Under the pieces are notes generated by a model. That model was not told where the DNA came from. It ran no database searches and saw nothing but the letters and a program-made list of their open reading frames with translations. DNA of 64,000 nt from Candidatus Faecalibacterium gallistercoris (GTDB lineage: Bacteria; Bacillota; Clostridia; Oscillospirales; Ruminococcaceae). This document shows, piece after piece, positions 1-64,000 of this stretch (positions within the stretch are counted from its first letter, which is position 1; each line of letters starts with the position of its first letter). The translations under genes were made by a program, and so were the position numbers. Location of the stretch: positions 5,799 to 69,798 of the forward strand of contig DXBJ01000013.1 in assembly GCA_019116585.1 (NCBI GenBank). Reading direction: 5' to 3'.

Positions 1-285
1 CATGGTTGTTGGCGCGAGTATGACACATTTGACCCCGGCGCCTGTAAGCTGGTGGTAAAGGGTATAGCCGAGGCAGCCAGCCTCATAACCGCATTCAATA
101 GAATAATCATCGCAGAAACCGAGTTTCATCTTCAGGGATTCAATGAAGCAGATGACTTCTTTGTAGTCCGGGGCGACCTGTACTTCCCCGAAGATCCGGT
201 CTTCTGCCCCGATCGTGGGCTCCATTGCACATAAAGTGTAATTTTTACTATGGACATCCATGCCGATTTTGATTATTCTATTCAT
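1..285 (-). CDS. IS110 family transposase, N-terminal 95 aa only (gene runs off the window start)
   Basis: Hand translation of the minus strand from ATG 285..283 (RBS GGAGGC at 291-296) gives MNRIIKIGMDVHSKNYTLCAME...ECGYEAGCLGYTLYHQLTGAGVKCVILAPTTM. The GxDVH and YEAGxxGY..L motifs are typical of the DEDD IS110 N-domain. Absent from the ORF track because it is truncated. Confidence 0.75.
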   Translation of the reverse strand, partial: MNRIIKIGMDVHSKNYTLCAMEPTIGAEDRIFGEVQVAPDYKEVICFIESLKMKLGFCDDYSIECGYEAGCLGYTLYHQLTGAGVKCVILAPTTM

Positions 286-396
286 AGGTGGCCTCCTTTT
301 GTATGCGGTAATCCCTGTTACCATTGTTGTTGTCAAACTCCAGTATACAGGTAAATCCACGTTGCTACAAATGTGGGGTCACTTCATATTATCTAA

Positions 397-426
397 CAGA
401 AAAGGCCCGGAGAAAACTCTGGGCCA
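397..426 (-). terminator. Intrinsic terminator after the repA-like gene
   Basis: Minus strand reads GGCCCAGAG-TTTT-CTCCGGGCC followed by TTTTCTGTT, directly after the stop at 432. Confidence 0.5.
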
Positions 427-431
427 AACTT

Positions 432-1301
432 TTATCCTGTTTTGAAATCGTGCTGCACCCGGGCAGCATAGGAACTGTGCATGGTCATGGGGGCGTTGTA
501 GAGGGTCGCCAACAGATACTGCCGCATATTCCGCACCTGAGTGGTGTTCTCTTTGAGGCACATGAGGACAAACCGCAGATGGTCGCCGTTCAGTTTCATG
601 AGCTGAGCCTTCACCACCTCAGCGGGCTTGTCATCGCCCGCAATACGAATAAATTTGCGCTTGCTGCACACCGTGTCCACCAAAAGATCCAACATCTCCC
701 GCAGCATGTCCTCATCATCGGGATGGCCTGCAATCAGAGCATCGAAGCCAAGCTGCCGGGCAAAATATTCCTGATGCAGGGTGCGGTCATCTTTCCCTTC
801 GGATTCCGTTCCGGCGGCCACGTCCGAAAGGAAAGGATCAGTCTCACTCAAGTCAGTATAGTTCTTATCAGTCTTATTACCGTGTCCTTTCGACACATCA
901 TGAACTGTACTTTGGACACTCACAGAAGTGTCATTCGGACACTTCAAGAAGTTTCCTTCGATGAAGTTCTTCACATAAATCAGGTTGGGCTTTCCAAGCC
1001 CCTGACGCCGGCGCTCAATCAAACCGGCTCCTACTTCCAGTTCGCGCAGAAGGCCGACGGCCTTCTTGTTGCCGCAGGCAAGGCTTTCCATGATTTCTTC
1101 CACTGTGAACACAATATACACCCGGCCTTGCTCATCCAGCCAGTCGTTCCGGGCGGACAGACTCATCCGGTCCAGCAGCAAACCGTAGAGGACTTTGGCG
1201 CCGGTGGAAATACTGCGAAAGGCCGGGTCAGTGAACAGCGCTTTGGGAATACGGTAAAAAGCAAACTGTTCCGCCTGGGGGCCATAAAAGTAGTCGGGCA
1301 T
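432..1301 (-). CDS. Replication initiator protein A (RepA_N-type) of conjugative/integrative elements
   Basis: 289-aa ORF. The N-terminus MPDYFYGPQAEQFAFYRIPKALFTDPAFRSISTGAKVLYGLLLDRMSLS...GRVYIVFT matches the RepA_N pattern seen in Firmicutes ICEs. RBS GGAGG lies upstream. Local GC is low. Confidence 0.7.
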   Translation of the reverse strand: MPDYFYGPQAEQFAFYRIPKALFTDPAFRSISTGAKVLYGLLLDRMSLSARNDWLDEQGRVYIVFTVEEIMESLACGNKKAVGLLRELEVGAGLIERRRQGLGKPNLIYVKNFIEGNFLKCPNDTSVSVQSTVHDVSKGHGNKTDKNYTDLSETDPFLSDVAAGTESEGKDDRTLHQEYFARQLGFDALIAGHPDDEDMLREMLDLLVDTVCSKRKFIRIAGDDKPAEVVKAQLMKLNGDHLRFVLMCLKENTTQVRNMRQYLLATLYNAPMTMHSSYAARVQHDFKTG

Positions 1302-1431
1302 GGCGTCACCTCCTTAATATGGGGGATTGGGGGAGGGGAGAGAATAGAAAAGCACACCTTTCATCCATAGCGAATGACAGGTGTGCTCGGAATTGCTGCT
1401 TTCCAAAATCCTATATACGAGTAGCGGTTTT

Positions 1432-1466
1432 GGTAGGTGACTTTTTTCACCTACCGTTTCACCTAC
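1432..1466. repeat. Iteron/operator-like repeats upstream of repA (GGTAGGTGA / TCACCTACC / TCACCTAC)
   Basis: A perfect 9-bp inverted repeat (1432-1440 and 1447-1455) plus a third direct copy (1459-1466), about 130 bp upstream of the repA start. Confidence 0.4.
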
Positions 1467-1593
1467 GAAGGGGCAGTTTGGAGAGTAAAAGAGGCCAAAA
1501 GATACGTCAAATTATGTGAAGAACGGCCAATAAAACGATATGTAATTTGTAGTTATTGCACAGGAAAAATAGCATTTCAGCACAATGTACTTT

Positions 1594-1638
1594 CTCATAA
1601 CCGCTTGGTCCCGGGTTCAAGTCCTGGCTGGCCCACCA
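1594..1638 (+). tRNA. tRNA 3' fragment (CAU anticodon loop through CCA), not a complete gene; putative att core
   Basis: Reads CTCATAA loop, CCGCT, TGGTC variable region, CCGGG-TTCAAGT-CCTGG T-arm, CTGGCCC acceptor strand, A, CCA. No complementary 5' acceptor strand (GGGCCAG) or D-arm lies upstream. Confidence 0.65.
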
Positions 1639-1644
1639 AACAAG

Positions 1645-1692
1645 AAAAATCCGAACCTTTTTCCTGTAGGAGAAGGGTTCGGATTTTTTGGT
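1645..1692. terminator. Bidirectional intrinsic terminator (tRNA fragment side and crp/fnr side)
   Basis: AAATCCGAACC ... GGTTCGGATTT stem with an A-run before and a T-run after. Confidence 0.7.
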
Positions 1693-1710
1693 TTCTTTGT
1701 TTCTCTGGAT

Positions 1711-2427
1711 TCAGCTCCGTTTCCGGCTGCGGCCGCCGGTCTCGCCCCGGGCCAGCTTTTGCAGCCGGGGCTTGTCCAGGACGGTCAGGCCGCCCCGCCA
1801 CAGCTGGACCAGCCCTTCCTGGGCGAAGTATTTCAGCATCCGGCTGACCACCTCCCGGGCCGAGCCCATATACCGGGCGATCTGGTCGTGGGTCATGCGC
1901 AGGTCGGCCCCGCCGGTCTTGGCCAGCTCGTCGGTCAAAAAGATGGCCAGGCGGCGGTCAGCGCTCATGAACAGGATCTGCTGCATGGCCCACATGGTCT
2001 CGGAGTAGCTCTCGGCGGTCATCTGGTAGGCGTAGCAGCGGACGTAGATGTTCTCGTCCATCACACGCTTGAAGGCGCCGGCGCCGATGCAGTAGGCCTC
2101 CACCGGCTCTTCCGCGTCGATGTGGACGTCGAAGGTGACGGCGTCCAGCACGCAGGAGGCCGATAGGATGCACACATCCCCCGCAAACAGCCGGTACAGG
2201 GTGACGTCCCGGCCGTCCTCGCCCAGCAGGTAGGCCCGCAGCTGGCCCGAGCGCAGCAGCAGGATGCCCACGCAGTTCTCGGTGGGGCTGTGGACGTGGG
2301 CCCCCTTGTCGTAATGGACCGGCCGGGCGAACCGGCACAGAAAAACCTGCTGCGCATCGGTCAGCTTGTCCCAGAAGGGGAAGCTGCAGGCAAGGCAGCC
2401 TTTGTCCGCCGCCTCCTTACGCTCCAT
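1711..2427 (-). CDS. Crp/Fnr family transcriptional regulator
   Basis: Has a cNMP-binding-like beta-roll region and a C-terminal HTH (THDQIARYMGSAREVVSRMLKYF). Start chosen at MERKEAADKG (ATG 2427), which overlaps the upstream gene stop by 11 nt. The N-terminus has a CxxC (GCLACS). Confidence 0.8.
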   Translation of the reverse strand: MERKEAADKGCLACSFPFWDKLTDAQQVFLCRFARPVHYDKGAHVHSPTENCVGILLLRSGQLRAYLLGEDGRDVTLYRLFAGDVCILSASCVLDAVTFDVHIDAEEPVEAYCIGAGAFKRVMDENIYVRCYAYQMTAESYSETMWAMQQILFMSADRRLAIFLTDELAKTGGADLRMTHDQIARYMGSAREVVSRMLKYFAQEGLVQLWRGGLTVLDKPRLQKLARGETGGRSRKRS

Positions 2428-3295
2428 AAAAACCACCCTTCCGCAGGGCTTTGGCGGCCTCGCTGCCCGCCATGGCCCCTTCGTACACCGCTTTGGCCAC
2501 CTGCAGCAGCCCGCCGGTGCAGTCGCCCGCGGCAAACAGCCCGGGGACGGTGGTCATCATGTGCTCGTCCACCACGATCCGATTGCCGTCCACTTCGGCC
2601 CCCATCTTGCGGGCCAGGGCGGTGCTGCCCGCCACCCCCAGAGCTACGAATACGCCGTCCAGCGGCAGCTCTCTGCCGCCGGCCAGCCGGACGCCGGTGA
2701 CTTTGCCGGCCTCCTCGCCCAGGATGGCCTCCACCTTTTCGGTGCAGAGGGCGATCTCAGGGGGGAACTCCGCCGTCAGGGGAGCCCCGCCGGTGAGCAG
2801 GGTGACGCTTTTGGCCAGGGGCAGCAGGGCGGACGCCTCGTGCAGGGCATATTCGCCGCTGCCCAGGACGGCCACGTCCTTGCCGCGGTAGAAAAAGGCG
2901 TCGCAGGTGGCGCAGTAGCCCACGCCGTGGCCCTCCAGGGCCTTCAGGCCGGGGATGGGGGGCGCGGCACGGGAAGCGCCGGTGGCCAGGATGACGGCGT
3001 CGGCAGGGTAATCCCCCGACAGGGTCTCCACCGTCAGCTTGTCGGTAAAGGTCAGGCCCACGGCCTCCGCCTCCACGAACTGCACCCCCACGGCTTTGGC
3101 GCCCTCGATGCCCCGGCGCTCCAGCTCGGCCCCCGAGACGGGGCCGGGCACGCCGTAGTAGTTCTCGATGCCCTCGGCCCGGGCCAGTGCGCCGGGCCCA
3201 CGGGTCAGGACGGTGGTGTCGATGCCGGCCCGCGCCGTATACAGGGCGGCGGACACCCCCGCCGGCCCCGAACCAATGATTACAACCTTTGCCAT
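2417..3295 (-). CDS. trxB: Thioredoxin-disulfide reductase-like FAD/NAD(P) oxidoreductase
   Basis: Has GSGPAG FAD motif, redox-active CATCD motif, second dinucleotide fold GSGEYA, and C-terminal GDC. 292 aa. Confidence 0.8.
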   Translation of the reverse strand: MAKVVIIGSGPAGVSAALYTARAGIDTTVLTRGPGALARAEGIENYYGVPGPVSGAELERRGIEGAKAVGVQFVEAEAVGLTFTDKLTVETLSGDYPADAVILATGASRAAPPIPGLKALEGHGVGYCATCDAFFYRGKDVAVLGSGEYALHEASALLPLAKSVTLLTGGAPLTAEFPPEIALCTEKVEAILGEEAGKVTGVRLAGGRELPLDGVFVALGVAGSTALARKMGAEVDGNRIVVDEHMMTTVPGLFAAGDCTGGLLQVAKAVYEGAMAGSEAAKALRKGGFYGA

Positions 3296-3341
3296 AGCGC
3301 TTTCCTCCCGTGTCGTTCCGTTTTGTCTTTCTTACAGTATC

Positions 3342-4496
3342 TCACATTTCGGCGCCGGATTCCGTGACCGGCTTACAAAGCCTCGGCTCGGCCCAGGCCA
3401 GCAGCTCCCGGACCGACGCGGCGTCGCCGGCGTAGGGCCAGGCCGCCAGCATTTTGTCCAGGGCTCTGCGCCGCCGGGCGGCTTCCTCCGTTTTGCCGGC
3501 GGCCAGCGCCTCCCCGTAGAGGACCAGCGCCATGCCGGGATGCGACTTCATCTGCTTGAGGAAGGCCCGCAGCTGTTTTTCCTGCAGGGCGGCCAGGCCG
3601 GCCTCGGTCTGGCCCTCCGTCAGCTGGAAAAACGCCTGATCCACCTCAAGGGAATACCGGTGGACCGCCGCCAGCCGGGCCTCGCTCCCCAGCAGCCTGG
3701 CCCGGAGGGCGGCGGCGTCCTCATACCGCCCTTCGTCCAACAGGCGGCTGTAGCGGCAGACCCACACCGCCCCTTTCAGGGGGTCGTCGGGGCCGGCGCC
3801 GCCCGGCAGCTCGAACCATTCGGCGGGCAGGTCCTTCAGCCGCCGGCCCTCGATCTGGGCCGCGTTGATGGCCAGCTGGGCCCAGATGGCCCGCTGGGCG
3901 GCTTTGTCCCCCCGCAGGCAGAGGGCGTTGTAGCCGTCGTTGGGCATCCCCTGGATCTTCAGCGGGATGCCGTTGACAAGGCCCAGGTACAGCCCCAGCA
4001 TCGCCCAGACCCCCCAAAGCCCGGCGGCCAGAGGCGTTTTCTGCCAGCACAGACATGCCCCCAGCCCGCAGAGGGCCGCCGACAGCAGGTTGGCCGCCGG
4101 CCCGCCCAGATTGTACAGCAGGGAAGGGAAACCCTCCTCCCGCCAGGGGGGCGGGGCCAGCAGGCACTGGCCCCCGGTGCCCGCCAGCTGGTAGCGGCAG
4201 AACTGCAGTCTGCCGTCCTTTTTCAGCAGCATGACGCTGCCGATGCGGAAGGACACGAACCCGTACCCGGTGGCGAGCCCCGCCGCCAGGTGCCCGCCCT
4301 CGTGCAGGACGATCTGGACCAGGACGCCCACCGCAGCCGCCGCCAGCAGGACCAGCAGCTGCCAGCCCGCCAGATCCGCATGGTCCGCCATCCAGGCGCC
4401 CAGCCACCCCGCCCCAAAGCCCAGGGCCATCATCAGCAGGACGGTCAGGACGGCGGCAGGGGAGGGGAGTCTGCGTTTTTTGTTCGGTCGGTTCAT
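3342..4496 (-). CDS. Membrane zinc metallopeptidase, M50/site-2-protease-like, with helical-repeat C-terminal domain
   Basis: HEGGH motif in a TM helix plus a downstream NGIPLKIQGMPNDG (NxxPxxxxDG-like) motif. Multiple hydrophobic segments. Confidence 0.55.
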   Translation of the reverse strand: MNRPNKKRRLPSPAAVLTVLLMMALGFGAGWLGAWMADHADLAGWQLLVLLAAAAVGVLVQIVLHEGGHLAAGLATGYGFVSFRIGSVMLLKKDGRLQFCRYQLAGTGGQCLLAPPPWREEGFPSLLYNLGGPAANLLSAALCGLGACLCWQKTPLAAGLWGVWAMLGLYLGLVNGIPLKIQGMPNDGYNALCLRGDKAAQRAIWAQLAINAAQIEGRRLKDLPAEWFELPGGAGPDDPLKGAVWVCRYSRLLDEGRYEDAAALRARLLGSEARLAAVHRYSLEVDQAFFQLTEGQTEAGLAALQEKQLRAFLKQMKSHPGMALVLYGEALAAGKTEEAARRRRALDKMLAAWPYAGDAASVRELLAWAEPRLCKPVTESGAEM

Positions 4497-4625
4497 AGCG
4501 GCCTCCTTTGAAAACGATCTTGTCTGCCCCCATCATACCGCACCCCGCCCCAAAAAGCAAGGGAGGGCATTTCCCGGGGAAAGGTTTTGTGCTATACTGG
4601 GGTGGAATCATCCAAGGAGGCCCGT

Positions 4626-5633
4626 ATGAACAAGAAAAAGATCCTCTTCATCACCACCGGCGGCACCATCGCCAGCGTGCGCACCCCCCAGGGGCTGCGG
4701 CCGGTGCTGTCCAGCGAGGAGCTGCTGGCCCATATGCCGGCCCTGGCCCAGCTGTGCCAGCCGGACACCCTGGCCCTGTGCAGCATCGACAGCACCGACA
4801 TGAGCCCGGCCCTGTGGCTGGACATGGCCCGGGCCATCGAACAAAATTACAGCCGCTACGATGGTTTCATCCTCTGCCACGGCACCGACACCCTGGCCTA
4901 TACGGCGGCAGCCCTGAGCTACCTGGTGCAGAACGCCGACAAGCCCATCATCCTGACCGGCGCCCAGCAGCCCATCTCCGGCGAGATCACCGACGCCAAA
5001 AAGAACCTGTGGGACAGCGTCCTGTGCGCCCTGGACTCCGGCAGCCGGGGGGTGATGGTGGTGTTTGGGGGGTTCGTGATCGCGGGCACCCGGGCCAAAA
5101 AGAACAAAACCATCAGCTACGACGCCTTTGCGTCGGTCAATTTCCCCCATCTGGCCCAGGTGCAGGGGGACCGGCTGGTGCGCTACATCGAGACGCCGCC
5201 CCCCGCGGGGCCGGTGCAGTTCAGCCACGGGCTGGACGAAAAGGTCTTTCTGCTCAAGCTGACGCCGGGGATGGGCCCCGGCCTGCTGGGCGAGATCTTC
5301 CGCCTGTACGACTGCGTCATCGTGGAGAGCTTCGGGGCAGGGGGGCTGCCCCAGTCCCTGATGGAGGGCTTTGCCCGGTGCCTTGGGCGCTACGAGGAGA
5401 CCCGCAAGGTGCTGATCCTGACCACCCAGGTGACCTACGAGGGCAGCGACGCCGGCATCTACGAGGTGGGCCGCCGGGTAAAAGACCGCTTCGATTTTCT
5501 GGAGGCGCACGATATGACCATAGAAGCCGCTGTGACCAAAAGCATGTGGCTCCTGTCCCAGCCCTGCGCCGGCTTTGCGGAGCTGCAGCGCCGGTTTTAC
5601 CAGCGGATCAACTTCGACACCTTTTTTCACTGA
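4626..5633 (+). CDS. ansA: L-asparaginase, type I
   Basis: KKILFITTGGTIAS threonine-active-site motif and HGTDT motif. AAGGAGG RBS before ATG 4626 (the ORF-track start at 4587 is less likely). Confidence 0.85.
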   Translation: MNKKKILFITTGGTIASVRTPQGLRPVLSSEELLAHMPALAQLCQPDTLALCSIDSTDMSPALWLDMARAIEQNYSRYDGFILCHGTDTLAYTAAALSYLVQNADKPIILTGAQQPISGEITDAKKNLWDSVLCALDSGSRGVMVVFGGFVIAGTRAKKNKTISYDAFASVNFPHLAQVQGDRLVRYIETPPPAGPVQFSHGLDEKVFLLKLTPGMGPGLLGEIFRLYDCVIVESFGAGGLPQSLMEGFARCLGRYEETRKVLILTTQVTYEGSDAGIYEVGRRVKDRFDFLEAHDMTIEAAVTKSMWLLSQPCAGFAELQRRFYQRINFDTFFH

Positions 5634-5648
5634 GAGGGGGCGGGGCGG

Positions 5649-6413
5649 ATGCCATCCTGTTCGCCGTTCTGGTATACGGTCGACACCATGCAGGCGCTGC
5701 ATGGGTACGACTACCACGCGTTTGAGCTGTTCGGCCCGGTGCACCTGTTCTGGCTGGGGCTGTGCGCCTTTTTGTGCGCCGGGGGCTCGGTCCTGTTCCG
5801 CCGCCTGGGGCCGGCGGGCCGGCAGCGGGTGCTCCGTGTGCTGACCCTCCTGCTGCTGGCCGACGAGCTGCTGAAGGACGTCTCCTCCCTGGCCACGGGG
5901 CAGTTCGTGTGGGCTTTTCTGCCGTTCCATTTGTGCAGCATCAACCTGTTCGTCTGCGTCTGGTACGCCCTGCGCCCCCACACTCTGGCCGCCGAAGTGC
6001 TCTACGCCCTCTGCCTGCCCGGCGCGGCGGCGGCCCTGCTTTTCCCCTCCTGGCAGGCCCTGCCCTTGTGGAACGTCATGCACCTGCACTCCAGCACCGT
6101 CCACACCATGCTGGTGCTGTTCCCGGTGCTGCTGCTGGCGGGAGGCTTCCGCCCCGACGTCCGCCGCCTGCCCAAGGTATGCGCCGTCTTTGGCCTGGAC
6201 CTGCTGGCCGCCGCCCTGGTCAACCACCTGTGCGGCACCAATTTCATGTTCCTGCGCGGCTCTTACGGCAACGCCGCCCTCGGCCTGATCGAGCAGGTCT
6301 TTGGCGCCGGCCCGGGCTACCTGGCCGGGCTGGCCCTGATCGTCTGCGCCGTCTGGGCGGCGCTGTACGCGCCGTGGGTCTTCGCCGGATGGAGGAGCAA
6401 GAAAAGGCATTGA
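5649..6413 (+). CDS. Integral membrane protein, YwaF/TMEM164-like (TIGR02206-type)
   Basis: Polytopic hydrophobic protein with a FHLCSINLF segment typical of that family. Start uncertain (alternative M at 5688). Confidence 0.45.
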   Translation: MPSCSPFWYTVDTMQALHGYDYHAFELFGPVHLFWLGLCAFLCAGGSVLFRRLGPAGRQRVLRVLTLLLLADELLKDVSSLATGQFVWAFLPFHLCSINLFVCVWYALRPHTLAAEVLYALCLPGAAAALLFPSWQALPLWNVMHLHSSTVHTMLVLFPVLLLAGGFRPDVRRLPKVCAVFGLDLLAAALVNHLCGTNFMFLRGSYGNAALGLIEQVFGAGPGYLAGLALIVCAVWAALYAPWVFAGWRSKKRH

Positions 6414-6423
6414 ATCGTTGTTA

Positions 6424-6474
6424 AAACGGCCCCTTTTGCTGTACGGTTTCAGCAGAAGGGGCCGTTTCCCGTTT
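6424..6474 (+). terminator. Intrinsic terminator after the ywaF-like gene
   Basis: AACGGCCCCTT ... AAGGGGCCGTT stem followed by a T-rich tail. Confidence 0.6.
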
Positions 6475-6548
6475 GAAGCCCCCTCGGGGGGCGCGCCCGC
6501 AGGGCGCAGGGGGTACATCTATGGGCGGCGGGTGGGATTCGATCAAAA

Positions 6549-6787
6549 CAATGCGGGGGCCAGCCTTTACAGCCGACCCCCGCAGAGGGACCCTATCTTT
6601 CGTGACGCAAAAGTTCTTTTGTTTTGGTGCGATCAACAACAGAAGGAATAATTGGTGTTTTACTCCTTATTTGTCGTCACAGTAAAGGGTGGTGCCAAAC
6701 CGATAAGCGTCTCTAGGACTTACCGGCTCCTATATCAATCCCAGTATGGTGCAGCCGGGACCGTTATAAGTAGATTCAACGAGGCAA
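6549..6787 (-). ncRNA. Unclassified structured RNA-like element, copy A (paralog of 14006-14290)
   Basis: Shares a ~65-nt near-identical core (6584-6648) with copy B. Three hairpins (6553-6583, 6700-6726, 6736-6763) keep pairing between copies through compensatory changes. G-U wobbles exist only on the minus strand. Confidence 0.6.
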
Positions 6788-6793
6788 CGCTTC

Positions 6794-7441
6794 TCATTTG
6801 TCGTTATTGGTCACTTTGGTGGGGGTCTGAGTCATAGTAAAAGCAACAACATAACTCTCGAAATCACCGCTCAGGTTAGTGACCTTGGTGCAAGCAATGC
6901 TACCGGTATAAGCATAACGGTAGGGAACACCCTCCTCACCAACAGCAGGCATATATTTGCCCTGAATCAGACCGTCGACATAATCAGCAACAAACTCCGC
7001 AACACCTTCTTCAGTGTAGCTGCCATCAACAACAAAAATGTCAGCGGCAGTGGTCACAGAAGTAGCCGTATCCCAAAAAAGTTCCTTGCCAAACACCATG
7101 CTGTTGTCACGGTCAATACCCAGCAGGTGACGCATATCCCTAGCGTCAGTCACAAAGACATGGCCTGCGCCCATATTAAAGGTCATCAGGTTCCAACTGT
7201 CGATGGTAGGTGCAACCTTTGCCAGGACACCATTCAAGGTAGCATCATTGGTAAAGGTAATAACATTCTTCTGCTCATCACTCAGCAAGTCGTTAACAGA
7301 AGCAGCAAAAGTATCATCAACGGGATCAACAACAGGGGGAACTTCCTCCTCGTTGCCATTGCTTGCAGTGTCACAAGCGGTCAGCATGCTGACGGCCATG
7401 ATGCCGGCCAGCATCAGAGAAGCAATCTTCTTGAGTTTCAT
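6794..7441 (-). CDS. Hypothetical lipoprotein (low-GC gene)
   Basis: Signal peptide with lipobox MKLKKIASLMLAGIMAVSMLTAC. AAGGAGG RBS. GC content is clearly below that of the neighbours. Confidence 0.7.
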   Translation of the reverse strand: MKLKKIASLMLAGIMAVSMLTACDTASNGNEEEVPPVVDPVDDTFAASVNDLLSDEQKNVITFTNDATLNGVLAKVAPTIDSWNLMTFNMGAGHVFVTDARDMRHLLGIDRDNSMVFGKELFWDTATSVTTAADIFVVDGSYTEEGVAEFVADYVDGLIQGKYMPAVGEEGVPYRYAYTGSIACTKVTNLSGDFESYVVAFTMTQTPTKVTNNDK

Positions 7442-7521
7442 AATGATTTTTTCCTCCTTATGGTGTATAAAAGATAGAGACCCAAAACAGGCTGAAAGGA
7501 AGGTCCTTTCCTTTCAAAGGC

Positions 7522-7547
7522 ATTATAGCATACCCCCCCGGTGTCAA
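7522..7547 (-). promoter_or_regulatory. Putative promoter of the lipoprotein gene (extended -10)
   Basis: Minus strand reads TTGACA-N14-TGCTATAAT. The spacer is short, so activity would rely on the TGnTATAAT extended -10. Confidence 0.4.
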
Positions 7548-7742
7548 GGCCCGATTTACTATTTTTTGGTTTTTGCTTTCTTTTCGTTACTTTGGGAGGA
7601 AGTGTGAAGTGTATGTTTGGATTGTTTATGCGGTGATTTTGTATGTTTATTCTTTTTGTGTTGGTGCGTCGGGTCAGCTTTGCGCTCCCCTCTCCGTCCC
7701 AGCGCAGAGTGCTGGGACACCGCAAAGCGCCTGAGATAGGAG

Positions 7743-7768
7743 CAAAAAAGCGCCCGTTTCCGGGCGCC
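7743..7768 (-). terminator. Intrinsic terminator (second of two after marR)
   Basis: Minus strand reads GGCGCCCGGAAACGGGCGC followed by TTTTTTGC. Confidence 0.6.
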
Positions 7769-7815
7769 TTGCACATTTGTATATTTTTTGTGAAAAAGAA
7801 TAACGGCGGCCGCCG

Positions 7816-7860
7816 CAAAAAAACGAACCGCCCCCATTGCCGGAAAGCAGCGGGGGCGGC
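7816..7860 (-). terminator. Intrinsic terminator after marR
   Basis: Minus strand reads CCGCCCCCGCTGCTTTCCGGCAATGGGGGCGG followed by TTCGTTTTTTT. Confidence 0.65.
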
Positions 7861-7897
7861 TGTACTGTTTTGGGTGGGGTTGGCGAATGGATACGCC

Positions 7898-8398
7898 TCA
7901 GCCCTGCGGTTCGGCATGGCCGGCGGCAGGGCCCGCCTTGTCGGGGGCGGCCTTGCGGGGCGGCAGCTGCAGCTCGGGCATCAACTCGTTGTTGATGACG
8001 GTGAGCATTTCTTCCAGTTTGTTCACGTCCTCGGGCGAAAAGCGCTCGCGCACGCGCTCGATGACGGTGTGCAGGTAAGAATAGCTGATGCTGTAGTAGT
8101 CAATATACTTTTGGGTGGGGCGCAGATGATATTCCCGCCGGTCGGTGGTGGACTGGATCTTTTCCACATAGCCCTTGCGGACCAGGCTGCCGATCTTGTA
8201 GGCAGCGTTGGGTGTCGAGATCTGCATCATGCGGGAGAACTCGGCGATGGTGGGCTCGCCCAGCGCCATGATGCCCTCCATGCAGAAGGACTCGACGGTG
8301 GTCAGCGTGGCCTCCCGCGTGGCGAACCTGTGGAACACTTTCTGGTAAAAATGCAGTTTGAACTTGGTGTAGACAGACTGGAACGCATCCTCCAGCAT
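7898..8398 (-). CDS. MarR family transcriptional regulator
   Basis: Winged-helix core ...GEPTIAEFSRMMQISTPNAAYKIGSLVRKGYVEKIQSTTDRREYHLRPT...; 166 aa. Confidence 0.75.
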   Translation of the reverse strand: MLEDAFQSVYTKFKLHFYQKVFHRFATREATLTTVESFCMEGIMALGEPTIAEFSRMMQISTPNAAYKIGSLVRKGYVEKIQSTTDRREYHLRPTQKYIDYYSISYSYLHTVIERVRERFSPEDVNKLEEMLTVINNELMPELQLPPRKAAPDKAGPAAGHAEPQG

Positions 8399-8510
8399 GG
8401 GCTCTCCCCCTTTCTGAGTAGGTCTACTGGTTGTATTATATCACAACTTTGAACAAAGGGAAAGCCCTTCCCGGCAGAAAGTGCGTTTATTGGACAAAAT
8501 CCGGCCTTTT

Positions 8511-9554
8511 TCAGGCCGCAAAGCCGGTGGTGGCGGGGCTGCCCTCGTAGGTAGCGCCGTCGGCGCGGTAGTAGCGGGTCTGGGCCGAGCCGTCCTCGAG
8601 GGTGTAGACCACCCGGTAGACCTGGCCTTCTTCCACCGGGTTCAGGTAGTTGCTGCAGGGCAGGACCTCGCCGGTGGCGGGCAGGGCCCGGGCCGCCTCA
8701 TAAGCCCCCTCCACCAGCCAGAAAGCCCGGGACCGGTACCCCGGCGCCAGGCCGGTCAGGTCCTGTTCGCCCAGGCAGACGGCGGTGTAGTCCACGCCGC
8801 CCAGCGCCACCAGCTCGATATCCCCGGCCCGGGTGTAGCTGACGCCGGCGGACAGGTTGCGGGCCTGCAGGGCCGCGCCGTACTGCTGGCGCAGCTGGCC
8901 CGCCATACAGGGCACCGTGCCGGTGTTGTAATCCATGGCATACAGGTTGGAGTGGGCCGACCCGGTGATGACCATGACGCTGGCCCCCATGGGCAGAGAC
9001 TCAAAGATGCGGGCCAGATTTTCGGCCATGATGTTTTCCCGGTAGACGTCGTCGCCGGTCTTGTAATACTGCTTGCCCTGCTCGATCACCCGCTGGGCCT
9101 CGTCCCAGTCGGCCGAGCCTATCTGCCCGGTCAGCGCCAGGCCGATCAGGTAGCGGGTGCCGGTGGTGTTGTACTGGTGGCCCACGTCAAACCCGTGAAA
9201 GACCGTCTCGGGGTATTGTTCCTTGATGGACTTGTAAAAATCCCAGATTTTCTGGTCGTGCATGAGGGTACCTTCCAAATCCTCAAACAGGCGGCTGAGG
9301 ATGGCGTCGTCCTCCGCCTTCATCCACAGGTTCATGAACTGGGCCGTGTAGGAGGGCACCTCGATCAAAAGGTCCCGCATCCCCAGCTCATGGTAATACC
9401 CGTCCCAGGCGGCCAGCTCCTGCTCGAGGCAGGCGGGGTCGGCGTGGGTCTCGCCGTACAGATAGATGCGGCCGGTCTGGGCCGCCGCCGCGCCGGGCGC
9501 GGCCAGCGCCAGCATCAGCACCAGCGCCGCGAACAAACTTGCCAGCTTTTTCAT
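8511..9554 (-). CDS. Secreted hypothetical protein, possibly Tiki/ChaN-superfamily-like
   Basis: Signal peptide MKKLASLFAALVLMLALAAPGAAAA. Early LYGETHAD motif resembles the GxxH motif of ChaN/Tiki/erythromycin-esterase-like folds. The family call is tentative. Confidence 0.4.
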   Translation of the reverse strand: MKKLASLFAALVLMLALAAPGAAAAQTGRIYLYGETHADPACLEQELAAWDGYYHELGMRDLLIEVPSYTAQFMNLWMKAEDDAILSRLFEDLEGTLMHDQKIWDFYKSIKEQYPETVFHGFDVGHQYNTTGTRYLIGLALTGQIGSADWDEAQRVIEQGKQYYKTGDDVYRENIMAENLARIFESLPMGASVMVITGSAHSNLYAMDYNTGTVPCMAGQLRQQYGAALQARNLSAGVSYTRAGDIELVALGGVDYTAVCLGEQDLTGLAPGYRSRAFWLVEGAYEAARALPATGEVLPCSNYLNPVEEGQVYRVVYTLEDGSAQTRYYRADGATYEGSPATTGFAA

Positions 9555-9587
9555 GGGGGACCTCCTTTTCTGTTGTGTGTCTGCCGT

Positions 9588-9794
9588 TTATTCTTCCACG
9601 GTGAAGCCCGCCGTCACCGGCGTCCTGCCCTGCTCCGGGTCGTCCGCACGGTAATAGCGGCGCTCCACCGTTCCGTCCTGCAAAGTCGTGTCGATGCGGA
9701 ACACCTCGCCCTTTTTCCTTCCTTCTTCTATTGGAAAACCCTCCCCGGCCGCATGAAGGGCCGGCGGGCGGGGCAAGCTAACCCATACCGTCAA
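9588..9794 (-). pseudogene. Remnant of a paralogous C-terminal domain (no signal peptide or N-domain)
   Basis: The ORF tail ...EVFRIDTTLQDGTVERRYYRADDPEQGRTPVTAGFTVEE parallels the C-terminus of the 8511-9554 product (...QVYRVVYTLEDGSAQTRYYRADGATYEGSPATTGFAA). Confidence 0.4.
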
Positions 9795-10000
9795 GCGAAA
9801 GGGGGCGTGTCGCCGCGCCGGATTACAGAGAGCTTTACCTTGAGATGTTCCGCGCCAGCGAAGCGGCCATCCGGCTGCTGACCGAGGCGCAGGCCCGCGC
9901 CGAGGAGGCGTATCTGGCGGCCGAACCGCCGCCCCTGGCCCTGCCCGGCCGGGAAGAGCCGCCCCTCCCCAAGGGCGGCCCGCCCTGCTGAGGCCAGCGG

Positions 10001-10387
10001 TCAGCCCCGCTTGGCCTCGGCTTTGGCAAGGAACTTCGCGTCGTTGATGATGACCCGCTCGTGGACGCCCTGGCCCACCGGGCCTTTCTCGTCCCGCATG
10101 GCGACGGTGAAGGTCAGCTTGCGGCCTTCTACCGCGATCAGCTCGCTGTCACAGATGACGTGCATCCCCACCGGGGTGGGGGCGGTGTGCTCCAGCGAGA
10201 GTTTGGCGCCCACCGTGCTGCAGCCCGGCTCCAGTTCGGGGGCCACGCTCCGCCAGCAGGCTTCCTCCGCCAGGGCGGCCAGGGCCGGGGTGGCGAATAC
10301 CTCCAAAGTGCCGCTGCCCATGGCGCGGGCGGTGTTTTCGGCGGTGACGGCCGCAGCGGCCTGGCCGCGGATACCAGCTTCCAGCAT
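10001..10387 (-). CDS. Hotdog-fold thioesterase family protein
   Basis: About 128 aa from MLEAGIRGQ... Has the GSGTLEVFATPALAALAEEA and LEHTAPTPVG pattern of small thioesterases. GGAGGAA RBS is 6 nt before ATG 10387. Confidence 0.6.
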   Translation of the reverse strand: MLEAGIRGQAAAAVTAENTARAMGSGTLEVFATPALAALAEEACWRSVAPELEPGCSTVGAKLSLEHTAPTPVGMHVICDSELIAVEGRKLTFTVAMRDEKGPVGQGVHERVIINDAKFLAKAEAKRG

Positions 10388-10539
10388 AATCATTTCCTCC
10401 TTGATGGGGGCCGTGCTCTGGCGCGGCCTCTGTTTTTTATAGCATAGCACATTTTGCGGCCCATTGCATCCCTTTTGGGCAGAAAAGCAGGGGAGAAAAA
10501 GTTTGTTTCATCTTACCGAAAATTTTTTCAAACTCCCTC

Positions 10540-10595
10540 TTGACTTTGGCGCACCGGGTGTTATAATGAACACATGAACAAACATTCATATGTTA
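10540..10595 (+). promoter_or_regulatory. Sigma-70-type promoter plus ArsR/SmtB-type operator
   Basis: TTGACT (10540-10545), 16-nt spacer, TGTTATAAT extended -10 (10559-10567). Immediately followed by ATGAACACATGAACAAACATTCATATGTT, containing a TGAACA-NN-CATTCA imperfect inverted repeat (12-2-12 type). Confidence 0.6.
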
Positions 10596-10619
10596 CCCAC
10601 CCAACAAGGAGGTTCAACG

Positions 10620-10946
10620 ATGGAGCCAATGGCACAGGCCCCCCAGGCCACCCCCGCCGATATGCCCGACGATGAGATCCTGTACGAGCTGGCGGACCTG
10701 TTCCGTGTGTTCGGCGATTCGACCCGGATCAAGATCCTCTACGCCCTCCACGACCAGGAGCTGTGCGTCCAGGACATTGCCTCCCAGGTCGGGCTGAGCC
10801 AGTCCGCCGTCAGCCACCAGCTGCGGGTGCTGAAGGACTCCAAGCTGGTGCGGTTCCGCCGGGATGGCAAGACCGTCTACTACGCGCTGGACGACGACCA
10901 TGTACGCAGCATCCTCTCGCTGGGGATGGAGCATATCGAAGAATGA
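10620..10946 (+). CDS. ArsR/SmtB family metalloregulator
   Basis: LADLFRVFGDSTRIKILYAL...ELCVQDIA...SQSAVSHQLRVLKDSKLV HTH signature. AAGGAGG RBS before ATG 10620. Confidence 0.85.
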   Translation: MEPMAQAPQATPADMPDDEILYELADLFRVFGDSTRIKILYALHDQELCVQDIASQVGLSQSAVSHQLRVLKDSKLVRFRRDGKTVYYALDDDHVRSILSLGMEHIEE

Positions 10947-10971
10947 CACAGCCAGAAAGGACCGGTACATC

Positions 10972-11193
10972 ATGAAAAAGACCTACAAGATCGACGTGGA
11001 CTGCGCCAACTGCGCCAACAAGATGGAGGCCGCCGCTCAAAAGACCCCCGGCGTCAAAAACGCCACCGTCAACTTTATGACCCTGAAAATGAGCGTGGAG
11101 TTTGAAGAGGGCCAGGACCACAAGGCCGTGATGCAGCAGGTCTACGCCAACTGCAAAAAGGTGGAGGACGACTGCGAGATCTTCGGCATCTGA
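10972..11193 (+). CDS. Stand-alone heavy-metal-associated (HMA) domain protein
   Basis: 73 aa, MKKTYKIDVDCANCANKMEAAAQ..., with a CxxC metal-binding motif in a ferredoxin-like HMA layout. Confidence 0.7.
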   Translation: MKKTYKIDVDCANCANKMEAAAQKTPGVKNATVNFMTLKMSVEFEEGQDHKAVMQQVYANCKKVEDDCEIFGI

Positions 11194-11328
11194 CCATTTT
11201 CAGCCCGCTGCGGCTCCTGTTTCTGCCGCAGGCGGCGGCTCCGCTTCGCCGTCCTGTGTGTCCCGCCCGGACGCACAGGCCGTCCGGCCGGGGGCTTTTG
11301 ACCGTTTTAGCCGGGGCCTCCGGCCCGA

Positions 11329-11521
11329 TTTTCCACACCGCGGACCCGTGGAAAGCTGTTGGGTTTTCAACTTTTTCCACGGGTTTTTCCACCGCTTTTG
11401 CGGAAAAGTCCAAAATTTACATGGAAAAGCCCTTTTTATCCCCCTAAAAACGGGGGAAAACGGGTGGAAACTGTGGAGAAACCCCGCATCCGCCCGAAAC
11501 CATGTGGAAAACACACCCCAC
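11329..11521. promoter_or_regulatory. Ectopic DnaA-box cluster (about 9 box-like 9-mers in 193 bp)
   Basis: TTTTCCACA 11329; CGTGGAAAG 11347; TTTTCCACG 11373; TTTTCCACC 11385; ATGGAAAAG 11421; TTATCCCCC 11437; GGTGGAAAC 11463; TGTGGAGAA 11472; TGTGGAAAA 11513. This is the same motif family that fills the dnaA-dnaN spacer. Confidence 0.55.
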
Positions 11522-11547
11522 TTGCCCATAAGAAGGAGGCGTCTGCC

Positions 11548-13461
11548 ATGAATCCCAAGCAAAAAAAGATGCTTTACCGCATCCTGATCGCGGCGGCCCT
11601 GCTGGTTTTGATCCAGCTGCTGCCTCTCACCGGCCTGCTGGCGCTGGCGCCGGTGCCCATGGTCCTGCTGTACCTGATCCCCTACTTTGTGGTGGGCTGG
11701 GACGTGCTGCGCAAAGCCGCCCTGGGCGTGAAAAACCGGCAGCCCTTCGACGAGTGCTTCCTGATGGCGGTGGCCACAGTGGGCGCCTTTGCCCTGGGGG
11801 AGTTTGCCGAGGGGTGCGCCGTCATCCTGTTCTACCAGATCGGCGAGCTGTTCCAGAGCGTGGCGGTGGGCAAGAGCCGCCGCAGCATCGCCGCGCTGAT
11901 GGACATCCGCCCCGACTACGCCAACCTGGAGCAGCCCGACGGCTCCTTTGAGCAGGTGGACCCCGACGAGGTGGAAGTGGGCTCGGTCATCGTCGTGGAG
12001 CCGGGGGAGCGGGTGCCCATCGACGGCGTCATCCTGGAAGGCGCCTCCACCCTGAACACCGCCGCCCTCACCGGCGAAAGCCTGCCCCGGGACGCCCGTG
12101 CCGGGGATGAGATCATCAGCGGCTGCGTGAACATCAGCGGCCTGCTGCGGGTCCGCACCACCAAGGAGTTTGGGGAGTCCACCGTCTCCCGCATCCTGGA
12201 CCTGGTGGAAAATTCCAGCATGAAAAAAGCCCGGGCCGAAAACTTCATCACCCGGTTTGCCCGGGTGTACACCCCGGCGGTCTGCTACAGCGCCCTGGCG
12301 CTGGCCCTGCTGCCCCCCCTGGTCCTGCTGCTGCTGGGCCGGCCCGCCGCCTTTGGCGACTGGGTCTACCGCGCCCTGACCTTCCTGGTCATCAGCTGCC
12401 CCTGCGCCCTGGTCATCTCGATCCCCCTCAGCTTTTTCGGGGGCATCGGCGGGGCCAGCACCTGCGGCATCCTGGTCAAGGGCTCTACCTATCTGGAAGA
12501 GCTGTCCCGCACCGGCATCGTGGTCTTTGACAAGACCGGCACCCTGACCCAGGGCGTCTTTGAGGTGACCGGCGTGTATCCTGCGGGCGGGGTGGACGCC
12601 GCCGCCCTGCTGGAGACGGCGGCCCTGGCCGAAAGCTATTCCAAACACCCCATCTCCCAAAGCCTGAAAAAAGCCTGCGGCAAAGAGCTGGACCCCGCCC
12701 GGGTGGACAAGGTGGAGGAGCTGGGCGGCTACGGCATCACCGCCCAGGTGGACGGCCGGCCCGCCGCGGTGGGCAACGCCCGCCTGATGGCAAAGCTGGG
12801 GCTGGCCGTGCCCGCCGCCAGCCAGCCCGGCACCCTGGTGTATGTGGCCATCGACGGCGCCTACGCCGGCTATATCCTGATCTCGGACGTGGTCAAGCCC
12901 ACCGCCGCCCAGGCCATTGCCGGCCTCAAGCGGGCGGGGGTCCGCCGCACCGTCATGCTCACCGGCGACGCCGAGCCGGTGGCCAAAGCGGTGGCCGCCC
13001 AGCTGGGCATCGGCGAGTACCGCGCCGGCCTGCTGCCGGAGGACAAGGTCGCCCAGGTGGAGGCCCTGCTGGACGAAAAACAGCCCAAAGAAAACCTGGC
13101 CTTTGTGGGGGACGGCATCAACGACGCCCCCGTCCTCTCCCGGGCTGACATCGGCATCGCCATGGGCGCCCTGGGCTCGGACGCCGCCATCGAGGCCGCC
13201 GACATCGTCCTGATGGACGACGACCCCGCCCGCATCGCCCTGGCCATGGATATTTCCCGCCGGACCGTCCGCATCGTCTACCAGAACATCGTCTTTGCCC
13301 TGGCCATCAAGGCGGCCTGCCTGGCCCTGGGCGCTCTGGGCCTGGCGGGGATGTGGCTGGCCATCTTTGCCGACGTGGGCGTGATGGTGCTGGCCGTCCT
13401 CAACGCCACCCGCGCCCTGTACACCCGGGACCTGGTCCGCCGCAACGGCCTGGACAAATGA
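11548..13461 (+). CDS. Heavy-metal-translocating P1B-type ATPase (Cd/Zn/Co-type), lacking an N-terminal HMA domain
   Basis: CPC (ISCPCALVIS), DKTGTLT and GDGINDAP motifs. AAGGAGG RBS before ATG 11548; the ORF-track start at 11359 runs through the box cluster and is unlikely. Confidence 0.9.
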   Translation: MNPKQKKMLYRILIAAALLVLIQLLPLTGLLALAPVPMVLLYLIPYFVVGWDVLRKAALGVKNRQPFDECFLMAVATVGAFALGEFAEGCAVILFYQIGELFQSVAVGKSRRSIAALMDIRPDYANLEQPDGSFEQVDPDEVEVGSVIVVEPGERVPIDGVILEGASTLNTAALTGESLPRDARAGDEIISGCVNISGLLRVRTTKEFGESTVSRILDLVENSSMKKARAENFITRFARVYTPAVCYSALALALLPPLVLLLLGRPAAFGDWVYRALTFLVISCPCALVISIPLSFFGGIGGASTCGILVKGSTYLEELSRTGIVVFDKTGTLTQGVFEVTGVYPAGGVDAAALLETAALAESYSKHPISQSLKKACGKELDPARVDKVEELGGYGITAQVDGRPAAVGNARLMAKLGLAVPAASQPGTLVYVAIDGAYAGYILISDVVKPTAAQAIAGLKRAGVRRTVMLTGDAEPVAKAVAAQLGIGEYRAGLLPEDKVAQVEALLDEKQPKENLAFVGDGINDAPVLSRADIGIAMGALGSDAAIEAADIVLMDDDPARIALAMDISRRTVRIVYQNIVFALAIKAACLALGALGLAGMWLAIFADVGVMVLAVLNATRALYTRDLVRRNGLDK

Positions 13462-13478
13462 CCCTCTTTTGATGCAAA

Positions 13479-13518
13479 AACATCCGCCCTGGAGTCTGCC
13501 GGGGCGGATGTTTCGTTT
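13479..13518. terminator. Bidirectional terminator between the ATPase and eamA-like genes
   Basis: AAAACATCCGCCC ... GGGCGGATGTTT stem with flanking A and T runs. Confidence 0.65.
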
Positions 13519-13930
13519 ATAAGACCATGAACAGGGTGCCCGCCGCGATCAGCCCGCAGCCGATCAGGTTTTTGGAGGTGACGGGCTCGTGCAGGATCAA
13601 AAAGGCCAGCGCCAGGGTGATGACCACGCTCAGCTTGTCCACCGGCACCACCTTGGACGCATCCCCGATCTGCAAAGCGTAATAATAGCACAGCCAGGAC
13701 GCTCCCGTCGCCAGCCCGGACAAGATCAGGAACAGCCAGCTGCGGGGGCCGATGTCCTTCACGCCGCCCTGGGTGCCGGTCAAAAACACCATCCCCCAGG
13801 ACATCGCCAGCACCACCGCCGTCCGTATGGCGGTGGCCAGGGTGGAGTTGACCCCCTCGATGCCGATCTTGGCCAGAATGGAAGTCAGCGCCGCGAACAC
13901 CGCCGACCCCAGCGCAAAAACGAACCACAT
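13517..13930 (-). CDS. Small EamA/DMT-superfamily transporter (single EamA domain)
   Basis: 137 aa with about 5 TM segments. Pattern MWFVFALGSAVFAALTSILAKIG...PVDKLSVVITLALAFLILHE. Confidence 0.7.
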   Translation of the reverse strand: MWFVFALGSAVFAALTSILAKIGIEGVNSTLATAIRTAVVLAMSWGMVFLTGTQGGVKDIGPRSWLFLILSGLATGASWLCYYYALQIGDASKVVPVDKLSVVITLALAFLILHEPVTSKNLIGCGLIAAGTLFMVL

Positions 13931-14005
13931 GGCAATACGCCTCCTTTTCCCTCATCATAGCACGCCGGCAGGGCGGTGGCAAGAGGCAATATGCCCAGCA
14001 ACAAG

Positions 14006-14290
14006 CAATGCGGGGGCCGGCTTCCGCCAGCCCCCGCAGAGGGACCCTATCTTTCGTGACGCAAAGTTCTTTTGTTTTGGTGCGATCAACAACAGAAGGA
14101 ACATTGGTTGGATATTCCTTTTTGCTGTCACATCGGATGGGTGTGTACCCGGGCCCATAGGCGGTCTCAGGGCCTACAGACCCCTCACATCAAACACAGC
14201 ATGGTGCTCTGTGTCTGTTATAAGTAAAAGTGTCCTTACAGATTGACTTCAACCTCAGTCGGAGTGCGATCAATCGTGTAAACGAGGCAA
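14006..14290 (-). ncRNA. Unclassified structured RNA-like element, copy B (paralog of 6549-6787)
   Basis: Core 14038-14101 is near-identical to copy A. Hairpins at 14010-14037 (12 bp, GGAA loop), 14152-14182 and 14191-14217 covary with copy A. Has an extra ~55-nt insertion near its 5' end. Lies ~75 nt upstream of eamA on the same strand. Confidence 0.6.
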
Positions 14291-14425
14291 ACTTTGTGGT
14301 AAGATGAAGTTTTTTCTGCTTTGCCTTACAAAAACTTTGCCTGAATGAACGCAGGTACGCTTGGCTCCCCCCGCGGGGGAGCTGGCACAGGGTGCGCAAG
14401 CGCCCTGTGACTGAGAGGGGCTCCA

Positions 14426-14454
14426 ACAAAAAAGCGCCCGCTTGCGCGGGCGCC
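14426..14454 (-). terminator. Intrinsic terminator ending the hydrolase operon
   Basis: Minus strand reads GCGCCCGCGCAAGCGGGCGC followed by TTTTTTG. Confidence 0.7.
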
Positions 14455-14487
14455 TGGTGCAGACCATCGCTTTTTGTATGTCTTTTT

Positions 14488-16173
14488 TTACGCCTGTGCC
14501 TTGATCTCCGTCTCGATCACGGTGTGCCCTTCGGGGATGGCATAGCGGACGGCAGGGATGCAGACATTGGGGCTGTAGAGGCTGACGTTGGGGTCGCACT
14601 TGATGACGGCGCCTTCGCCCTGGCCCGATACGGTGCAGGACACCGCGGCATTGCGGGCGGTGGCGGTGCCGGCGGCTGTGGACTCCACATAGCCGGGGGC
14701 AAAGCTGGGCACCGCAAAGCCGCAGTCGTAGGCCTCGCAGCGGAAGGCGCTGTCGATCTCGTGGCGGCGGAGGTGGCCGTCCCCGGTGGGCAGGATAGTG
14801 GTGGTCACCGTGATGCCGGGGAAGGGGGACCACTTGCTGACCACCCGGTCGGCCCGGATCTCGTGGGAGAGGGACACCTTGCGGACAAAGACGTTGTCGT
14901 CGATGACAAAGGCCAGCATACTGTCGGGGGCGGCCTGCCAGATCACCTCCCGGCTGCGGGAGGCGCAGAACCCGAAGCGGGTGTCGTAGGCAAACTTGGC
15001 GTATTTTTCGGGGAACTGGCCGTGGCCGTGGCCCTCGTTGACGCCGGCGGCGTAGGCCGTCACCCGGCCCTTGCGGCGGGCCACCAGCATGTTCGCATGG
15101 GGCATGGGCTTGAGGGCGTCCAGAGCGGGCATGGGCTCAGCCTGGGCGGCCCAGAAGGGGTGATCGTCGGGCAGGGCCAGCAGGATAAAGCTCTTCATCC
15201 CCCAATAGGGGCTGCCCGGGGCGTTGTACCGCTCGGCCATGTACATCTGGGGATAGCAGTAGCCAATGGTCAGGATGCCGTCCCGGTCGAAGATCTTCTG
15301 CTCCAGCCACCAGTGGAAGTTGCGGACGATCAGCCCTTTCATCACCCCCAGGGGGAAGGGCTCCAGCCCGGCCCAGACGCAGGCGGCCCAGAAACAGTTC
15401 TGGGCAAAGCGGTAGGTCAGGCTGCGGCCGTAGGGCAGGGCGGCGCCGTTTTCGTCAAACCAGTAGATGAACTGCCGGGCAAACAGCTCGGCCCGGCTGC
15501 GGTAGAGGGCGGCCCGCTCCGGGTCGCTGTCCGCCGCAAAGGCGGCGTACAGCACCCCGTAGTACTGGATGGCCCAGGGGATGTAATAGTCCTTCTGGGG
15601 GCTGGCGCCGTCGGTGGACCAGCCGTCCCCGCTGTAGTAGCTGTCGATGCGCGCAAGGCCACGGGCCATGTTTTCGGCATCGTAGGGCATCCCGCACTTT
15701 TTCAGAGCCAGGTTGACCAGGATCATAAAGAACTGCCAGTTGCACTCGGGGATCTGGTGGTGGTTGATCTGGTCCAGCCAGCGGGCCAGGTTCTGCTTTT
15801 CTGCGCCGGACAGGGGGTCCCACAGCTTGTCGGGGGCGTTCAGCAGGCCGCAGGCGATGGCGGCCATCTCCACAAAGCACTGGTCGTAGTCCTTGCAGCT
15901 GCCCCAGTATTCGGGGTTTTCGGGGTCGGAGCCGGCGGCCAGGCCCCGGCGGTACATGGCTTCAAACTCCGGGTCGGAGCCGCCCCCCATCCAGAAGGGG
16001 ACCAGCGCCCAGAGGGGCCGGCTGAAGGCTTCCAGCTCGATGGCGGCCTGGCCGTAGGTCACGCCGGTGTCCCCCAGGTGGAGCCGGGCCCCGCCCGCCG
16101 AGTAATAGGGCTTGAGAGGGTCGAGAAACAGGTGCATCAGGGCCTGAAAGTCCTGTTTGGTGGAAAGCTGCAT
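14488..16173 (-). CDS. DUF2264 domain-containing protein
   Basis: 561 aa. Conserved stretches such as ...RIDSYYSGDGWSTDG...YYIPWAIQYYG...LPYGRSLTYRFA... are typical of DUF2264 proteins found in uronate/GAG loci. Confidence 0.65.
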   Translation of the reverse strand: MQLSTKQDFQALMHLFLDPLKPYYSAGGARLHLGDTGVTYGQAAIELEAFSRPLWALVPFWMGGGSDPEFEAMYRRGLAAGSDPENPEYWGSCKDYDQCFVEMAAIACGLLNAPDKLWDPLSGAEKQNLARWLDQINHHQIPECNWQFFMILVNLALKKCGMPYDAENMARGLARIDSYYSGDGWSTDGASPQKDYYIPWAIQYYGVLYAAFAADSDPERAALYRSRAELFARQFIYWFDENGAALPYGRSLTYRFAQNCFWAACVWAGLEPFPLGVMKGLIVRNFHWWLEQKIFDRDGILTIGYCYPQMYMAERYNAPGSPYWGMKSFILLALPDDHPFWAAQAEPMPALDALKPMPHANMLVARRKGRVTAYAAGVNEGHGHGQFPEKYAKFAYDTRFGFCASRSREVIWQAAPDSMLAFVIDDNVFVRKVSLSHEIRADRVVSKWSPFPGITVTTTILPTGDGHLRRHEIDSAFRCEAYDCGFAVPSFAPGYVESTAAGTATARNAAVSCTVSGQGEGAVIKCDPNVSLYSPNVCIPAVRYAIPEGHTVIETEIKAQA

Positions 16174-16187
16174 GGCAAATTCCTCTT

Positions 16188-17984
16188 TTACGTTTTGTAG
16201 TCAAAGTTGGGGATGGCGGTCCAGCGGCGGCGCAGAGTGTGGGCGGCCAGCTTGGGCCGGCGGTCCCTCGTCAGCAGGCCCTTGCGGTTGCCGCCCACCC
16301 GCATGGGACCCTGAATGGTGGCAAAGTCGGCAAAGTTCCAGGGCATTTCCCCCACAAAGAAGGAGCGCTTGTCGAACTCTTCCCCCATCCGCTGGTAGTA
16401 TTCGGCCTGGTATTCCTCGCTGAACATCCCGCCGCAGGCGTCGTGGAGGCCGTTCACGGTGTCGGCGCCGTACTCGGTGATGACCACCGGCTTGCCCACC
16501 TCCTGCCAGAAGTCCAGCTCCTCGTTCAGGGCGGCGCAGGCGGCGTCCAGGTCGCCGGACAGGTTATACCACCCGTAATACCGGTTGATGCAGACCACGT
16601 CCATGGTCCGGGTGGTGATGTCTTTGGTGTAGTCGTTCTGGCAGCAGACCAGGGTGACCGGCCGGTCCTGGGGGTCCTGGGCGTGGGCCTGCCGGTACAG
16701 GGGCGTCCAGTAATCCAGGGCCGACTGGGGATAGTGCTCCAGATCGGGCTCGTTGCCCAGGCTCCACAGGATGACGCAGGGGTGGTTCTTGTCCCGGGCG
16801 ATCAGGTCGGCCAGCACCTGGCGGTGATGCCCGGCCAGGGGATAGGTCTGGTAGGGGTCGCCCTCCGCCCCGCCGATGCCCACTGCGGGGGTCTCGTCGA
16901 TGACCAGGATGCCCTCCCGGTCGCACAGGGCATAAAACTCCTCGGCATAAGGGTAGTGGCTGGTGCGCAGGGCGTTGGCTCCAAACCAGTGCATGAAGTG
17001 CAGATCGGTGACGTTGGCCGCCTCGTCCAGGCCGCGGCCGTGGAGGGGGCTGTCCTCGTGCTTGCCAAAGCCCTTCAGATAGAGCGGCCTGCCGTTCAGC
17101 AGCAGGCGGGCGCCCTCCACCCGGACCTCCCGGATGCCGAAGGTCTCCTCGTAGCAGTCCTCGCCGAAGGTGACCCGGGCGGTGTAGAGGTGCGGAGTGC
17201 CGGGCCAGGGCTCCCACAGCTGGGGATGGGGCACGTCCACACTGCCTGCGGCCCCCTCGGCCTTTGCCACCGGGCGGCCGGCAGGGTCCAGGATCCCCAC
17301 CGTCACCGCGCCGTCGCCCACCGTCTCCACCCGGTATTCCACCCGGCCGCTTATGTGGGGCACCAGGGTGATGTCCGCAATGTAGGCCGCGGGGGTGGTG
17401 TAGAGGGTGACCGGCCGCTGGATGCCCGCATAGTTGAAGAAATCGAAGTTGGGGCGGTTCTGGGGCCGGGCGGATGCCTTGGCGTGCTCCACCGAGGGGA
17501 TGCCCGCGTTGTCCGAGCCGAAAAAGGCGATCTGCCCCGGCTCGTTGCCCACCGGCAGGGTGCTGTGGCTGACCCGGTTGTCGGCGGCCACCGTCAGCAG
17601 GGCAGAAGCCCCGGGGGCCAGCCGGCCGGTGACCTCCACCTCAAAGGGCAGGAAACCGCCCCGGTGCTCGGCGATCGGTTCCCCGTCCAGCCAGACCCTG
17701 GCCTGGTGGGTCACCGCGCCGAAGCGGAGCACCACCCGCTGGCCGGCGCAGGCCCGGGGCAGGGTGATCCTGCGCTGATAGAACACCCAGCCGTAGTGAT
17801 CCCGCCAGGCCCGGTCGGGCTTCTGGTCGTTGAAGCTGGCCGGGACCGCCACGGTCTCGGCGCCGGGCAGCGGCCGGGCCGGGTCCAGGCTGGGGGCCTC
17901 CGGGCTTCCGTGGTCCAGGGCAAAGTCCCAGACGCCGTCCAGGCGCATGGTCAGCCGGGCAGCGTTCTGCTGGGGATAAAGCAT
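16188..17984 (-). CDS. uidA: Beta-glucuronidase, glycoside hydrolase family 2
   Basis: 598 aa. ARDKNHPCVILWSLGNEPD (acid/base Glu), NRYYGWY, VITEYGADT (nucleophile Glu) and WNFADFAT...GGNRKG (the N-x-K glucuronide-recognition motif). Confidence 0.85.
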   Translation of the reverse strand: MLYPQQNAARLTMRLDGVWDFALDHGSPEAPSLDPARPLPGAETVAVPASFNDQKPDRAWRDHYGWVFYQRRITLPRACAGQRVVLRFGAVTHQARVWLDGEPIAEHRGGFLPFEVEVTGRLAPGASALLTVAADNRVSHSTLPVGNEPGQIAFFGSDNAGIPSVEHAKASARPQNRPNFDFFNYAGIQRPVTLYTTPAAYIADITLVPHISGRVEYRVETVGDGAVTVGILDPAGRPVAKAEGAAGSVDVPHPQLWEPWPGTPHLYTARVTFGEDCYEETFGIREVRVEGARLLLNGRPLYLKGFGKHEDSPLHGRGLDEAANVTDLHFMHWFGANALRTSHYPYAEEFYALCDREGILVIDETPAVGIGGAEGDPYQTYPLAGHHRQVLADLIARDKNHPCVILWSLGNEPDLEHYPQSALDYWTPLYRQAHAQDPQDRPVTLVCCQNDYTKDITTRTMDVVCINRYYGWYNLSGDLDAACAALNEELDFWQEVGKPVVITEYGADTVNGLHDACGGMFSEEYQAEYYQRMGEEFDKRSFFVGEMPWNFADFATIQGPMRVGGNRKGLLTRDRRPKLAAHTLRRRWTAIPNFDYKT

Positions 17985-18040
17985 CTTGTTCCCTTCCTTT
18001 CAAACCAAATCCCATCCCCGGGGGCGGGGCCCCGGGCTTT

Positions 18041-19201
18041 TTACCAGTACATCTCCCAGTCCTTGGTCAGGCGGGTGAGGGCCTCCATGTAGAAGTAGTC
18101 GCCCCAGCTGGTGCACTCGTCCACCCCTTCGGGGGTGCAGGTGTTGTAGGGGCTCTTCTTGCTGTAGGTGCCGTGCAGCAGCTGGCCCGAGCCCAGGGTG
18201 CCGGGCCGGACGGCGTAGTGGTCCGCCAGGGATGCCAGCATCTGCCGGGCCAGGGTCCGCCACTGCTCCGCTTCTTCGGGGGAGCCGTACTTGGCCGCCT
18301 CCAGCAGGCCGCAGGCCACGATGGCCGCCGAGGAGGAGTCCCGGGGCTCGCCGCTTTCGGGGGCAAAGATCATGTCCCAGCAGGGCACCAGGTCCTCGGG
18401 CAGGCGGGAGAGGTAGAAGTCCAGCGCCTTGCGGAACACATCCAGGAAGGTCGCGTCGTGGGTGTAGGTGTAGCCGATGGCGCTGCCGTAGACGCCCCAG
18501 GCCTGGCCGCGGGCCCAGAAGCTGTCGTCCCGGTAGCCCTGGCAGGTGCGGCCGCCCTTGGGGGTGCCGTCCGGGTTCATATAAAAGGTGTGGTAGGTGC
18601 TGCCGTCCGGCCGGAACGAGTTGGCCAGGCAAGTGGCGGTGTGGGCCGCGGCGATGTCCCGGTAGATCTCCTTGCCGGTGACGCTGGAAGCCCAGTACAG
18701 CAGGGGGACGTTCAGCATGCAGTCGATGATAAAGCGGTAGTTGTCCGGATCGTCCATGGAACCCCAGGCCTGCAGGAACCGGCCGCTGGGCTGGTAGCGG
18801 GTCAGCAGCTGGTCGGCGGCGGCAATGGCGGCGTCCCGGGCCTTTTCGCTGCCCACCAGCTTCCAGGCGGCCACGCAGGAGGGGCTGTAGAGGAAGCCCA
18901 TGTCATGGTGGTCCACCACCACTTTGCGGGCGATGCGGTCGGCAAAGCTGTCGACCTGCACCAGGGCGGCCCTTTTGAACGGCTCGCCGCCGGTGGCCTC
19001 GTAGGCCAGCCAGATCTCGCCGGGCCAGAAGCCGCAGGTCCACTCTTCGTTGGGGCAGCCGGGATAGATGCCGTTCACGCTGGAGTGGTTCTGGCACTGC
19101 CAGGTGTACAGGGGCAGGTTGGTCTCCACCTGGCGGCAGGCGTCGGCCAGGACCTGGCGGGCTTCGGCGTCGGTGAGGGCGCGGTTGGGGAAGTTTTTCA
19201 T
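18041..19201 (-). CDS. Glycoside hydrolase family 88 (unsaturated glucuronyl hydrolase-like)
   Basis: FWPGEIWLAYE, HDMGFLYSPS, IIDCMLNVPLLYW, FWARGQAWGVYG and PCWD motifs. AAGGAGG RBS points to ATG 19201 (the ORF-track start at 19222 is a TTG). Confidence 0.8.
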   Translation of the reverse strand: MKNFPNRALTDAEARQVLADACRQVETNLPLYTWQCQNHSSVNGIYPGCPNEEWTCGFWPGEIWLAYEATGGEPFKRAALVQVDSFADRIARKVVVDHHDMGFLYSPSCVAAWKLVGSEKARDAAIAAADQLLTRYQPSGRFLQAWGSMDDPDNYRFIIDCMLNVPLLYWASSVTGKEIYRDIAAAHTATCLANSFRPDGSTYHTFYMNPDGTPKGGRTCQGYRDDSFWARGQAWGVYGSAIGYTYTHDATFLDVFRKALDFYLSRLPEDLVPCWDMIFAPESGEPRDSSSAAIVACGLLEAAKYGSPEEAEQWRTLARQMLASLADHYAVRPGTLGSGQLLHGTYSKKSPYNTCTPEGVDECTSWGDYFYMEALTRLTKDWEMYW

Positions 19202-19219
19202 GTTGGACAAGCCTCCTTG

Positions 19220-19258
19220 CAAAAAAAGGCGGGGCCGGGTTCAACCCCGGCCCCGCCC
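19220..19258 (-). terminator. Strong intrinsic terminator inside the operon (between permease and GH88)
   Basis: Minus strand reads GGCGGGGCCGGG-GTTGAA-CCCGGCCCCGCC (12 bp) followed by TTTTTTT, ending about 10 nt before the GH88 RBS. Confidence 0.65.
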
Positions 19259-19327
19259 GTCATTGTGATGGGGACATTTTGCCCGGCTTTGCAGCCGGCG
19301 GCGGAATAGGGTCCCTCCAAGGCTATT

Positions 19328-20188
19328 TTACCCCTTAATGCCCGAGGATGCAACACCCTGGACAAAGTACTTCTGGAGGGAGAGGAAGACGATCAGCACC
19401 GGGATCAGCACCACCACCGAGGCCGCCATGATCAGGCCGTACTCGGCGGAATACTGGGAGATGAACATCCGCAGGCCGATCTGGATGGTCTTGAGCTCGG
19501 TCCGGGTCAGGTAGATCAGGGGGCCGAGGAAGTCGTTCCAGGTGTTGACGAAGGTGAAGATGGTCAGGGTGGACAGGGCCGGCAGGCTCAGGGGCAGCAT
19601 GATGTGCCACCAGATGCCGTATTCCGTCAGGCCGTCGATGCGGGCGGCCTCGCACAGCTCGCTGGGCACCCCTTCATAGAACTGCTTCATCAAAAAGACG
19701 CCGAAGGCGCTGAACGCCTGCAGGCACATGATGGCCAGGTGGGTGTTGTTCAGCCCCCAGGAGCTCATCATCATGAACTGGGGCACCATGTACGCCTGCC
19801 AGGGCACCGCGATGGTGGCGATGTAGCCCAGGAACAGCACGTTCTTGCCCTTGAACTGCATCTTGGCGAAGGCGTAGGCCGCAAACGACGAGGTGAACAG
19901 CTGCAGCAGGGTGACCACGATGGTGATCTTGGCGGTGTTCTTGATAAAGGTCAGCAGGGGGATCTCGGTCCAGATGTCCACATAGTTCTGCCAGCGGGGA
20001 TTTTCGGGGATCCACTGGATGGGGAAGCCGAACACGTCCTTGTTCTCCTTGAACGAGGAGGACAGCATCCAGAGGAAGGGCAGCAGCATGAAGGCGGTGA
20101 TGACGATCAGGAAGAAGTAGATGAAGAAGCGCATGATCGCATTGCGCCGCTTCTGGGACGCATGGTCCTTGACAGCAGATACAGCCAT
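19328..20188 (-). CDS. Carbohydrate ABC transporter permease (MalG-like)
   Basis: 286 aa, 6 TM, EAA-loop-like EAARIDGLTEYGIWWHIMLP. Confidence 0.85.
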   Translation of the reverse strand: MAVSAVKDHASQKRRNAIMRFFIYFFLIVITAFMLLPFLWMLSSSFKENKDVFGFPIQWIPENPRWQNYVDIWTEIPLLTFIKNTAKITIVVTLLQLFTSSFAAYAFAKMQFKGKNVLFLGYIATIAVPWQAYMVPQFMMMSSWGLNNTHLAIMCLQAFSAFGVFLMKQFYEGVPSELCEAARIDGLTEYGIWWHIMLPLSLPALSTLTIFTFVNTWNDFLGPLIYLTRTELKTIQIGLRMFISQYSAEYGLIMAASVVVLIPVLIVFLSLQKYFVQGVASSGIKG

Positions 20189-20203
20189 GGTGATCCTCCT
20201 CCC

Positions 20204-21124
20204 TTAGTTTTCGCCGCGGGACCCGCGGAACTGGACGATGGTGACGATCAGCACCAGTACGAACAGGACCATGGCGATGGCGCTGGCATAGCCGTACTTG
20301 GGCGTGTTGACGAACGCCACGTTGTAAATGTAGTACACCAGGGTCATGGTGGCGTTGCCGGGGCCGCCCTGGGTGATCATGTACATCTGGTCGTACACTT
20401 TGAAGCCCGAGATGGTCAGCATGATGACCACGAAGAAGGTGGTGGGGCGCAGCTGGGGCAGGGTGATGTGCCAGAACTGCTGCCAGCGGTTGGCGCCGTC
20501 CAGCTCGGCGGCCTCGTTCAGGTCAGGGTTGCAGCCCTGCAGGCCGGCCAGATAGATGACCATGTAGTAGCCCATGTTTTTCCATACGCTGAACAGGATG
20601 ACCGTCAGCATGGCTGTGTCCTTGCCGGCGGCCCAGCGGGGCAGGTTCTCCACGCCCAGGGCGGCCAGCAGCGAGTTGACCGGGCCCATGGCGGGGTTGA
20701 AGATCATGTTCCAGACCGCGGCCACGGCCACCAGGGACGCGACGTAGGGGAAGAAGGCCACCGTGCGGAAAAAGTTGCGCAGGCGGACGTTCTGGTTCAG
20801 CAGCACCGCCATGGCCAGGCTGCACACCAGCGTCAGGGGCACCGTGCCGACGACGTAGACGATGGTGTTGACCAAAGCCGCCTGGAAAATGCGGTCCTGG
20901 GTGAACAGCCGGACAAAGTTGTCCACAGCCACAAACTCGATGGCGTGGCGGCCGTCCCAGGAGCAGAAGGCCAGCGCAATGGCAAAGACCATGGGCACCA
21001 GGGTGAACACGCAGAAGCCGATGAAGTTGGGGGCGATAAAGGTGTAGGCGGTCAGGGTGTCGCGGAGCGATTTTTTCATCACCCGGCGGGGCTTGTCCGC
21101 CTTGACGGCAGCAGGTTGGGCCAT
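20204..21124 (-). CDS. Sugar ABC transporter permease (MalF/UgpA-like)
   Basis: EAAELDGANRWQQFWHITLPQL EAA loop. GGAGGA RBS before ATG 21124; the longer ORF-track start at 21286 crosses a terminator. Confidence 0.85.
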   Translation of the reverse strand: MAQPAAVKADKPRRVMKKSLRDTLTAYTFIAPNFIGFCVFTLVPMVFAIALAFCSWDGRHAIEFVAVDNFVRLFTQDRIFQAALVNTIVYVVGTVPLTLVCSLAMAVLLNQNVRLRNFFRTVAFFPYVASLVAVAAVWNMIFNPAMGPVNSLLAALGVENLPRWAAGKDTAMLTVILFSVWKNMGYYMVIYLAGLQGCNPDLNEAAELDGANRWQQFWHITLPQLRPTTFFVVIMLTISGFKVYDQMYMITQGGPGNATMTLVYYIYNVAFVNTPKYGYASAIAMVLFVLVLIVTIVQFRGSRGEN

Positions 21125-21248
21125 AAAGGGGATTCCTCCTTTCTCATCGATACACAGACAACACACTTCGCACCCGTCCGGGCCGGCGGGGCCGGACTTG
21201 ATACGGAGGAAAGCAGCGCGCGGCCGGGGCAGGCCCTGCCGCTGCGCC

Positions 21249-21284
21249 GAAAAAAGCGGGGCGGGCGTCCGCCGCCCGCCCCGC
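21249..21284 (-). terminator. Intrinsic terminator/attenuator after the binding-protein gene
   Basis: Minus strand reads GCGGGGCGGGCG-GCGGA-CGCCCGCCCCGC followed by TTTTTTCGG. Confidence 0.65.
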
Positions 21285-21317
21285 ACCGGTACAAAGGATC
21301 AGGCGCTCAGGGTGAGA

Positions 21318-22643
21318 TCAGGCCAGGATGACGGAGACCTGATCGTTCATGTTCTGGATGCCCTCGTCCACCGTCTCGCTCAGGGTCATGATGGCGTCAT
21401 GCTCGGCGTTGAGGATGGTCTCGATGTCGGAGGCGTACTGGGTGTAGGGCATCTCCAGATAGACGGCCACGGTGTTCAGAGCCTCGGCGGAAGCGTCGTC
21501 CTCGGGGAAGCCGGCGGTGCCGCGGATGATCTCGTTGGTCTCGTCCGAGCCGCATGCGGGGAAGGTGCCGGTCTCAGCGATGACCTTGGCGCCCTCTTCC
21601 GACACACACCAGTTGATGAAGTCGGCGGCGGCCTCGGCCTTGGGCGAATCCACGTTGATGGCCAGGGCGGTCACGGTGCCCAGGGTGGAGCCGGCAGGCG
21701 CGTTGGCGGGGTGGGGATACTTGACCATGCCCCAGTTGAACGGGGTCTCGGCCTCGGCCATGTAGGTCTGCAGGGTGGCGATGAACCAGCTGCCCATGGG
21801 CAGCATGGCGCACTGCTGGTTCTCGAACGCGGCCGAGTAGTGCAGGGAAGAGGTCTTGAGGTAGCCGTAATCCATGCAGATGCCGTCGTTCTGCTGGGCC
21901 AGCACCAGGTCGTAGGTGGGCTTCATGAAGTCATAGTTGCCGTCCACGATAGTGTTCTCGCCGTCCAGGATGGAGAACAGGGACACGCAGGAGCGCCAGG
22001 TGTGGTAGTGGGTGCCGTAGACCTTGGCGTCGCCCTCGCCGCTGGTCATCTGGCGGGCCAGGGCGTCGTACTCCTCCATGGGCAGGTCGTTGGCGGGGTA
22101 GGGCACGCCGGCGGCGTCGAACAGGTCCTTGTTGTAGAACAGGACCCAGAAGTCATTGCGGAAGGGCACGGCGTAGAAGTTGCCGTCGTCGGTGGTCAGC
22201 TGCTCGATGGTGCCGTTGAAGTCGGCGGTGTCCCGGGTCAGGACGTCGTTCATCGGGGCCAGGTAGTCCAGGTTGATGAGGTTGGCGTAGCCGGGGATGT
22301 CCTTGATGGACAGCACGTCGATGTCGGCGGCGCCGGCCAGCTGGGTGGCCAGGACGGTCATGTAGTCGGTGGAGCCCAGGTCCAGCATCTCGATGGTCAC
22401 GTTGTCGTGGCTGGCCATGTAGCCGTCGGCCATGGCCTGCCAGTAGGCGGTGGACTCCTTGTCCCAGATGGTCCACACCAGGTTGGTGGCGCCGCCCTCC
22501 GAAGCAGCGCCGGAAGCAGCGGTGGACCCGGCGGTCGAAGCGGCGGTGGAGCTGGAATCGCTGCCGCCGCAGGCAGCAAGGGCGGCAGCGCCGGCAACGA
22601 CGGCGCTGGCTTTCAGGAACGAACGGCGGGAAATCTTTCTCAT
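21318..22643 (-). CDS. ABC transporter substrate-binding lipoprotein (family 1 solute-binding protein)
   Basis: MRKISRRSFLKASAVVAGAAALAACGG signal/lipobox. 441 aa, typical sugar SBP length. Confidence 0.85.
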   Translation of the reverse strand: MRKISRRSFLKASAVVAGAAALAACGGSDSSSTAASTAGSTAASGAASEGGATNLVWTIWDKESTAYWQAMADGYMASHDNVTIEMLDLGSTDYMTVLATQLAGAADIDVLSIKDIPGYANLINLDYLAPMNDVLTRDTADFNGTIEQLTTDDGNFYAVPFRNDFWVLFYNKDLFDAAGVPYPANDLPMEEYDALARQMTSGEGDAKVYGTHYHTWRSCVSLFSILDGENTIVDGNYDFMKPTYDLVLAQQNDGICMDYGYLKTSSLHYSAAFENQQCAMLPMGSWFIATLQTYMAEAETPFNWGMVKYPHPANAPAGSTLGTVTALAINVDSPKAEAAADFINWCVSEEGAKVIAETGTFPACGSDETNEIIRGTAGFPEDDASAEALNTVAVYLEMPYTQYASDIETILNAEHDAIMTLSETVDEGIQNMNDQVSVILA

Positions 22644-22903
22644 GATCTTTGCCTCCTGGAAATCATCTTTTTCTTCTTCAAAACCGGCAGGCGGATGGCC
22701 TCCATACGCCTGTCCAACTACCTATACTATAAAACAGGCCGCCCCGTTTCGGAATGGAAAATCCAAAAAATCGTTTGTAAATTTTTCAGATTTCACGCAA
22801 AACCTGTAAAATCTTCAACTCAAAGCTGTAAATATTTTATCTTTTGTACAAAAAGAATTGTCTGTGGAAAATTTTTCCGTGCTATATCTACAAACCTCGC
22901 GTT

Positions 22904-24067
22904 TTATTCCTCTCCCCGCCGGGCGGCGGCTCCCAGCGCCGCCAGCAGCACCCCCACCGCTCCAAAACAGGCGGCGGGGCCCAGCGCCGCGATGGCCGAC
23001 GACCCGGTCAGGAACACCAGCTCGAACAGGCTGGACGCCATATGGAAGGCCGACAGCGCCTCGGCCCGGTGGGCCTCCTGGCCCTGCCGGTCGATCAGGG
23101 CGTTCTGCCACAGGCTCAGGATGCAGCCCGGCACCGCCAGCAGCAGGGGCAGGGCCAGCATCAGCGGCAGGGCCACCGCCGCCTGCCCCACTGCCCCCAG
23201 CAGGACCATCCCCGCGCCGGCCGCCCCGCAGAACAGGCCCACCGCCAGCCCCCGGCGGCGCAGCCGCCCCAGGATGGGGGACGCCAGCATCTGGATGCAG
23301 GAATAGCCCAGGATGAGCGGGGTCATCCACAGTTCGCTCAGGCCGCAGGCCTGCAGCCGCTCCGCGTAAAAGAAATTCACCAGCAGCCGCCCCAGGCTCA
23401 GCGCCGCCAGCAGCCCCATCAAAAGCCAGGCCCGCCGGCTGCGCAGCAGGCTGCCCAGGGCGCCGCCTTCGGGCCGGGTCTCCTCCCGGCGGGGGGCGGG
23501 GCGGGCGCCCCGGGGCAGGGCAAAGGAGAGGGCAAAGGCCGCCCCGCTGGTGCACACGGTGGCCCCCAGCAGCGCCGGCAGGCCCCCCGCGGCGTACAGG
23601 ACCCCATACCCCAGGGTGCTGCACAGAAAGCCGGCGGTACACCAGTTTTCCATCCGGGCCTTTTTGGGCAGGTAGCGCTCCGGCGGCAGGACGCCGTAGA
23701 GGTAGGCGTCCCAGGTGCCCGACTCCAAACTGATGGCCAGGCCCTCCACCGCCGCTTCCAGGACGAACAGGGGCAGGCTGCGGGCCAAAAACGCCGCCAG
23801 CAGCAGGGCGCGGGCCAGGAAAAAGCAGCCCTCGCACAGGCGGATGGTGCTGCGGTAGCCGATGCGGTCGGTCAGGCGGCCGCAGGGCAGCTCGCCCAGC
23901 AGCGCCGCCGCCGCGATCAGCGCCTGCAGCAGGAAAAACTGCCCGGCGCTGACCCCGGCCGTGGTCCGCACCAGCAGGGCGACGGGCGCAAAAAAGACCA
24001 GCCCGTCACAAAAGGACAGCAAGTCCAGGCCGTCCGGCAGACGGCCTGTGTCAACGATATGCTTCAT
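22904..24067 (-). CDS. MFS transporter
   Basis: 387 aa, about 12 hydrophobic segments, GRLTDRIGYR loop motif between TM2 and TM3. Confidence 0.7.
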   Translation of the reverse strand: MKHIVDTGRLPDGLDLLSFCDGLVFFAPVALLVRTTAGVSAGQFFLLQALIAAAALLGELPCGRLTDRIGYRSTIRLCEGCFFLARALLLAAFLARSLPLFVLEAAVEGLAISLESGTWDAYLYGVLPPERYLPKKARMENWCTAGFLCSTLGYGVLYAAGGLPALLGATVCTSGAAFALSFALPRGARPAPRREETRPEGGALGSLLRSRRAWLLMGLLAALSLGRLLVNFFYAERLQACGLSELWMTPLILGYSCIQMLASPILGRLRRRGLAVGLFCGAAGAGMVLLGAVGQAAVALPLMLALPLLLAVPGCILSLWQNALIDRQGQEAHRAEALSAFHMASSLFELVFLTGSSAIAALGPAACFGAVGVLLAALGAAARRGEE

Positions 24068-24370
24068 GGCAAGATACCTCGTGATCCCATTTCAAAAGCG
24101 TTGGGGCGCAGGGGCCCCCGGCGTGCCGGAAGCATCCCGGCGCACCTGGCATGTTCTTGTCCTGGTTTAAGGCATCTTCACCCGCAGCATATCCTTGCAG
24201 CTCCCTTCGTGGGCTGATCCTGTTTTTGATCTGTTGGGGCCATTATAGCACGCCGGCCCCGGGTTGACAAGTTCCGTTTTTAGACAAGTTGCTTGCACCG
24301 GTTGACAATCGGGACAAAAAAAGTTAATTTATTATGTGTACATCATCAAAAGAGAGGGGAGGAGAAGGCC

Positions 24371-26185
24371 GTGTCCTTTGACTTGGTCCGCAGGATGTCC
24401 CTGCGCCGGCAGATCCTGTGGGGCACCCAGCTGTTCACCGCGGTGGTCAGCCTGCTGGTGGGGGTGGTCCTGTTTGCCCTGTCCGACTCCTACATCCGCG
24501 CCACCACCCTCCGCTCGGTGGAGTTCAACCTCCAGCAGATGGCCGCCTCGGTCCAGACCAGCCTGGACACGGCCCAGGGGCTGCTGAACTGGGCCTCCAC
24601 CGACAGCACCCTGCGCCGCTACCTGACCGCCAGCCAGACCAGCGGCCCTCTGACCACCTCGGCTTACGATACCTTTTCCGACCGGTACCTGTCCAGCCAG
24701 CTGCAGACCCGGATCGTCCGCTTTTTCATCACCGACGGGACCAGCCGCTTTCTGCAGCAGGGCAACATCGCCACCTCCGCCGGGCTGAACGCCCAGACCA
24801 TCGCCCTGTTCGAGGGGCCGGACGGCGGCCCCACCTTTGCGGAGGACCCTCTTCTGCCCACCCGCCCCACCTGCCTGGTGCTGCGGCGGCAGATCCGCAC
24901 CGGCGCCGGCCAGGCCCATGCCGGCTGGATCTATCTGGGGCTGGACACCTCGGTCATCACCGGCGCGGCCGAAAACTATATCATGCCGGACGAGGGCGTC
25001 CTCTACTGGCGGATGGGGGACCAGATCTGGCGGCTGGACGGCCGCCACCTGTCCCTGCTGGAAAACGGCCTGGACCTGGAGCCCTACAGCGCCGCCGGCA
25101 TGGCCAGCCCCTCCACCCATGTTTCCCGCATCACCCGCAACCGGCGCGCCTTTCTGGGCGTGGGGGTGCCCTTGCAGGGCTGGGACGCCGAGCTGATCCA
25201 GCTTTTCCCCGAGAGCACCTTCCTCAGCCAGCGGATGATCTACCTGCTGCTGATCGGGCTGGGCATCCTGCTGCTGTGGTCCATGAGCGCGCTGCTGATG
25301 CGCTGGCTGGACGCCGTCATCACCAAGCCGGTGGCCGCCCTCCGCCACCGCATCGACGAGATCAGCGAGGGCAACTTTGCCATCGACCACGCCATCGAGT
25401 GGTCCAACGAGCTGGGGGACATCGGCCGGGGGATCAACCATCTGGCCGGCAACGTGGAGGGCCTGCTGGCCCGCCGCCTGGAGGACCAGAAGCGCAAGCA
25501 GGACCTGGAATACCAGATGCTGCAGACCGAGATCAACCCCCATTTCATCTACAACACCCTCAACTCCATCCGCTGGATGGCCACCATCCAGAACGCCACC
25601 GGCATCGCGGAGATGGTCACCGCCTTTGCCCGGCTGACCAAGAGCATCTCCAAGAGCACCCAGAAGCTGGTCCCCCTGCAGGACGAGCTGGCCCTGCTCA
25701 ACGATTACTTTACCATCCAGCAGTACCGCTACGGCGGCGACATCCAGATCGAGGTGGCCCGCATCGACGACGAGGCCATCTGCCGGGACTGCATGATCCC
25801 CCGTTTCACCCTGCAGCCCCTGGCCGAAAACGCCATCTTCCACGGGCTGGAGCCCAAGGGCGGCTTTGGCAGCGTGCTGCTGGAGATCTGCCTCAGCCCC
25901 GGGGACGGGGATGTGCTGGTCACCCTGACCGACGACGGGGTGGGCATGCCCCCCGAGCAGGTGGCCCACCTGCTGGACCCGCCCAAAACCCAGGCCGACG
26001 CCCAGGACAAGATCCGCCATGTGGGCCTGTGGAACGTCCACCGGCGGCTCCAGTATTCCTTTGGCAGCCGTTACGGCCTGACGGTCGAAAGTGAACCCGG
26101 CGTAGGCACCGCGGTGACCATCCGCCTGCCCTACCGCCGCAACGAGGGAGGAGGTCAAGCGAATGCTGCGGATCCTACTGGCTGA
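24371..26185 (+). CDS. Sensor histidine kinase, YesM-like (HAMP + His_kinase + HATPase)
   Basis: NPHFIYNTLNSIRWMA H-box, HAMP segment, and C-terminal GVGM...GxG ATPase motifs. Start uncertain: GTG 24371 after GGAGGAG, with alternatives ATG 24293 or 24395. Confidence 0.8.
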   Translation: MSFDLVRRMSLRRQILWGTQLFTAVVSLLVGVVLFALSDSYIRATTLRSVEFNLQQMAASVQTSLDTAQGLLNWASTDSTLRRYLTASQTSGPLTTSAYDTFSDRYLSSQLQTRIVRFFITDGTSRFLQQGNIATSAGLNAQTIALFEGPDGGPTFAEDPLLPTRPTCLVLRRQIRTGAGQAHAGWIYLGLDTSVITGAAENYIMPDEGVLYWRMGDQIWRLDGRHLSLLENGLDLEPYSAAGMASPSTHVSRITRNRRAFLGVGVPLQGWDAELIQLFPESTFLSQRMIYLLLIGLGILLLWSMSALLMRWLDAVITKPVAALRHRIDEISEGNFAIDHAIEWSNELGDIGRGINHLAGNVEGLLARRLEDQKRKQDLEYQMLQTEINPHFIYNTLNSIRWMATIQNATGIAEMVTAFARLTKSISKSTQKLVPLQDELALLNDYFTIQQYRYGGDIQIEVARIDDEAICRDCMIPRFTLQPLAENAIFHGLEPKGGFGSVLLEICLSPGDGDVLVTLTDDGVGMPPEQVAHLLDPPKTQADAQDKIRHVGLWNVHRRLQYSFGSRYGLTVESEPGVGTAVTIRLPYRRNEGGGQANAADPTG

Positions 26186-27428
26186 CGACGAGCCCCTGGT
26201 CCTGATCGGCCTGCAGGGGATGCTGGAATGGGAAAAACTGGGCTACACCGTCTGCGGCACCGCCCGCAACGGCAGGATCGCCCAGGAACTGATCGAGCGG
26301 GAACAGCCCGACATCGTCATCGCCGACGTCAAGATGCCGGTGATGGACGGGCTGGACCTGGCCCGGGCCTGCCACGAAAAAGGGCCCCTGCCCGTCTTTA
26401 TCATGCTGACCAGCTCGGAGGATTTCAGCTACGCCCGCCGGGCCATCGAGGCGGGGGTGGTGGACTATCTGGTCAAGATGGAGCTGACCCCCCAGAGCCT
26501 CTGCGACGCTCTGGCCCGGGCCGCCGAACAGGTCCAGAAAGAGAAGGCCCTCCACGATACGCCCCCGCGCATGCCCTCCCGCACCGAGATGGAAGCCGGC
26601 CTGCGCACCCTGCAGGACCGCTTCCTGATCCGGCTGTACGCCGGGCTGATCCCCGACCAGGAACACCTGCAAAAGGAGAAAAAGGGCCTGGAGCTGCCCC
26701 TGGAGGGCTGCCTGGCGGCGGCCTGCTGCGAGATCCTGCCCGCCAAGGCCGGCATGACCAGCGAGCAGCTGCTCAAGCTGAACCTGGCCTGCTGCCAGAT
26801 GCTGGAGACCACCCTGCACAACTATCTTTCGGTCCACGCCACCGGCACCGACGTGCTCCACTTCAACGTGCTGTTCGCCCTCCCGGAAGAGCCCGCCGGG
26901 GGCCTCAAAGCCCTGCTGGAACCCCTGCTGAAAAAGGCCAGCCAGATCGTCTACAATTACTTTTCGGCCCGGCTGCTGTGGGCGGTGGGCCGCCCGGTCC
27001 AAGACCCCCTCAGCCTCTCCCGCCGCTGCCGGGAGCTGGACACCATCCGGGTGCTGTTGTCCGAGGCCGAGCCCATCCTCTTTGCCGTGGACCTGGAAAG
27101 CGACGCCACCGCCTCCAAGCTGCAGACGGTGGCCCAGGTCAAGGCCTATATCCGGGAGCACCTGTCCGAAAAGCTGACCCTGGCCGACGTGGCCGCCGTA
27201 TTCAATTTTTCGCCGGGCTACCTCAGCCAGCTGTTTGGCCGGTACGGGGGCGGCTTTGTGGAATATATCACCGAAGTGCGGGTGGCCGCCGCCAAGGAAA
27301 TGCTGGAAAAAGGGGACAAGAAGATCTACGAGATCGCGGAAGAGCTGGGGTTTGAAAGCTCCTTCTATTTTTCCAAGGTCTTTAAAAAGTCCACCGGCCT
27401 CAGCCCCCGGGAATACCAGCAGAAATAA
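26163..27428 (+). CDS. Response regulator with AraC-type HTH output (YesN-like)
   Basis: Receiver domain MLRILLADDEP...DIVIADVKMPVMDG and C-terminal AraC HTH (...IYEIAEELGFESSFYFSKVFKKSTGLSPREY). Confidence 0.85.
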   Translation: MLRILLADDEPLVLIGLQGMLEWEKLGYTVCGTARNGRIAQELIEREQPDIVIADVKMPVMDGLDLARACHEKGPLPVFIMLTSSEDFSYARRAIEAGVVDYLVKMELTPQSLCDALARAAEQVQKEKALHDTPPRMPSRTEMEAGLRTLQDRFLIRLYAGLIPDQEHLQKEKKGLELPLEGCLAAACCEILPAKAGMTSEQLLKLNLACCQMLETTLHNYLSVHATGTDVLHFNVLFALPEEPAGGLKALLEPLLKKASQIVYNYFSARLLWAVGRPVQDPLSLSRRCRELDTIRVLLSEAEPILFAVDLESDATASKLQTVAQVKAYIREHLSEKLTLADVAAVFNFSPGYLSQLFGRYGGGFVEYITEVRVAAAKEMLEKGDKKIYEIAEELGFESSFYFSKVFKKSTGLSPREYQQK

Positions 27429-27441
27429 GGGAGATCTTGCC

Positions 27442-29238
27442 ATGTTATCGGAACGCCTGTCTTACCTGCCCGAGACGCTGCCCTCCTTCCGGCCCTGTCC
27501 GCCCGCCGCCGGGCGGGCAGAGTGGGGCCAGCTGCCCTCTTCGGCGCGCAGCCGGCTGCTTGCCGCCGGCGAGGCCGAGGCCGCCCGGCCCCTGGCCCCG
27601 CTGCCCCTGACCCTCTGGCTGGACTTTGTCCGCACCGGCCAGCGGGCCGAATGGGAGGCTGCCTGCTTTTCCCGCCGGGCCAGGCTCTGCGCCCTGGCCG
27701 CCGCCGAGTGCGTCGAGTACCGGGGCCGCTTCCTGGACGGCATCGCCGGCGCCGTCTGGGCCATCTGTGAAGAAAGCGCCTGGCAGCTGCCCGCCCACAA
27801 CGCCTACGTCCGGGACACCCCCCAGCTGCCCCTGCCCGACACCGCCCGCCCCCTGATCGACCTGTTTGCCGCCGAGGCCGGGGCCCTGCTGGCCACCGTC
27901 CATTTCCTGCTGGGGCCCGAGCTGGAGGCCGCATACCCCGGCCTGACCAGCCGGATGGAGCGGGAGATCCGGGCCCGCATCCTGACCCCCTACCTCCACG
28001 ACCACTTCTGGTGGATGGGCAACGGGGACGAGCCCATGTGCAACTGGACCAGCTGGTGCACCCAAAATGTCCTGCTCTGCTTTTTCCTGCTGCCCAACGT
28101 GGGCCAGGAAGAGCGGCGGGCCGCCGTCCGGCAGGCCGCCTACAGCCTGGACTGCTTCCTCAAGGACTACGGCCCCGACGGCTGCTGCAACGAGGGGGCC
28201 CAGTATTACCGCCACGCCGGCCTGACCCTCTGGGGCGCCCTGCACATCCTGTCCGCCGTGGCGCCCCAGGCGTTTGCGCCCCTGTTTGACCAGCCCAAGA
28301 TCAAAAACATCGCCGAATACATCCGGAACGTCCATGTGGACGGCCCCTATTACCTCAACTTCGGGGACTGCAGCCCCCTGGCCGGCCGCTGCGGCGCCCG
28401 GGAGTTCCTCTTTGCCAAGGCGGTGGGCAGCCAGTCCCTGGCCGCCCTGGCCGCCGCCGACTTTGCCGCCGACCCCGACCCCGACCGGCTGGAGGCCCAG
28501 GACCCCAGCAGCCGGATCAACCTGTGGTACCGGCTGCTGACCGCCTTCACCGAGGCGGAGCTGCAGGTCTACCCCCGGCAGGCCGGCCCGGCCCCCGACG
28601 TCTGGTACCCCAGCACAGGGGTGTTCTCGGCCCGGCGGGGCGGCTGGGTGCTGGGGGCCAAGATGGGCGGCAACGGGGACAGCCACAACCACAACGACAC
28701 CGGCAGCATCACCGTCTATAAAAACGGCCGCCCCTTCCTGATCGACATCGGGGTGGAAAGCTACACCCAAAAGACCTTCAGCCCCAGGCGCTACGAGATC
28801 TGGACCATGCAGAGCGGCTGGCACAACCTGCCCACCTTTGACGGCGTCATGCAGCTGCCCGGCGCAGACTACGCCGCCCGCGACGTCCGGGTGGGGGACG
28901 GCGTCATCTCGGCCGAGCTGGCGGGGGCCTACCCGCCCGTGCCCGGCCTGACGTACTACCGGCGGACCGCTGCCGTCACCCCCGAAGGGGTCGCCCTGAC
29001 CGACCAGACCGACTGGGACGGCGAGGTAGAGCTGACCCTGATGACCGAGCGGCAGCCCAGCCTGTGCGACGGGGGCCTCGCCCTGGAGGAGCTGGGTGTC
29101 ATCCATCTGGACGGCCCGGCGGAGATCAGCGTCCAGCCGGTGCCGGTGAGCGACCCCCGGCTCCGCACCGCCTGGCCCTATACCATCTGGAAAATCAGCC
29201 TCTATTTTTATCACCATATACATCTGACCCTGACCTGA
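27442..29238 (+). CDS. Heparinase II/III-like protein (putative polysaccharide lyase)
   Basis: GDSHNHNDTGSITVYKNGRPFLIDIG motif typical of the Hepar_II_III C-domain. Start at ATG 27442 after AAGGGAG (the ORF-track start lies inside the upstream gene). Confidence 0.7.
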   Translation: MLSERLSYLPETLPSFRPCPPAAGRAEWGQLPSSARSRLLAAGEAEAARPLAPLPLTLWLDFVRTGQRAEWEAACFSRRARLCALAAAECVEYRGRFLDGIAGAVWAICEESAWQLPAHNAYVRDTPQLPLPDTARPLIDLFAAEAGALLATVHFLLGPELEAAYPGLTSRMEREIRARILTPYLHDHFWWMGNGDEPMCNWTSWCTQNVLLCFFLLPNVGQEERRAAVRQAAYSLDCFLKDYGPDGCCNEGAQYYRHAGLTLWGALHILSAVAPQAFAPLFDQPKIKNIAEYIRNVHVDGPYYLNFGDCSPLAGRCGAREFLFAKAVGSQSLAALAAADFAADPDPDRLEAQDPSSRINLWYRLLTAFTEAELQVYPRQAGPAPDVWYPSTGVFSARRGGWVLGAKMGGNGDSHNHNDTGSITVYKNGRPFLIDIGVESYTQKTFSPRRYEIWTMQSGWHNLPTFDGVMQLPGADYAARDVRVGDGVISAELAGAYPPVPGLTYYRRTAAVTPEGVALTDQTDWDGEVELTLMTERQPSLCDGGLALEELGVIHLDGPAEISVQPVPVSDPRLRTAWPYTIWKISLYFYHHIHLTLT

Positions 29239-29262
29239 CGGCAGGGAGAAAAGGAGTTCTGT

Positions 29263-30078
29263 ATGGAAACCATCAAGCTGAAAGTCCTGAACCAGACCGG
29301 CCACACCCTGATGACCTGCGACGCCGGCCAGGAGGTGTCCCTGGTGTATACCGGCGCCTACCAGCCCGGCGACCGCATCGCCATGGAGATCAGCCGCCCG
29401 GGCCAGTTCTGCGTGGTCCAGTTTGAGGACACCATGATGCCCGCCCTGATCTATGTGGCCCAGCGGGAGATCAACTTTTACATCCCCTTTGGGGAGCAGG
29501 CCATCACCTATTCGCCCAAGAGCTTCCAGGGCAGCCGGCACCTGATCCGGGCCCGCCTGGCCACCCCCGAAGAGCTGGCGGCGCGGCGCAACCTGGCCTT
29601 CAACTGCTACGACCAGCACGGGGACACCGGCTATTATCCCCACGCCTCGGCCAATGTGGAGACCCGGGGCGAGGCGGTGTTTGCCGCCCGCAACGCCATC
29701 GACGGCATCTTTGCCAACAGCTCCCACGGGGAATACCCCTACCAGAGCTGGGGCATCAACCGGGACCCCAACGCCGCCCTGACCCTGGACTTTGGCCGCG
29801 AGGTGCTGGTGGACGAGCTGCGGATCACCGAGCGGGCCGACTTCCCCCACGACAACTACTGGACCCGGGCCACCGTCACCTTCTCGGACGGCAGCAAGCT
29901 GGACATCCCTCTGGTCCAGAGCCGCAAGCCCCAGAGCATCACCTTCCCGCCCCGGCGGGTGCGCAGCCTGGTGCTGAGCCAGCTGATCCAGGCCGAGGGG
30001 CCCTCGCCTTTCCCGGCGCTGACCCAGATCGAGGCCTGGGGCCATGAGTGCCTGCAGGACGGGGAGGCGGAAGGATGA
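29263..30078 (+). CDS. Hypothetical carbohydrate-binding-like protein (galactose-binding-like C-domain)
   Basis: 271 aa. The C-terminal half (...NAIDGIFANSS...WGINRDPNAALTLDFGREVLVDELRI...) resembles F5/8-type-C / discoidin-like modules. Translationally coupled to the next gene. Confidence 0.45.
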   Translation: METIKLKVLNQTGHTLMTCDAGQEVSLVYTGAYQPGDRIAMEISRPGQFCVVQFEDTMMPALIYVAQREINFYIPFGEQAITYSPKSFQGSRHLIRARLATPEELAARRNLAFNCYDQHGDTGYYPHASANVETRGEAVFAARNAIDGIFANSSHGEYPYQSWGINRDPNAALTLDFGREVLVDELRITERADFPHDNYWTRATVTFSDGSKLDIPLVQSRKPQSITFPPRRVRSLVLSQLIQAEGPSPFPALTQIEAWGHECLQDGEAEG

Positions 30079-31496
30079 GCTGGTTTGACTCCCTGTATGG
30101 GCGGCCCGGCCGGGGCGTGGACCCGCACGAGCCTGAAAAGAAGGGCCTTGCCCGCTTTGCCCAGATGGTGGGCCGGGACTTTGGCCAGCTGATCGCCACC
30201 AACTTTCTGACCTGCCTGCTGATCCTGCCGGCGGCGCTGGGGGTATCCCTGGGGGTCATCCTGCTGAACTTCCCCCTCACGCTGCTGGCCGGCCTCCTGA
30301 CCGGTCTGCCGGCCGGCATCGGCCTGCTGCTGATGGCCGACTGCTGCCTGCGCAGCCTGTGCAACGACCCTTCGCCCTGGCTGGACCGGGCTTCCCGCAC
30401 CATCCGTTCCCGCTGGAAAGCCGCCCTGCCCCTGGGCTCCCTGACCGTCACCCTGCTGGGAGGGCTGTCCTTTGTCTGGGCCTTCCTGTTTGCGGTGCTG
30501 GACCAGGGCGGGCAGTACCCCGGCGGGGCGGTGCTGGTGTTTCTGGGCTTTGACATGTTGGTGCTGGCGGTGGGCGGCAGCCTGGTGCTGGCGGTTTTGA
30601 CCGCCCTGCCCGCCGGTCAGGCCAGCCTGGGCGGGGCCCTGCGGGGGGCGGGGCACATGCTGCTGCTCAGCCCCGGCCGCTCCCTGGCCGGCAGCGGGGT
30701 CATCCTGGCCGGCGTGGCGGTGCTCATCCTGTTTTTCCCGGTCAGCACCTTCTGGGCCATCCTGTTCGGCTTCTGGCTGCCGGTGCTGGCAGCCATGCAG
30801 ATCTTTTTCCCGGCGCTGCGCCGGCTCTACGCGCTGGAGGTGGAAGCCCCCGAGGCCGGGCCCGAGCCCGACGCCTCCCTCACCGAAAAGCAGAAGCGGG
30901 CCGCCCGCCGGGCCAACTGGTGGCACTACCACTGGGGGCTGGTGGTGGCCGGGGTGGTGCTGGCGGCCTCGGTGGTCTATGTGATCCATGGGCTGAACAC
31001 CACCATCGACCCCGACTACTCGGTGGCGGTGGTCACCGCCGACACCCTGCCCGACGCCTCGGCCCAGCGGCTGCAGACCGTGCTGGAAAGCTACGGCCAG
31101 GACCGCAACCGGGACGGGGTGGTGGTGGTGGAGCTGAACGTCTACACCTGGAGCGCCGACGCCTCCCTCACCGACATGAACAGCCAGATGGCCGGCGCCA
31201 CCCGCATGAACACCGACCTGGCCAACGGCGCCAGCGGCATCTGGATCCTGGCCGACCCCGCCGGCTTTGAGGCAGCCTACGGCGCCCTGAGCGAGGCGTG
31301 GGGGGAGGACTGGGAGAGCCGCCTCATCAGCTGGACCGACGTGCCGGCCCTGGCACAGGCGGACCTTGGCAGCTACAACACCTCCGCCGACGGCTCCACC
31401 AGCCAGTCGGTACAGGAGCTGTTCTCCCGGTACAAGATTGCCGTCCTGCACGGGGAGGACGGCCTGTGGGATGCGATCACCGGACAGGACTCATAA
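30075..31496 (+). CDS. YesL/DUF624 family membrane protein with extra C-terminal domain
   Basis: N-terminus MSWFDSLYGRPG...FAQMVGRDFGQLIATNFL... is typical of DUF624. ATGA overlap with the upstream stop. Confidence 0.6.
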   Translation: MSWFDSLYGRPGRGVDPHEPEKKGLARFAQMVGRDFGQLIATNFLTCLLILPAALGVSLGVILLNFPLTLLAGLLTGLPAGIGLLLMADCCLRSLCNDPSPWLDRASRTIRSRWKAALPLGSLTVTLLGGLSFVWAFLFAVLDQGGQYPGGAVLVFLGFDMLVLAVGGSLVLAVLTALPAGQASLGGALRGAGHMLLLSPGRSLAGSGVILAGVAVLILFFPVSTFWAILFGFWLPVLAAMQIFFPALRRLYALEVEAPEAGPEPDASLTEKQKRAARRANWWHYHWGLVVAGVVLAASVVYVIHGLNTTIDPDYSVAVVTADTLPDASAQRLQTVLESYGQDRNRDGVVVVELNVYTWSADASLTDMNSQMAGATRMNTDLANGASGIWILADPAGFEAAYGALSEAWGEDWESRLISWTDVPALAQADLGSYNTSADGSTSQSVQELFSRYKIAVLHGEDGLWDAITGQDS

Positions 31497-31746
31497 ATCG
31501 TATCTTGTCGTTTTTTTGATAGTTTTTGTCTGGATAAAAATTGTTTTTGCCCCGTATTGGTTGTATGCTAATGGTGCGGGCAGGGAACGGCGACCCGGGC
31601 CCGCGGTCCTTCATAAGCAATACAGACAACAACACACGCAAGTAAGGGGCGGCCTGCACACAGACCGCTCCTTATTTGTTCCACAGCGCAACGCAGATGA
31701 GTTTTCCACAGCGGCTCCGTCTCGTTATGGAAAACCGGCTTTGCCG

Positions 31747-31787
31747 CAAAAAAATCCCGCCCGGAAGCAAAGGCTTCCCGGCGGGAC
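31747..31787 (-). terminator. Intrinsic terminator after mgtE
   Basis: Minus strand reads TCCCGCCGGGAAGC-CTTT-GCTTCCGGGCGGGA followed by TTTTTTTGCGG. Confidence 0.65.
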
Positions 31788-31844
31788 AAAGTTCGAACCG
31801 ATACAGCGCCGAAGGCTGCACGCCCCGGCGCTTTTTGTTTGCTG

Positions 31845-33455
31845 TCAGCCCATATAGGAGCGGAACACCACGGTGGCGATCTGGAAGTAGATCAGAAGGC
31901 TGCAGCAGTCCACAATGGTGGACAGGAAGGGGTTGGCCATGATGGCGGGGTCGAAGCCCAGCTTTTTGGCCCCCAGGGGCAGCAGGCCGCCCACCAGCTT
32001 GGCCAGGATGATGCTGAGGAACAGCGCCAAGCTGACCACCACCACATAATCCATGACGTTGGGGTACTGGCCGCCCCCGAACACGCCGTACATCAGCCAG
32101 ATGCGCAGGCCGTTGGCCGCGCCCAGCACCACCCCTACGATCATCGAGACTCGGAGCTCCTTGTACACCACCTTGAGGAAATCGGCGGGCTCGATCTCGT
32201 CCAGGGCCAGGCCGCGGACCATCTGGGTGCTGACCTGGTTGCCGCAGTTGCCGGCGGTGCCCATCAGCATGGGCATGAAGGAGACCAGCAGCGGCAGAGC
32301 CACAAAGGCCTGCTCGTAGTGGGTGGTGACCATGCCGGTGAAGGTGGCCGACAGCATCAGGATCATCAGCCAGGGGATGCGCTGCTTGGCGTGGGTCCAC
32401 ACGCTGGTGCCAAAGTAGGTGGTGGCCTCGTCGTCGGGGAGGATGGCCGCCATTTTCTGCATATCTTCGGTGGACTCTTCGGTCAGGACGTCGATGGCGT
32501 CGTCGATGGTGATGATGCCCACGAACATCCCTTCGTTGTCCAGGACCGGCATGGCGGTGAAGTCGTAGCGCTGCATCTCACGGGAGACGAACTCCTGGTC
32601 GTCGGTGACCCGCACCGCGATGACGTTTTCGTCCATGATCTCGGTGATGGGAGTATCCAGCTCGGCCAGCAGCAGGCTGCGGACCGATACGATGCCCAGC
32701 AGGCGGTTTTTGTCCACCACATAGCAGGTATAGAGGGTCTCAGCCTGTTCGCCCTGCTGGCGGATGGCCGCAAACGCCTGCTTGACGTTCATTTCCTTGC
32801 GCAGGCGGACATATTCCAGGGTCATCAGGCTGCCGGCCGAATTTTCGGGGTAGTGCAGCAGCTTGTTCAGGCTTTCGCGGGTCTGGGGGGAGGATTTTTC
32901 CAGCACCCGCTTGACCACCCCCGCGGGCATATCTTCCAGCAAGTCGGCGGCGTCGTCCAGGCTCATCTCCTCGATGGCGGTGATGAGCTCCACGTCGGTG
33001 AACTCATCCACCAGCTCGTCCCGGGCGTCGTCGGACATATAGGTGAAAACCTCGGTGGCCACTTCCTTTTTCAGCAGGCGGAACACCACCAGGCGGTTGT
33101 TTTCGTCCAGTTCTTCCAGCAGCTCGGCCAGGTCGGCGGGCTGCATATCCTCGGTCACTTCCCGCAGCTTGACATATTGCTTTTTCACCAGCAGTTTCAG
33201 CAGGCGGCTTTTGGTCAGCTTGTTGGGGGCGGGCGGGGCCTCCCGGGCTTCCTCTTTTTCGGCGTCCCGCACGTCCTGCCGCAGGTCCTCGGCGGCCTCC
33301 TTGTCGTTCAGGTCCCGGGCCAGCTTTTCCCGGACTTCGGCGGGGATGTCCGCCGGCAGCTCCTGGGCGGGCATTTGTTCCAGATGCTCATCCAAATGCC
33401 TGTCCAGGCCCTCCCGGGGGTCCTGGCCGAGGATGTCTTTCTCCTTTTTTTCCAT
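31845..33455 (-). CDS. mgtE: Magnesium transporter MgtE with acidic N-terminal extension
   Basis: MgtE_N, tandem CBS and C-terminal TM domain (...PWLMILMLSATFTG...GNCGNQ...). 536 aa, about 80 aa longer than usual at the N-terminus. Confidence 0.9.
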   Translation of the reverse strand: MEKKEKDILGQDPREGLDRHLDEHLEQMPAQELPADIPAEVREKLARDLNDKEAAEDLRQDVRDAEKEEAREAPPAPNKLTKSRLLKLLVKKQYVKLREVTEDMQPADLAELLEELDENNRLVVFRLLKKEVATEVFTYMSDDARDELVDEFTDVELITAIEEMSLDDAADLLEDMPAGVVKRVLEKSSPQTRESLNKLLHYPENSAGSLMTLEYVRLRKEMNVKQAFAAIRQQGEQAETLYTCYVVDKNRLLGIVSVRSLLLAELDTPITEIMDENVIAVRVTDDQEFVSREMQRYDFTAMPVLDNEGMFVGIITIDDAIDVLTEESTEDMQKMAAILPDDEATTYFGTSVWTHAKQRIPWLMILMLSATFTGMVTTHYEQAFVALPLLVSFMPMLMGTAGNCGNQVSTQMVRGLALDEIEPADFLKVVYKELRVSMIVGVVLGAANGLRIWLMYGVFGGGQYPNVMDYVVVVSLALFLSIILAKLVGGLLPLGAKKLGFDPAIMANPFLSTIVDCCSLLIYFQIATVVFRSYMG

Positions 33456-33829
33456 GGGTCAATACCTCCTCAATGTGTTATCGCAGGAGGGTACAGTCCA
33501 TCGCAAGACAAAAAAGGCGCAGCCTGCGGCAGGGGCTGCCTCCGCCCCGCCAAGCTGCGCCTGCACTTGTCACCATGCGCCTACACAGGAACAGGGGATA
33601 CCCGCAGGCTCCCCTCACACAGTCCACCCAAGAGGCAGCTCCCGGCCCGCAGCCGCGGCGCTGCCGCTTGTTTTTCCGTCATCCAGCCGTCCGGCCGGTG
33701 AACGCAGCTTTTTCATATTCCGATGCGCTGTACCGCTCGGATCTACTATGATCCGGGTCCATCGTTCTGCGTTCACCTCCCTGATCTGTGGTCAGTTTTG
33801 ATTATAACGCGCCCGGCCCGGCCGGTCAA
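33456..33829 (-). promoter_or_regulatory. mgtE promoter and ~340-nt structured leader with intrinsic terminator (riboswitch/attenuator candidate)
   Basis: Minus strand has TTGACC (33824-33829), 17-nt spacer, TATAAT (33801-33806). An 11-bp stem GGTGAACGCAG/CTGCGTTCACC (33697-33777) encloses a GGATC hairpin. A long GC hairpin plus TTTTTTG (33508-33561) sits ~50 nt before the ATG. Confidence 0.55.
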
Positions 33830-33980
33830 CCCCCAACCGAAATTTTACGCGGGTTTTGCATTCCCCGCCAGGGCGGCAGACAAAAAGCGCCCCGCCTTTC
33901 CTTGCGGAAAAGCGGGGCGCGGTCTATTTCCTCAGCTCAGGCTGCGCGCAGGCGCTGCCGGCGGGGCAGGGCGGTACAGC

Positions 33981-36900
33981 TTACTTGTACAGCTCCACCA
34001 GGCGGGTCAGGTGCTCGTAGCGGGCCTCGGCGGCCTTCTGGTTCTCGGCGAACAGCTTCTGTGCACGCTCGGGGAAGGCGCGGGTCAGGCGGCTGTAACG
34101 GGTCTCGGTGGCCAGCAGGTTCTGGTACTTCTCGCCGTCCACGGCCTTGGAGGTCAGGGTGAAGGGGTTCTTGCCCTGGGCCTTGAGAGCCGGGTTGAAG
34201 GTGAACAGGTTCCAGTAGCCGGACTCAACAGCCTTCTTCATCTCGTTCTGGCAGTTGGTCATGCCGCCCTTGATGCCGTGCAGCTCGCAGGGAGCGTAGC
34301 CGATGATCAGGGACGGGCCGGGGTAAGCCTCGGCCTCCGAGATGGCCTTGATCGCCTGGTTGGGGTTGGCGCCCAGGGCGATCTGGGCCACGTAGATGTA
34401 GCCGTAGGTCATGCAGATCTCAGACAGGCTCTTCTTGCTGATTTCCTTGCCGGCGGCTGCGAACTGGCAGACCTCGCCGATGTTGGAGGCCTTGGAAGCC
34501 TGTCCGCCGGTGTTGGAGTACATCTCGGTGTCGAAGACCATGACGTTGACATCCTCGCCGGAAGCCAGGACGTGGTCCAGGCCGCCGTAGCCGATGTCGT
34601 ATGCCCAGCCGTCGCCGCCGAAGATCCAGACCGACTTCTTGGCGATGTACTGCTTGTTCTTCAGGACCTCAGCGGACTTCTCGCAGCCTGCGGCAGCGGC
34701 CTTCTCCAGCTCGGCGATCAGGGCCTTGGCGGGAGCGTCGTTGGCGCGGGTGTTGTTCTTGGTCTCGATGAACTTGGCGTAAGCAGCCTTCATATCCTCC
34801 GAAGCCTTGTCCGAGCTGACGATCTCGTCGATCTCGCGGATCAGGTTCTCACGGATGGTCTTCTGGCCCAGATACAGGCCCAGGCCGTGCTCGGCGTTGT
34901 CCTCGAACAGGGAGTTGATCCAGGCGGGACCATGGCCGCTGTCCTTGTTGACGGTGTAGGGAGAGATGGCCGCGGTGCCGCCCCAGATGGAGGAGCAGCC
35001 GGTGGCGTTGGTGATGTACATCTTCTCACCGAACAGCTGGGTGATCAGACGTGCATAAGAAGTCTCGGCGCAGCCGGCGCAGGAGCCCGAGAACTCCAGC
35101 AGGGGCTGGTTGAACTGAGAGCCGATGACGGTGTCGTCCGCAAACTTGCTGGGCTTCTTGGAGATGTTGGCCACGCAGTAGTCGAACACTTCCTGCTCGG
35201 CAGCCTGGCTCTCCTGCGGGACCATGGTGATGGCCTTGGTGGGGCAGACGGTGACGCACTCGCCGCAGCCCATGCAGTCCAGCGGAGAAACAGCCATGAC
35301 GAACTTGTACTCGTTGGCGGGCTTGTTGTCGCGGTACTTGGTCTGCTTGGGAGCGGCAGCCAGCTCTTCCGCGGTCAGCTGGAAGGGACGGATGGTCGCG
35401 TGCGAGCAGACGAAGGCGCACTGGTTGCAGCCCACGCACTTGGCGGCATCCCACTCGGGGACGGTGACGGCGGTGCCGCGCTTCTCATAAGCGGAAGCGC
35501 CCTGCTCCCACTGGCCGTTGGCGTTGTGGGCGAAGGCGGAGACAGGCAGGCTGTCGCCGTCCATGCGGGCGATGGGCTCCATCACGTCGCGGATCTGCTT
35601 GACCAGCTCGGGACGGCCGGCCAGCTCCTTGGGAGCGGGATCGGCGTCGGGGTTGGACCAGCTTGCGGGGACCTCCACCTTGTGGATGGCGTCCACGCCG
35701 GCGTCGATGGCCTTCCAGTTCATTTCGACAACGTCCTGGCCCTTCTTGCCGTAGCTCTTCTGGGCGGCCTGCTTCATGAACTTGATGGCGTCGTCGATGG
35801 ACATGACCTCAGCCAGCTTGAAGAAAGCGGACTGCAGGATGGTGTTGGTGCGCTTGCCCATGCCGATCTCGATGGCCTTGTCGATGGCGTTGATGGTGTA
35901 CAGCTGGATGTTGTTGTCCGCGATGTACTTCTTGGCCTCGGCGTTCAGGTGGTGAGCCAGCTCCTCATCGGTCCACTGGCAGTTGATCATGAACACGCCG
36001 CCGGGCTTGACGTCCTGGACCATCTTCATGCCCATGTTGACGTAAGCGGGGTTGTGGCAGGCCACGAAGTCGGCCTGGTTGATGTAGTAGGGGCTGCGGA
36101 TGGGCTTGTCGCCAAAGCGCAGGTGGCTGATGGTGACGCCGCCGGTCTTCTTCGAGTCATACTGGAAGTAGGCCTGGACGTACTTGTCGGTGTGGTCGCC
36201 GATGATCTTGACCGAGTTCTTGTTGGCGCCGACGGTGCCGTCGCCGCCCAGACCCCAGAACTTGCACTCCTTGGTGCCCTCTGCGGCGGTGATGGGGGCG
36301 GGCTTGATCTCGGGCAGGGACAGGAAGGTCACATCGTCGGTGATGCCGATGGTGAACCGCTCCTTGGGCTGATCCTTGGCCAGCTCGGTGTAAACGGCGA
36401 AGATGGAGGACGGCGGGGTGTCCTTGCTGCCCAGGCCGTAGCGGCCGCCGGTGACGACGATGTCGTTCTTGCCGGCCTCACGCAGGGTAGCGGCCACATC
36501 CAGGTACAGGGGCTCGCCCAGGGCGCCGGGCTCCTTGGTGCGGTCCAGCACGGCGATCTTCTTGGTGGTCTCGGGCAGGACCTTCAGCAGGGAAGCGGAG
36601 ACCCAGGGACGGTACAGGCGGACCTTGACGATGCCGACCTTCTCGCCGCGGGCGTTCAGGTAGTCGATGACCTCGTCGGCCACGTCGCAGATGGAGCCCA
36701 TGGCCACGATGACGCGGTCGGCGTCGGGTGCGCCGTAGTAGTTGAACAGGTCGTAGTTAGTGCCGATCTTCTCGTTGATCTTGGCCATGTACTTCTCAAC
36801 GATGGCGGGCAGGGCATTGTAGACCGAGTTGCAGGCCTCACGATGCTGGAAGAAGACGTCGCCGTTCTCGTGGGAGCCGCGCATCTTGGGGTTCTCGGGG

Positions 36901-37526
36901 TTCAGGGCGTTCTTGCGGAACTCCTCCACCGCCTCCATGTTGCACATTTCCTTCAGGTCGGCGTAGTCCCACTTCTCGATCTTCTGGTACTCATGCGAAG
37001 TACGGAAGCCGTCGAAGAAGTTCAGGAAGGGCACATGGCCCTCGATGGCGCACAGGTGGGCCACAGGGGACAGGTCCATGACCTCCTGGACCGAGCTCTC
37101 GGCCAGCATGGCAAAGCCGGTCTGGCGGCAGGCCATGACGTCGCTGTGATCGCCGAAGATGTTCAGCGCCTGGGTCGCGACGGTACGGGCCGACACGTCA
37201 AAGACGCAGGGCAGCTGCTCGGCTGCGATCTTGTACATGTTGGGGATCATCAGCAGCAGACCCTGGGAAGCGGTGAAGGTGGTGGTGATAGCGCCTGCAC
37301 CCAGTGCGCCGTGAACAGCGCCTGCGGCGCCGGCCTCAGACTCCATCTCGACGACCTTGACCTGGTTGCCGAAGATATTCTTCTGGCCTGCTGCGGACCA
37401 CTGGTCCACCGAGTCAGCCATCGGAGAAGAAGGGGTAATCGGATAGATGGCAGCAACGTCGGTAAACGCATAAGCTACATGCGCGGCCGCGGTGTTGCCA
37501 TCCATGGTTTGCTTTGCTCTAGGCAT
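33981..37526 (-). CDS. nifJ: Pyruvate:ferredoxin (flavodoxin) oxidoreductase
   Basis: 1181 aa from MPRAKQTMDGNTAAAHVAYAFTDVAAIYPITPSSPMAD. Two 4Fe-4S ferredoxin motifs (CVGCNQCAFVC, CMGCGECVTVCP) and a TPP domain (GGDGWAYDIG). GGAGGAAG RBS. Confidence 0.95.
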   Translation of the reverse strand: MPRAKQTMDGNTAAAHVAYAFTDVAAIYPITPSSPMADSVDQWSAAGQKNIFGNQVKVVEMESEAGAAGAVHGALGAGAITTTFTASQGLLLMIPNMYKIAAEQLPCVFDVSARTVATQALNIFGDHSDVMACRQTGFAMLAESSVQEVMDLSPVAHLCAIEGHVPFLNFFDGFRTSHEYQKIEKWDYADLKEMCNMEAVEEFRKNALNPENPKMRGSHENGDVFFQHREACNSVYNALPAIVEKYMAKINEKIGTNYDLFNYYGAPDADRVIVAMGSICDVADEVIDYLNARGEKVGIVKVRLYRPWVSASLLKVLPETTKKIAVLDRTKEPGALGEPLYLDVAATLREAGKNDIVVTGGRYGLGSKDTPPSSIFAVYTELAKDQPKERFTIGITDDVTFLSLPEIKPAPITAAEGTKECKFWGLGGDGTVGANKNSVKIIGDHTDKYVQAYFQYDSKKTGGVTISHLRFGDKPIRSPYYINQADFVACHNPAYVNMGMKMVQDVKPGGVFMINCQWTDEELAHHLNAEAKKYIADNNIQLYTINAIDKAIEIGMGKRTNTILQSAFFKLAEVMSIDDAIKFMKQAAQKSYGKKGQDVVEMNWKAIDAGVDAIHKVEVPASWSNPDADPAPKELAGRPELVKQIRDVMEPIARMDGDSLPVSAFAHNANGQWEQGASAYEKRGTAVTVPEWDAAKCVGCNQCAFVCSHATIRPFQLTAEELAAAPKQTKYRDNKPANEYKFVMAVSPLDCMGCGECVTVCPTKAITMVPQESQAAEQEVFDYCVANISKKPSKFADDTVIGSQFNQPLLEFSGSCAGCAETSYARLITQLFGEKMYITNATGCSSIWGGTAAISPYTVNKDSGHGPAWINSLFEDNAEHGLGLYLGQKTIRENLIREIDEIVSSDKASEDMKAAYAKFIETKNNTRANDAPAKALIAELEKAAAAGCEKSAEVLKNKQYIAKKSVWIFGGDGWAYDIGYGGLDHVLASGEDVNVMVFDTEMYSNTGGQASKASNIGEVCQFAAAGKEISKKSLSEICMTYGYIYVAQIALGANPNQAIKAISEAEAYPGPSLIIGYAPCELHGIKGGMTNCQNEMKKAVESGYWNLFTFNPALKAQGKNPFTLTSKAVDGEKYQNLLATETRYSRLTRAFPERAQKLFAENQKAAEARYEHLTRLVELYK

Positions 37527-37823
37527 TTTTCTTCCTCCATTACTTTTTATTGGGCTGCCCGCCGTGCCGGCGCGGTCTGCGCCGGCTGGCTGCCCTAGGG
37601 GTACTTGCGGAACAATGCGCCGTCTGCAGGGCCCGCCTACAGGAAGGCATGATTGCTCATATATTATAATAGCAAATTCGGGGCGCAAAGTAAACGCAAT
37701 CTGTCTGGTAAAACACACCAATAATTCACTTGAATTTTTGTGCGGTTTTTATCTTTTCCCCATGCAGTTCCCTCTGATTTTGCCGCTTTGGGCCAAAAGG
37801 CGCCCCCATCGCGCCCCGGACGG

Positions 37824-37908
37824 TTGACAGCCCGCCCGCCGGCGGGTAAACTGAAGGTGGAAAAAAGCCGCGCAGCTGTTTTTCCACCGTTTCAACCTGT
37901 TTTCCACC
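37824..37908 (+). promoter_or_regulatory. Putative promoter followed by three DnaA-box-like sites
   Basis: TTGACA (37824), 17-nt spacer, TAAACT (37847). Then GGTGGAAAA 37856, TTTTCCACC 37880 and TTTTCCACC 37900, upstream of the NUDIX gene. Confidence 0.45.
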
Positions 37909-37974
37909 CGCGGACGGGCCGGCCCGCCGCGCCGTTGGGAGCAGCCGCCGGCTGTGCACAGAAAGGGGACCTGT

Positions 37975-38523
37975 ATGGAAACGCATTTTGAAAAAACGCT
38001 CGAGAGCCAAACCGTATACGAGGGCCGGGTCATCACCGTCACACGGGACACCGCCCTGCTGGAGGACGGCACCACCGCCCTGCGGGACGTGGTCCACCAC
38101 CACGGCGGCGCCTGCATCCTGCCTTACTACGAGGACGGGACCATCTGCATGGTGCGGCAGTTCCGCTACGCCATGCAGCAGGAGCTGTGGGAGCTGCCCG
38201 CCGGCAAGCTGGAGGCCGGCGAGGACCCCTTTGAGGCCGCCAAGCGGGAGCTGACCGAGGAGTGCGGCGTCTATGCCGACGAATACATCTCCCTGGGGCA
38301 GGTGTACCCCACCGTCGGCTACGACACCGAAGTCATCTACATCTGGGCTGCCCGGGGGCTGCACCCCGCCCCCATGCACCTGGACGCCGACGAGTTCCTC
38401 ACCCCCGAGCGCATCCCCCTGGCCCAGGCCTACGAAATGGTCCTGTCCGGCGAGATCAAGGACGCCAAGACGGTGGCCGGCATCCTGAAATTCAAGGCCA
38501 TGCTGGACGACAAAAAGATCTGA
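37975..38523 (+). CDS. NUDIX hydrolase (ADP-ribose pyrophosphatase-like)
   Basis: Nudix box GKLEAGEDPFEAAKRELTEECG. 182 aa from METHFEK. Confidence 0.85.
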   Translation: METHFEKTLESQTVYEGRVITVTRDTALLEDGTTALRDVVHHHGGACILPYYEDGTICMVRQFRYAMQQELWELPAGKLEAGEDPFEAAKRELTEECGVYADEYISLGQVYPTVGYDTEVIYIWAARGLHPAPMHLDADEFLTPERIPLAQAYEMVLSGEIKDAKTVAGILKFKAMLDDKKI

Positions 38524-38546
38524 CCGCACCCGTCCCGAACCGGAAC

Positions 38547-38595
38547 CAAAACGGCTCCCTCCTCCGCGCAGCGCGGGGAAGGGAGCCGTTTGTCA
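38547..38595. terminator. Bidirectional terminator between convergent NUDIX and ABC genes
   Basis: AACGGCTCCCT ... AGGGAGCCGTT stem with flanking A and T runs. Confidence 0.65.
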
Positions 38596-38601
38596 TACTT
38601 A

Positions 38602-41600
38602 TCACTCACTCCGCAGGGCCACCACGGGGTCTTTTTTGGCCGCGCTGCGGGAGGGGATCAGGCCCGAGATCAGGGTCAGCAGGACGCTGATGCCCACGAG
38701 GACCACCGCGGCGGGCAGCGGCAGGACCGCATAAATGTTGCGGATGCCGCTGAGGGACTGCATCACCGCGCTGATGGGGATGCAGAGGAAGTAGGTGACC
38801 ACCACGCCGATGAGCCCCGACGAAAAGCCGATGATGACCGTCTCGGCGTTGAACATGACCGAGACGTCCCGCTTGGAGGCGCCGATGGCCCGCAGGATGC
38901 CGATCTCCCGCGTGCGCTCCTGGACCGAGATCAGGGTGATGACCCCGATCATGATGGAGGAGACCACCAGCGAGATGGCCACAAAGGCCACCAGCACATA
39001 GGTAATGGCGTTGATGATGGAGGTGACGGTGGACATCAGCAGGCCCACATAGTCGGTGTAGGAGATCTGGTGCAGCTCGTCCCGGGTGGCGTTGTAGCCG
39101 GCGATGACCTGCTCGATGGTGTCCTTGCTGTTGAAGGAAGCCGCGTACAGGTTGATGGCCGAGGGGGACTCCAGGTCGATGCAGCCCATGGCGGTGAGGT
39201 TGCCCTCATAGGTCGAGTCGGAGAACTGCATCACCGTCTCGTAATAGGCCGCCCACTGGTCGGGGGTGTAGCCGTCCATCGCCAGCTCCAGGGCGCTGGC
39301 CTTTTGGGCGTCGGGCAGCAGGGCCAGCTGGGCCTGCACCTGCTGGGCGTACTGGCTTTCCATCTGGGTGGTCAGCATCTGGGAGAAGGTGGACCGCAGG
39401 TCCTCGTCGCTCATCCCGCTCACGTAGCTGTCGATCTGCTCCTGACTGACGCTCATCTGCTGGGTGAGGACCGAGGACAGGGTGGAGATGATCTCCTCCC
39501 GGCTCATGCCGCCCAGCATCTCGTCCACCTGCCGGCCGATCAGCTCCTGGTCGGGCAGGCTCATGATCTGGACGTAGACCCCGGCCTTGCCCGCCTGGTC
39601 CAGGCCGGCGATATAATCCCGCAGCTCCTGTTCCTTTTCCGCTTTGGTCAGGCTGTCCGCCCGGGAGGCGAAAGGCAGCCCGGTCAGGACGTCCCGGCTG
39701 GGGTCGGCCTTCTGGGCCGCCACCGCGTCGGACTGGTCGGCCTGCTCCACGATGTAGTCGATCAGGCCGGAGGTATAGCAGATCTTACCCGACAGCATCC
39801 CGTTCTCCACATCGGGGCTCTTGCGGATGATGCCGGTGACCTGCAGCCGGAGGGCGTTGTCATAGAGGTATTTCAGGCCGGCATCGGTCTGGCGCAGGTC
39901 GTTGTAAAGGCCGGTGCCGGCGTCGTAGCTGTAGCAGGACGAGGGCAGGATCACCCGGTAATCCTGGGCGCAGATCTCCTCGTAGGTCCACCGGTCCTGC
40001 CGGACGGTGCCGGTGTCCCTGCCGTCGGCGATGGCCTGCATCTCCTCTTCGGGGATCAGCCCCAGGGCGTACAGGGTCATGTCGTCCAGCTCGTTGTTTT
40101 CGTCCACCACCAGGACCACCTGGTCGTAGCTGGCGGGCCAGGAGCCATAGATCAGCTCGTACTGATGGGTGATCAGGGGGTTGACCGGCGCGCCGTTCTC
40201 CCCGGGCAGCAGCTCCTGCCAGAGGGTCATCATGCCGCCGCCCATCACCGAGGACATCCCCGACGCAGTGTACATCTGCCCGTAGGTGGAGTTCTGGTCC
40301 AAACCGGTCATCCAGGAGGCCGAGGCGGCGTCCGCCCCCATCACCGAGATCAGCAGCTTCTGGATCATCTGGGTGGTGTCCGACTGTATGATGCTGCCGT
40401 CGGCGGTGCGGGTGTAGACCTGGGGGCTGATGCTGTAGGAATACTGCATCCCGCTCAGGGCGCTGCGGAGGGGCGACGCCGGGTCGGCCAGCTGCTCTTC
40501 CAGATAACGCTTGAAGCTCTTCAGGTCGTTTTGCGCCACGTCCAGATTGTACACCGCCGAGACCAGCTCCCGCACCGCCGGGCGCTCGTAGACCGCGTCC
40601 TTCTGGTGGGCGTCCTGCTCGGTCTGCAGGTTCATGAAGGTCTGGATCAGGCTGGTCAGGTCGATGCTGGTGGCCTGGATGGACAGGGGATAGGCCGAGA
40701 GGGCGTTTTCCTGCATGACGTTGATGTAGTCGGTCATGCCCCGGGACACCGAGAGGATCAGCGCGATGCCGATGATGCCGATGGACCCCGCAAAGGCGGT
40801 CAGGGTGGTGCGGCCCTTTTTGGTGAACAGATTTTTGAGGGACAGCCCGAACGAGGTCAGCAGGGACATGGAGGGCTTGCGGATCTTTTTGCCACGGGTG
40901 GCCTCCAGCTCGGCGGCGTCGGCGGCCCGCTCGGCCTCCAGCTCGGCAGGGGACAGGGGGTTCGAGTCGCTGGTCAGCTCGCCGTCCAGCACCCGGATGA
41001 TGCGGGAGGAATACTGCTCCGCAAGGGCCGGGTTGTGGGTGACCATGACGATCAGCCGGTCGCGGCTGATCTCCTTCAGCAGGTCCATGACCTGGACGCT
41101 GGTCTCGGTGTCCAGGGCGCCGGTGGGCTCGTCGGCCAGGATGATGTCGGGGTTATTGACGATTGCCCGGGCAATGGCCACCCGCTGCATCTGGCCGCCG
41201 GACATCTCGCTGGGCCGCTTGAACAGCTGGCTGCCCAGGCCCACCTTTTCCAGCGCATCGATGGCCCGGTCCCGCCGCTCGGCCCGGCTGACCCCCGACA
41301 GGGTCAGGGCCAGCTCCACGTTCCGCAGCACCGTCTGGTGGGGGATCAGGTTGTAGCTCTGGAACACGAACCCCACCGAGTGGTTCCGGTAGGCGTCCCA
41401 GTCCCGGTCCTGGAAGGATTTGGTGGAGCGCCCGTTGATGATCAGGTCGCCGTCGGTGTACTGGTCCAGGCCGCCGATGATGTTCAGCAGGGTGGTCTTG
41501 CCGCAGCCCGACGGGCCCAGGATGGACACGAACTCCGAGCGCCGGAACTGGATGCTGACCCCTTTCAGGGCGTGGACGACGGTGGCGCCCATGGGATAAT

Positions 41601-41628
41601 CTTTTTTGATGTTGCGTAATTCAAGCAT
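38602..41628 (-). CDS. Fused ABC transporter ATP-binding protein / FtsX-family permease (MacB-like)
   Basis: N-terminal Walker A GPSGCGKTT, signature SGGQMQRVAIARA, Walker B ILADEPTGALD. Large extracytoplasmic region and C-terminal FtsX-type TM bundle. 1008 aa. Confidence 0.85.
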   Translation of the reverse strand: MLELRNIKKDYPMGATVVHALKGVSIQFRRSEFVSILGPSGCGKTTLLNIIGGLDQYTDGDLIINGRSTKSFQDRDWDAYRNHSVGFVFQSYNLIPHQTVLRNVELALTLSGVSRAERRDRAIDALEKVGLGSQLFKRPSEMSGGQMQRVAIARAIVNNPDIILADEPTGALDTETSVQVMDLLKEISRDRLIVMVTHNPALAEQYSSRIIRVLDGELTSDSNPLSPAELEAERAADAAELEATRGKKIRKPSMSLLTSFGLSLKNLFTKKGRTTLTAFAGSIGIIGIALILSVSRGMTDYINVMQENALSAYPLSIQATSIDLTSLIQTFMNLQTEQDAHQKDAVYERPAVRELVSAVYNLDVAQNDLKSFKRYLEEQLADPASPLRSALSGMQYSYSISPQVYTRTADGSIIQSDTTQMIQKLLISVMGADAASASWMTGLDQNSTYGQMYTASGMSSVMGGGMMTLWQELLPGENGAPVNPLITHQYELIYGSWPASYDQVVLVVDENNELDDMTLYALGLIPEEEMQAIADGRDTGTVRQDRWTYEEICAQDYRVILPSSCYSYDAGTGLYNDLRQTDAGLKYLYDNALRLQVTGIIRKSPDVENGMLSGKICYTSGLIDYIVEQADQSDAVAAQKADPSRDVLTGLPFASRADSLTKAEKEQELRDYIAGLDQAGKAGVYVQIMSLPDQELIGRQVDEMLGGMSREEIISTLSSVLTQQMSVSQEQIDSYVSGMSDEDLRSTFSQMLTTQMESQYAQQVQAQLALLPDAQKASALELAMDGYTPDQWAAYYETVMQFSDSTYEGNLTAMGCIDLESPSAINLYAASFNSKDTIEQVIAGYNATRDELHQISYTDYVGLLMSTVTSIINAITYVLVAFVAISLVVSSIMIGVITLISVQERTREIGILRAIGASKRDVSVMFNAETVIIGFSSGLIGVVVTYFLCIPISAVMQSLSGIRNIYAVLPLPAAVVLVGISVLLTLISGLIPSRSAAKKDPVVALRSE

Positions 41629-41839
41629 AGCGGTACATTTTCACCTTGTTCGGCCGGGGCCTGTGCGCGGCGGCGCATCCGGCGCATGGTCCTACCCGGG
41701 CTTTTCTGCGCTCAGCCGTCGAAACCTGCGGCCCCCGTCAGCCCGCAGGCCGTTGTGTGGATCAAACTTGTGTGTAGTATACCGCAGAATTGTGAACGTT
41801 TTTTTGACGTTTCGAGCAGCAGCCGTGAAACTTTTGCCC

Positions 41840-42418
41840 TCACAGGGAGGAGATGAAGATCTCGACGCCGATCAGGATCAGGATGACGCCGCCCAGGATG
41901 GAGGCCTTGCCCGCCAGCCGGGTGCCGAACTTCCGCCCCAGGATCAGCCCTGCGGTGCAGATCACGAAGGTGACCGCCGCGATCACCGCCGCGCAGGCCA
42001 GCGCCATCAGGGGCCCGTACCCGGCGATGGTGAAGCCCACCGACAGCGCGTCGATGGAGGTCGCCACCCCCTGCAGGATCAGCCCGCCCTTGCTGACGGC
42101 CCCGGCCTCCTCCTCTTCGTTGGGGCGGATGCCTTCCAGCAGCATTTTGCCGCCGATGTAGGCCAGCAGGAGCAGGGCGATCCAGGGGATCAGGACGGTG
42201 AACCCCTCGAACAGCTGGAGCACCGTGTGGACGCAGATCCAGCCCAGCAGGGGCATCAGGGCCTGAAAGCCGGCAAACACCCCCGCGATGGTGAACATCC
42301 GGCGGCGGCTCATGCCCGGCTCGTTGAGGCCGTTGGCCAGCGACACCGAAAAGGCGTCCATGGCCAGGCCCACGCCCAGCAGTATACTATTGACAAAAAA
42401 ACGCAGACTCCATTCCAT
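41840..42418 (-). CDS. mntP: Manganese efflux pump MntP
   Basis: 193 aa from MEWSLRFFVNSILLGVGLAMDAFSVSLANG. The duplicated DAFSV / DALSV motifs are typical of MntP. GGAGGAA RBS. Confidence 0.85.
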   Translation of the reverse strand: MEWSLRFFVNSILLGVGLAMDAFSVSLANGLNEPGMSRRRMFTIAGVFAGFQALMPLLGWICVHTVLQLFEGFTVLIPWIALLLLAYIGGKMLLEGIRPNEEEEAGAVSKGGLILQGVATSIDALSVGFTIAGYGPLMALACAAVIAAVTFVICTAGLILGRKFGTRLAGKASILGGVILILIGVEIFISSL

Positions 42419-42447
42419 GATCGGTTCCTCCATGGCAGATTTTGGGC

Positions 42448-42482
42448 GCAAAAAACGGGCGCAGCGCCGGCGGCTGTGCCCG
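42448..42482 (-). terminator. Expression-platform terminator of the Mn2+ riboswitch
   Basis: Minus strand reads GGGCACAGC-CGCCGGC-GCTGCGCCC followed by GTTTTTTGCG, about 30 nt before the mntP RBS. Confidence 0.6.
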
Positions 42483-42542
42483 GAGGTCCGTTTGGTCAGG
42501 GAAGCAGACTCCATGTACACAGCATACGTCCGATGCTGAGGA

Positions 42543-42657
42543 CATGAGTCTCGCAACAGAAGGGCCGCATCGCCCCTCGTGGCAAGCCAGGCCCGCAGGC
42601 CAGTATGTTGACTTGCCGCGCCGGCCCTTTTGGCCCGGCGCTTGCTACTCCCTCATG
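42543..42657 (-). promoter_or_regulatory. yybP-ykoY (Mn2+) riboswitch aptamer
   Basis: Minus strand reads CATGAGGGAGTAGC...GGCAAGTCAACATAC...CTTGCC...TGTTGCGAGACTCATG. This matches the conserved GGGAGUAG and UCAACAUAC...GCGAGAC cores with a closing CATGAG/CTCATG P1. It sits directly upstream of mntP, the classic target. Confidence 0.75.
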
Positions 42658-42797
42658 GGTTCCTTTGCGGTTTACGGCCCTTAGCGTACCATATGGGGGC
42701 AGGGTTTGTCCATAGAAACCATGCCGCCTTGACTTTTTGCCCCCGATGCTCTATCATCCATTCCAGAGGACAGCCCCTGCGGGGGCGGAGGGAGGCA

Positions 42798-43085
42798 ATG
42801 TTCCGTATGTTCTGGCAGATTTTGGCCGTCTACCTGGCGGCGGTCAACCTGGCCGCCTTTGCGGCTTTCGGCATCGACAAATGGAAGGCGGTGCGCCAGC
42901 GCTGGCGCATCCCGGAGGCCACCCTGCTGGGCCTTGCCCTGGCAGGGGGCGCGCTGGGCGGCCTGGCGGGGATGCGGCTGTTCCATCACAAGACCCGCAA
43001 GGCGCGTTTTTTCGTGGGGCTGCCCGTGATGCTGGCGCTGCATCTCTGCATCCTCGGGGCCCTTCTCTTCCTGCCAAGGCAATAA
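42798..43085 (+). CDS. DUF1294 domain-containing membrane protein
   Basis: 95 aa, MFRMFWQILAVYLAAVNLAAFAAFGIDKWKAVRQRWRIPE...GMRLFHHKTRK pattern. GGAGGGAGG RBS before ATG 42798. Confidence 0.7.
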   Translation: MFRMFWQILAVYLAAVNLAAFAAFGIDKWKAVRQRWRIPEATLLGLALAGGALGGLAGMRLFHHKTRKARFFVGLPVMLALHLCILGALLFLPRQ

Positions 43086-43091
43086 AGCTCA

Positions 43092-43139
43092 AAAAGAGGG
43101 TATGGACACCACAAAGGTCCATACCCTCTTGCTCTTGTT
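43092..43139. terminator. Bidirectional terminator between DUF1294 gene and gyrA
   Basis: AAGAGGGTATGGAC ... GTCCATACCCTCTT 14-bp stem with an A-run before and a T-run after. Confidence 0.75.
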
Positions 43140-45734
43140 TTATTCTTCCGTTTCCTCGCTGTCGGGGCGGGCGGCCTCTTCGGCGGCCTCCTGGGCCTCC
43201 TCGGCGGCTTCCAGGGCGGCCACTTCCTCGGCGGTGGGCTCGGCGTCGCCGGCCTCCATCTCGGGCTTGGCGGTCTCGGCCTGGTCGTCGTGGTCGGTGC
43301 GGGCCACCACCGTGACCCGGTCGGTCTCGCCCAGGCGCATGACCCGGACGCCGCTGCCGTAGCGGCTTTGGATGTTGATGTCCTCCGCGTGCATCCGGAT
43401 GATGACGCCTTCCTGGCTGCTGAGCAGCACGTCGTCGGTGTCGTCCACGATCTTGATGCCGGCCACCTTGTCCTTGGCGGCGTCGTAGTTGCGGACGCCC
43501 TTGCCGCCGCGGCCGGTCAGGCGGTAGTCCTCGATCCGGGTGCGGCGGCCCTTGCCCTGCTCGGTGACGGTCAGGACGGTGGCGCCTTCACGGCAGATGG
43601 AGACGCCCACCACCTCGTCGCCCTCTTCCAGGCGGATGGCGCGGACGCCGTGGCCGCCGCGGCCCATGGGCCGGGCGTCGCTCTCGTAAAAGCGGATGGC
43701 CTGGCCGTTGCGGGTGGCTGCGATCAGGGTGTCGTTGCCGCTGGTCAGGCGGGTCCAGGCGATGGAATCGCCCTCGTTCAGGGCGATGGCGATCAGGCCG
43801 GACTTGCGGATGTTGGCGTACTGGCTGAGGGGGGTGCGCTTGATCAAGCCCTGGCGGGTGACCATGGTGACATAGCCTTCCTCCCCGCGGTCGTCCCTGG
43901 TGGACTGGCGCAGCATATTGGTGACCTTTTCGCCTTCGGCCAGCTGCAGCAGGTTGACGATGTGGGCCCCCTTGCTGGTGCGGCTGCCCTCGGCGATGGT
44001 GTAGCCCTTGATGCGGAACAGCCGGCCCCGGTCGGTGACGAACAGGACATAATCGTGGGTGGAGCCCACAAACATCTCCTGGACGATGTCCTCTTCCTTG
44101 CGGGTCATGCCCAGGATGCCCCGGCCGCCCCGGTGCTGGGCCTGGTAGATGGCCTTGGGCTGGCGCTTGACGTAGCCGGCCTCGGTCAGGGTGTAGACGC
44201 ACTGCTCCTCGGTGATCAGGTCTTCGATGTCCACCTCGCCGGTGACCGTCTCGATCTCGGTGCGGCGGGGGTCGGCAAAGCGGCGCCGGATCTCCTGCAG
44301 TTCCTCCTTGACGATGGACAGCACCCGGCTGTCGTCCGCCAGGACGCCCTGCCAGTCCTCGATCTTGGCCCGCAGGCCGGACAGCTCCTCCTCGATCTTG
44401 AGGATCTCCAGCCCGGCCAGGCGGCCCAGCTGCAGCTTGACGATGGCGTCGGCCTGGGGGTCGTCGAAGCCGAACCGCTCCATGATGGCGGCCTTGGCCT
44501 CCGCCATGCCGCCCTTGCAGGCCCGGATGGTGGCGATCAGCTCGTCCACGATGTCGGTGGCCTTTTTCAGGCCCTCCAGGATGTGGGCCCGCTCCTGGGC
44601 CTTTTTCAGGTCGTAGCTGGTGCGCCGGCGGATCACCTCGTCCTGGAACTCGACGTACTTGGCGATCATCTGCTTGAGGGTCAGCACCTTGGGCACCTTG
44701 TGGTCGATGGCCAGCATATTGACGCCCACGGTGTCCTGCAGCTGGGTGTAGCGGTACAGCTGGTTGAGCACCACCTGGGGGTTGGCGTCCCGGCGCAGGC
44801 CGATGACGATCCGCATCCCCTTGCGGTTGGTCTCGTCGTTCAGGTCCGAGATGCCGTCCACCCGCTTGTCCTTGACCAGCTCGGCGATGTTCTCGATCAG
44901 CCGGGCTTTATTGACCATATAGGGGATCTCGGTGACCACGATCTGGAAGCGGCCGTTCTTCTTTTCCTCAATGACGGCCCGGCCCCGGAGGGTGATCTTG
45001 CCCCGGCCGGTGGCGTAGGCGGCCCGGATGCCGCTGCGGCCCATGATGATGCCGGCGGTGGGGAAGTCGGGGCCCTTGATATACTCCATCAGGCCGGCCA
45101 GGTCGATGTCGGGGTTGTCGATGTATGCGATGCACCCGTCGATCACTTCGCCCAGGTTGTGGGGCGGGATGTTGGTGGCCATGCCCACCGCGATGCCCTG
45201 GCTGCCGTTGACCAGCAGGTTGGGGAAGCGGCAGGGCAGCACCTGGGGCTCCTTTTTGGTGTCGTCGTAGTTGGGGTCCCAGTCGACGGTGTCCTTGTCG
45301 ATGTCGGTGAGCATCTCCACGGCCATCCGGCTCATGCGGGCCTCGGTGTAACGGTAGGCGGCAGGGGGGTCGCCGTCCACCGAGCCGAAGTTGCCCTGGC
45401 CGTCCACCAGGGGATAGCGCATGGAAAAATCCTGGGCCAGGCGGACCATGGCGTCGTAGACCGACGCGTCGCCGTGGGGGTGGTAAGAGCCCAGCACCGC
45501 GCCGACGGTATCGGCCGACTTGCGGTAGGGGTGGGCGGGGTCGTTGCCGCGCTCGTGCATGGTGAACAGGATGCGCCGGTGGACCGGCTTCAGGCCGTCC
45601 CGGACGTCGGGCAGGGCCCGGGAGACGATGACCGACATGGAGTAATCCAAAAAGGCGGTCTCGATCTCTTTTTTGACGTCCCGGATGATCTTTTTGTTCC
45701 CGGTGCCGGGTATCATGACGTAATCTTCTTCCAT
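43140..45734 (-). CDS. gyrA: DNA gyrase subunit A
   Basis: [27 protein letters not shown], catalytic [10 protein letters not shown], and an acidic C-terminal tail. Confidence 0.97.
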
Positions 45735-45804
45735 AGTTCCTCCAGAGTGTGTGAATCTCCCTTTTCAGCCCTGAAGCGCAGGGCAAAGGGACGCGCGGCG
45801 CTGC

Positions 45805-47793
<1,989 letters not shown>

Positions 47794-47947
47794 TGTATCT
47801 CTCCCTCTTCATTCGTTCCGTTCCCGGGGGGAGGCAAGCCCTTTTCAGGCCCATCGCCCTTTGGTCCGGGTCGGGTTCAGTTGCTTCTCTTACAAGTTTA
47901 TTTTATCGCAAATGCGTGGTTCTTTCAAGCAAAAAGCCCGGTGCGCC

Positions 47948-48223
47948 TCACTCTTTGGCCGCCTCGGGGCCGGGCAGGGGCTGCTCGGCGCGGCGGCGCA
48001 GAGCGGCGCTGGACAGCTCGGACAGATAGACCGTATCCACCGGGCTGTCGGCCAGGACGTAGCTCTGGGGCAGCTCGTCCGACAGGCTGACCACCGCCCC
48101 GTTTTTCTGGGCATAATCCAGGAAGGCCCGCCCCCGGGGGGACACCGTGGTGGTCTCAAGGCTGAAAATGCCGATGATGTCTCTTGTATTCAGGACATAG
48201 TCCCGGCCCAGATGCCAATACAT
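47948..48223 (-). CDS. remB: DUF370 (RemB/YaaB-like) protein
   Basis: 91 aa in the conserved position between recF and gyrB. The N-terminal pattern INTRDIIGIF...RAFL is typical of DUF370. Confidence 0.7.
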   Translation of the reverse strand: MYWHLGRDYVLNTRDIIGIFSLETTTVSPRGRAFLDYAQKNGAVVSLSDELPQSYVLADSPVDTVYLSELSSAALRRRAEQPLPGPEAAKE

Positions 48224-48250
48224 CGCTTCTCCTTTTGCTGGTCTTGTTGG

Positions 48251-49354
48251 TCACAGGGGGGTCAGGACGCCGCCGTCCATCCGGCAGATGACCCCGTCGG
48301 TGTGCAGCAGCGCCGCGTCGTCGCAGCTGGTGACGAAGGTCTGGCGCTCCCGCATGCGGGTCAGCAGATAGGCCCGCCGCCCCTCGTCCAGCTCGCTGAG
48401 CACGTCGTCCAGCAGCAGCACCGGCCTTTCGCCGGTGATGCGGGCGGAAGCGTCGGCCTCGGCCATCTTCAGGCTGAGAACGACGCTGCGCTGCTGGCCC
48501 TGGCTGGCAAAACTGCGGGCCGGCTGGCCGTCCAGGGCAAAGGCCAGGTCCTCCCGGTGGGGGCCGCACAGGCTCTGCCCGGCCCGCAGCTCTTCGTCGC
48601 GGCGGGCGGCCAGCCGTGCAGCCAGCCCGCCCGGCTCAAACTGGGCCTCGTAGGTGATGGCAAGCGCCTCGGCCCCGTGGGACAGCTGACGGTAGTTGTC
48701 CGACGCCATGGGGGCCAGCAGATCCAGATAGCTCCGGCGCCGGGCCTGGATCTCCTCGCCGCAGGCGGCAAGGTCCACGTTCAGCACTTCCAGCAGGTCC
48801 AGTTTTTCGGCCAGGGGGCGCTCCTGCCCGGCCGGGGAGCGGCGCAGCAGGCTGTTTTTCTGCTGCAGCACCCGGACGTAGCGCCGGTACAGGGTCAAAT
48901 ACCCCGGGTATAACTGGCAGAGCGCCGCGTCCAGAAAGCGGCGCCGGCCGTCGGGCGGGCCCTTGACCAGGCTCAGGTGCCCGGGGTCGAACACCACTGC
49001 CGGGAAGCTGCCCGCCAGGCTGGAGGCCCGCCTGGGCGGCGCACCGTTGCGCACCGCATACCGGCCCGGCCGGCCCGCGCCGGCTGCGCCCACCGTGAGG
49101 CGGATCTCATTTTCCTTGCCGCTGTCCTCCACGGTCGCCGCCTCCAGGGCGGCGTACTCCGCCCCGCGGCGGATCAGCTCGCCGTCCTTGCCGCCCCGGA
49201 AGCTCTTGCCCCCGGTCAGCAGCCAGACCGCTTCCAGGAGGTTGGTCTTGCCCTGGCCGTTGTTGCCGCAGATGACGGTCAGCTCGGGGCCGGGGACCAG
49301 AGAGGCCGCGGCGATGTTGCGGTAATTTTCCAGGTTCAGTGAAGCCAGGCGCAT
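48251..49354 (-). CDS. recF: DNA replication/repair protein RecF
   Basis: Walker A GNNGQGKTNLLEA, signature-like GQQRS, LLLDDVLSELD. 367 aa. Confidence 0.95.
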   Translation of the reverse strand: MRLASLNLENYRNIAAASLVPGPELTVICGNNGQGKTNLLEAVWLLTGGKSFRGGKDGELIRRGAEYAALEAATVEDSGKENEIRLTVGAAGAGRPGRYAVRNGAPPRRASSLAGSFPAVVFDPGHLSLVKGPPDGRRRFLDAALCQLYPGYLTLYRRYVRVLQQKNSLLRRSPAGQERPLAEKLDLLEVLNVDLAACGEEIQARRRSYLDLLAPMASDNYRQLSHGAEALAITYEAQFEPGGLAARLAARRDEELRAGQSLCGPHREDLAFALDGQPARSFASQGQQRSVVLSLKMAEADASARITGERPVLLLDDVLSELDEGRRAYLLTRMRERQTFVTSCDDAALLHTDGVICRMDGGVLTPL

Positions 49355-49357
49355 CCG

Positions 49358-49573
49358 TCACTGTCCCTCAGCGATCCGGACGGCGCGGCCGTCCAGCTCC
49401 ACGGTGTCGCCGGGGCGGCACTTTTTGCCCCGCATGGTGCACACCTCGCCGTTCAGCCGGACCTCGCCGGCCTGGATCCGCTCCTTGGCCTCGCCGCCGG
49501 TTTCGCACAGGCCCGCGAACTTGAGCAGGGCGTCCAGCTTGATAAAATCGGTATGAATGACCACCCGTTCCAT
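49358..49573 (-). CDS. yaaA: S4-domain RNA-binding protein YaaA
   Basis: 71 aa in the conserved dnaN-yaaA-recF position. S4 motif [12 protein letters not shown]...GGEAK..I..G.V.LNGE. Confidence 0.85.
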
Positions 49574-49586
49574 CCCGGCACCTCCT

Positions 49587-50693
49587 TTAATCGTTGCGGA
49601 ACCGCACCGGCAGCACCAGATAGAGGAAATCGTCCCCTTCGGCCGGCAGGATCTTGACCGGGCTGAGGGGCCCGCTCAGCTGGACCCGCACCTGCTCGGT
49701 GCGCGCGTTGCGCAGTGCGTCCAGGAGATAGCGGTTGTTGAAGCCGATCTCCACTTCGTCCCCCTCGCAGGCGGCGGCAAATTCGTCCATCACCCGGCCC
49801 AGGCTGGTCTGGCAGCGGACGATCACTTTACCATCTGTAAAGGTGATGCGGAGGGGATTTTTTAAACGCTCTGTAATAATCAGGGAGGCCCGCTCGATGG
49901 TCTCCACAAACCCCTTGGTGTCCAGCACCGCCTGGGTGCGGTACCCCTCGGGGATGACGTTCTTGTAGTTGAGGAACTCGCCCTCGATCAGCCGGCTCAT
50001 AATGGTATAACCAGCTGTATTAAATACGATGTAGCGGCGGTTTGCGCTGATGTGGACCTCCGCTTCGTCGTCGTTGGCCAGCAGCCGCAGCACCTCGTTC
50101 ATGGTCTTGCCGGGGACGATGATCCGGATCTCCTTATTGGCCTGGACTTTCCGGTCCACGATGGCCAGCCGGAAGCCGTCCAGGGCCACCACCGTCAGGC
50201 GGTCGGGCTGGATCTCGAACAGTTCGCCGGTGTGGGCGGGGCGTTTTTCGTCCTGGCTGACGGCGTAAAGGGTCCGCTCGATCATCTCCCGGAACATCCC
50301 GGTCTTGATGGTCAGGGTATCCTCGGCGCCGGTGTTGGGCAGCTGGGGGAAATCCGCCGCGGGCATGCTCTGGATCTCGAACTGGGCAACTCCGCCCTGG
50401 ATCGTGGTTTTTCCGTTGTCGGCCACCGAGATGCTGATCTGTCCGGCGGGCATCCGGCGGACCATGTCGTTGAGCAGTTTGGCGTTCAGGACGATGTCGC
50501 CGGCCTCGAGGACGTTGGCTTCGATGGTGGTGACGATGCCCAGCTCCATGTCATAGCCGGTGAGGGTGAGGTTGAAACCTTCGGCTTTCAGCAAAATGCC
50601 CTCCAGGGCGGGGGTGGTGGAGCGGGGCGTTACGGCGCGGGAGACGCCGTCGATGGCGGCGCTCAGAAGGGTTTTGTCGCAGATGATGTTCAA
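49587..50693 (-). CDS. dnaN: DNA polymerase III beta sliding clamp
   Basis: 368 aa with three-domain clamp pattern, immediately downstream of dnaA. Confidence 0.95.
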
Positions 50694-51079
50694 TTTCGTT
50701 TTTCTCCCTTTTTATTGGCTTGGACTTGTGGGGTCCCTGTAAGGTTTTGTGCGGAAAAGGGCCGGTGGAGCCGTCTCTCTATTGATACTTGTTGCAGTAA
50801 ACGTAGTAGGGGCCGGGGATTGTGTGGAAAACCCTGATTTTCCTTTTCCTGACAAGGGTTTTGCTTTTCCACCCGGATGTGAAGCTTTTGTGGACAGTTT
50901 GTGGAAACGGGTCTGGCCGTTTTCTTTTCCACCTGCCCTGTGGAAAAGAAAAGTTGAATGTTGAAAACTCGGTGTAAAAAGTGGAGAACTTTCCGCCCCG
51001 GGAGGCTGTGCCTTGCCCGGCAGGGGACAGGGGCTGGGGTTTTCCTCTTTTTCTTCCGGTTTTGTGGAGAAAAGGGGGC
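50694..51079. promoter_or_regulatory. oriC segment (dnaA-dnaN spacer) with at least 9 DnaA-box-like 9-mers and a candidate box / GC-cluster / trio unwinding module
   Basis: Boxes: TGTGGAAAA 50823, TTTTCCACC 50865, TGTGGACAG 50889, TGTGGAAAC 50900, TTTTCCACC 50925, TGTGGAAAA 50939, AGTGGAGAA 50980, TGTGGAGAA 51063. CAG-TAA-ACG-TAG-TAG (about 50795-50809), then GGGGCCGGGG, lies next to box 50823. Confidence 0.7.
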
Positions 51080-52402
51080 TTAAGCCTTGACGTTTTTGAT
51101 GATGTCGTCCACCGTTTCCCGCAGGTGCTGGTCGTTTTTCATGTCCCGCTCCATGGTCTTGAGGGAGTAGACGATGGTGGAGTGGTCCCGGCCGGAGAAT
51201 TCGCGGCCGATGTCCTCCATGCTCATGCCGGTGACTTCCCGCAGGATATAGATGGCCACCCGGCGGGCGCTGGCGATGGAGGCGTTGCGCTTGGTGCCCC
51301 GGATGTCGCTGACCGACACGTTGAAGGTGCGGGACACCTCCCCGATGATCTTTTCGACGGTCACCGGGATGGGCTGGGTCTCGTTCAGGATGTCCTTGAT
51401 GGCGTTCTGGGCCACCGAGATCACCGGCTGGATGCCCTCCAGCATATAGTAGGCGTTCAGTTTTTTGACGGCGCCTTCCAGCTGGCGGATGTTGTTTTTC
51501 AGGTGGTTGGCGATGAATTCGGCCACGTTTTCGGGCAGGTCCAGGTGGAGCAGCTCGGCCTTGCGCTTGACGATGGCCACCCGGGTCTCGAAATCCGGCG
51601 GCTGCACGTCGGCGGTCAGGCCCCACTCGAAGCGGGTGCGCAGCCGCTCTTCCAGGCTTTTGATCTCCTTGGCCGGCCGGTCGGAGGCGATGACGATCTG
51701 TTTGTGGGCGTCGTGGAGAGAGTTGAAGGTGTGGAAGAACTCTTCCTGGGTGGATTCCTTCCCGGCGATGAACTGGATGTCGTCCACCAGCAGCAGGTCC
51801 GCCACCCGGTATTTGGCCCGGAAGTCCTCGGTGCTGCCGGCGCGGATGGCCGCGATCAGCTCGTTGGTGAACTGCTCGCAGGTCACGTACATGATGACGA
51901 AGTCGGGGTGGGTTCGCTTGATCTCGATCTGGATGGCGGTGAGCAGGTGGGTCTTGCCCAGGCCCGACCCGCCGTAGATGAACAGGGGATTGTAAGCCCC
52001 CGAGGGGTTGGCCGCCACCGCCTGGGCCGCTGCGAAGGCGAACTGGTTGGACGGGCCCTTGATAAAGTTCTCGAAGGTAAATTCATAATTGCCCTGGGGG
52101 CTGGCGGGGTTCAGGTCGTACTGCTGGGCCAGGACCACTTCATGGGGCGGGGTGCTGGGCACAACGAGCTGAATGTCCACGTCAAACCCAAGGACAGACT
52201 TGAAAGCCTCTTTCAGCAAGCCCAGATACCGGTCGGACACGATCTTGCAGATGAAATCGTTCCGCACCGACAGGGTGATATGGCTCGAGTCCTCAAAGCT
52301 GACCGGCTCCAGCCCGTCGATGTAGAGGTTGTAGGTGGGCTCTGCCATCTGGCCTTTGCAGTAGAGCTGGGCGGCTTCTAATACGTCCTTGAAAGAATCC
52401 AT
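51080..52402 (-). CDS. dnaA: Chromosomal replication initiator protein DnaA
   Basis: AAA+ Walker A GGSGLGKTHLL, box VII, and C-terminal DNA-binding domain. 440 aa. Confidence 0.97.
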   Translation of the reverse strand: MDSFKDVLEAAQLYCKGQMAEPTYNLYIDGLEPVSFEDSSHITLSVRNDFICKIVSDRYLGLLKEAFKSVLGFDVDIQLVVPSTPPHEVVLAQQYDLNPASPQGNYEFTFENFIKGPSNQFAFAAAQAVAANPSGAYNPLFIYGGSGLGKTHLLTAIQIEIKRTHPDFVIMYVTCEQFTNELIAAIRAGSTEDFRAKYRVADLLLVDDIQFIAGKESTQEEFFHTFNSLHDAHKQIVIASDRPAKEIKSLEERLRTRFEWGLTADVQPPDFETRVAIVKRKAELLHLDLPENVAEFIANHLKNNIRQLEGAVKKLNAYYMLEGIQPVISVAQNAIKDILNETQPIPVTVEKIIGEVSRTFNVSVSDIRGTKRNASIASARRVAIYILREVTGMSMEDIGREFSGRDHSTIVYSLKTMERDMKNDQHLRETVDDIIKNVKA

Positions 52403-52815
52403 AAAACATCCACTCCATTGAAGTTTTCAACATAGGTACCGATACCCTGTCAGTATAACACAAAACGGCGCAAACGTCCAGAATCAAGGCCCCTATTTAT
52501 ATAATGTAACCAGTATGGGCCGGCGGGGCGGGGTTCATACCCCCGGGCGATATTGTGTCCGGCAGGGCGCATACCCCCAAAATATTGTGTCCGGCGGGGT
52601 TTTCCACCGGAAAAGGTGAAAATGTTGAAAAACTTTGCACAAAAAATTTTTGAAGGAAAGCGAAAAAATGCTTGACAGAAGGCAAATCCATGCGATATAC
52701 TATTAAATCGCAAGCCTGTCCCCTTTGCCCTTGCTGTACAGGGCGTATCACAGGGGCGCAAGACCGACATCCAGGACCCCGCACCCCGGGGGCAAGACTT
52801 TAGGAGGAACCTACT
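52403..52815. promoter_or_regulatory. dnaA-rpmH divergent control region (second oriC segment, promoters, AT-rich tract)
   Basis: TTTTCCACC 52600 plus degenerate AGGTGAAAA/TGTTGAAAA. AT-rich tract at about 52610-52670. rpmH promoter TTGACA (52672), 18-nt spacer, TATACT (52696). Minus-strand TGTTATACT extended -10 for dnaA. Two 32-bp tandem repeats at about 52541-52604. Confidence 0.6.
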
Positions 52816-52950
52816 ATGAAGAGAACTTTCCAGCCCAAGAAGCGCCAGCGCAAGCAGGTCCACGGCTTTCTGACCCGTATGAGCACCAAGAACGGCCGCA
52901 AGGTCATCAATGCCCGCCGTGCCAAGGGCCGCAAGAGCCTGACTGTCTGA
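52816..52950 (+). CDS. rpmH: 50S ribosomal protein L34
   Basis: Hand translation gives [44 protein letters not shown] (44 aa, below the ORF-track cutoff). AGGAGG RBS. Confidence 0.95.
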
Positions 52951-53189
52951 TGGCATCCTGCCGCAGGCCGGGCCCCTGTGCCCTGGCCGCAGCATCCCCG
53001 GACAATCAAAAATGCGCACGAAAAGGCCGCTGATGGAAATTGGTGGCCTTATTTTTTCAGAAAAAACTGGAATTGTGTGAAAAAATTCGGGTGGCGGTCT
53101 TTCAAAGCCGCCCGTTTTTTGCTATACTGACAAGGTAAGGCCCTGTCGGCATGGCCGCACAGCTCCTTGCAGGAATAGGAGGCCCGCAG

Positions 53190-53621
53190 ATGCGATACCG
53201 TCCGCTGCGGCACAACAGCGAGTTCGGGCGGGTCTATGCGCGGGGCAAGGCGTATGTGGACCATGCCCTTGTGCTGTATGTGCTCAAGACACGCGCCAAA
53301 CAGACCCGCGTTGGCCTGACCGCCACCAAAAAGGTGGGCTGCGCCGTCCGGCGCAACCGCGCCCGCCGGGTCATGAAGGCGGCCATCGACGAACATCTCG
53401 ACTACAACATCGGCGGCTACAATCTGATCTTTGTGGCCCGCGCCGCCACCCCCGGGCTGAAAAGCTGGCAGGTATCCCGGGCGATGGCCCGGCTGTTCCG
53501 CCAGGCGGGGCTGCCCGACAAGGCCCTGGACCCCGGCGCGCCCCCGCCGGCCAGCCGCCCCCCGCGCCGGAGCGAGGAAGCCCGGCCGGCCCCGCCGGAA
53601 GGGCAGGCCGGCGCCCCGTGA
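53190..53621 (+). CDS. rnpA: Ribonuclease P protein component, with Pro/Ala-rich C-terminal extension
   Basis: [20 protein letters not shown]...[21 protein letters not shown] (RNR motif). AGGAGG RBS before ATG 53190. Confidence 0.9.
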
Positions 53622-53911
53622 ACCGGCTGCAGAAACTCTGCCGGGACGCGCTGTGCGTCCCCATCCGGCTGTACAAGCGGTTCATCAGCCCGGGCCTTGG
53701 GCGCAACTGCCGCTTTACCCCCACCTGCAGCGAATACGCCATCCAGGCCATCCAGACCCACGGCTGCCTCAAGGGCCTGCTGCTGGCCGCCTGGAGGATC
53801 GCCCGCTGCAACCCCCTGGGCCGCTGGGGCTACGACCCGGTGCCCGCGCCCGGCCGCTGGACCAACCCCCGGCGGGTGCTCCACCCGCCCCGCGCCCGGC
53901 CCAAACGTTGA
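53618..53911 (+). CDS. yidD: Membrane protein insertion efficiency factor YidD
   Basis: YKRFISP...[11 protein letters not shown]...[18 protein letters not shown] start/stop overlap with rnpA. Confidence 0.9.
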
Positions 53912-54007
53912 CGAGGGGATCTTGCATTAGCTTCTTGTGACGGCCCGGCAGCTGTGAGCGGGCTGTCCCACGCATAAAAACCGTTCCGCGCTCACAGGCG
54001 GGACAGA

Positions 54008-55093
54008 ATGGAAGCGCATATGAACTTTTTCTACATTCTCGCCTGGCCGCTCGGCTATGTCATGGAGCTGATCTACAACATCATCCCCAATTACGGCTGG
54101 GACCTCATCCTCTTCACCCTTCTGATCCGGCTGCTGAGCATCCCCCTGTCCATCAAGCAGCAGAAGAACATGGTCCGGATGACCGCATTCCAGCCCATGA
54201 TCGAGGAGATCCAGAAGAAGTACAAGGACAAGCCCGACAAGCAGCAGGAGGAGATGCTCCGCCTGCAGCAGGACTTCGGCTACAGCCCCACCTCGGGCTG
54301 TCTGCCCATGCTCCTGAACCTCTTTGTCATGTTCGGCGTCATCGGCGTCGTCTATGAGCCGCTGAACCGCATCTTCCACATCAGCAACGACCTGCTCACC
54401 GCCGCGGGCACCGCCCTGACCAACCTGGGCATCCCGTTCACCAACGTCACCCGCGACAACCTCATCATCGAGCAGGTGCTGGCAGGGGAGCCCAGCGTCA
54501 CCGGGATCTTCTCGGCCGGCCAGCTGGAGACCATCACGGAATTCAGCCAGCACATGAACTTCTTCGGCATCGACCTGACGAGGGTGCCCCAGTATAACCT
54601 CAGCCCCGAGAACCTGCCCCTGCTGGTCTTCCCCATTCTGGCCCTCATCACCAGCTTTATCTCCACCTGGTACAGCATGAACAGCAGCGGCCAGAAGCTG
54701 CAGGGCAGCATGAAAACGATGATGTACATCATGCCGCTGATGTATATCTTCTTCTGCTTCACCGTGCCCACCGCTTTCTCGCTGTACTACGTCATCTCCA
54801 ACGTGGTCATGATGATCCAGAGCGCCGTCATGAAAAAGATCTACGACCCGGACAAGGTCAAGGCCGAAGTGGCCGCCGAGATCGAGCAGAAGCGCAAGGA
54901 GCAGCGCCGGGGCGTCAAGAGCACCACGGTCAAGGTGGTGGACGAAAAGACCGGCCAGACGGTGGAAAAGAACGTCTCGGCCAGCGAGATGAACAAGCTG
55001 CGGCTGGAATACGCCCGCAAGCTGGACGAGGAAAAGTATAAGGACGAGAGGACTGTGCCTCTCGCTGAACTGAACAAGAGCAAGGAGGAGTGA
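54008..55093 (+). CDS. yidC: YidC/Oxa1 family membrane protein insertase
   Basis: Conserved position. Hydrophobic core with LSIPLSIKQQKNM...GCLPMLLNLFVMFG, and a basic C-terminal tail. Start at 54008 or 54020. Confidence 0.9.
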   Translation: MEAHMNFFYILAWPLGYVMELIYNIIPNYGWDLILFTLLIRLLSIPLSIKQQKNMVRMTAFQPMIEEIQKKYKDKPDKQQEEMLRLQQDFGYSPTSGCLPMLLNLFVMFGVIGVVYEPLNRIFHISNDLLTAAGTALTNLGIPFTNVTRDNLIIEQVLAGEPSVTGIFSAGQLETITEFSQHMNFFGIDLTRVPQYNLSPENLPLLVFPILALITSFISTWYSMNSSGQKLQGSMKTMMYIMPLMYIFFCFTVPTAFSLYYVISNVVMMIQSAVMKKIYDPDKVKAEVAAEIEQKRKEQRRGVKSTTVKVVDEKTGQTVEKNVSASEMNKLRLEYARKLDEEKYKDERTVPLAELNKSKEE

Positions 55094-56268
55094 GTCGGAT
55101 GATCCGTTCCAAGGAAGCCACCGGAAAAACGGTGGAAGAAGCCCGCGCAGCGGCCTGCGCTGCCCTGGGCGTCAGCGAAGACGATCTGAATGTGAGCTAC
55201 GAGGTCCTCGAGATGCCCCAGAGCACCGGCTTTCTGGGCCTGAAGAAGATCCCCGCCAAGGTGCGCGTGATCGTGGAGGAAGAGGATCCCGCCCCCGCCG
55301 CGCCCGAAAAGCCTGCGGTGAAGGTGGTCCGGGCCGAGAAGGCCCAGCCGGCCGAGCCCGCGGAGAAGGCTGAAAAAGCCCAGCCGGCCCCGGCTCCCCA
55401 GCCCGCCGAAAAGCCCGCCCCCCAGCCTGCCCCGGCCCAGAAGCCTGCCGCCGCTCCCGCCGCGCAGGCCCCTGCCGCCGCCGTCACCGCGGCGCCCGCG
55501 GCGGTGGATGAGACGCCGGTCCCCATCGACATCGAGGCCAACCCCAAGGTGAAGGCCGCCGTGGAGTATCTGAAAGAGATCGTGGCCCTGATGGGAGTGG
55601 AGGACGTGACCTTCAGCGCCGTCCAGAAAGGGGAGGCCACCATCATCCGCCTGGACGGCGACAAGATGGGCGCCCTGATCGGCCGCCGGGGCGAGACCAT
55701 GGAGAGCCTCTCTTATCTGGCCAGCCTGGTGGCCAACCGGATGGAAGGGGATTACATCAAGCTGGGCCTGGACGTGGCCGGCTACCGCGGCAAGCGGGAA
55801 AACGACCTGACCGCCCTGGCCCAGAAAATCGGCCAGAAGGTCCGCCGCAGCGGCCGCTGCTTCTCCATGGAGCCCATGAACCCCTACGAGCGCCGGATCA
55901 TCCACTCGGCCATCAGCCAGATGGAGGGCCTGCGCAGCGAGAGCAAGGGCGAGGGCAAGGACCGGCACGTGGTCATCTACTCCACCGAGCCGGGGGCCCA
56001 GACCGAGACCTATGAGCGCCGCCCCCGCTCCGGCCGGGACAGCCGCCGGGGCGACAACCGCGGCCGCCGCAGCGGTGACCGCAGCGAGCGGGGCAGCCGG
56101 GAAGGCCGCCGTCCCCGCGGCGACCGCAGCCGTGGGCCCCGTCCCTCCAGCGTGCCGGAGCGCAGCTTTGCGCCGGTGGACGCCGCCAGCGCCGCCCCCG
56201 TGGCCCCCAAGCGGACCCAGCGGGTGGACGACTTCGCGGACCTGGACTTCGGCAAGATCGAGCTGTAA
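55090..56268 (+). CDS. jag: Jag/KhpB RNA-binding protein (Jag_N, KH, R3H) with expanded Pro/Ala linker and Arg/Gly-rich tail
   Basis: Jag_N start ...KEATGKTVEEARAAACAALGV..., KH-like core, R3H (PMNPYERRIIHSAI). About 90-aa PA-rich insert and RG/RS-rich C-tail. 392 aa versus roughly 210-250 aa typical. Confidence 0.85.
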   Translation: MSRMIRSKEATGKTVEEARAAACAALGVSEDDLNVSYEVLEMPQSTGFLGLKKIPAKVRVIVEEEDPAPAAPEKPAVKVVRAEKAQPAEPAEKAEKAQPAPAPQPAEKPAPQPAPAQKPAAAPAAQAPAAAVTAAPAAVDETPVPIDIEANPKVKAAVEYLKEIVALMGVEDVTFSAVQKGEATIIRLDGDKMGALIGRRGETMESLSYLASLVANRMEGDYIKLGLDVAGYRGKRENDLTALAQKIGQKVRRSGRCFSMEPMNPYERRIIHSAISQMEGLRSESKGEGKDRHVVIYSTEPGAQTETYERRPRSGRDSRRGDNRGRRSGDRSERGSREGRRPRGDRSRGPRPSSVPERSFAPVDAASAAPVAPKRTQRVDDFADLDFGKIEL

Positions 56269-56362
56269 GCCCGGCGCGGAAAAACCGGCATCGTTTTTGT
56301 GGCAACCCGCTGCCGCCGGCTGAGCCGGCGCGGCCCCCGGGGTAGGAGAGGAGGCGCCCTGT

Positions 56363-56695
56363 ATGGCGATCACGGTCCATATCTTTTACACCGGAAAGAA
56401 CGGCAGCGCCCGGCGCTTTGCCGAGGAGATGGTCTCCAGCGGCACGGTGGCCCGCATCCGGGCCGAAGCCGGCAACCTCCGCTACGAATACTTTTTCCCC
56501 ATGGACGACCCGGAGACGGTCCTTTTGATCGACAGCTGGGCCGGCCAGGAAGCGCTGGACGTCCACCACGCCTCCCCCATGATGGGGCAGATCGCCGCCC
56601 TGCGGGACAAGTACGACCTGCACATGAAGGTGGAGCGCTATCGCTCGGACGACGTCGGCCTGCCCGCCCGGGACGCGGGGTTCATCCGCCAGTAA
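56363..56695 (+). CDS. Antibiotic-biosynthesis-monooxygenase (ABM) domain protein
   Basis: 110 aa with ferredoxin-like ABM pattern (ITVHIFY...LRYEYF...LLIDSWAGQEALDVHHASP). Confidence 0.6.
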   Translation: MAITVHIFYTGKNGSARRFAEEMVSSGTVARIRAEAGNLRYEYFFPMDDPETVLLIDSWAGQEALDVHHASPMMGQIAALRDKYDLHMKVERYRSDDVGLPARDAGFIRQ

Positions 56696-56786
56696 ATAAC
56701 GCCTTGTAACATGAGCCTCTGCTTTTCCGGTCGGGAATAGCAGGGGCTTTTTCTTGGCCGCCCGCGGCCGGGGAAAAGGGGCGGAG

Positions 56787-56818
56787 TTTTCCACATTTTC
56801 CTTGAAAAAAGTGGAAAA
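56787..56818. promoter_or_regulatory. Pair of DnaA-box-like sites upstream of mnmE
   Basis: TTTTCCACA 56787-56795 and AGTGGAAAA 56810-56818 in inverted orientation. Confidence 0.5.
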
Positions 56819-56920
56819 CAGGCCCCTGGGCCGGCGTTCCTTTTTCCGGCCAAACGTGGTACAATACACACAGCAACAGACCTGCCCGGCGCTCCGGGCG
56901 GGAGAAGGAGGGGAGATCCT

Positions 56921-58294
56921 ATGCTGGAAAACAGCACCATTGCCGCCGTGGCGACGCCCCCCGGCGAGGGAGGCATCGCGGTGGTGCGGCTGTCGGGGCC
57001 GGAGAGCTTCCGCGTTGCGGAGCAGGTGTTCCGCCCCATGGACCGCCGCAAACAGGTGGCCCAGGCCAGAGGCTACACCGCCCTGTACGGGCAGTTTGCC
57101 GACGGGGAAGAACTTTTTGACGACGGCATCGCCCTGTTTTTCCGGGCGCCCCACAGCTATACCGGCGAGGACGTGGTGGAACTGTCCTGCCACGGTGGGA
57201 ACGCCGTGGCCCGCCGCCTGGTGGAAGCCTGCCTGGCGGCGGGGGCCGTACCCGCCGGGCCGGGGGAGTATACCCGGCGCGCCCTGCTCAACGGCAAGCT
57301 CAGCCTGACCCAGGCCGAGGCGGTGATGGACCTGATCGCGGCGGGAGGGCGGCAGGGGGCCGCCCTGGCCAACGCGGCCCGGGGCGGGGCCCTGGCCCGG
57401 AAGATCGCCGCCCAGCAGCAGGCCCTGACCGGCCTGCAGGCCCATCTCACCGCCTGGGTGGATTTCCCCGAGGAGGATGTACCCGCCCTGGAGGACGGCC
57501 CGCTCCGGGCCTCGCTGGAAGAAGTGAAGGCCGCCCTGGACGAGCTGATCGGCGGCTACAACGCGGCGGCCGTCTTGCGGGAGGGGATCGACTGCGCCAT
57601 TGTGGGCCGGCCCAACGCGGGCAAGTCCACCCTGCTCAACCTGCTGGCCGGCTTTGACCGGGCCATCGTCACCCCCATCGCCGGCACCACCCGGGACGTG
57701 GTGGAGCAGGCGGTCCAGTTGGGGGACATCCGGCTGAACCTCTTCGACACCGCCGGCCTGCGCCAGACCGACGACCCGGTGGAGGCCGAGGGGGTCCGGC
57801 GCAGCTGGGCCAAGCTGGCCGAGGCGGGGCTGGTGCTGGCCGTCTTTGACGGCTCCCGGCCGCTGACCCGGGAGGACTTTGACCTGGCCCGGCGCTGCGC
57901 CGGATGCCGGGCCATCGCCCTGGTCAACAAGGAGGACCTGCCCCTGCAGTTCGATGTGGAGGCGATCGCCCCTTATTTTGGGATGGTGATCCCGGTCTGC
58001 TGCAAAGAGGAGGGGGCACGCAAGGTGATCGCCGCCGCGGTGGCCCGCCTGCTGGGCACCGGCCGCATCGACCCCCACGCCGCCAGCCTGTCGGGCCAGA
58101 GGCAGCTGTCGGCGGCCCTCCGGGCCCGGGACGGCGTGGCCGGCGCGCTGGAAGCGCTGGACACCGGCTTCGGGCTGGACGCCGTCTCGGTCTGTGTGGA
58201 CGACGCCCTGGCCGCTCTCTACGACCTGACCGGCGAAAACGCCTCGGACGCCGTCATCGACGAAGTGTTTGAAAAATTCTGCGTGGGCAAGTAA
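56921..58294 (+). CDS. mnmE: tRNA modification GTPase MnmE
   Basis: G-domain GRPNAGKSTLLN, DTAGLR, and C-terminal FCVGK motif. Confidence 0.95.
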   Translation: MLENSTIAAVATPPGEGGIAVVRLSGPESFRVAEQVFRPMDRRKQVAQARGYTALYGQFADGEELFDDGIALFFRAPHSYTGEDVVELSCHGGNAVARRLVEACLAAGAVPAGPGEYTRRALLNGKLSLTQAEAVMDLIAAGGRQGAALANAARGGALARKIAAQQQALTGLQAHLTAWVDFPEEDVPALEDGPLRASLEEVKAALDELIGGYNAAAVLREGIDCAIVGRPNAGKSTLLNLLAGFDRAIVTPIAGTTRDVVEQAVQLGDIRLNLFDTAGLRQTDDPVEAEGVRRSWAKLAEAGLVLAVFDGSRPLTREDFDLARRCAGCRAIALVNKEDLPLQFDVEAIAPYFGMVIPVCCKEEGARKVIAAAVARLLGTGRIDPHAASLSGQRQLSAALRARDGVAGALEALDTGFGLDAVSVCVDDALAALYDLTGENASDAVIDEVFEKFCVGK

Positions 58295-58414
58295 GCGGCC
58301 CTGCCCCGGCCCGAACGGGGATCGGGATGGCGTTCGTCCCCGCCGCTGCGCAGGGGAATGCAGCAATGTGAAAACGGACAGCGGCCGCTGGGGGCTGCGA
58401 CAGAAAGGACTTGT

Positions 58415-60316
58415 ATGAACCATCTTGGAGATTATGATGTGATCGTGATCGGCGCGGGGCACGCGGGGATCGAGGCGGCCCATGCGGCCGCCGTCCTGGG
58501 GGCCCGTACCGCTGTTTTTACCATGAGCCTGGACGCGGTGGGCAATATGCCCTGCAACCCCAGCATCGGCGGCACCGCCAAGGGCACCCTGGTGCGGGAA
58601 GTGGACGCCCTGGGCGGGCTGATGGGCCTGGCCGCCGATGCTACCGCCCTGCAGAGCCGGATGCTCAACCGGGGCAAGGGCCCGGCGGTCCACGCCCTGC
58701 GGGTCCAGACCGACCGCCGCCGCTACAACGCCTGGATGAAGCACGCCCTGGAGCTGACCCCCGGCCTTGCCATCCATCAGGCCGAGGTGGTCCGCATCGA
58801 GGTGGAGGCCGGGCAGGTGAGGGGAGTGGTCACCCAGCTGGGGGGCGAGTACGGTGCCCGGTGCGTGGTCATCGCCACCGGCACCAACCTGGGGGGCAAG
58901 ATCTTTGTGGGGGATGCCTGGTACGCTTCAGGCCCCGACGGGATGCACGCCGCCAACGCCCTGACCGGCAGCCTGCGGGACATCGGGCTGCCCCTGCGCC
59001 GGTTCAAGACCGGCACCCCCGCACGGGTCCACCGGCGGAGCATCGACTTCGACAAGCTGGAGCGCCAGCCCGGCGACCCCGAGGACACCCTGCAGCCCTT
59101 CAGCTTCCTGACCGAAGCGCCCGTCCGCAACAAGGCCGACTGCTACATCGCCTACACCAACCCCCGCACCCACCGGATCATTCTAGACAACATCCACCGC
59201 AGCCCCCTCTATGGGGGGATGATCGAGGGGGTGGGCCCCCGCTATTGCCCTTCCATCGAGGACAAGGTGGTCCGCTTTGCGGACAAGGACCGCCACCCCA
59301 TCTTCGTGGAGCCCTGCGGGGAGGACACCGAAGAAATGTACCTGCAGGGGGCGTCCAGCAGCCTGCCCGAGGATGTCCAGAACGATTTCTACCACAGCAT
59401 TGTGGGCTTTGAGCGGCTGGAGATCATCCGGCCGGCCTACGCCATCGAATACGACTGCGTCGACCCCACCAGCCTGACCCCCGCCCTGGAAAGCCGCCAG
59501 GTGGCCGGCCTGTACGGGGCGGGCCAGTTCAACGGCACCTCCGGCTACGAGGAGGCCGCCGCCCAGGGCATCCTGGCCGGGATCAACGCCGCCCGCCGCG
59601 CGCTGGGCAAAGAGCCGGTCATCCTGCCCCGGCAGTCCAGCTACATCGGCACCCTGGTGGACGACCTGGTCACCAAAGGGGTGATGGACCCCTACCGGAT
59701 GATGACCAGCCGCAGCGAATACCGGCTGATCCTCCGGCAGGACAACGCCGACAGCCGCCTGACTCCCATCGGGCGGGAGGCGGGCCTGGTGTCGGACGCC
59801 CGGTGGGAAAAGTACCAGCGCACCCAGCAGCTGCTGGAAGCCGAGCGCGCCCGGCTGTCCGCCGTCCACGTCAGGACGGCCCCCCTGCAGGAAGCCATGG
59901 AGGCCGCCGGCCTTGTCCCCGCCGCCCAGGGCGGCCCGGCAGCCGAGCTGCTCCGCCGGCCCGAGATCCATTACCCCCTGCTGGCCGGTCTGATCGGCTG
60001 GGGGGAGGGGATCACCCCCATGCTGGCCGAACGGCTGGAGACGGAGGTGAAATACGCCGGCTACATCGCCCGGCAGGACCGGATGATCCGGGACGTCGCC
60101 CGGCGGGAAAAAACCCTGATCCCGGAGGATTTTTCCTACCAGGAGCTGACCGGCCTGACCCTGGAAGCGCGGGAAAAGCTGGCCCGCATCCGTCCCCGCA
60201 GCCTGGGGCAGGCAGGGCGCATCCCCGGCGTGTCCCCGTCCGACCTGGCCCAGCTGAGCATCGCGCTGGCCGCCGCCCAGAAACAGAGTGAGAAGGAGGC
60301 TCCCCATGATCGATAA
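58415..60316 (+). CDS. mnmG: tRNA uridine 5-carboxymethylaminomethyl modification enzyme MnmG
   Basis: YDVIVIGAGHAGIEAA FAD motif. Full-length GidA pattern. ATG 58415 after GAAAGGA. Confidence 0.95.
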   Translation: MNHLGDYDVIVIGAGHAGIEAAHAAAVLGARTAVFTMSLDAVGNMPCNPSIGGTAKGTLVREVDALGGLMGLAADATALQSRMLNRGKGPAVHALRVQTDRRRYNAWMKHALELTPGLAIHQAEVVRIEVEAGQVRGVVTQLGGEYGARCVVIATGTNLGGKIFVGDAWYASGPDGMHAANALTGSLRDIGLPLRRFKTGTPARVHRRSIDFDKLERQPGDPEDTLQPFSFLTEAPVRNKADCYIAYTNPRTHRIILDNIHRSPLYGGMIEGVGPRYCPSIEDKVVRFADKDRHPIFVEPCGEDTEEMYLQGASSSLPEDVQNDFYHSIVGFERLEIIRPAYAIEYDCVDPTSLTPALESRQVAGLYGAGQFNGTSGYEEAAAQGILAGINAARRALGKEPVILPRQSSYIGTLVDDLVTKGVMDPYRMMTSRSEYRLILRQDNADSRLTPIGREAGLVSDARWEKYQRTQQLLEAERARLSAVHVRTAPLQEAMEAAGLVPAAQGGPAAELLRRPEIHYPLLAGLIGWGEGITPMLAERLETEVKYAGYIARQDRMIRDVARREKTLIPEDFSYQELTGLTLEAREKLARIRPRSLGQAGRIPGVSPSDLAQLSIALAAAQKQSEKEAPHDR

Positions 60317-61013
60317 AAACCGCCTGGCCGAAAAGTGTTCCACGTGGAACATCGCCCTCACCGGCCGCCAGCTGGACCAGCTGGACCGGTACGCCGAGCT
60401 TCTGGTCAGCTACAACCAGAAGGTCAACCTGACCGCCATCACCGACCCCGAGGGGATCGAGGACAAGCATTTCCTGGACAGCCTGCTGTTCGCCTGTCAG
60501 CCCGAGGTGGCCGGCCGGATGGTGGACGTGGGGGCGGGGGCGGGTTTCCCGGGCATCGTAACCAAGATCTACAAGCCGGAGCTGGCCCTCACCCTGATGG
60601 AGCCCACCGGCAAGCGGGTGGAGTTCCTCCGCTATGTCTGCGGGCAGCTGGGGCTGGAAGGGGTCGAATTCGCCAAAGAGCGGGCGGAGGAAGCCGCCCG
60701 GAAAACCTGGCGGGAACAATTCGACCTGGCCTCGGCCCGGGCGGTGGCCGCCCTGCCGGTGCTGGCCGAATACTGCCTGCCGCTGGTCCGGGTCGGGGGC
60801 GCCTTCATCGCCATGAAAGGGGCCTCCGCCGCCGAAGAACTGGAGGCCGCTCAGGGGGCCATCCGCAGGCTGGGGGGCCGGTACAGCCAGACCCGGGCGT
60901 TCCACCTGCCCGGCGGGGACGCCCGCAGCCTGGTGGTTGTCCAAAAAATATCGCAGACTCCGACCGCATACCCCAGAAACGGCGGAAAAATTGCGAAAGC
61001 ACCCTTGAAATAA
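60306..61013 (+). CDS. rsmG: 16S rRNA (guanine527-N7)-methyltransferase RsmG
   Basis: NQKVNLTAI...HFLDSL...DVGAGAGFPG SAM motif. AAGGAGG RBS before ATG 60306. Confidence 0.92.
   Translation: MIDKNRLAEKCSTWNIALTGRQLDQLDRYAELLVSYNQKVNLTAITDPEGIEDKHFLDSLLFACQPEVAGRMVDVGAGAGFPGIVTKIYKPELALTLMEPTGKRVEFLRYVCGQLGLEGVEFAKERAEEAARKTWREQFDLASARAVAALPVLAEYCLPLVRVGGAFIAMKGASAAEELEAAQGAIRRLGGRYSQTRAFHLPGGDARSLVVVQKISQTPTAYPRNGGKIAKAPLK
60336..60351. other. parS site 1 (TGTTCCACGTGGAACA), inside the rsmG 5' coding region
   Basis: Perfect 16-bp palindrome matching the Firmicutes parS consensus TGTTNCACGTGAAACA. Confidence 0.85.
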
Positions 61014-61099
61014 TGCGCAAATCCGCGTCCCCCGGCGAAGAGGGGCGAACGATTCTGCTGGAAAAGACGGCGTTTCTGTGGTACTCTTTGGATGAGAGG

Positions 61100-61131
61100 T
61101 TTTCCACAGGGACGCCTTTTTGTGTGGAAAA
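61100..61131. promoter_or_regulatory. Pair of DnaA-box-like sites upstream of the noc/parB-like gene
   Basis: TTTTCCACA 61100-61108 and TGTGGAAAA 61123-61131 in inverted orientation. Confidence 0.5.
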
Positions 61132-61274
61132 TTTGTCCCGGGGGCGCCGGGCCGGCGTTCCAGAGGGGAGAGGGCCGGGGGATATTTCCCCGCGGGAATC
61201 TGCGGGGCGGCCGGGCCGGCGGGAATGTCCCCCGCCGGAACGGGCTGCCGAACGTTGAAAAGGGGGTATCAGCT

Positions 61275-62078
61275 GTGTTTGAACGTAAAAAACCGGTGGG
61301 GAAGGTGGTGGCGCTGCCCGTAAGCCAGATCGAGCCGTCGCCCTTCCAGGCGCGGCGGACCTTTGACGAAGCCGAGCTGGCGGGCCTGGCGGCCAGCATC
61401 CGGGAAAACGGCCTGCTGCAGCCGGTGACGGTCCGGCGCCTGGGGCCCGACCGCTACGAGCTGGTGGCAGGGGAGCGGCGGCTGCGGGCCTGCAAGCTGG
61501 CGGGGATGGAAAAGATCCCGGCCATCGTCCGGGACTGCGAGGACCGGGAGACGGCGGCCCTGGGCCTGCTGGAAAACATCCAGCGGGCCGACCTGAACCC
61601 CTTCGAGCAGGCCCGGGGCCTCCAGGACATCCTGGCTTTGTGGGGCTGCACCCAGGCAGAGGCGGCCCGCCGCCTGGGCATGGCCCAGCCCACCCTGGCC
61701 AACAAGCTGCGGCTGCTGCAGCTGACCCCCGACCAGCAAAAATTCATTTTGGACAGCCGCCTGACCGAGCGCCACGCCCGGGCGGTGCTGCGCCTGCCCG
61801 AAAACCGCCGCAGCGAAGCCCTGATCTACATCAGCGCCCACAAGCTGAATGCCCGGGCCACCGACCGCTACATCGAACAGCTGCTGAACGCCCCGCCCCG
61901 GCCGCCCCGCCGGCGGCTGCCCATGGTAAAGGACGTGCGCATCTTTGTCAACACCATCGACCACGCCATCCGGCTGATGACCGACAACGGCGTCCCCGCC
62001 ACCGCCCGCCGGGAGGAAGGGGACGGATACATCGAATACACCGTCCGCATCCCCACCGGGACGGGCGGCAAACCCTGA
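61275..62078 (+). CDS. noc: ParB/Noc family protein (Noc-position paralog)
   Basis: ParB N-domain with LVAGERRLRA arginine patch, HTH ...TQAEAARRLGMAQPTLANKLRLL. Gene order rsmG-noc-soj. Start inferred as GTG 61275. Confidence 0.8.
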   Translation: MFERKKPVGKVVALPVSQIEPSPFQARRTFDEAELAGLAASIRENGLLQPVTVRRLGPDRYELVAGERRLRACKLAGMEKIPAIVRDCEDRETAALGLLENIQRADLNPFEQARGLQDILALWGCTQAEAARRLGMAQPTLANKLRLLQLTPDQQKFILDSRLTERHARAVLRLPENRRSEALIYISAHKLNARATDRYIEQLLNAPPRPPRRRLPMVKDVRIFVNTIDHAIRLMTDNGVPATARREEGDGYIEYTVRIPTGTGGKP

Positions 62079-62097
62079 GGCCCGCCGGGCCTCTTTT

Positions 62098-62113
62098 TGT
62101 TTCACGTGGAACA
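62098..62113. other. parS site 2 (TGTTTCACGTGGAACA)
   Basis: 15/16 palindromic consensus match, 20 nt after the noc stop. Confidence 0.85.
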
Positions 62114-62178
62114 CTTGCGCTGACGCCCCGGGTCTGGTATCATGGAAGCAGAAAACCAGACAAAAGGGAGGGATGAAC

Positions 62179-62982
62179 ATGCGGATCGAGCTGCGGGAGC
62201 GGACCGAAGAGAATGTCCGCACCTATTTTGCCCGCACCCGGGACCCGGCCATTCAGGCCGTGCTCCCCCAGGCCAGCCGGACGGTGGAGCAGGCCCTGGA
62301 GGCCTACCGCCAGAGCCTTGCCCCCGGCTCGGCCAGCTATGGCCGGACCATCTGGGCGGAAGGGGCCTATGTGGGGGACATCTGGTGCTACGGCATCCAC
62401 CAGGAGCCCGACCCCGACGCCATGCTGAGTTTCTGCATTTTCGCAAAGGAGCGCTGGGGCCAAGGCATCGCCACCCAGGCGCTGAGGCAGTTCCTGGCCG
62501 GGATCGTGTCCCGCTTTGGGCTGAGACGGATCGGGGCCTTCCTCTACGAGGATAACTCTGCCTCCCGCCGTGTGCTGGAAAAAGCAGGCTTTGCCCTGCA
62601 GGAACGCTGGATCGAGGAGGGGAGAGCTTCCCTCTACTGCATCTACACTGCGACAAAGGAGGAAAACGCCATGACGTTCACCCAAGAGAGCAACCGTATT
62701 TTCTGCGAACGGGACGGCAAAACGCTGGCCGAGGTCACCTTCCCGGAGGCCGGGCCGGGGGTGGTGGTCATCGACCACACCTGGGTGGACGGCGCCCTGC
62801 GGGGGCAGGGCGCCGCCGGACAGCTGATGCAGGCCGTGGTGGAGCTGCTGCGGGCCGACGGCCGCAAGGCGAGGGCCACCTGTTCCTACGCCCGGGCCTG
62901 GCTGGCAAAGCATCCCGAGGCTGCGGATGTGCTGGCCCCCGACTGGTGCGACGGGCCAGAGGCCTGCAGGCTCCGGTTCTGA
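62179..62982 (+). CDS. Two-domain GNAT acetyltransferase (RimJ/L-like N-domain fused to YjdJ-type small GNAT)
   Basis: N-domain has ...RWGQGIATQALRQFL...NSASRRVLEKAGF. C-domain has MTFTQESNRIF...DHTWVDGALRGQGAAGQLM...CSYA. An internal AAGGAGG lies 8 nt before the in-frame ATG 62671. Confidence 0.65.
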   Translation: MRIELRERTEENVRTYFARTRDPAIQAVLPQASRTVEQALEAYRQSLAPGSASYGRTIWAEGAYVGDIWCYGIHQEPDPDAMLSFCIFAKERWGQGIATQALRQFLAGIVSRFGLRRIGAFLYEDNSASRRVLEKAGFALQERWIEEGRASLYCIYTATKEENAMTFTQESNRIFCERDGKTLAEVTFPEAGPGVVVIDHTWVDGALRGQGAAGQLMQAVVELLRADGRKARATCSYARAWLAKHPEAADVLAPDWCDGPEACRLRF

Positions 62983-63122
62983 TCGGGGTCCCGCCGCCTG
63001 AAACCGCGCCGGAAAAGGGCGGCGGGCGGGTGGGCGCGGCTCATTTACCCCAATTTTACCGCCGAAAGGTTTGACGTTCCGTGGGGAATGGATTATAATA
63101 GAGTGCGTAACAGAAAGGGGAG

Positions 63123-63138
63123 TGTTCCACGTGGAACA
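63123..63138. other. parS site 3 (TGTTCCACGTGGAACA)
   Basis: Perfect palindrome 23 nt upstream of the soj start. Confidence 0.85.
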
Positions 63139-63160
63139 TCCCGCAGAGAGGGAGGATTCC

Positions 63161-64000
63161 GTGGGTAAGATCGTAGCAGTGGCAAATCAGAAAGGCGGCG
63201 TGGGCAAGACCACCACCGCCGTCAATCTTTCGGCCTGTGTGGCCGCGCTGGGCAAAAAGGTCCTGATCGTGGATCTGGACCCCCAGGGCAACTCCACCAC
63301 CGGCTACGGCATCTCCAAGCGGAGCGTCGAGATGGGCACCTACGAGGTGCTGATCGGGGAGGCCCCGGCCCGGGATGCCATCCGCAAGACCAACTTCCGC
63401 ACCGATGTCCTGCCTTCCAACACCCGGCTGGCCGGCGCGGGGCTGGAGCTGATCGACCTGCCCGGCCGGGAAAGCCGGCTGCGCAAGGGGCTGGCCCCTA
63501 TCCAGCAGGATTACGATTACATCTTCATCGACTGCCCGCCCAGCCTGGACCTGCTGACCCTGAACGGCCTGTGCGCCTGCGACAGCGTCCTGATCCCCAT
63601 CCAGTGCGAGTATTACGCCCTGGAGGGCCTGAGTGAGCTGATCAGCACCCTCAAGACGGTGCGGCGGAAGTACAATTCCTACCTGGACATCGAGGGCGTG
63701 GTCTTTACCATGTACGCCGGCCGCTACAACCTGACCCTGCAGGTGGTGGAGCAGGTGCAGAAATACTTCGGGGACAAGGTCTACCAGACCACCATCCCCC
63801 GGACCATCCGCATCTCGGAGGCCCCCAGCTACGGCCAGCCCATCAACTACTACGAGCCCAAGGGCAAGGGCAGCGAGGCCTATATGGACCTGGCCATCGA
63901 GTTCGTCAAGCGGAACCGCCCGCGGGACCCCCAGCCCCACCGCCGGCGGAGCAGGACGGCCAAAACCGAGGCATCTGCAAAGACGCCCCAGAAAGCATAA
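63161..64000 (+). CDS. soj: Chromosome partitioning ATPase ParA/Soj
   Basis: Deviant Walker A KIVAVANQKGGVGKTTTAVNLSA. GTG 63161 after GAGGGAGGA. Basic C-terminal extension. Confidence 0.92.
   Translation: MGKIVAVANQKGGVGKTTTAVNLSACVAALGKKVLIVDLDPQGNSTTGYGISKRSVEMGTYEVLIGEAPARDAIRKTNFRTDVLPSNTRLAGAGLELIDLPGRESRLRKGLAPIQQDYDYIFIDCPPSLDLLTLNGLCACDSVLIPIQCEYYALEGLSELISTLKTVRRKYNSYLDIEGVVFTMYAGRYNLTLQVVEQVQKYFGDKVYQTTIPRTIRISEAPSYGQPINYYEPKGKGSEAYMDLAIEFVKRNRPRDPQPHRRRSRTAKTEASAKTPQKA

Follow-up and report, generated by a model that had tools for sequence, protein, structure and literature searches.

Two repeats in a Faecalibacterium genome are copies of a folded mRNA 3' tail that ends the genes of a variable lipoprotein family

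To our knowledge, conserved structures supported by covariation are rare in bacterial 3' untranslated regions (UTRs), and the few that have been studied, those of icaR and hbs, belong to single genes. The small RNAs CpxQ, SroC and DapZ, which derive from 3' UTRs, each come from a single locus and are 50-100 nt long. Structured elements are also found at the 3' ends of integron cassettes, where the attC sites (57-141 bp) carry RYYYAAC/GTTRRRY core sites and the promoterless cassettes stand in arrays beside intI. Among variable lipoprotein families, the vlp genes of Mycoplasma hyorhinis have a poly-A tract in their promoter, and we know of no description of a conserved structured 3' UTR in either the vlp or the vlhA family of mycoplasmas. 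In Mycoplasma gallisepticum, the variable lipoprotein family vlhA has GAA repeats in its promoters (PMC6258824). In Staphylococcus aureus, the 3' UTR of icaR pairs with its own 5' UTR and thereby tunes translation or RNase access (PMC3868564), while in Bacillus subtilis a long-range helix of 14 bp that joins the 5' UTR of hbs to its 3' UTR modulates the access of RNase to the leader (PMC5737220).

Here we describe two repeats in a stretch of 64,000 nucleotides from Candidatus Faecalibacterium gallistercoris (contig DXBJ01000013.1), which is called the window below. Both are copies of a folded tail of about 230 nt, consisting of a 3' UTR and its intrinsic terminator, that belongs to the mRNAs of a lipoprotein family. 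This tail ends nearly every gene of the family, which is large and very variable, in Faecalibacterium of the chicken gut. It is not a small RNA that stands alone, nor is it a mobile element. The features discussed below are collected in Table 1.

Table 1. Coordinates, in the window, of the two copies of the element, their parts and the genes to which they belong
Feature	Position	Strand	Basis
Intrinsic terminator of copy A: 14-pair G+C-rich stem, loop GUAAA, tail UUGUUUUGAU	6542-6584	minus	Terminator scan; helix 8: 13 pairs, 9 changed on both sides
Copy A, full-length structured 3' UTR belonging to lipoprotein gene 6794-7441	6545-6773	minus	nhmmer E = 3e-65, profile positions 2-231; fold z = -4.6
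Invariant core CCUUCUGUUGUUGAUCGCACCAAAACAAAAGAACUUUUGCGUCACGAAAGAUAGGGUCCCUCUG	6583-6646	minus	Invariant in 40/40 genome copies
P3/P3b: UGUGACGACAA..AAGGAG with UUCCUU..UUGUUGAUCGCA	6628-6681	minus	Helices 4 and 5: 100% and 99.4% of cells paired
Hairpin 2, loop CCUAGAGACGC (GAGAC in most copies)	6698-6728	minus	Helix 2: 9/9 pairs changed on both sides
P1 (CUUAUA/UAUAGG) around hairpin 1, conserved loop GCACCAU	6729-6770	minus	Helix 1: 14 pairs, 5 changed on both sides; loop >90% conserved
Gene for a lipoprotein of 215 aa whose signal peptide has the lipobox LTAC; the mRNA bears copy A	6794-7441	minus	Translation
Invariant 5' UTR of the lipoprotein gene	7442-7515	minus	Exact 31-mer in 47 loci; upper limit estimated, transcription start unmapped
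Parts of the 5' UTR: hairpin; GGGUCUCUAUCUUUU; Shine-Dalgarno AGGAGGAA	7492-7517; 7469-7483; 7451-7458	minus	Sequence
Family promoter: TTGACA, CC, poly-G (7533-7539, G7), TATGC, TATAAT	7522-7547	minus	Read from sequence
Terminator of copy B, loop GGAA and tail	14000-14038	minus	Sequence, fold, two-sequence consensus
Copy B, complete, without its gene	14001-14227	minus	nhmmer E = 6.5e-71; fold z = -6.8
Invariant core of copy B, U3 variant	14037-14099	minus	Sequence, alignment, k-mer matches
Remnant of a deleted family gene: last 9 codons TPTEVEVNL and stop	14236-14265	minus	Matches family C-terminus ..TQTPTEVVN..

The repeats had been noticed before from the sequence alone, as paralogues on the minus strand at 6549-6787 and 14006-14290. 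Their paralogy stands, since alignment gives a mean column identity of 77%, with the 3' part nearly identical, but the extent does not: a search with an nhmmer profile, built from 40 copies aligned with MAFFT, gives the limits in Table 1 instead. The additional 5' stretch TTGCCTCGTT (up to 6787 and 14290) lies outside the family; strings like it are found in a different repeat, which is G+C-rich, and in copy B the stretch stands upstream of the coding remnant, as part of another repeat. The identity of the two copies had been put at a core of about 65 nt and in fact runs for about 95 nt and takes in the base of the terminator, while homology among copies stops just past the terminator tail. 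Within the window the element is two-copy, as had been stated: 25-mers and 27-mers of the core occur exactly twice each, with none expected in shuffles, and the profile search of the window found no third or degenerate copy and no second family gene, for a total of two elements, one leader and one gene. Beyond the window the two-copy description fails, as an exact 19-mer derived from the core finds 69 true copies in nine avian Faecalibacterium/Gemmiger genomes, with up to 20 in one genome.

The position of these copies ties the element to one kind of gene. An open reading frame of the lipoprotein family precedes the element in 27/27 genome copies with at least 900 nt of upstream sequence, and in all 27 copies with enough sequence upstream the element starts 4-40 nt past the family stop codon. 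The linkage holds in the other direction as well: when family genes were fetched by protein similarity, independently of the element, 79 of the 80 had it downstream, even at protein identities of 26-34%. In two-gene operons it follows only the last gene. Downstream of other copies stand differing genes, which are often convergent. The repeat is thus the end of a longer repeated unit, as the earlier note had allowed, the unit being a cassette with a lipoprotein gene rather than a protein-coding insertion sequence (IS). The proteins of the family are about 215-250 aa long, with 3185 database matches, and database searches returned no Pfam domain, no NCBIfam family and no name for them. The AlphaFold model of the lipoprotein is confident (pLDDT 78.7) and has no neighbour in the PDB at E <= 0.001; our literature search found nothing relevant on the Faecalibacterium lipoprotein family or the RNA motif.

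The element folds into five helical units, which start a few bases past the stop codon and close with the intrinsic terminator. The consensus fold of 40 distinct copies has 62 pairs, and 97.7% of its cells are paired, against 39-44% (about 42%) when the 3' partners are slid along the alignment. Changes on both sides were found in 23 pairs, and 0/500 shuffles of the 40-copy alignment reach any of five structure measures; because the copies are related, the shuffle control overstates the significance, a weakness from which the slid control is free. Each copy in the window also folds, as a single sequence, far more stably than its shuffled versions (z scores in Table 1), and in a two-sequence consensus fold of copies A and B, with five pairs changed on both sides, the three hairpins of the earlier note are retained as quoted there. 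The compensatory changes that it had read from two copies are thus upheld with 40 copies from further genomes, and so is its choice of strand: G-U or U-G pairs fill 363 cells of the 40-copy alignment and A-C or C-A only 29, which means that the strand that folds is the window's minus strand, on which the adjacent gene has its sense sequence. The GAGAC loop of hairpin 2 is missing from a minority of copies (L043, L046, L047 and L088), a point against the main reading given below. In P3b, a Shine-Dalgarno-like sequence is paired to an anti-Shine-Dalgarno-like one, and all changes in P3/P3b are from A-U to G-U, with the 3' strand invariant. An intrinsic terminator has a G+C-rich stem, a loop of 3-8 nt and a U-rich tail; that of copy A has ten G-C pairs among its 14, a loop of 5 nt and the tail TTGTTTTGAT. 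From sequence, we infer that transcription runs through the element and that the transcript has its 3' end here.

Two parts of the cassette hardly change, the core of the element and the 5' UTR of the gene. In 63 distinct copies, chosen by protein and not by core, the core of 62-64 nt shows only four singleton changes and a U3/U4 length variant, while the stems that adjoin it vary freely. In the 5' UTR, the minor-allele fraction is 0.015, against 0.194 at the adjoining third codon (synonymous) positions. Since synonymous sites beside the 5' UTR vary, the flanks are not simply homogenised, and the constancy of core and 5' UTR reflects selection rather than recent copying. Upstream of the 5' UTR, the poly-G tract between the -35 and -10 boxes ranges from G6 to G10 with a mode of G8 in 62 distinct family promoters, and at one locus it is G9, G7 and G8 in three samples. 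Such a simple repeat, differing in length between copies and strains, is what a phase-variable family would have, and the lipoprotein family probably switches on and off by phase variation.

Our main reading, to which we give a probability of roughly 60%, is that the element is the 3' end of the mRNAs of the lipoprotein family and acts in cis, with the invariant core as a sequence-specific handle. It lies where a regulatory 3' UTR should lie, from just past the stop codon as far as the terminator. Together with the stacked helices, the terminator would set and protect the 3' end of its own mRNA, and the core would serve as the handle. Protection of a 3' end needs no invariant sequence by itself, so the core must have some partner, which could be a protein. 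For the partner, the likeliest option, which we advance tentatively and would not place at even odds, is the equally invariant 5' UTR; next comes a dedicated RNA-binding protein that would read the core and the conserved loops. The complementarity of the 5' UTR to the core falls at 6587-6601 and 6641-6648. In the proposed pairing with the leader, to which the tail would contribute the stretches UUCCUUCU and AAAGAUAGGG, the partner of UUCCUUCU would be the Shine-Dalgarno AGGAGGAA and that of GAAAGAUAGGGUCCC would be GGGUCUCUAUCUUUU, and this 5'-3' pairing would tune translation or the access of RNase.

The complementarity between the core and the leader with its Shine-Dalgarno sequence exceeds chance. 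The whole 5' UTR against the element gives -50.2 kcal/mol, compared with -35.4 +/- 3.9 for shuffles (0/500 and 1/500), and the invariant segments alone give -28.9 kcal/mol, compared with -15.6 +/- 3.2 (0/1000 both ways). The minimum-energy fold of the dimer includes the 5'-3' helix, and the energy gained by the dimer after each RNA has folded on itself is only modest, at -9.9 kcal/mol against -5.6 +/- 2.4 for shuffled leaders. The pairing is a predicted one and has no covariation behind it because both partners are invariant. Two further findings count against it: the anti-Shine-Dalgarno stretch is already paired within P3b, and in two-gene operons the leader of the second gene carries an altered GGGUCUCUAU motif while the core is unchanged. 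It is highly doubtful, though it would explain why neither pairing partner can change in any copy, that the tail, or a fragment of it, from genes that their poly-G promoters have turned ON represses the mRNAs of other members in trans through their identical Shine-Dalgarno leaders. This would amount to RNA-based cross-repression of phase-variable surface proteins, by dosage control or mutual exclusion.

The strongest rival to control in cis is a small RNA processed from the 3' UTR, which we regard as unlikely. The tail cut off by an RNase, or the core with the terminator, would act in trans on other genes or on the leaders of the family, with the single-stranded A-rich tract CCAAAACAAAAGAAC and a helper like Hfq or ProQ. 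The element is laid out like the 3' module of a typical small RNA, with an A-rich tract left unpaired, small hairpins and a terminator that has a U-rich tail, and bacterial 3' UTRs have been reviewed as sources of small RNAs (PMC5502269). The core is invariant across paralogues that are 26-34% identical as proteins, as expected if its sequence must fit a shared partner, and it is intact without a gene in strains L006 and L008, just as the gene-less element is kept in the window. However, the element is already paired, in P1, from its very first bases, and the RNA must therefore start upstream, in the mRNA, which speaks against a small RNA with a start of its own. By eye the element has no convincing promoter of its own; on the minus strand of 6300-8000 no promoter was called; and upstream of gene-less copies there is only a terminator, with no obvious promoter. 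A processing site is not visible from the sequence either, and the only complementary target found in the window is the family 5' UTR.

Copy B bears on a second rival, in which the element works as DNA. The locus between the genes for DUF2264 and EamA differs from strain to strain: L006 and L008 have the core alone, L002 has a full cassette, L004 and L007 have other alleles, and the gene-less element is found here. In L002, L004 and L007 a full gene of 212-219 aa stands in the place of copy B. To judge from these alleles and from the coding remnant, copy B is the leftover of a cassette whose gene was deleted. EamA lies on the same strand 70 nt downstream and has a promoter of its own (TTGCCA-N17-TATGAT) 3' of the copy B terminator; all that copy B still does is probably to terminate stray transcription before that promoter.

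In this second rival, which we consider improbable, the conserved ends of the cassette, formed by the promoter and 5' UTR on one side and the 3' core on the other, would act as handles for recombination. By gene conversion, or through a site-specific recombinase that acts on GTTCCTT where the core has its 5' edge, cassettes would be moved or swapped between loci and strains, and the hairpins would fold in single-stranded DNA like integron attC sites. The strain differences at the DUF2264-EamA locus speak for it, among them the cassette of L002, about 970 bp long, which lies between 7-bp direct repeats of GTTCCTT (1856-1862 and 2828-2834) and whose junction coincides exactly with the start of the invariant core. 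Elements are mosaics of short patches common to other copies; cassettes occur singly between housekeeping genes, at about 51% G+C (as in 7001-8000 of the window) in genomes of roughly 65% G+C; and the contigs that carry most of the family genes measure about 1 kb, suggesting breaks of the assemblies at the common flanks. On the other hand, the direct repeat is seen at one locus only, where a deletion by 7-bp microhomology explains it equally well, and GTTCCTT is absent from the 5' border of other cassettes. None of 104 loci has an inverted-orientation junction, which also rejects DNA inversion between the 5' UTR and core repeats, and no recombinase gene is linked to the cassettes. An integron cassette with attC is likewise rejected: GTTCCTT does not fit GTTRRRY, every gene brings a promoter of its own, and the copies stand singly and scattered, not in an array. 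An RNA is also the better fit to the excess of G-U over A-C on the mRNA strand and to homology that stops where the transcript ends.

An orphan omega-type guide RNA, a MITE-like non-autonomous element and a riboswitch-like leader of the downstream gene would each account for a repeated, structured, non-coding element, and copy B does lie upstream of a same-strand gene, but the linkage to family genes contradicts them and we give them next to no weight. The trans-acting orphan small RNA, orphan guide RNA and non-autonomous mobile element that the earlier note had proposed are all opposed by the gene linkage, the terminator, the want of an own promoter and the lack of an adjoining tnpB/iscB or IS end. 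Its view that the element belongs to no known RNA family was borne out: Rfam 15 gave no match in the whole window at the gathering score, whether to raiA, IS605-orfB, omega-RNA, HEARO, ROOL, 6S, T-box or riboswitches, and at E values up to 10 only chance-level matches to miRNA and small-RNA models around neighbouring terminators, which leave the helices uncovered. ARAGORN found no tRNA or tmRNA gene in 6000-15000; P3 followed by ACCA resembles an acceptor stem, but a T arm is absent. Neither low-stringency blastn of phage and plasmid sequences nor a search of viral contigs for the exact core gave a match, so the element is not known phage or plasmid cargo. A TnpB/IscB guide RNA is rejected because the neighbours are the lipoprotein gene, TMEM164, MarR, DUF2264 and EamA, with no transposase or nuclease, and a MITE because the element comes joined to a family gene, its ends show no inverted repeats and the sole 7-bp direct repeat bounds a whole cassette. 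A riboswitch or other 5' leader is excluded, as the element lies downstream of a family gene in all informative cases while the genes after it vary, and for EamA in particular because that gene is served by a promoter of its own and it is the upstream gene to which the element is linked. Coding in the element fares no better, since the U3/U4 variant shifts the frame of a small ORF between A and B and its AUG is found in only some copies, and on the antisense strand the differences in terminator loop length are not multiples of three.

What sets the element apart is that one fold of 230 nt, with a nearly frozen core, is found on nearly all members of a lipoprotein family that diverges fast, in a dominant genus of gut commensals. 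If pairing between core and leader is true, it would place family-wide post-transcriptional control on top of promoter switching, and a direct test is feasible in the cultured isolate Faecalibacterium sp. An122, which has at least 12 copies of the element. The element is also a new candidate RNA family for Rfam and a marker for lipoprotein cassettes, and it may account for the breaks in assemblies at lipoprotein contigs of roughly 1 kb.

Compared with known systems, the closest likeness to the cis reading is with icaR, which also has a long 3' UTR in a Firmicute (PMC3868564); here the predicted pairing is of UUCCUUCU with AGGAGGAA, over 8 pairs, and an upstream helix of 15 pairs. The sequences are unrelated, and icaR is a single gene, whereas the present tail is common to about 8-20 paralogues per genome and has a multi-helix fold supported by covariation and an invariant core, its pairing with the leader being a prediction only. 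The helix predicted here is similar in length to that of hbs, a single housekeeping gene without a large conserved 3' domain, in which the outcome is protection of the leader. Like the small RNAs derived from 3' UTRs (PMC5502269), the element is a conserved mRNA tail that shares the terminator of its gene and has an unpaired region fit for base pairing, though at 230 nt and in many copies it is unlike them. With attC sites it shares an imperfectly palindromic structure at the 3' end of a cassette, kept more than the sequence is, and, at one locus, a 7-bp repeat; it differs in having no such core site and no linked integrase, in the promoters and scatter of its cassettes, and in that half of it is invariant in sequence. 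The vlhA and vlp families are of another phylum, their proteins are unrelated and the present host is a gut commensal, yet the architecture is alike: many paralogous lipoproteins with conserved promoter, leader and signal peptide and very different mature parts, preceded by a simple promoter repeat of variable length, here of G6-G10.

The minus-strand repeat of the window, a structured RNA-like element of about 230 nt, forms the 3′ UTR and terminator common to the genes of a lipoprotein multigene family, and its second copy, B, is a relic. An earlier note, made from the sequence alone, had described a two-copy structured RNA on this strand; the repeat proved real and the strand right, and the three quoted hairpins were found exactly as given, but the identities proposed (an sRNA, an omega-RNA-like guide or a mobile element) gave way to that of a 3′ UTR. 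Aligned on the minus strand, window positions 6500-6830 and 13990-14330 have a mean column identity of 77% and are nearly identical in their 3′ part; 25- and 27-mers taken from it each have exactly two occurrences in the 64 kb of the window, where none is expected by chance. Both copies fold more stably than dinucleotide shuffles (z = -4.6 for copy A, -6.8 for copy B), five pairs of their two-sequence consensus fold have changes on both sides, and a profile search of the window returned only these two elements, one leader (the invariant 5′ UTR of the family gene) and one gene. The element is outside every described RNA family, in line with the earlier note: the whole window has no match in Rfam 15 at gathering scores, a permissive Rfam search of both copy regions gave only chance-level matches to neighbouring terminators, ARAGORN found neither tRNA nor tmRNA, and 50,697 phage records, 72,556 plasmid records and viral contigs held no relative.

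Copy A begins about 20 nt past the stop codon of the lipoprotein gene, whose signal peptide ends in LTAC, and is followed by a convergent TMEM164 gene; region 7001-8000, around the lipoprotein gene and leader, has a G+C content of about 51% against about 65% for the genome. We counted copies by searching an exact 19-mer of the core (the near-invariant 62-64 nt of the element), GATCGCACCAAAACAAAAG, in a GTDB set of one genome per species. The 76 matches comprised 69 true copies, many at contig ends, and 7 chance matches in unrelated taxa lacking the rest of the core. The copies fall in Ca. Faecalibacterium avium (20), Ca. F. intestinigallinarum (13), Faecalibacterium sp. An122 (12), Ca. F. faecigallinarum and Ca. 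F. faecipullorum (8 each), three uncultured Faecalibacterium (7 together) and Ca. Gemmiger excrementavium (1). This last is the only one outside genomes labelled Faecalibacterium, and its contig, DXBO01000012.1 (L038, 4174 bp), shows how the element interrupts assembly, with an identically oriented core at each end (22-37 and 4156-4171). Where 900 nt or more of upstream sequence was available, as for 27 copies, a family ORF preceded the element every time. Conversely, of 80 metagenome loci selected on N-terminal protein similarity, without use of the RNA, 79 had the element downstream of the family gene, and it was complete if the contig extended far enough; among these are genes whose proteins share only 26-34% identity with that of the window. 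Two-gene operons carry it after the last gene only. Database relatives of the lipoprotein number 3185, mostly from contigs about 1 kb long; Pfam and NCBIfam have no match for it, and no source gives it a domain or a name. Its structure model is confident (pLDDT 78.7, pTM 0.74), but the PDB holds no neighbour of it at E <= 0.001; the protein is an uncharacterised fold with about 8-20 copies per genome. Contigs encoding exactly the same lipoprotein or EamA protein come from chicken-gut metagenomes.

In an alignment of 40 distinct copies, helix P1 (CUUAUA/UAUAAG) encloses hairpin 1 with its loop GCACCAU; the consensus fold also has hairpin 2 with GAGAC at the loop centre, a long-range helix ACCC/GGGU, P3 (UGUGACGACAA/UUGUUGAUCGCA), P3b, where a Shine-Dalgarno-like AAGGAA is paired with UUCCUU, two small invariant hairpins, and a terminator of 13 pairs followed by AUUGUUU. 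Standard pairs fill 97.7% of 2451 cells, a share that falls to 39-44% once partners are slid 1-3 columns, and 23 of the 62 pairs have two-sided changes, most in hairpin 2 and the terminator; in P3, where one strand is invariant, the only variation is from A-U to G-U. None of 500 shuffles matched any of five pairing measures, a control that is generous given the relatedness of the copies; the slid control is unaffected by this. G-U or U-G pairs occupy 363 cells and A-C or C-A 29, which identifies the gene's sense strand as the one that folds.

The core, from CCUUCUG to CUCUG, is identical in 40 of 40 genome copies except for a U3/U4 length variant. Since that set had been picked with the core 19-mer, the count was repeated on 63 distinct protein-selected elements, which hold only four singleton changes in the core while adjacent stems vary freely. 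A leader 31-mer is exact in 47 loci, and the minor-allele fraction is 0.015 in the leader but 0.194 at the third codon positions of the signal peptide next to it. Recent duplication or wholesale gene conversion is therefore insufficient to account for the frozen UTRs, which reflect selection on their nucleotide sequence. The leader opens with a hairpin that, with the CCUGUUUUGG after it, was flagged as terminator-like by a scan and may be an attenuator; one genome (L066) has this hairpin duplicated, with compensating GGAA-to-GGGA changes. Upstream, in the family promoter, a poly-G run lies between TTGACA and TGcTATAAT: G7 in the window, G6-G10 (mode G8) across 62 other family promoters, and G9, G7 and G8 at one locus in three samples (L021, L022 and L023, ~7900-7930). 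The spacer measures only 14 nt at G7 and 17 nt at G10. The pattern suggests slipped-strand phase variation of the individual lipoprotein genes. A separate G+C-rich palindromic repeat family (..CCCCTCTCAGTCACAG..CTGTG..GCTCCCCCGCGGGGGGAGCC.., ..GACTGAGAGGG..) fills intergenic DNA around the cassettes, and part of it (..AAAGTTTGCCTC..) resembles the TTGCCTCGTT motif reported earlier.

Coordinates of the element, its gene and neighbouring features (L numbers are loci fetched from other genomes or metagenomes; a cassette is a family gene with its own promoter, leader and element)
Feature	Location	Strand	Remarks
Element, copy A	window 6545-6773	minus	
Element, copy B	window 14001-14227	minus	gene-less
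Core	window 6583-6646, 14037-14099	minus	
Lipoprotein gene	window 6794-7441	minus	215 aa; stop codon 6794-6796
Leader	window 7442 to about 7515	minus	
Leader hairpin	window 7492-7517	minus	9-10 bp, UGAAAGGAA/UUCCUUUCA, then CCUGUUUUGG
Candidate pairing, main helix	window 7469-7483 with 6587-6601	minus	GGGUCUCUAUCUUUU with GAAAGAUAGGGUCCC
Candidate pairing, Shine-Dalgarno	window 7451-7458 with 6641-6648	minus	AGGAGGAA with UUCCUUCU
Family promoter	window 7522-7547	minus	
EamA promoter and gene	window 13954-13982 and 13517-13930	minus	half-size transporter, 137 aa
P-type ATPase gene	window ~11359-13461; L001 3470-6281	plus (window)	heavy-metal type
DUF2264-EamA spacer	window 13931-14487; L001-L010 ~1490-3000		
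DUF2264-EamA locus, core only	L006, L008		
DUF2264-EamA locus, complete cassette	L002		~970 bp, GTTCCTT at 1856-1862 and 2828-2834
DUF2264-EamA locus, other alleles	L004, L007		
DUF2264-EamA locus, gene-less element	window, L001, L003, L005, L009, L010		
G+C-rich palindromic repeats	window ~14355-14423 and 7676-7740; L021 ~7520-7800; L025 ~7440-7900, 9000-9330	minus (window)	

Complementarity between the leader and the core, both invariant, is unusually high. Leader GGGUCUCUAUCUUUU would pair with core GAAAGAUAGGGUCCC at 14 of 15 positions, two of them G-U, and the Shine-Dalgarno AGGAGGAA would pair with UUCCUUCU. The predicted energy of the whole leader against the element is -50.2 kcal/mol (shuffles -35.4 +/- 3.9; 0/500 and 1/500 as good), and that of the invariant segments only is -28.9 kcal/mol (shuffles -15.6 +/- 3.2; 0/1000 as good both ways). 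The main helix is present in the minimum-energy fold of the dimer, and of its three mismatches at the DNA level, two become G-U pairs in sense RNA, which is more in keeping with RNA pairing than with a DNA inverted repeat. Covariation is absent because both sides are frozen. Against pairing stand the modest net gain after each RNA's own folding (-9.9 kcal/mol, shuffles -5.6 +/- 2.4), an anti-Shine-Dalgarno stretch already paired in P3b, and operon-internal genes whose leaders differ while the core is unchanged. We put the chance that the core acts by pairing with the leader at about one in three; the main alternatives are that it is recognised by a dedicated RNA-binding protein or is part of a processed trans-acting fragment.

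For a dedicated mobility mechanism we found no support. The second GTTCCTT of L002 is the 5′ edge of the core, but other cassettes lack this motif at the 5′ border, L006 is explained by a 7-bp microhomology deletion, none of 104 loci examined has an inversion junction, no recombinase is linked, and each gene has its own promoter. Recombination among copies is, on sequence comparison, evident from strain differences, from elements that are mosaics of patches common to other copies, and from a neighbourhood that in Ca. F. avium is rearranged, with the cassette by a MarR gene in the opposite direction. Window 4600-13500 and that species' DXIR01000007.1 (L030) share 85-88% identical blocks in different order, and breakpoints seem to lie at cassettes. 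The DUF2264-EamA spacer is a recombination hot spot: strains with an identical EamA protein have at least four haplotypes, differing in repeats, cassette presence or absence, and lipoprotein alleles. Copy B, between the DUF2264 gene with its separate terminator and the same-strand EamA gene, lies just downstream of ACT CCG ACT GAG GTT GAA GTC AAT CTG TAA (TPTEVEVNL-stop), the C-terminus of the lipoprotein family, and is the remainder of a cassette with a deleted gene. A role as EamA leader was ruled out by a good separate promoter for EamA, TTGCCA-N17-TATGAT, between the copy B terminator and the EamA start codon. The exact EamA protein is present in 855 blocks of the assembly collection, and the organism is therefore widespread in poultry metagenomes. 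A P-type ATPase gene adjoins this locus, accompanied in related strains by genes for an HMA-domain metallochaperone and an ArsR-type HTH regulator.

What is new here is a 230-nt, multi-copy, covariation-supported fold whose frozen core matches a frozen leader, its function unproven; a regulatory bacterial 3′ UTR is itself of an already known kind. The leader-core pairing is predicted. Firmicutes offer experimental precedents in icaR, whose 3′ UTR base-pairs with the Shine-Dalgarno region of the same mRNA, so that initiation is blocked and an RNase III site arises (PMC3868564), and in hbs mRNA, where a 14-bp helix between 5′ and 3′ UTR modulates RNase Y cleavage (PMC5737220).
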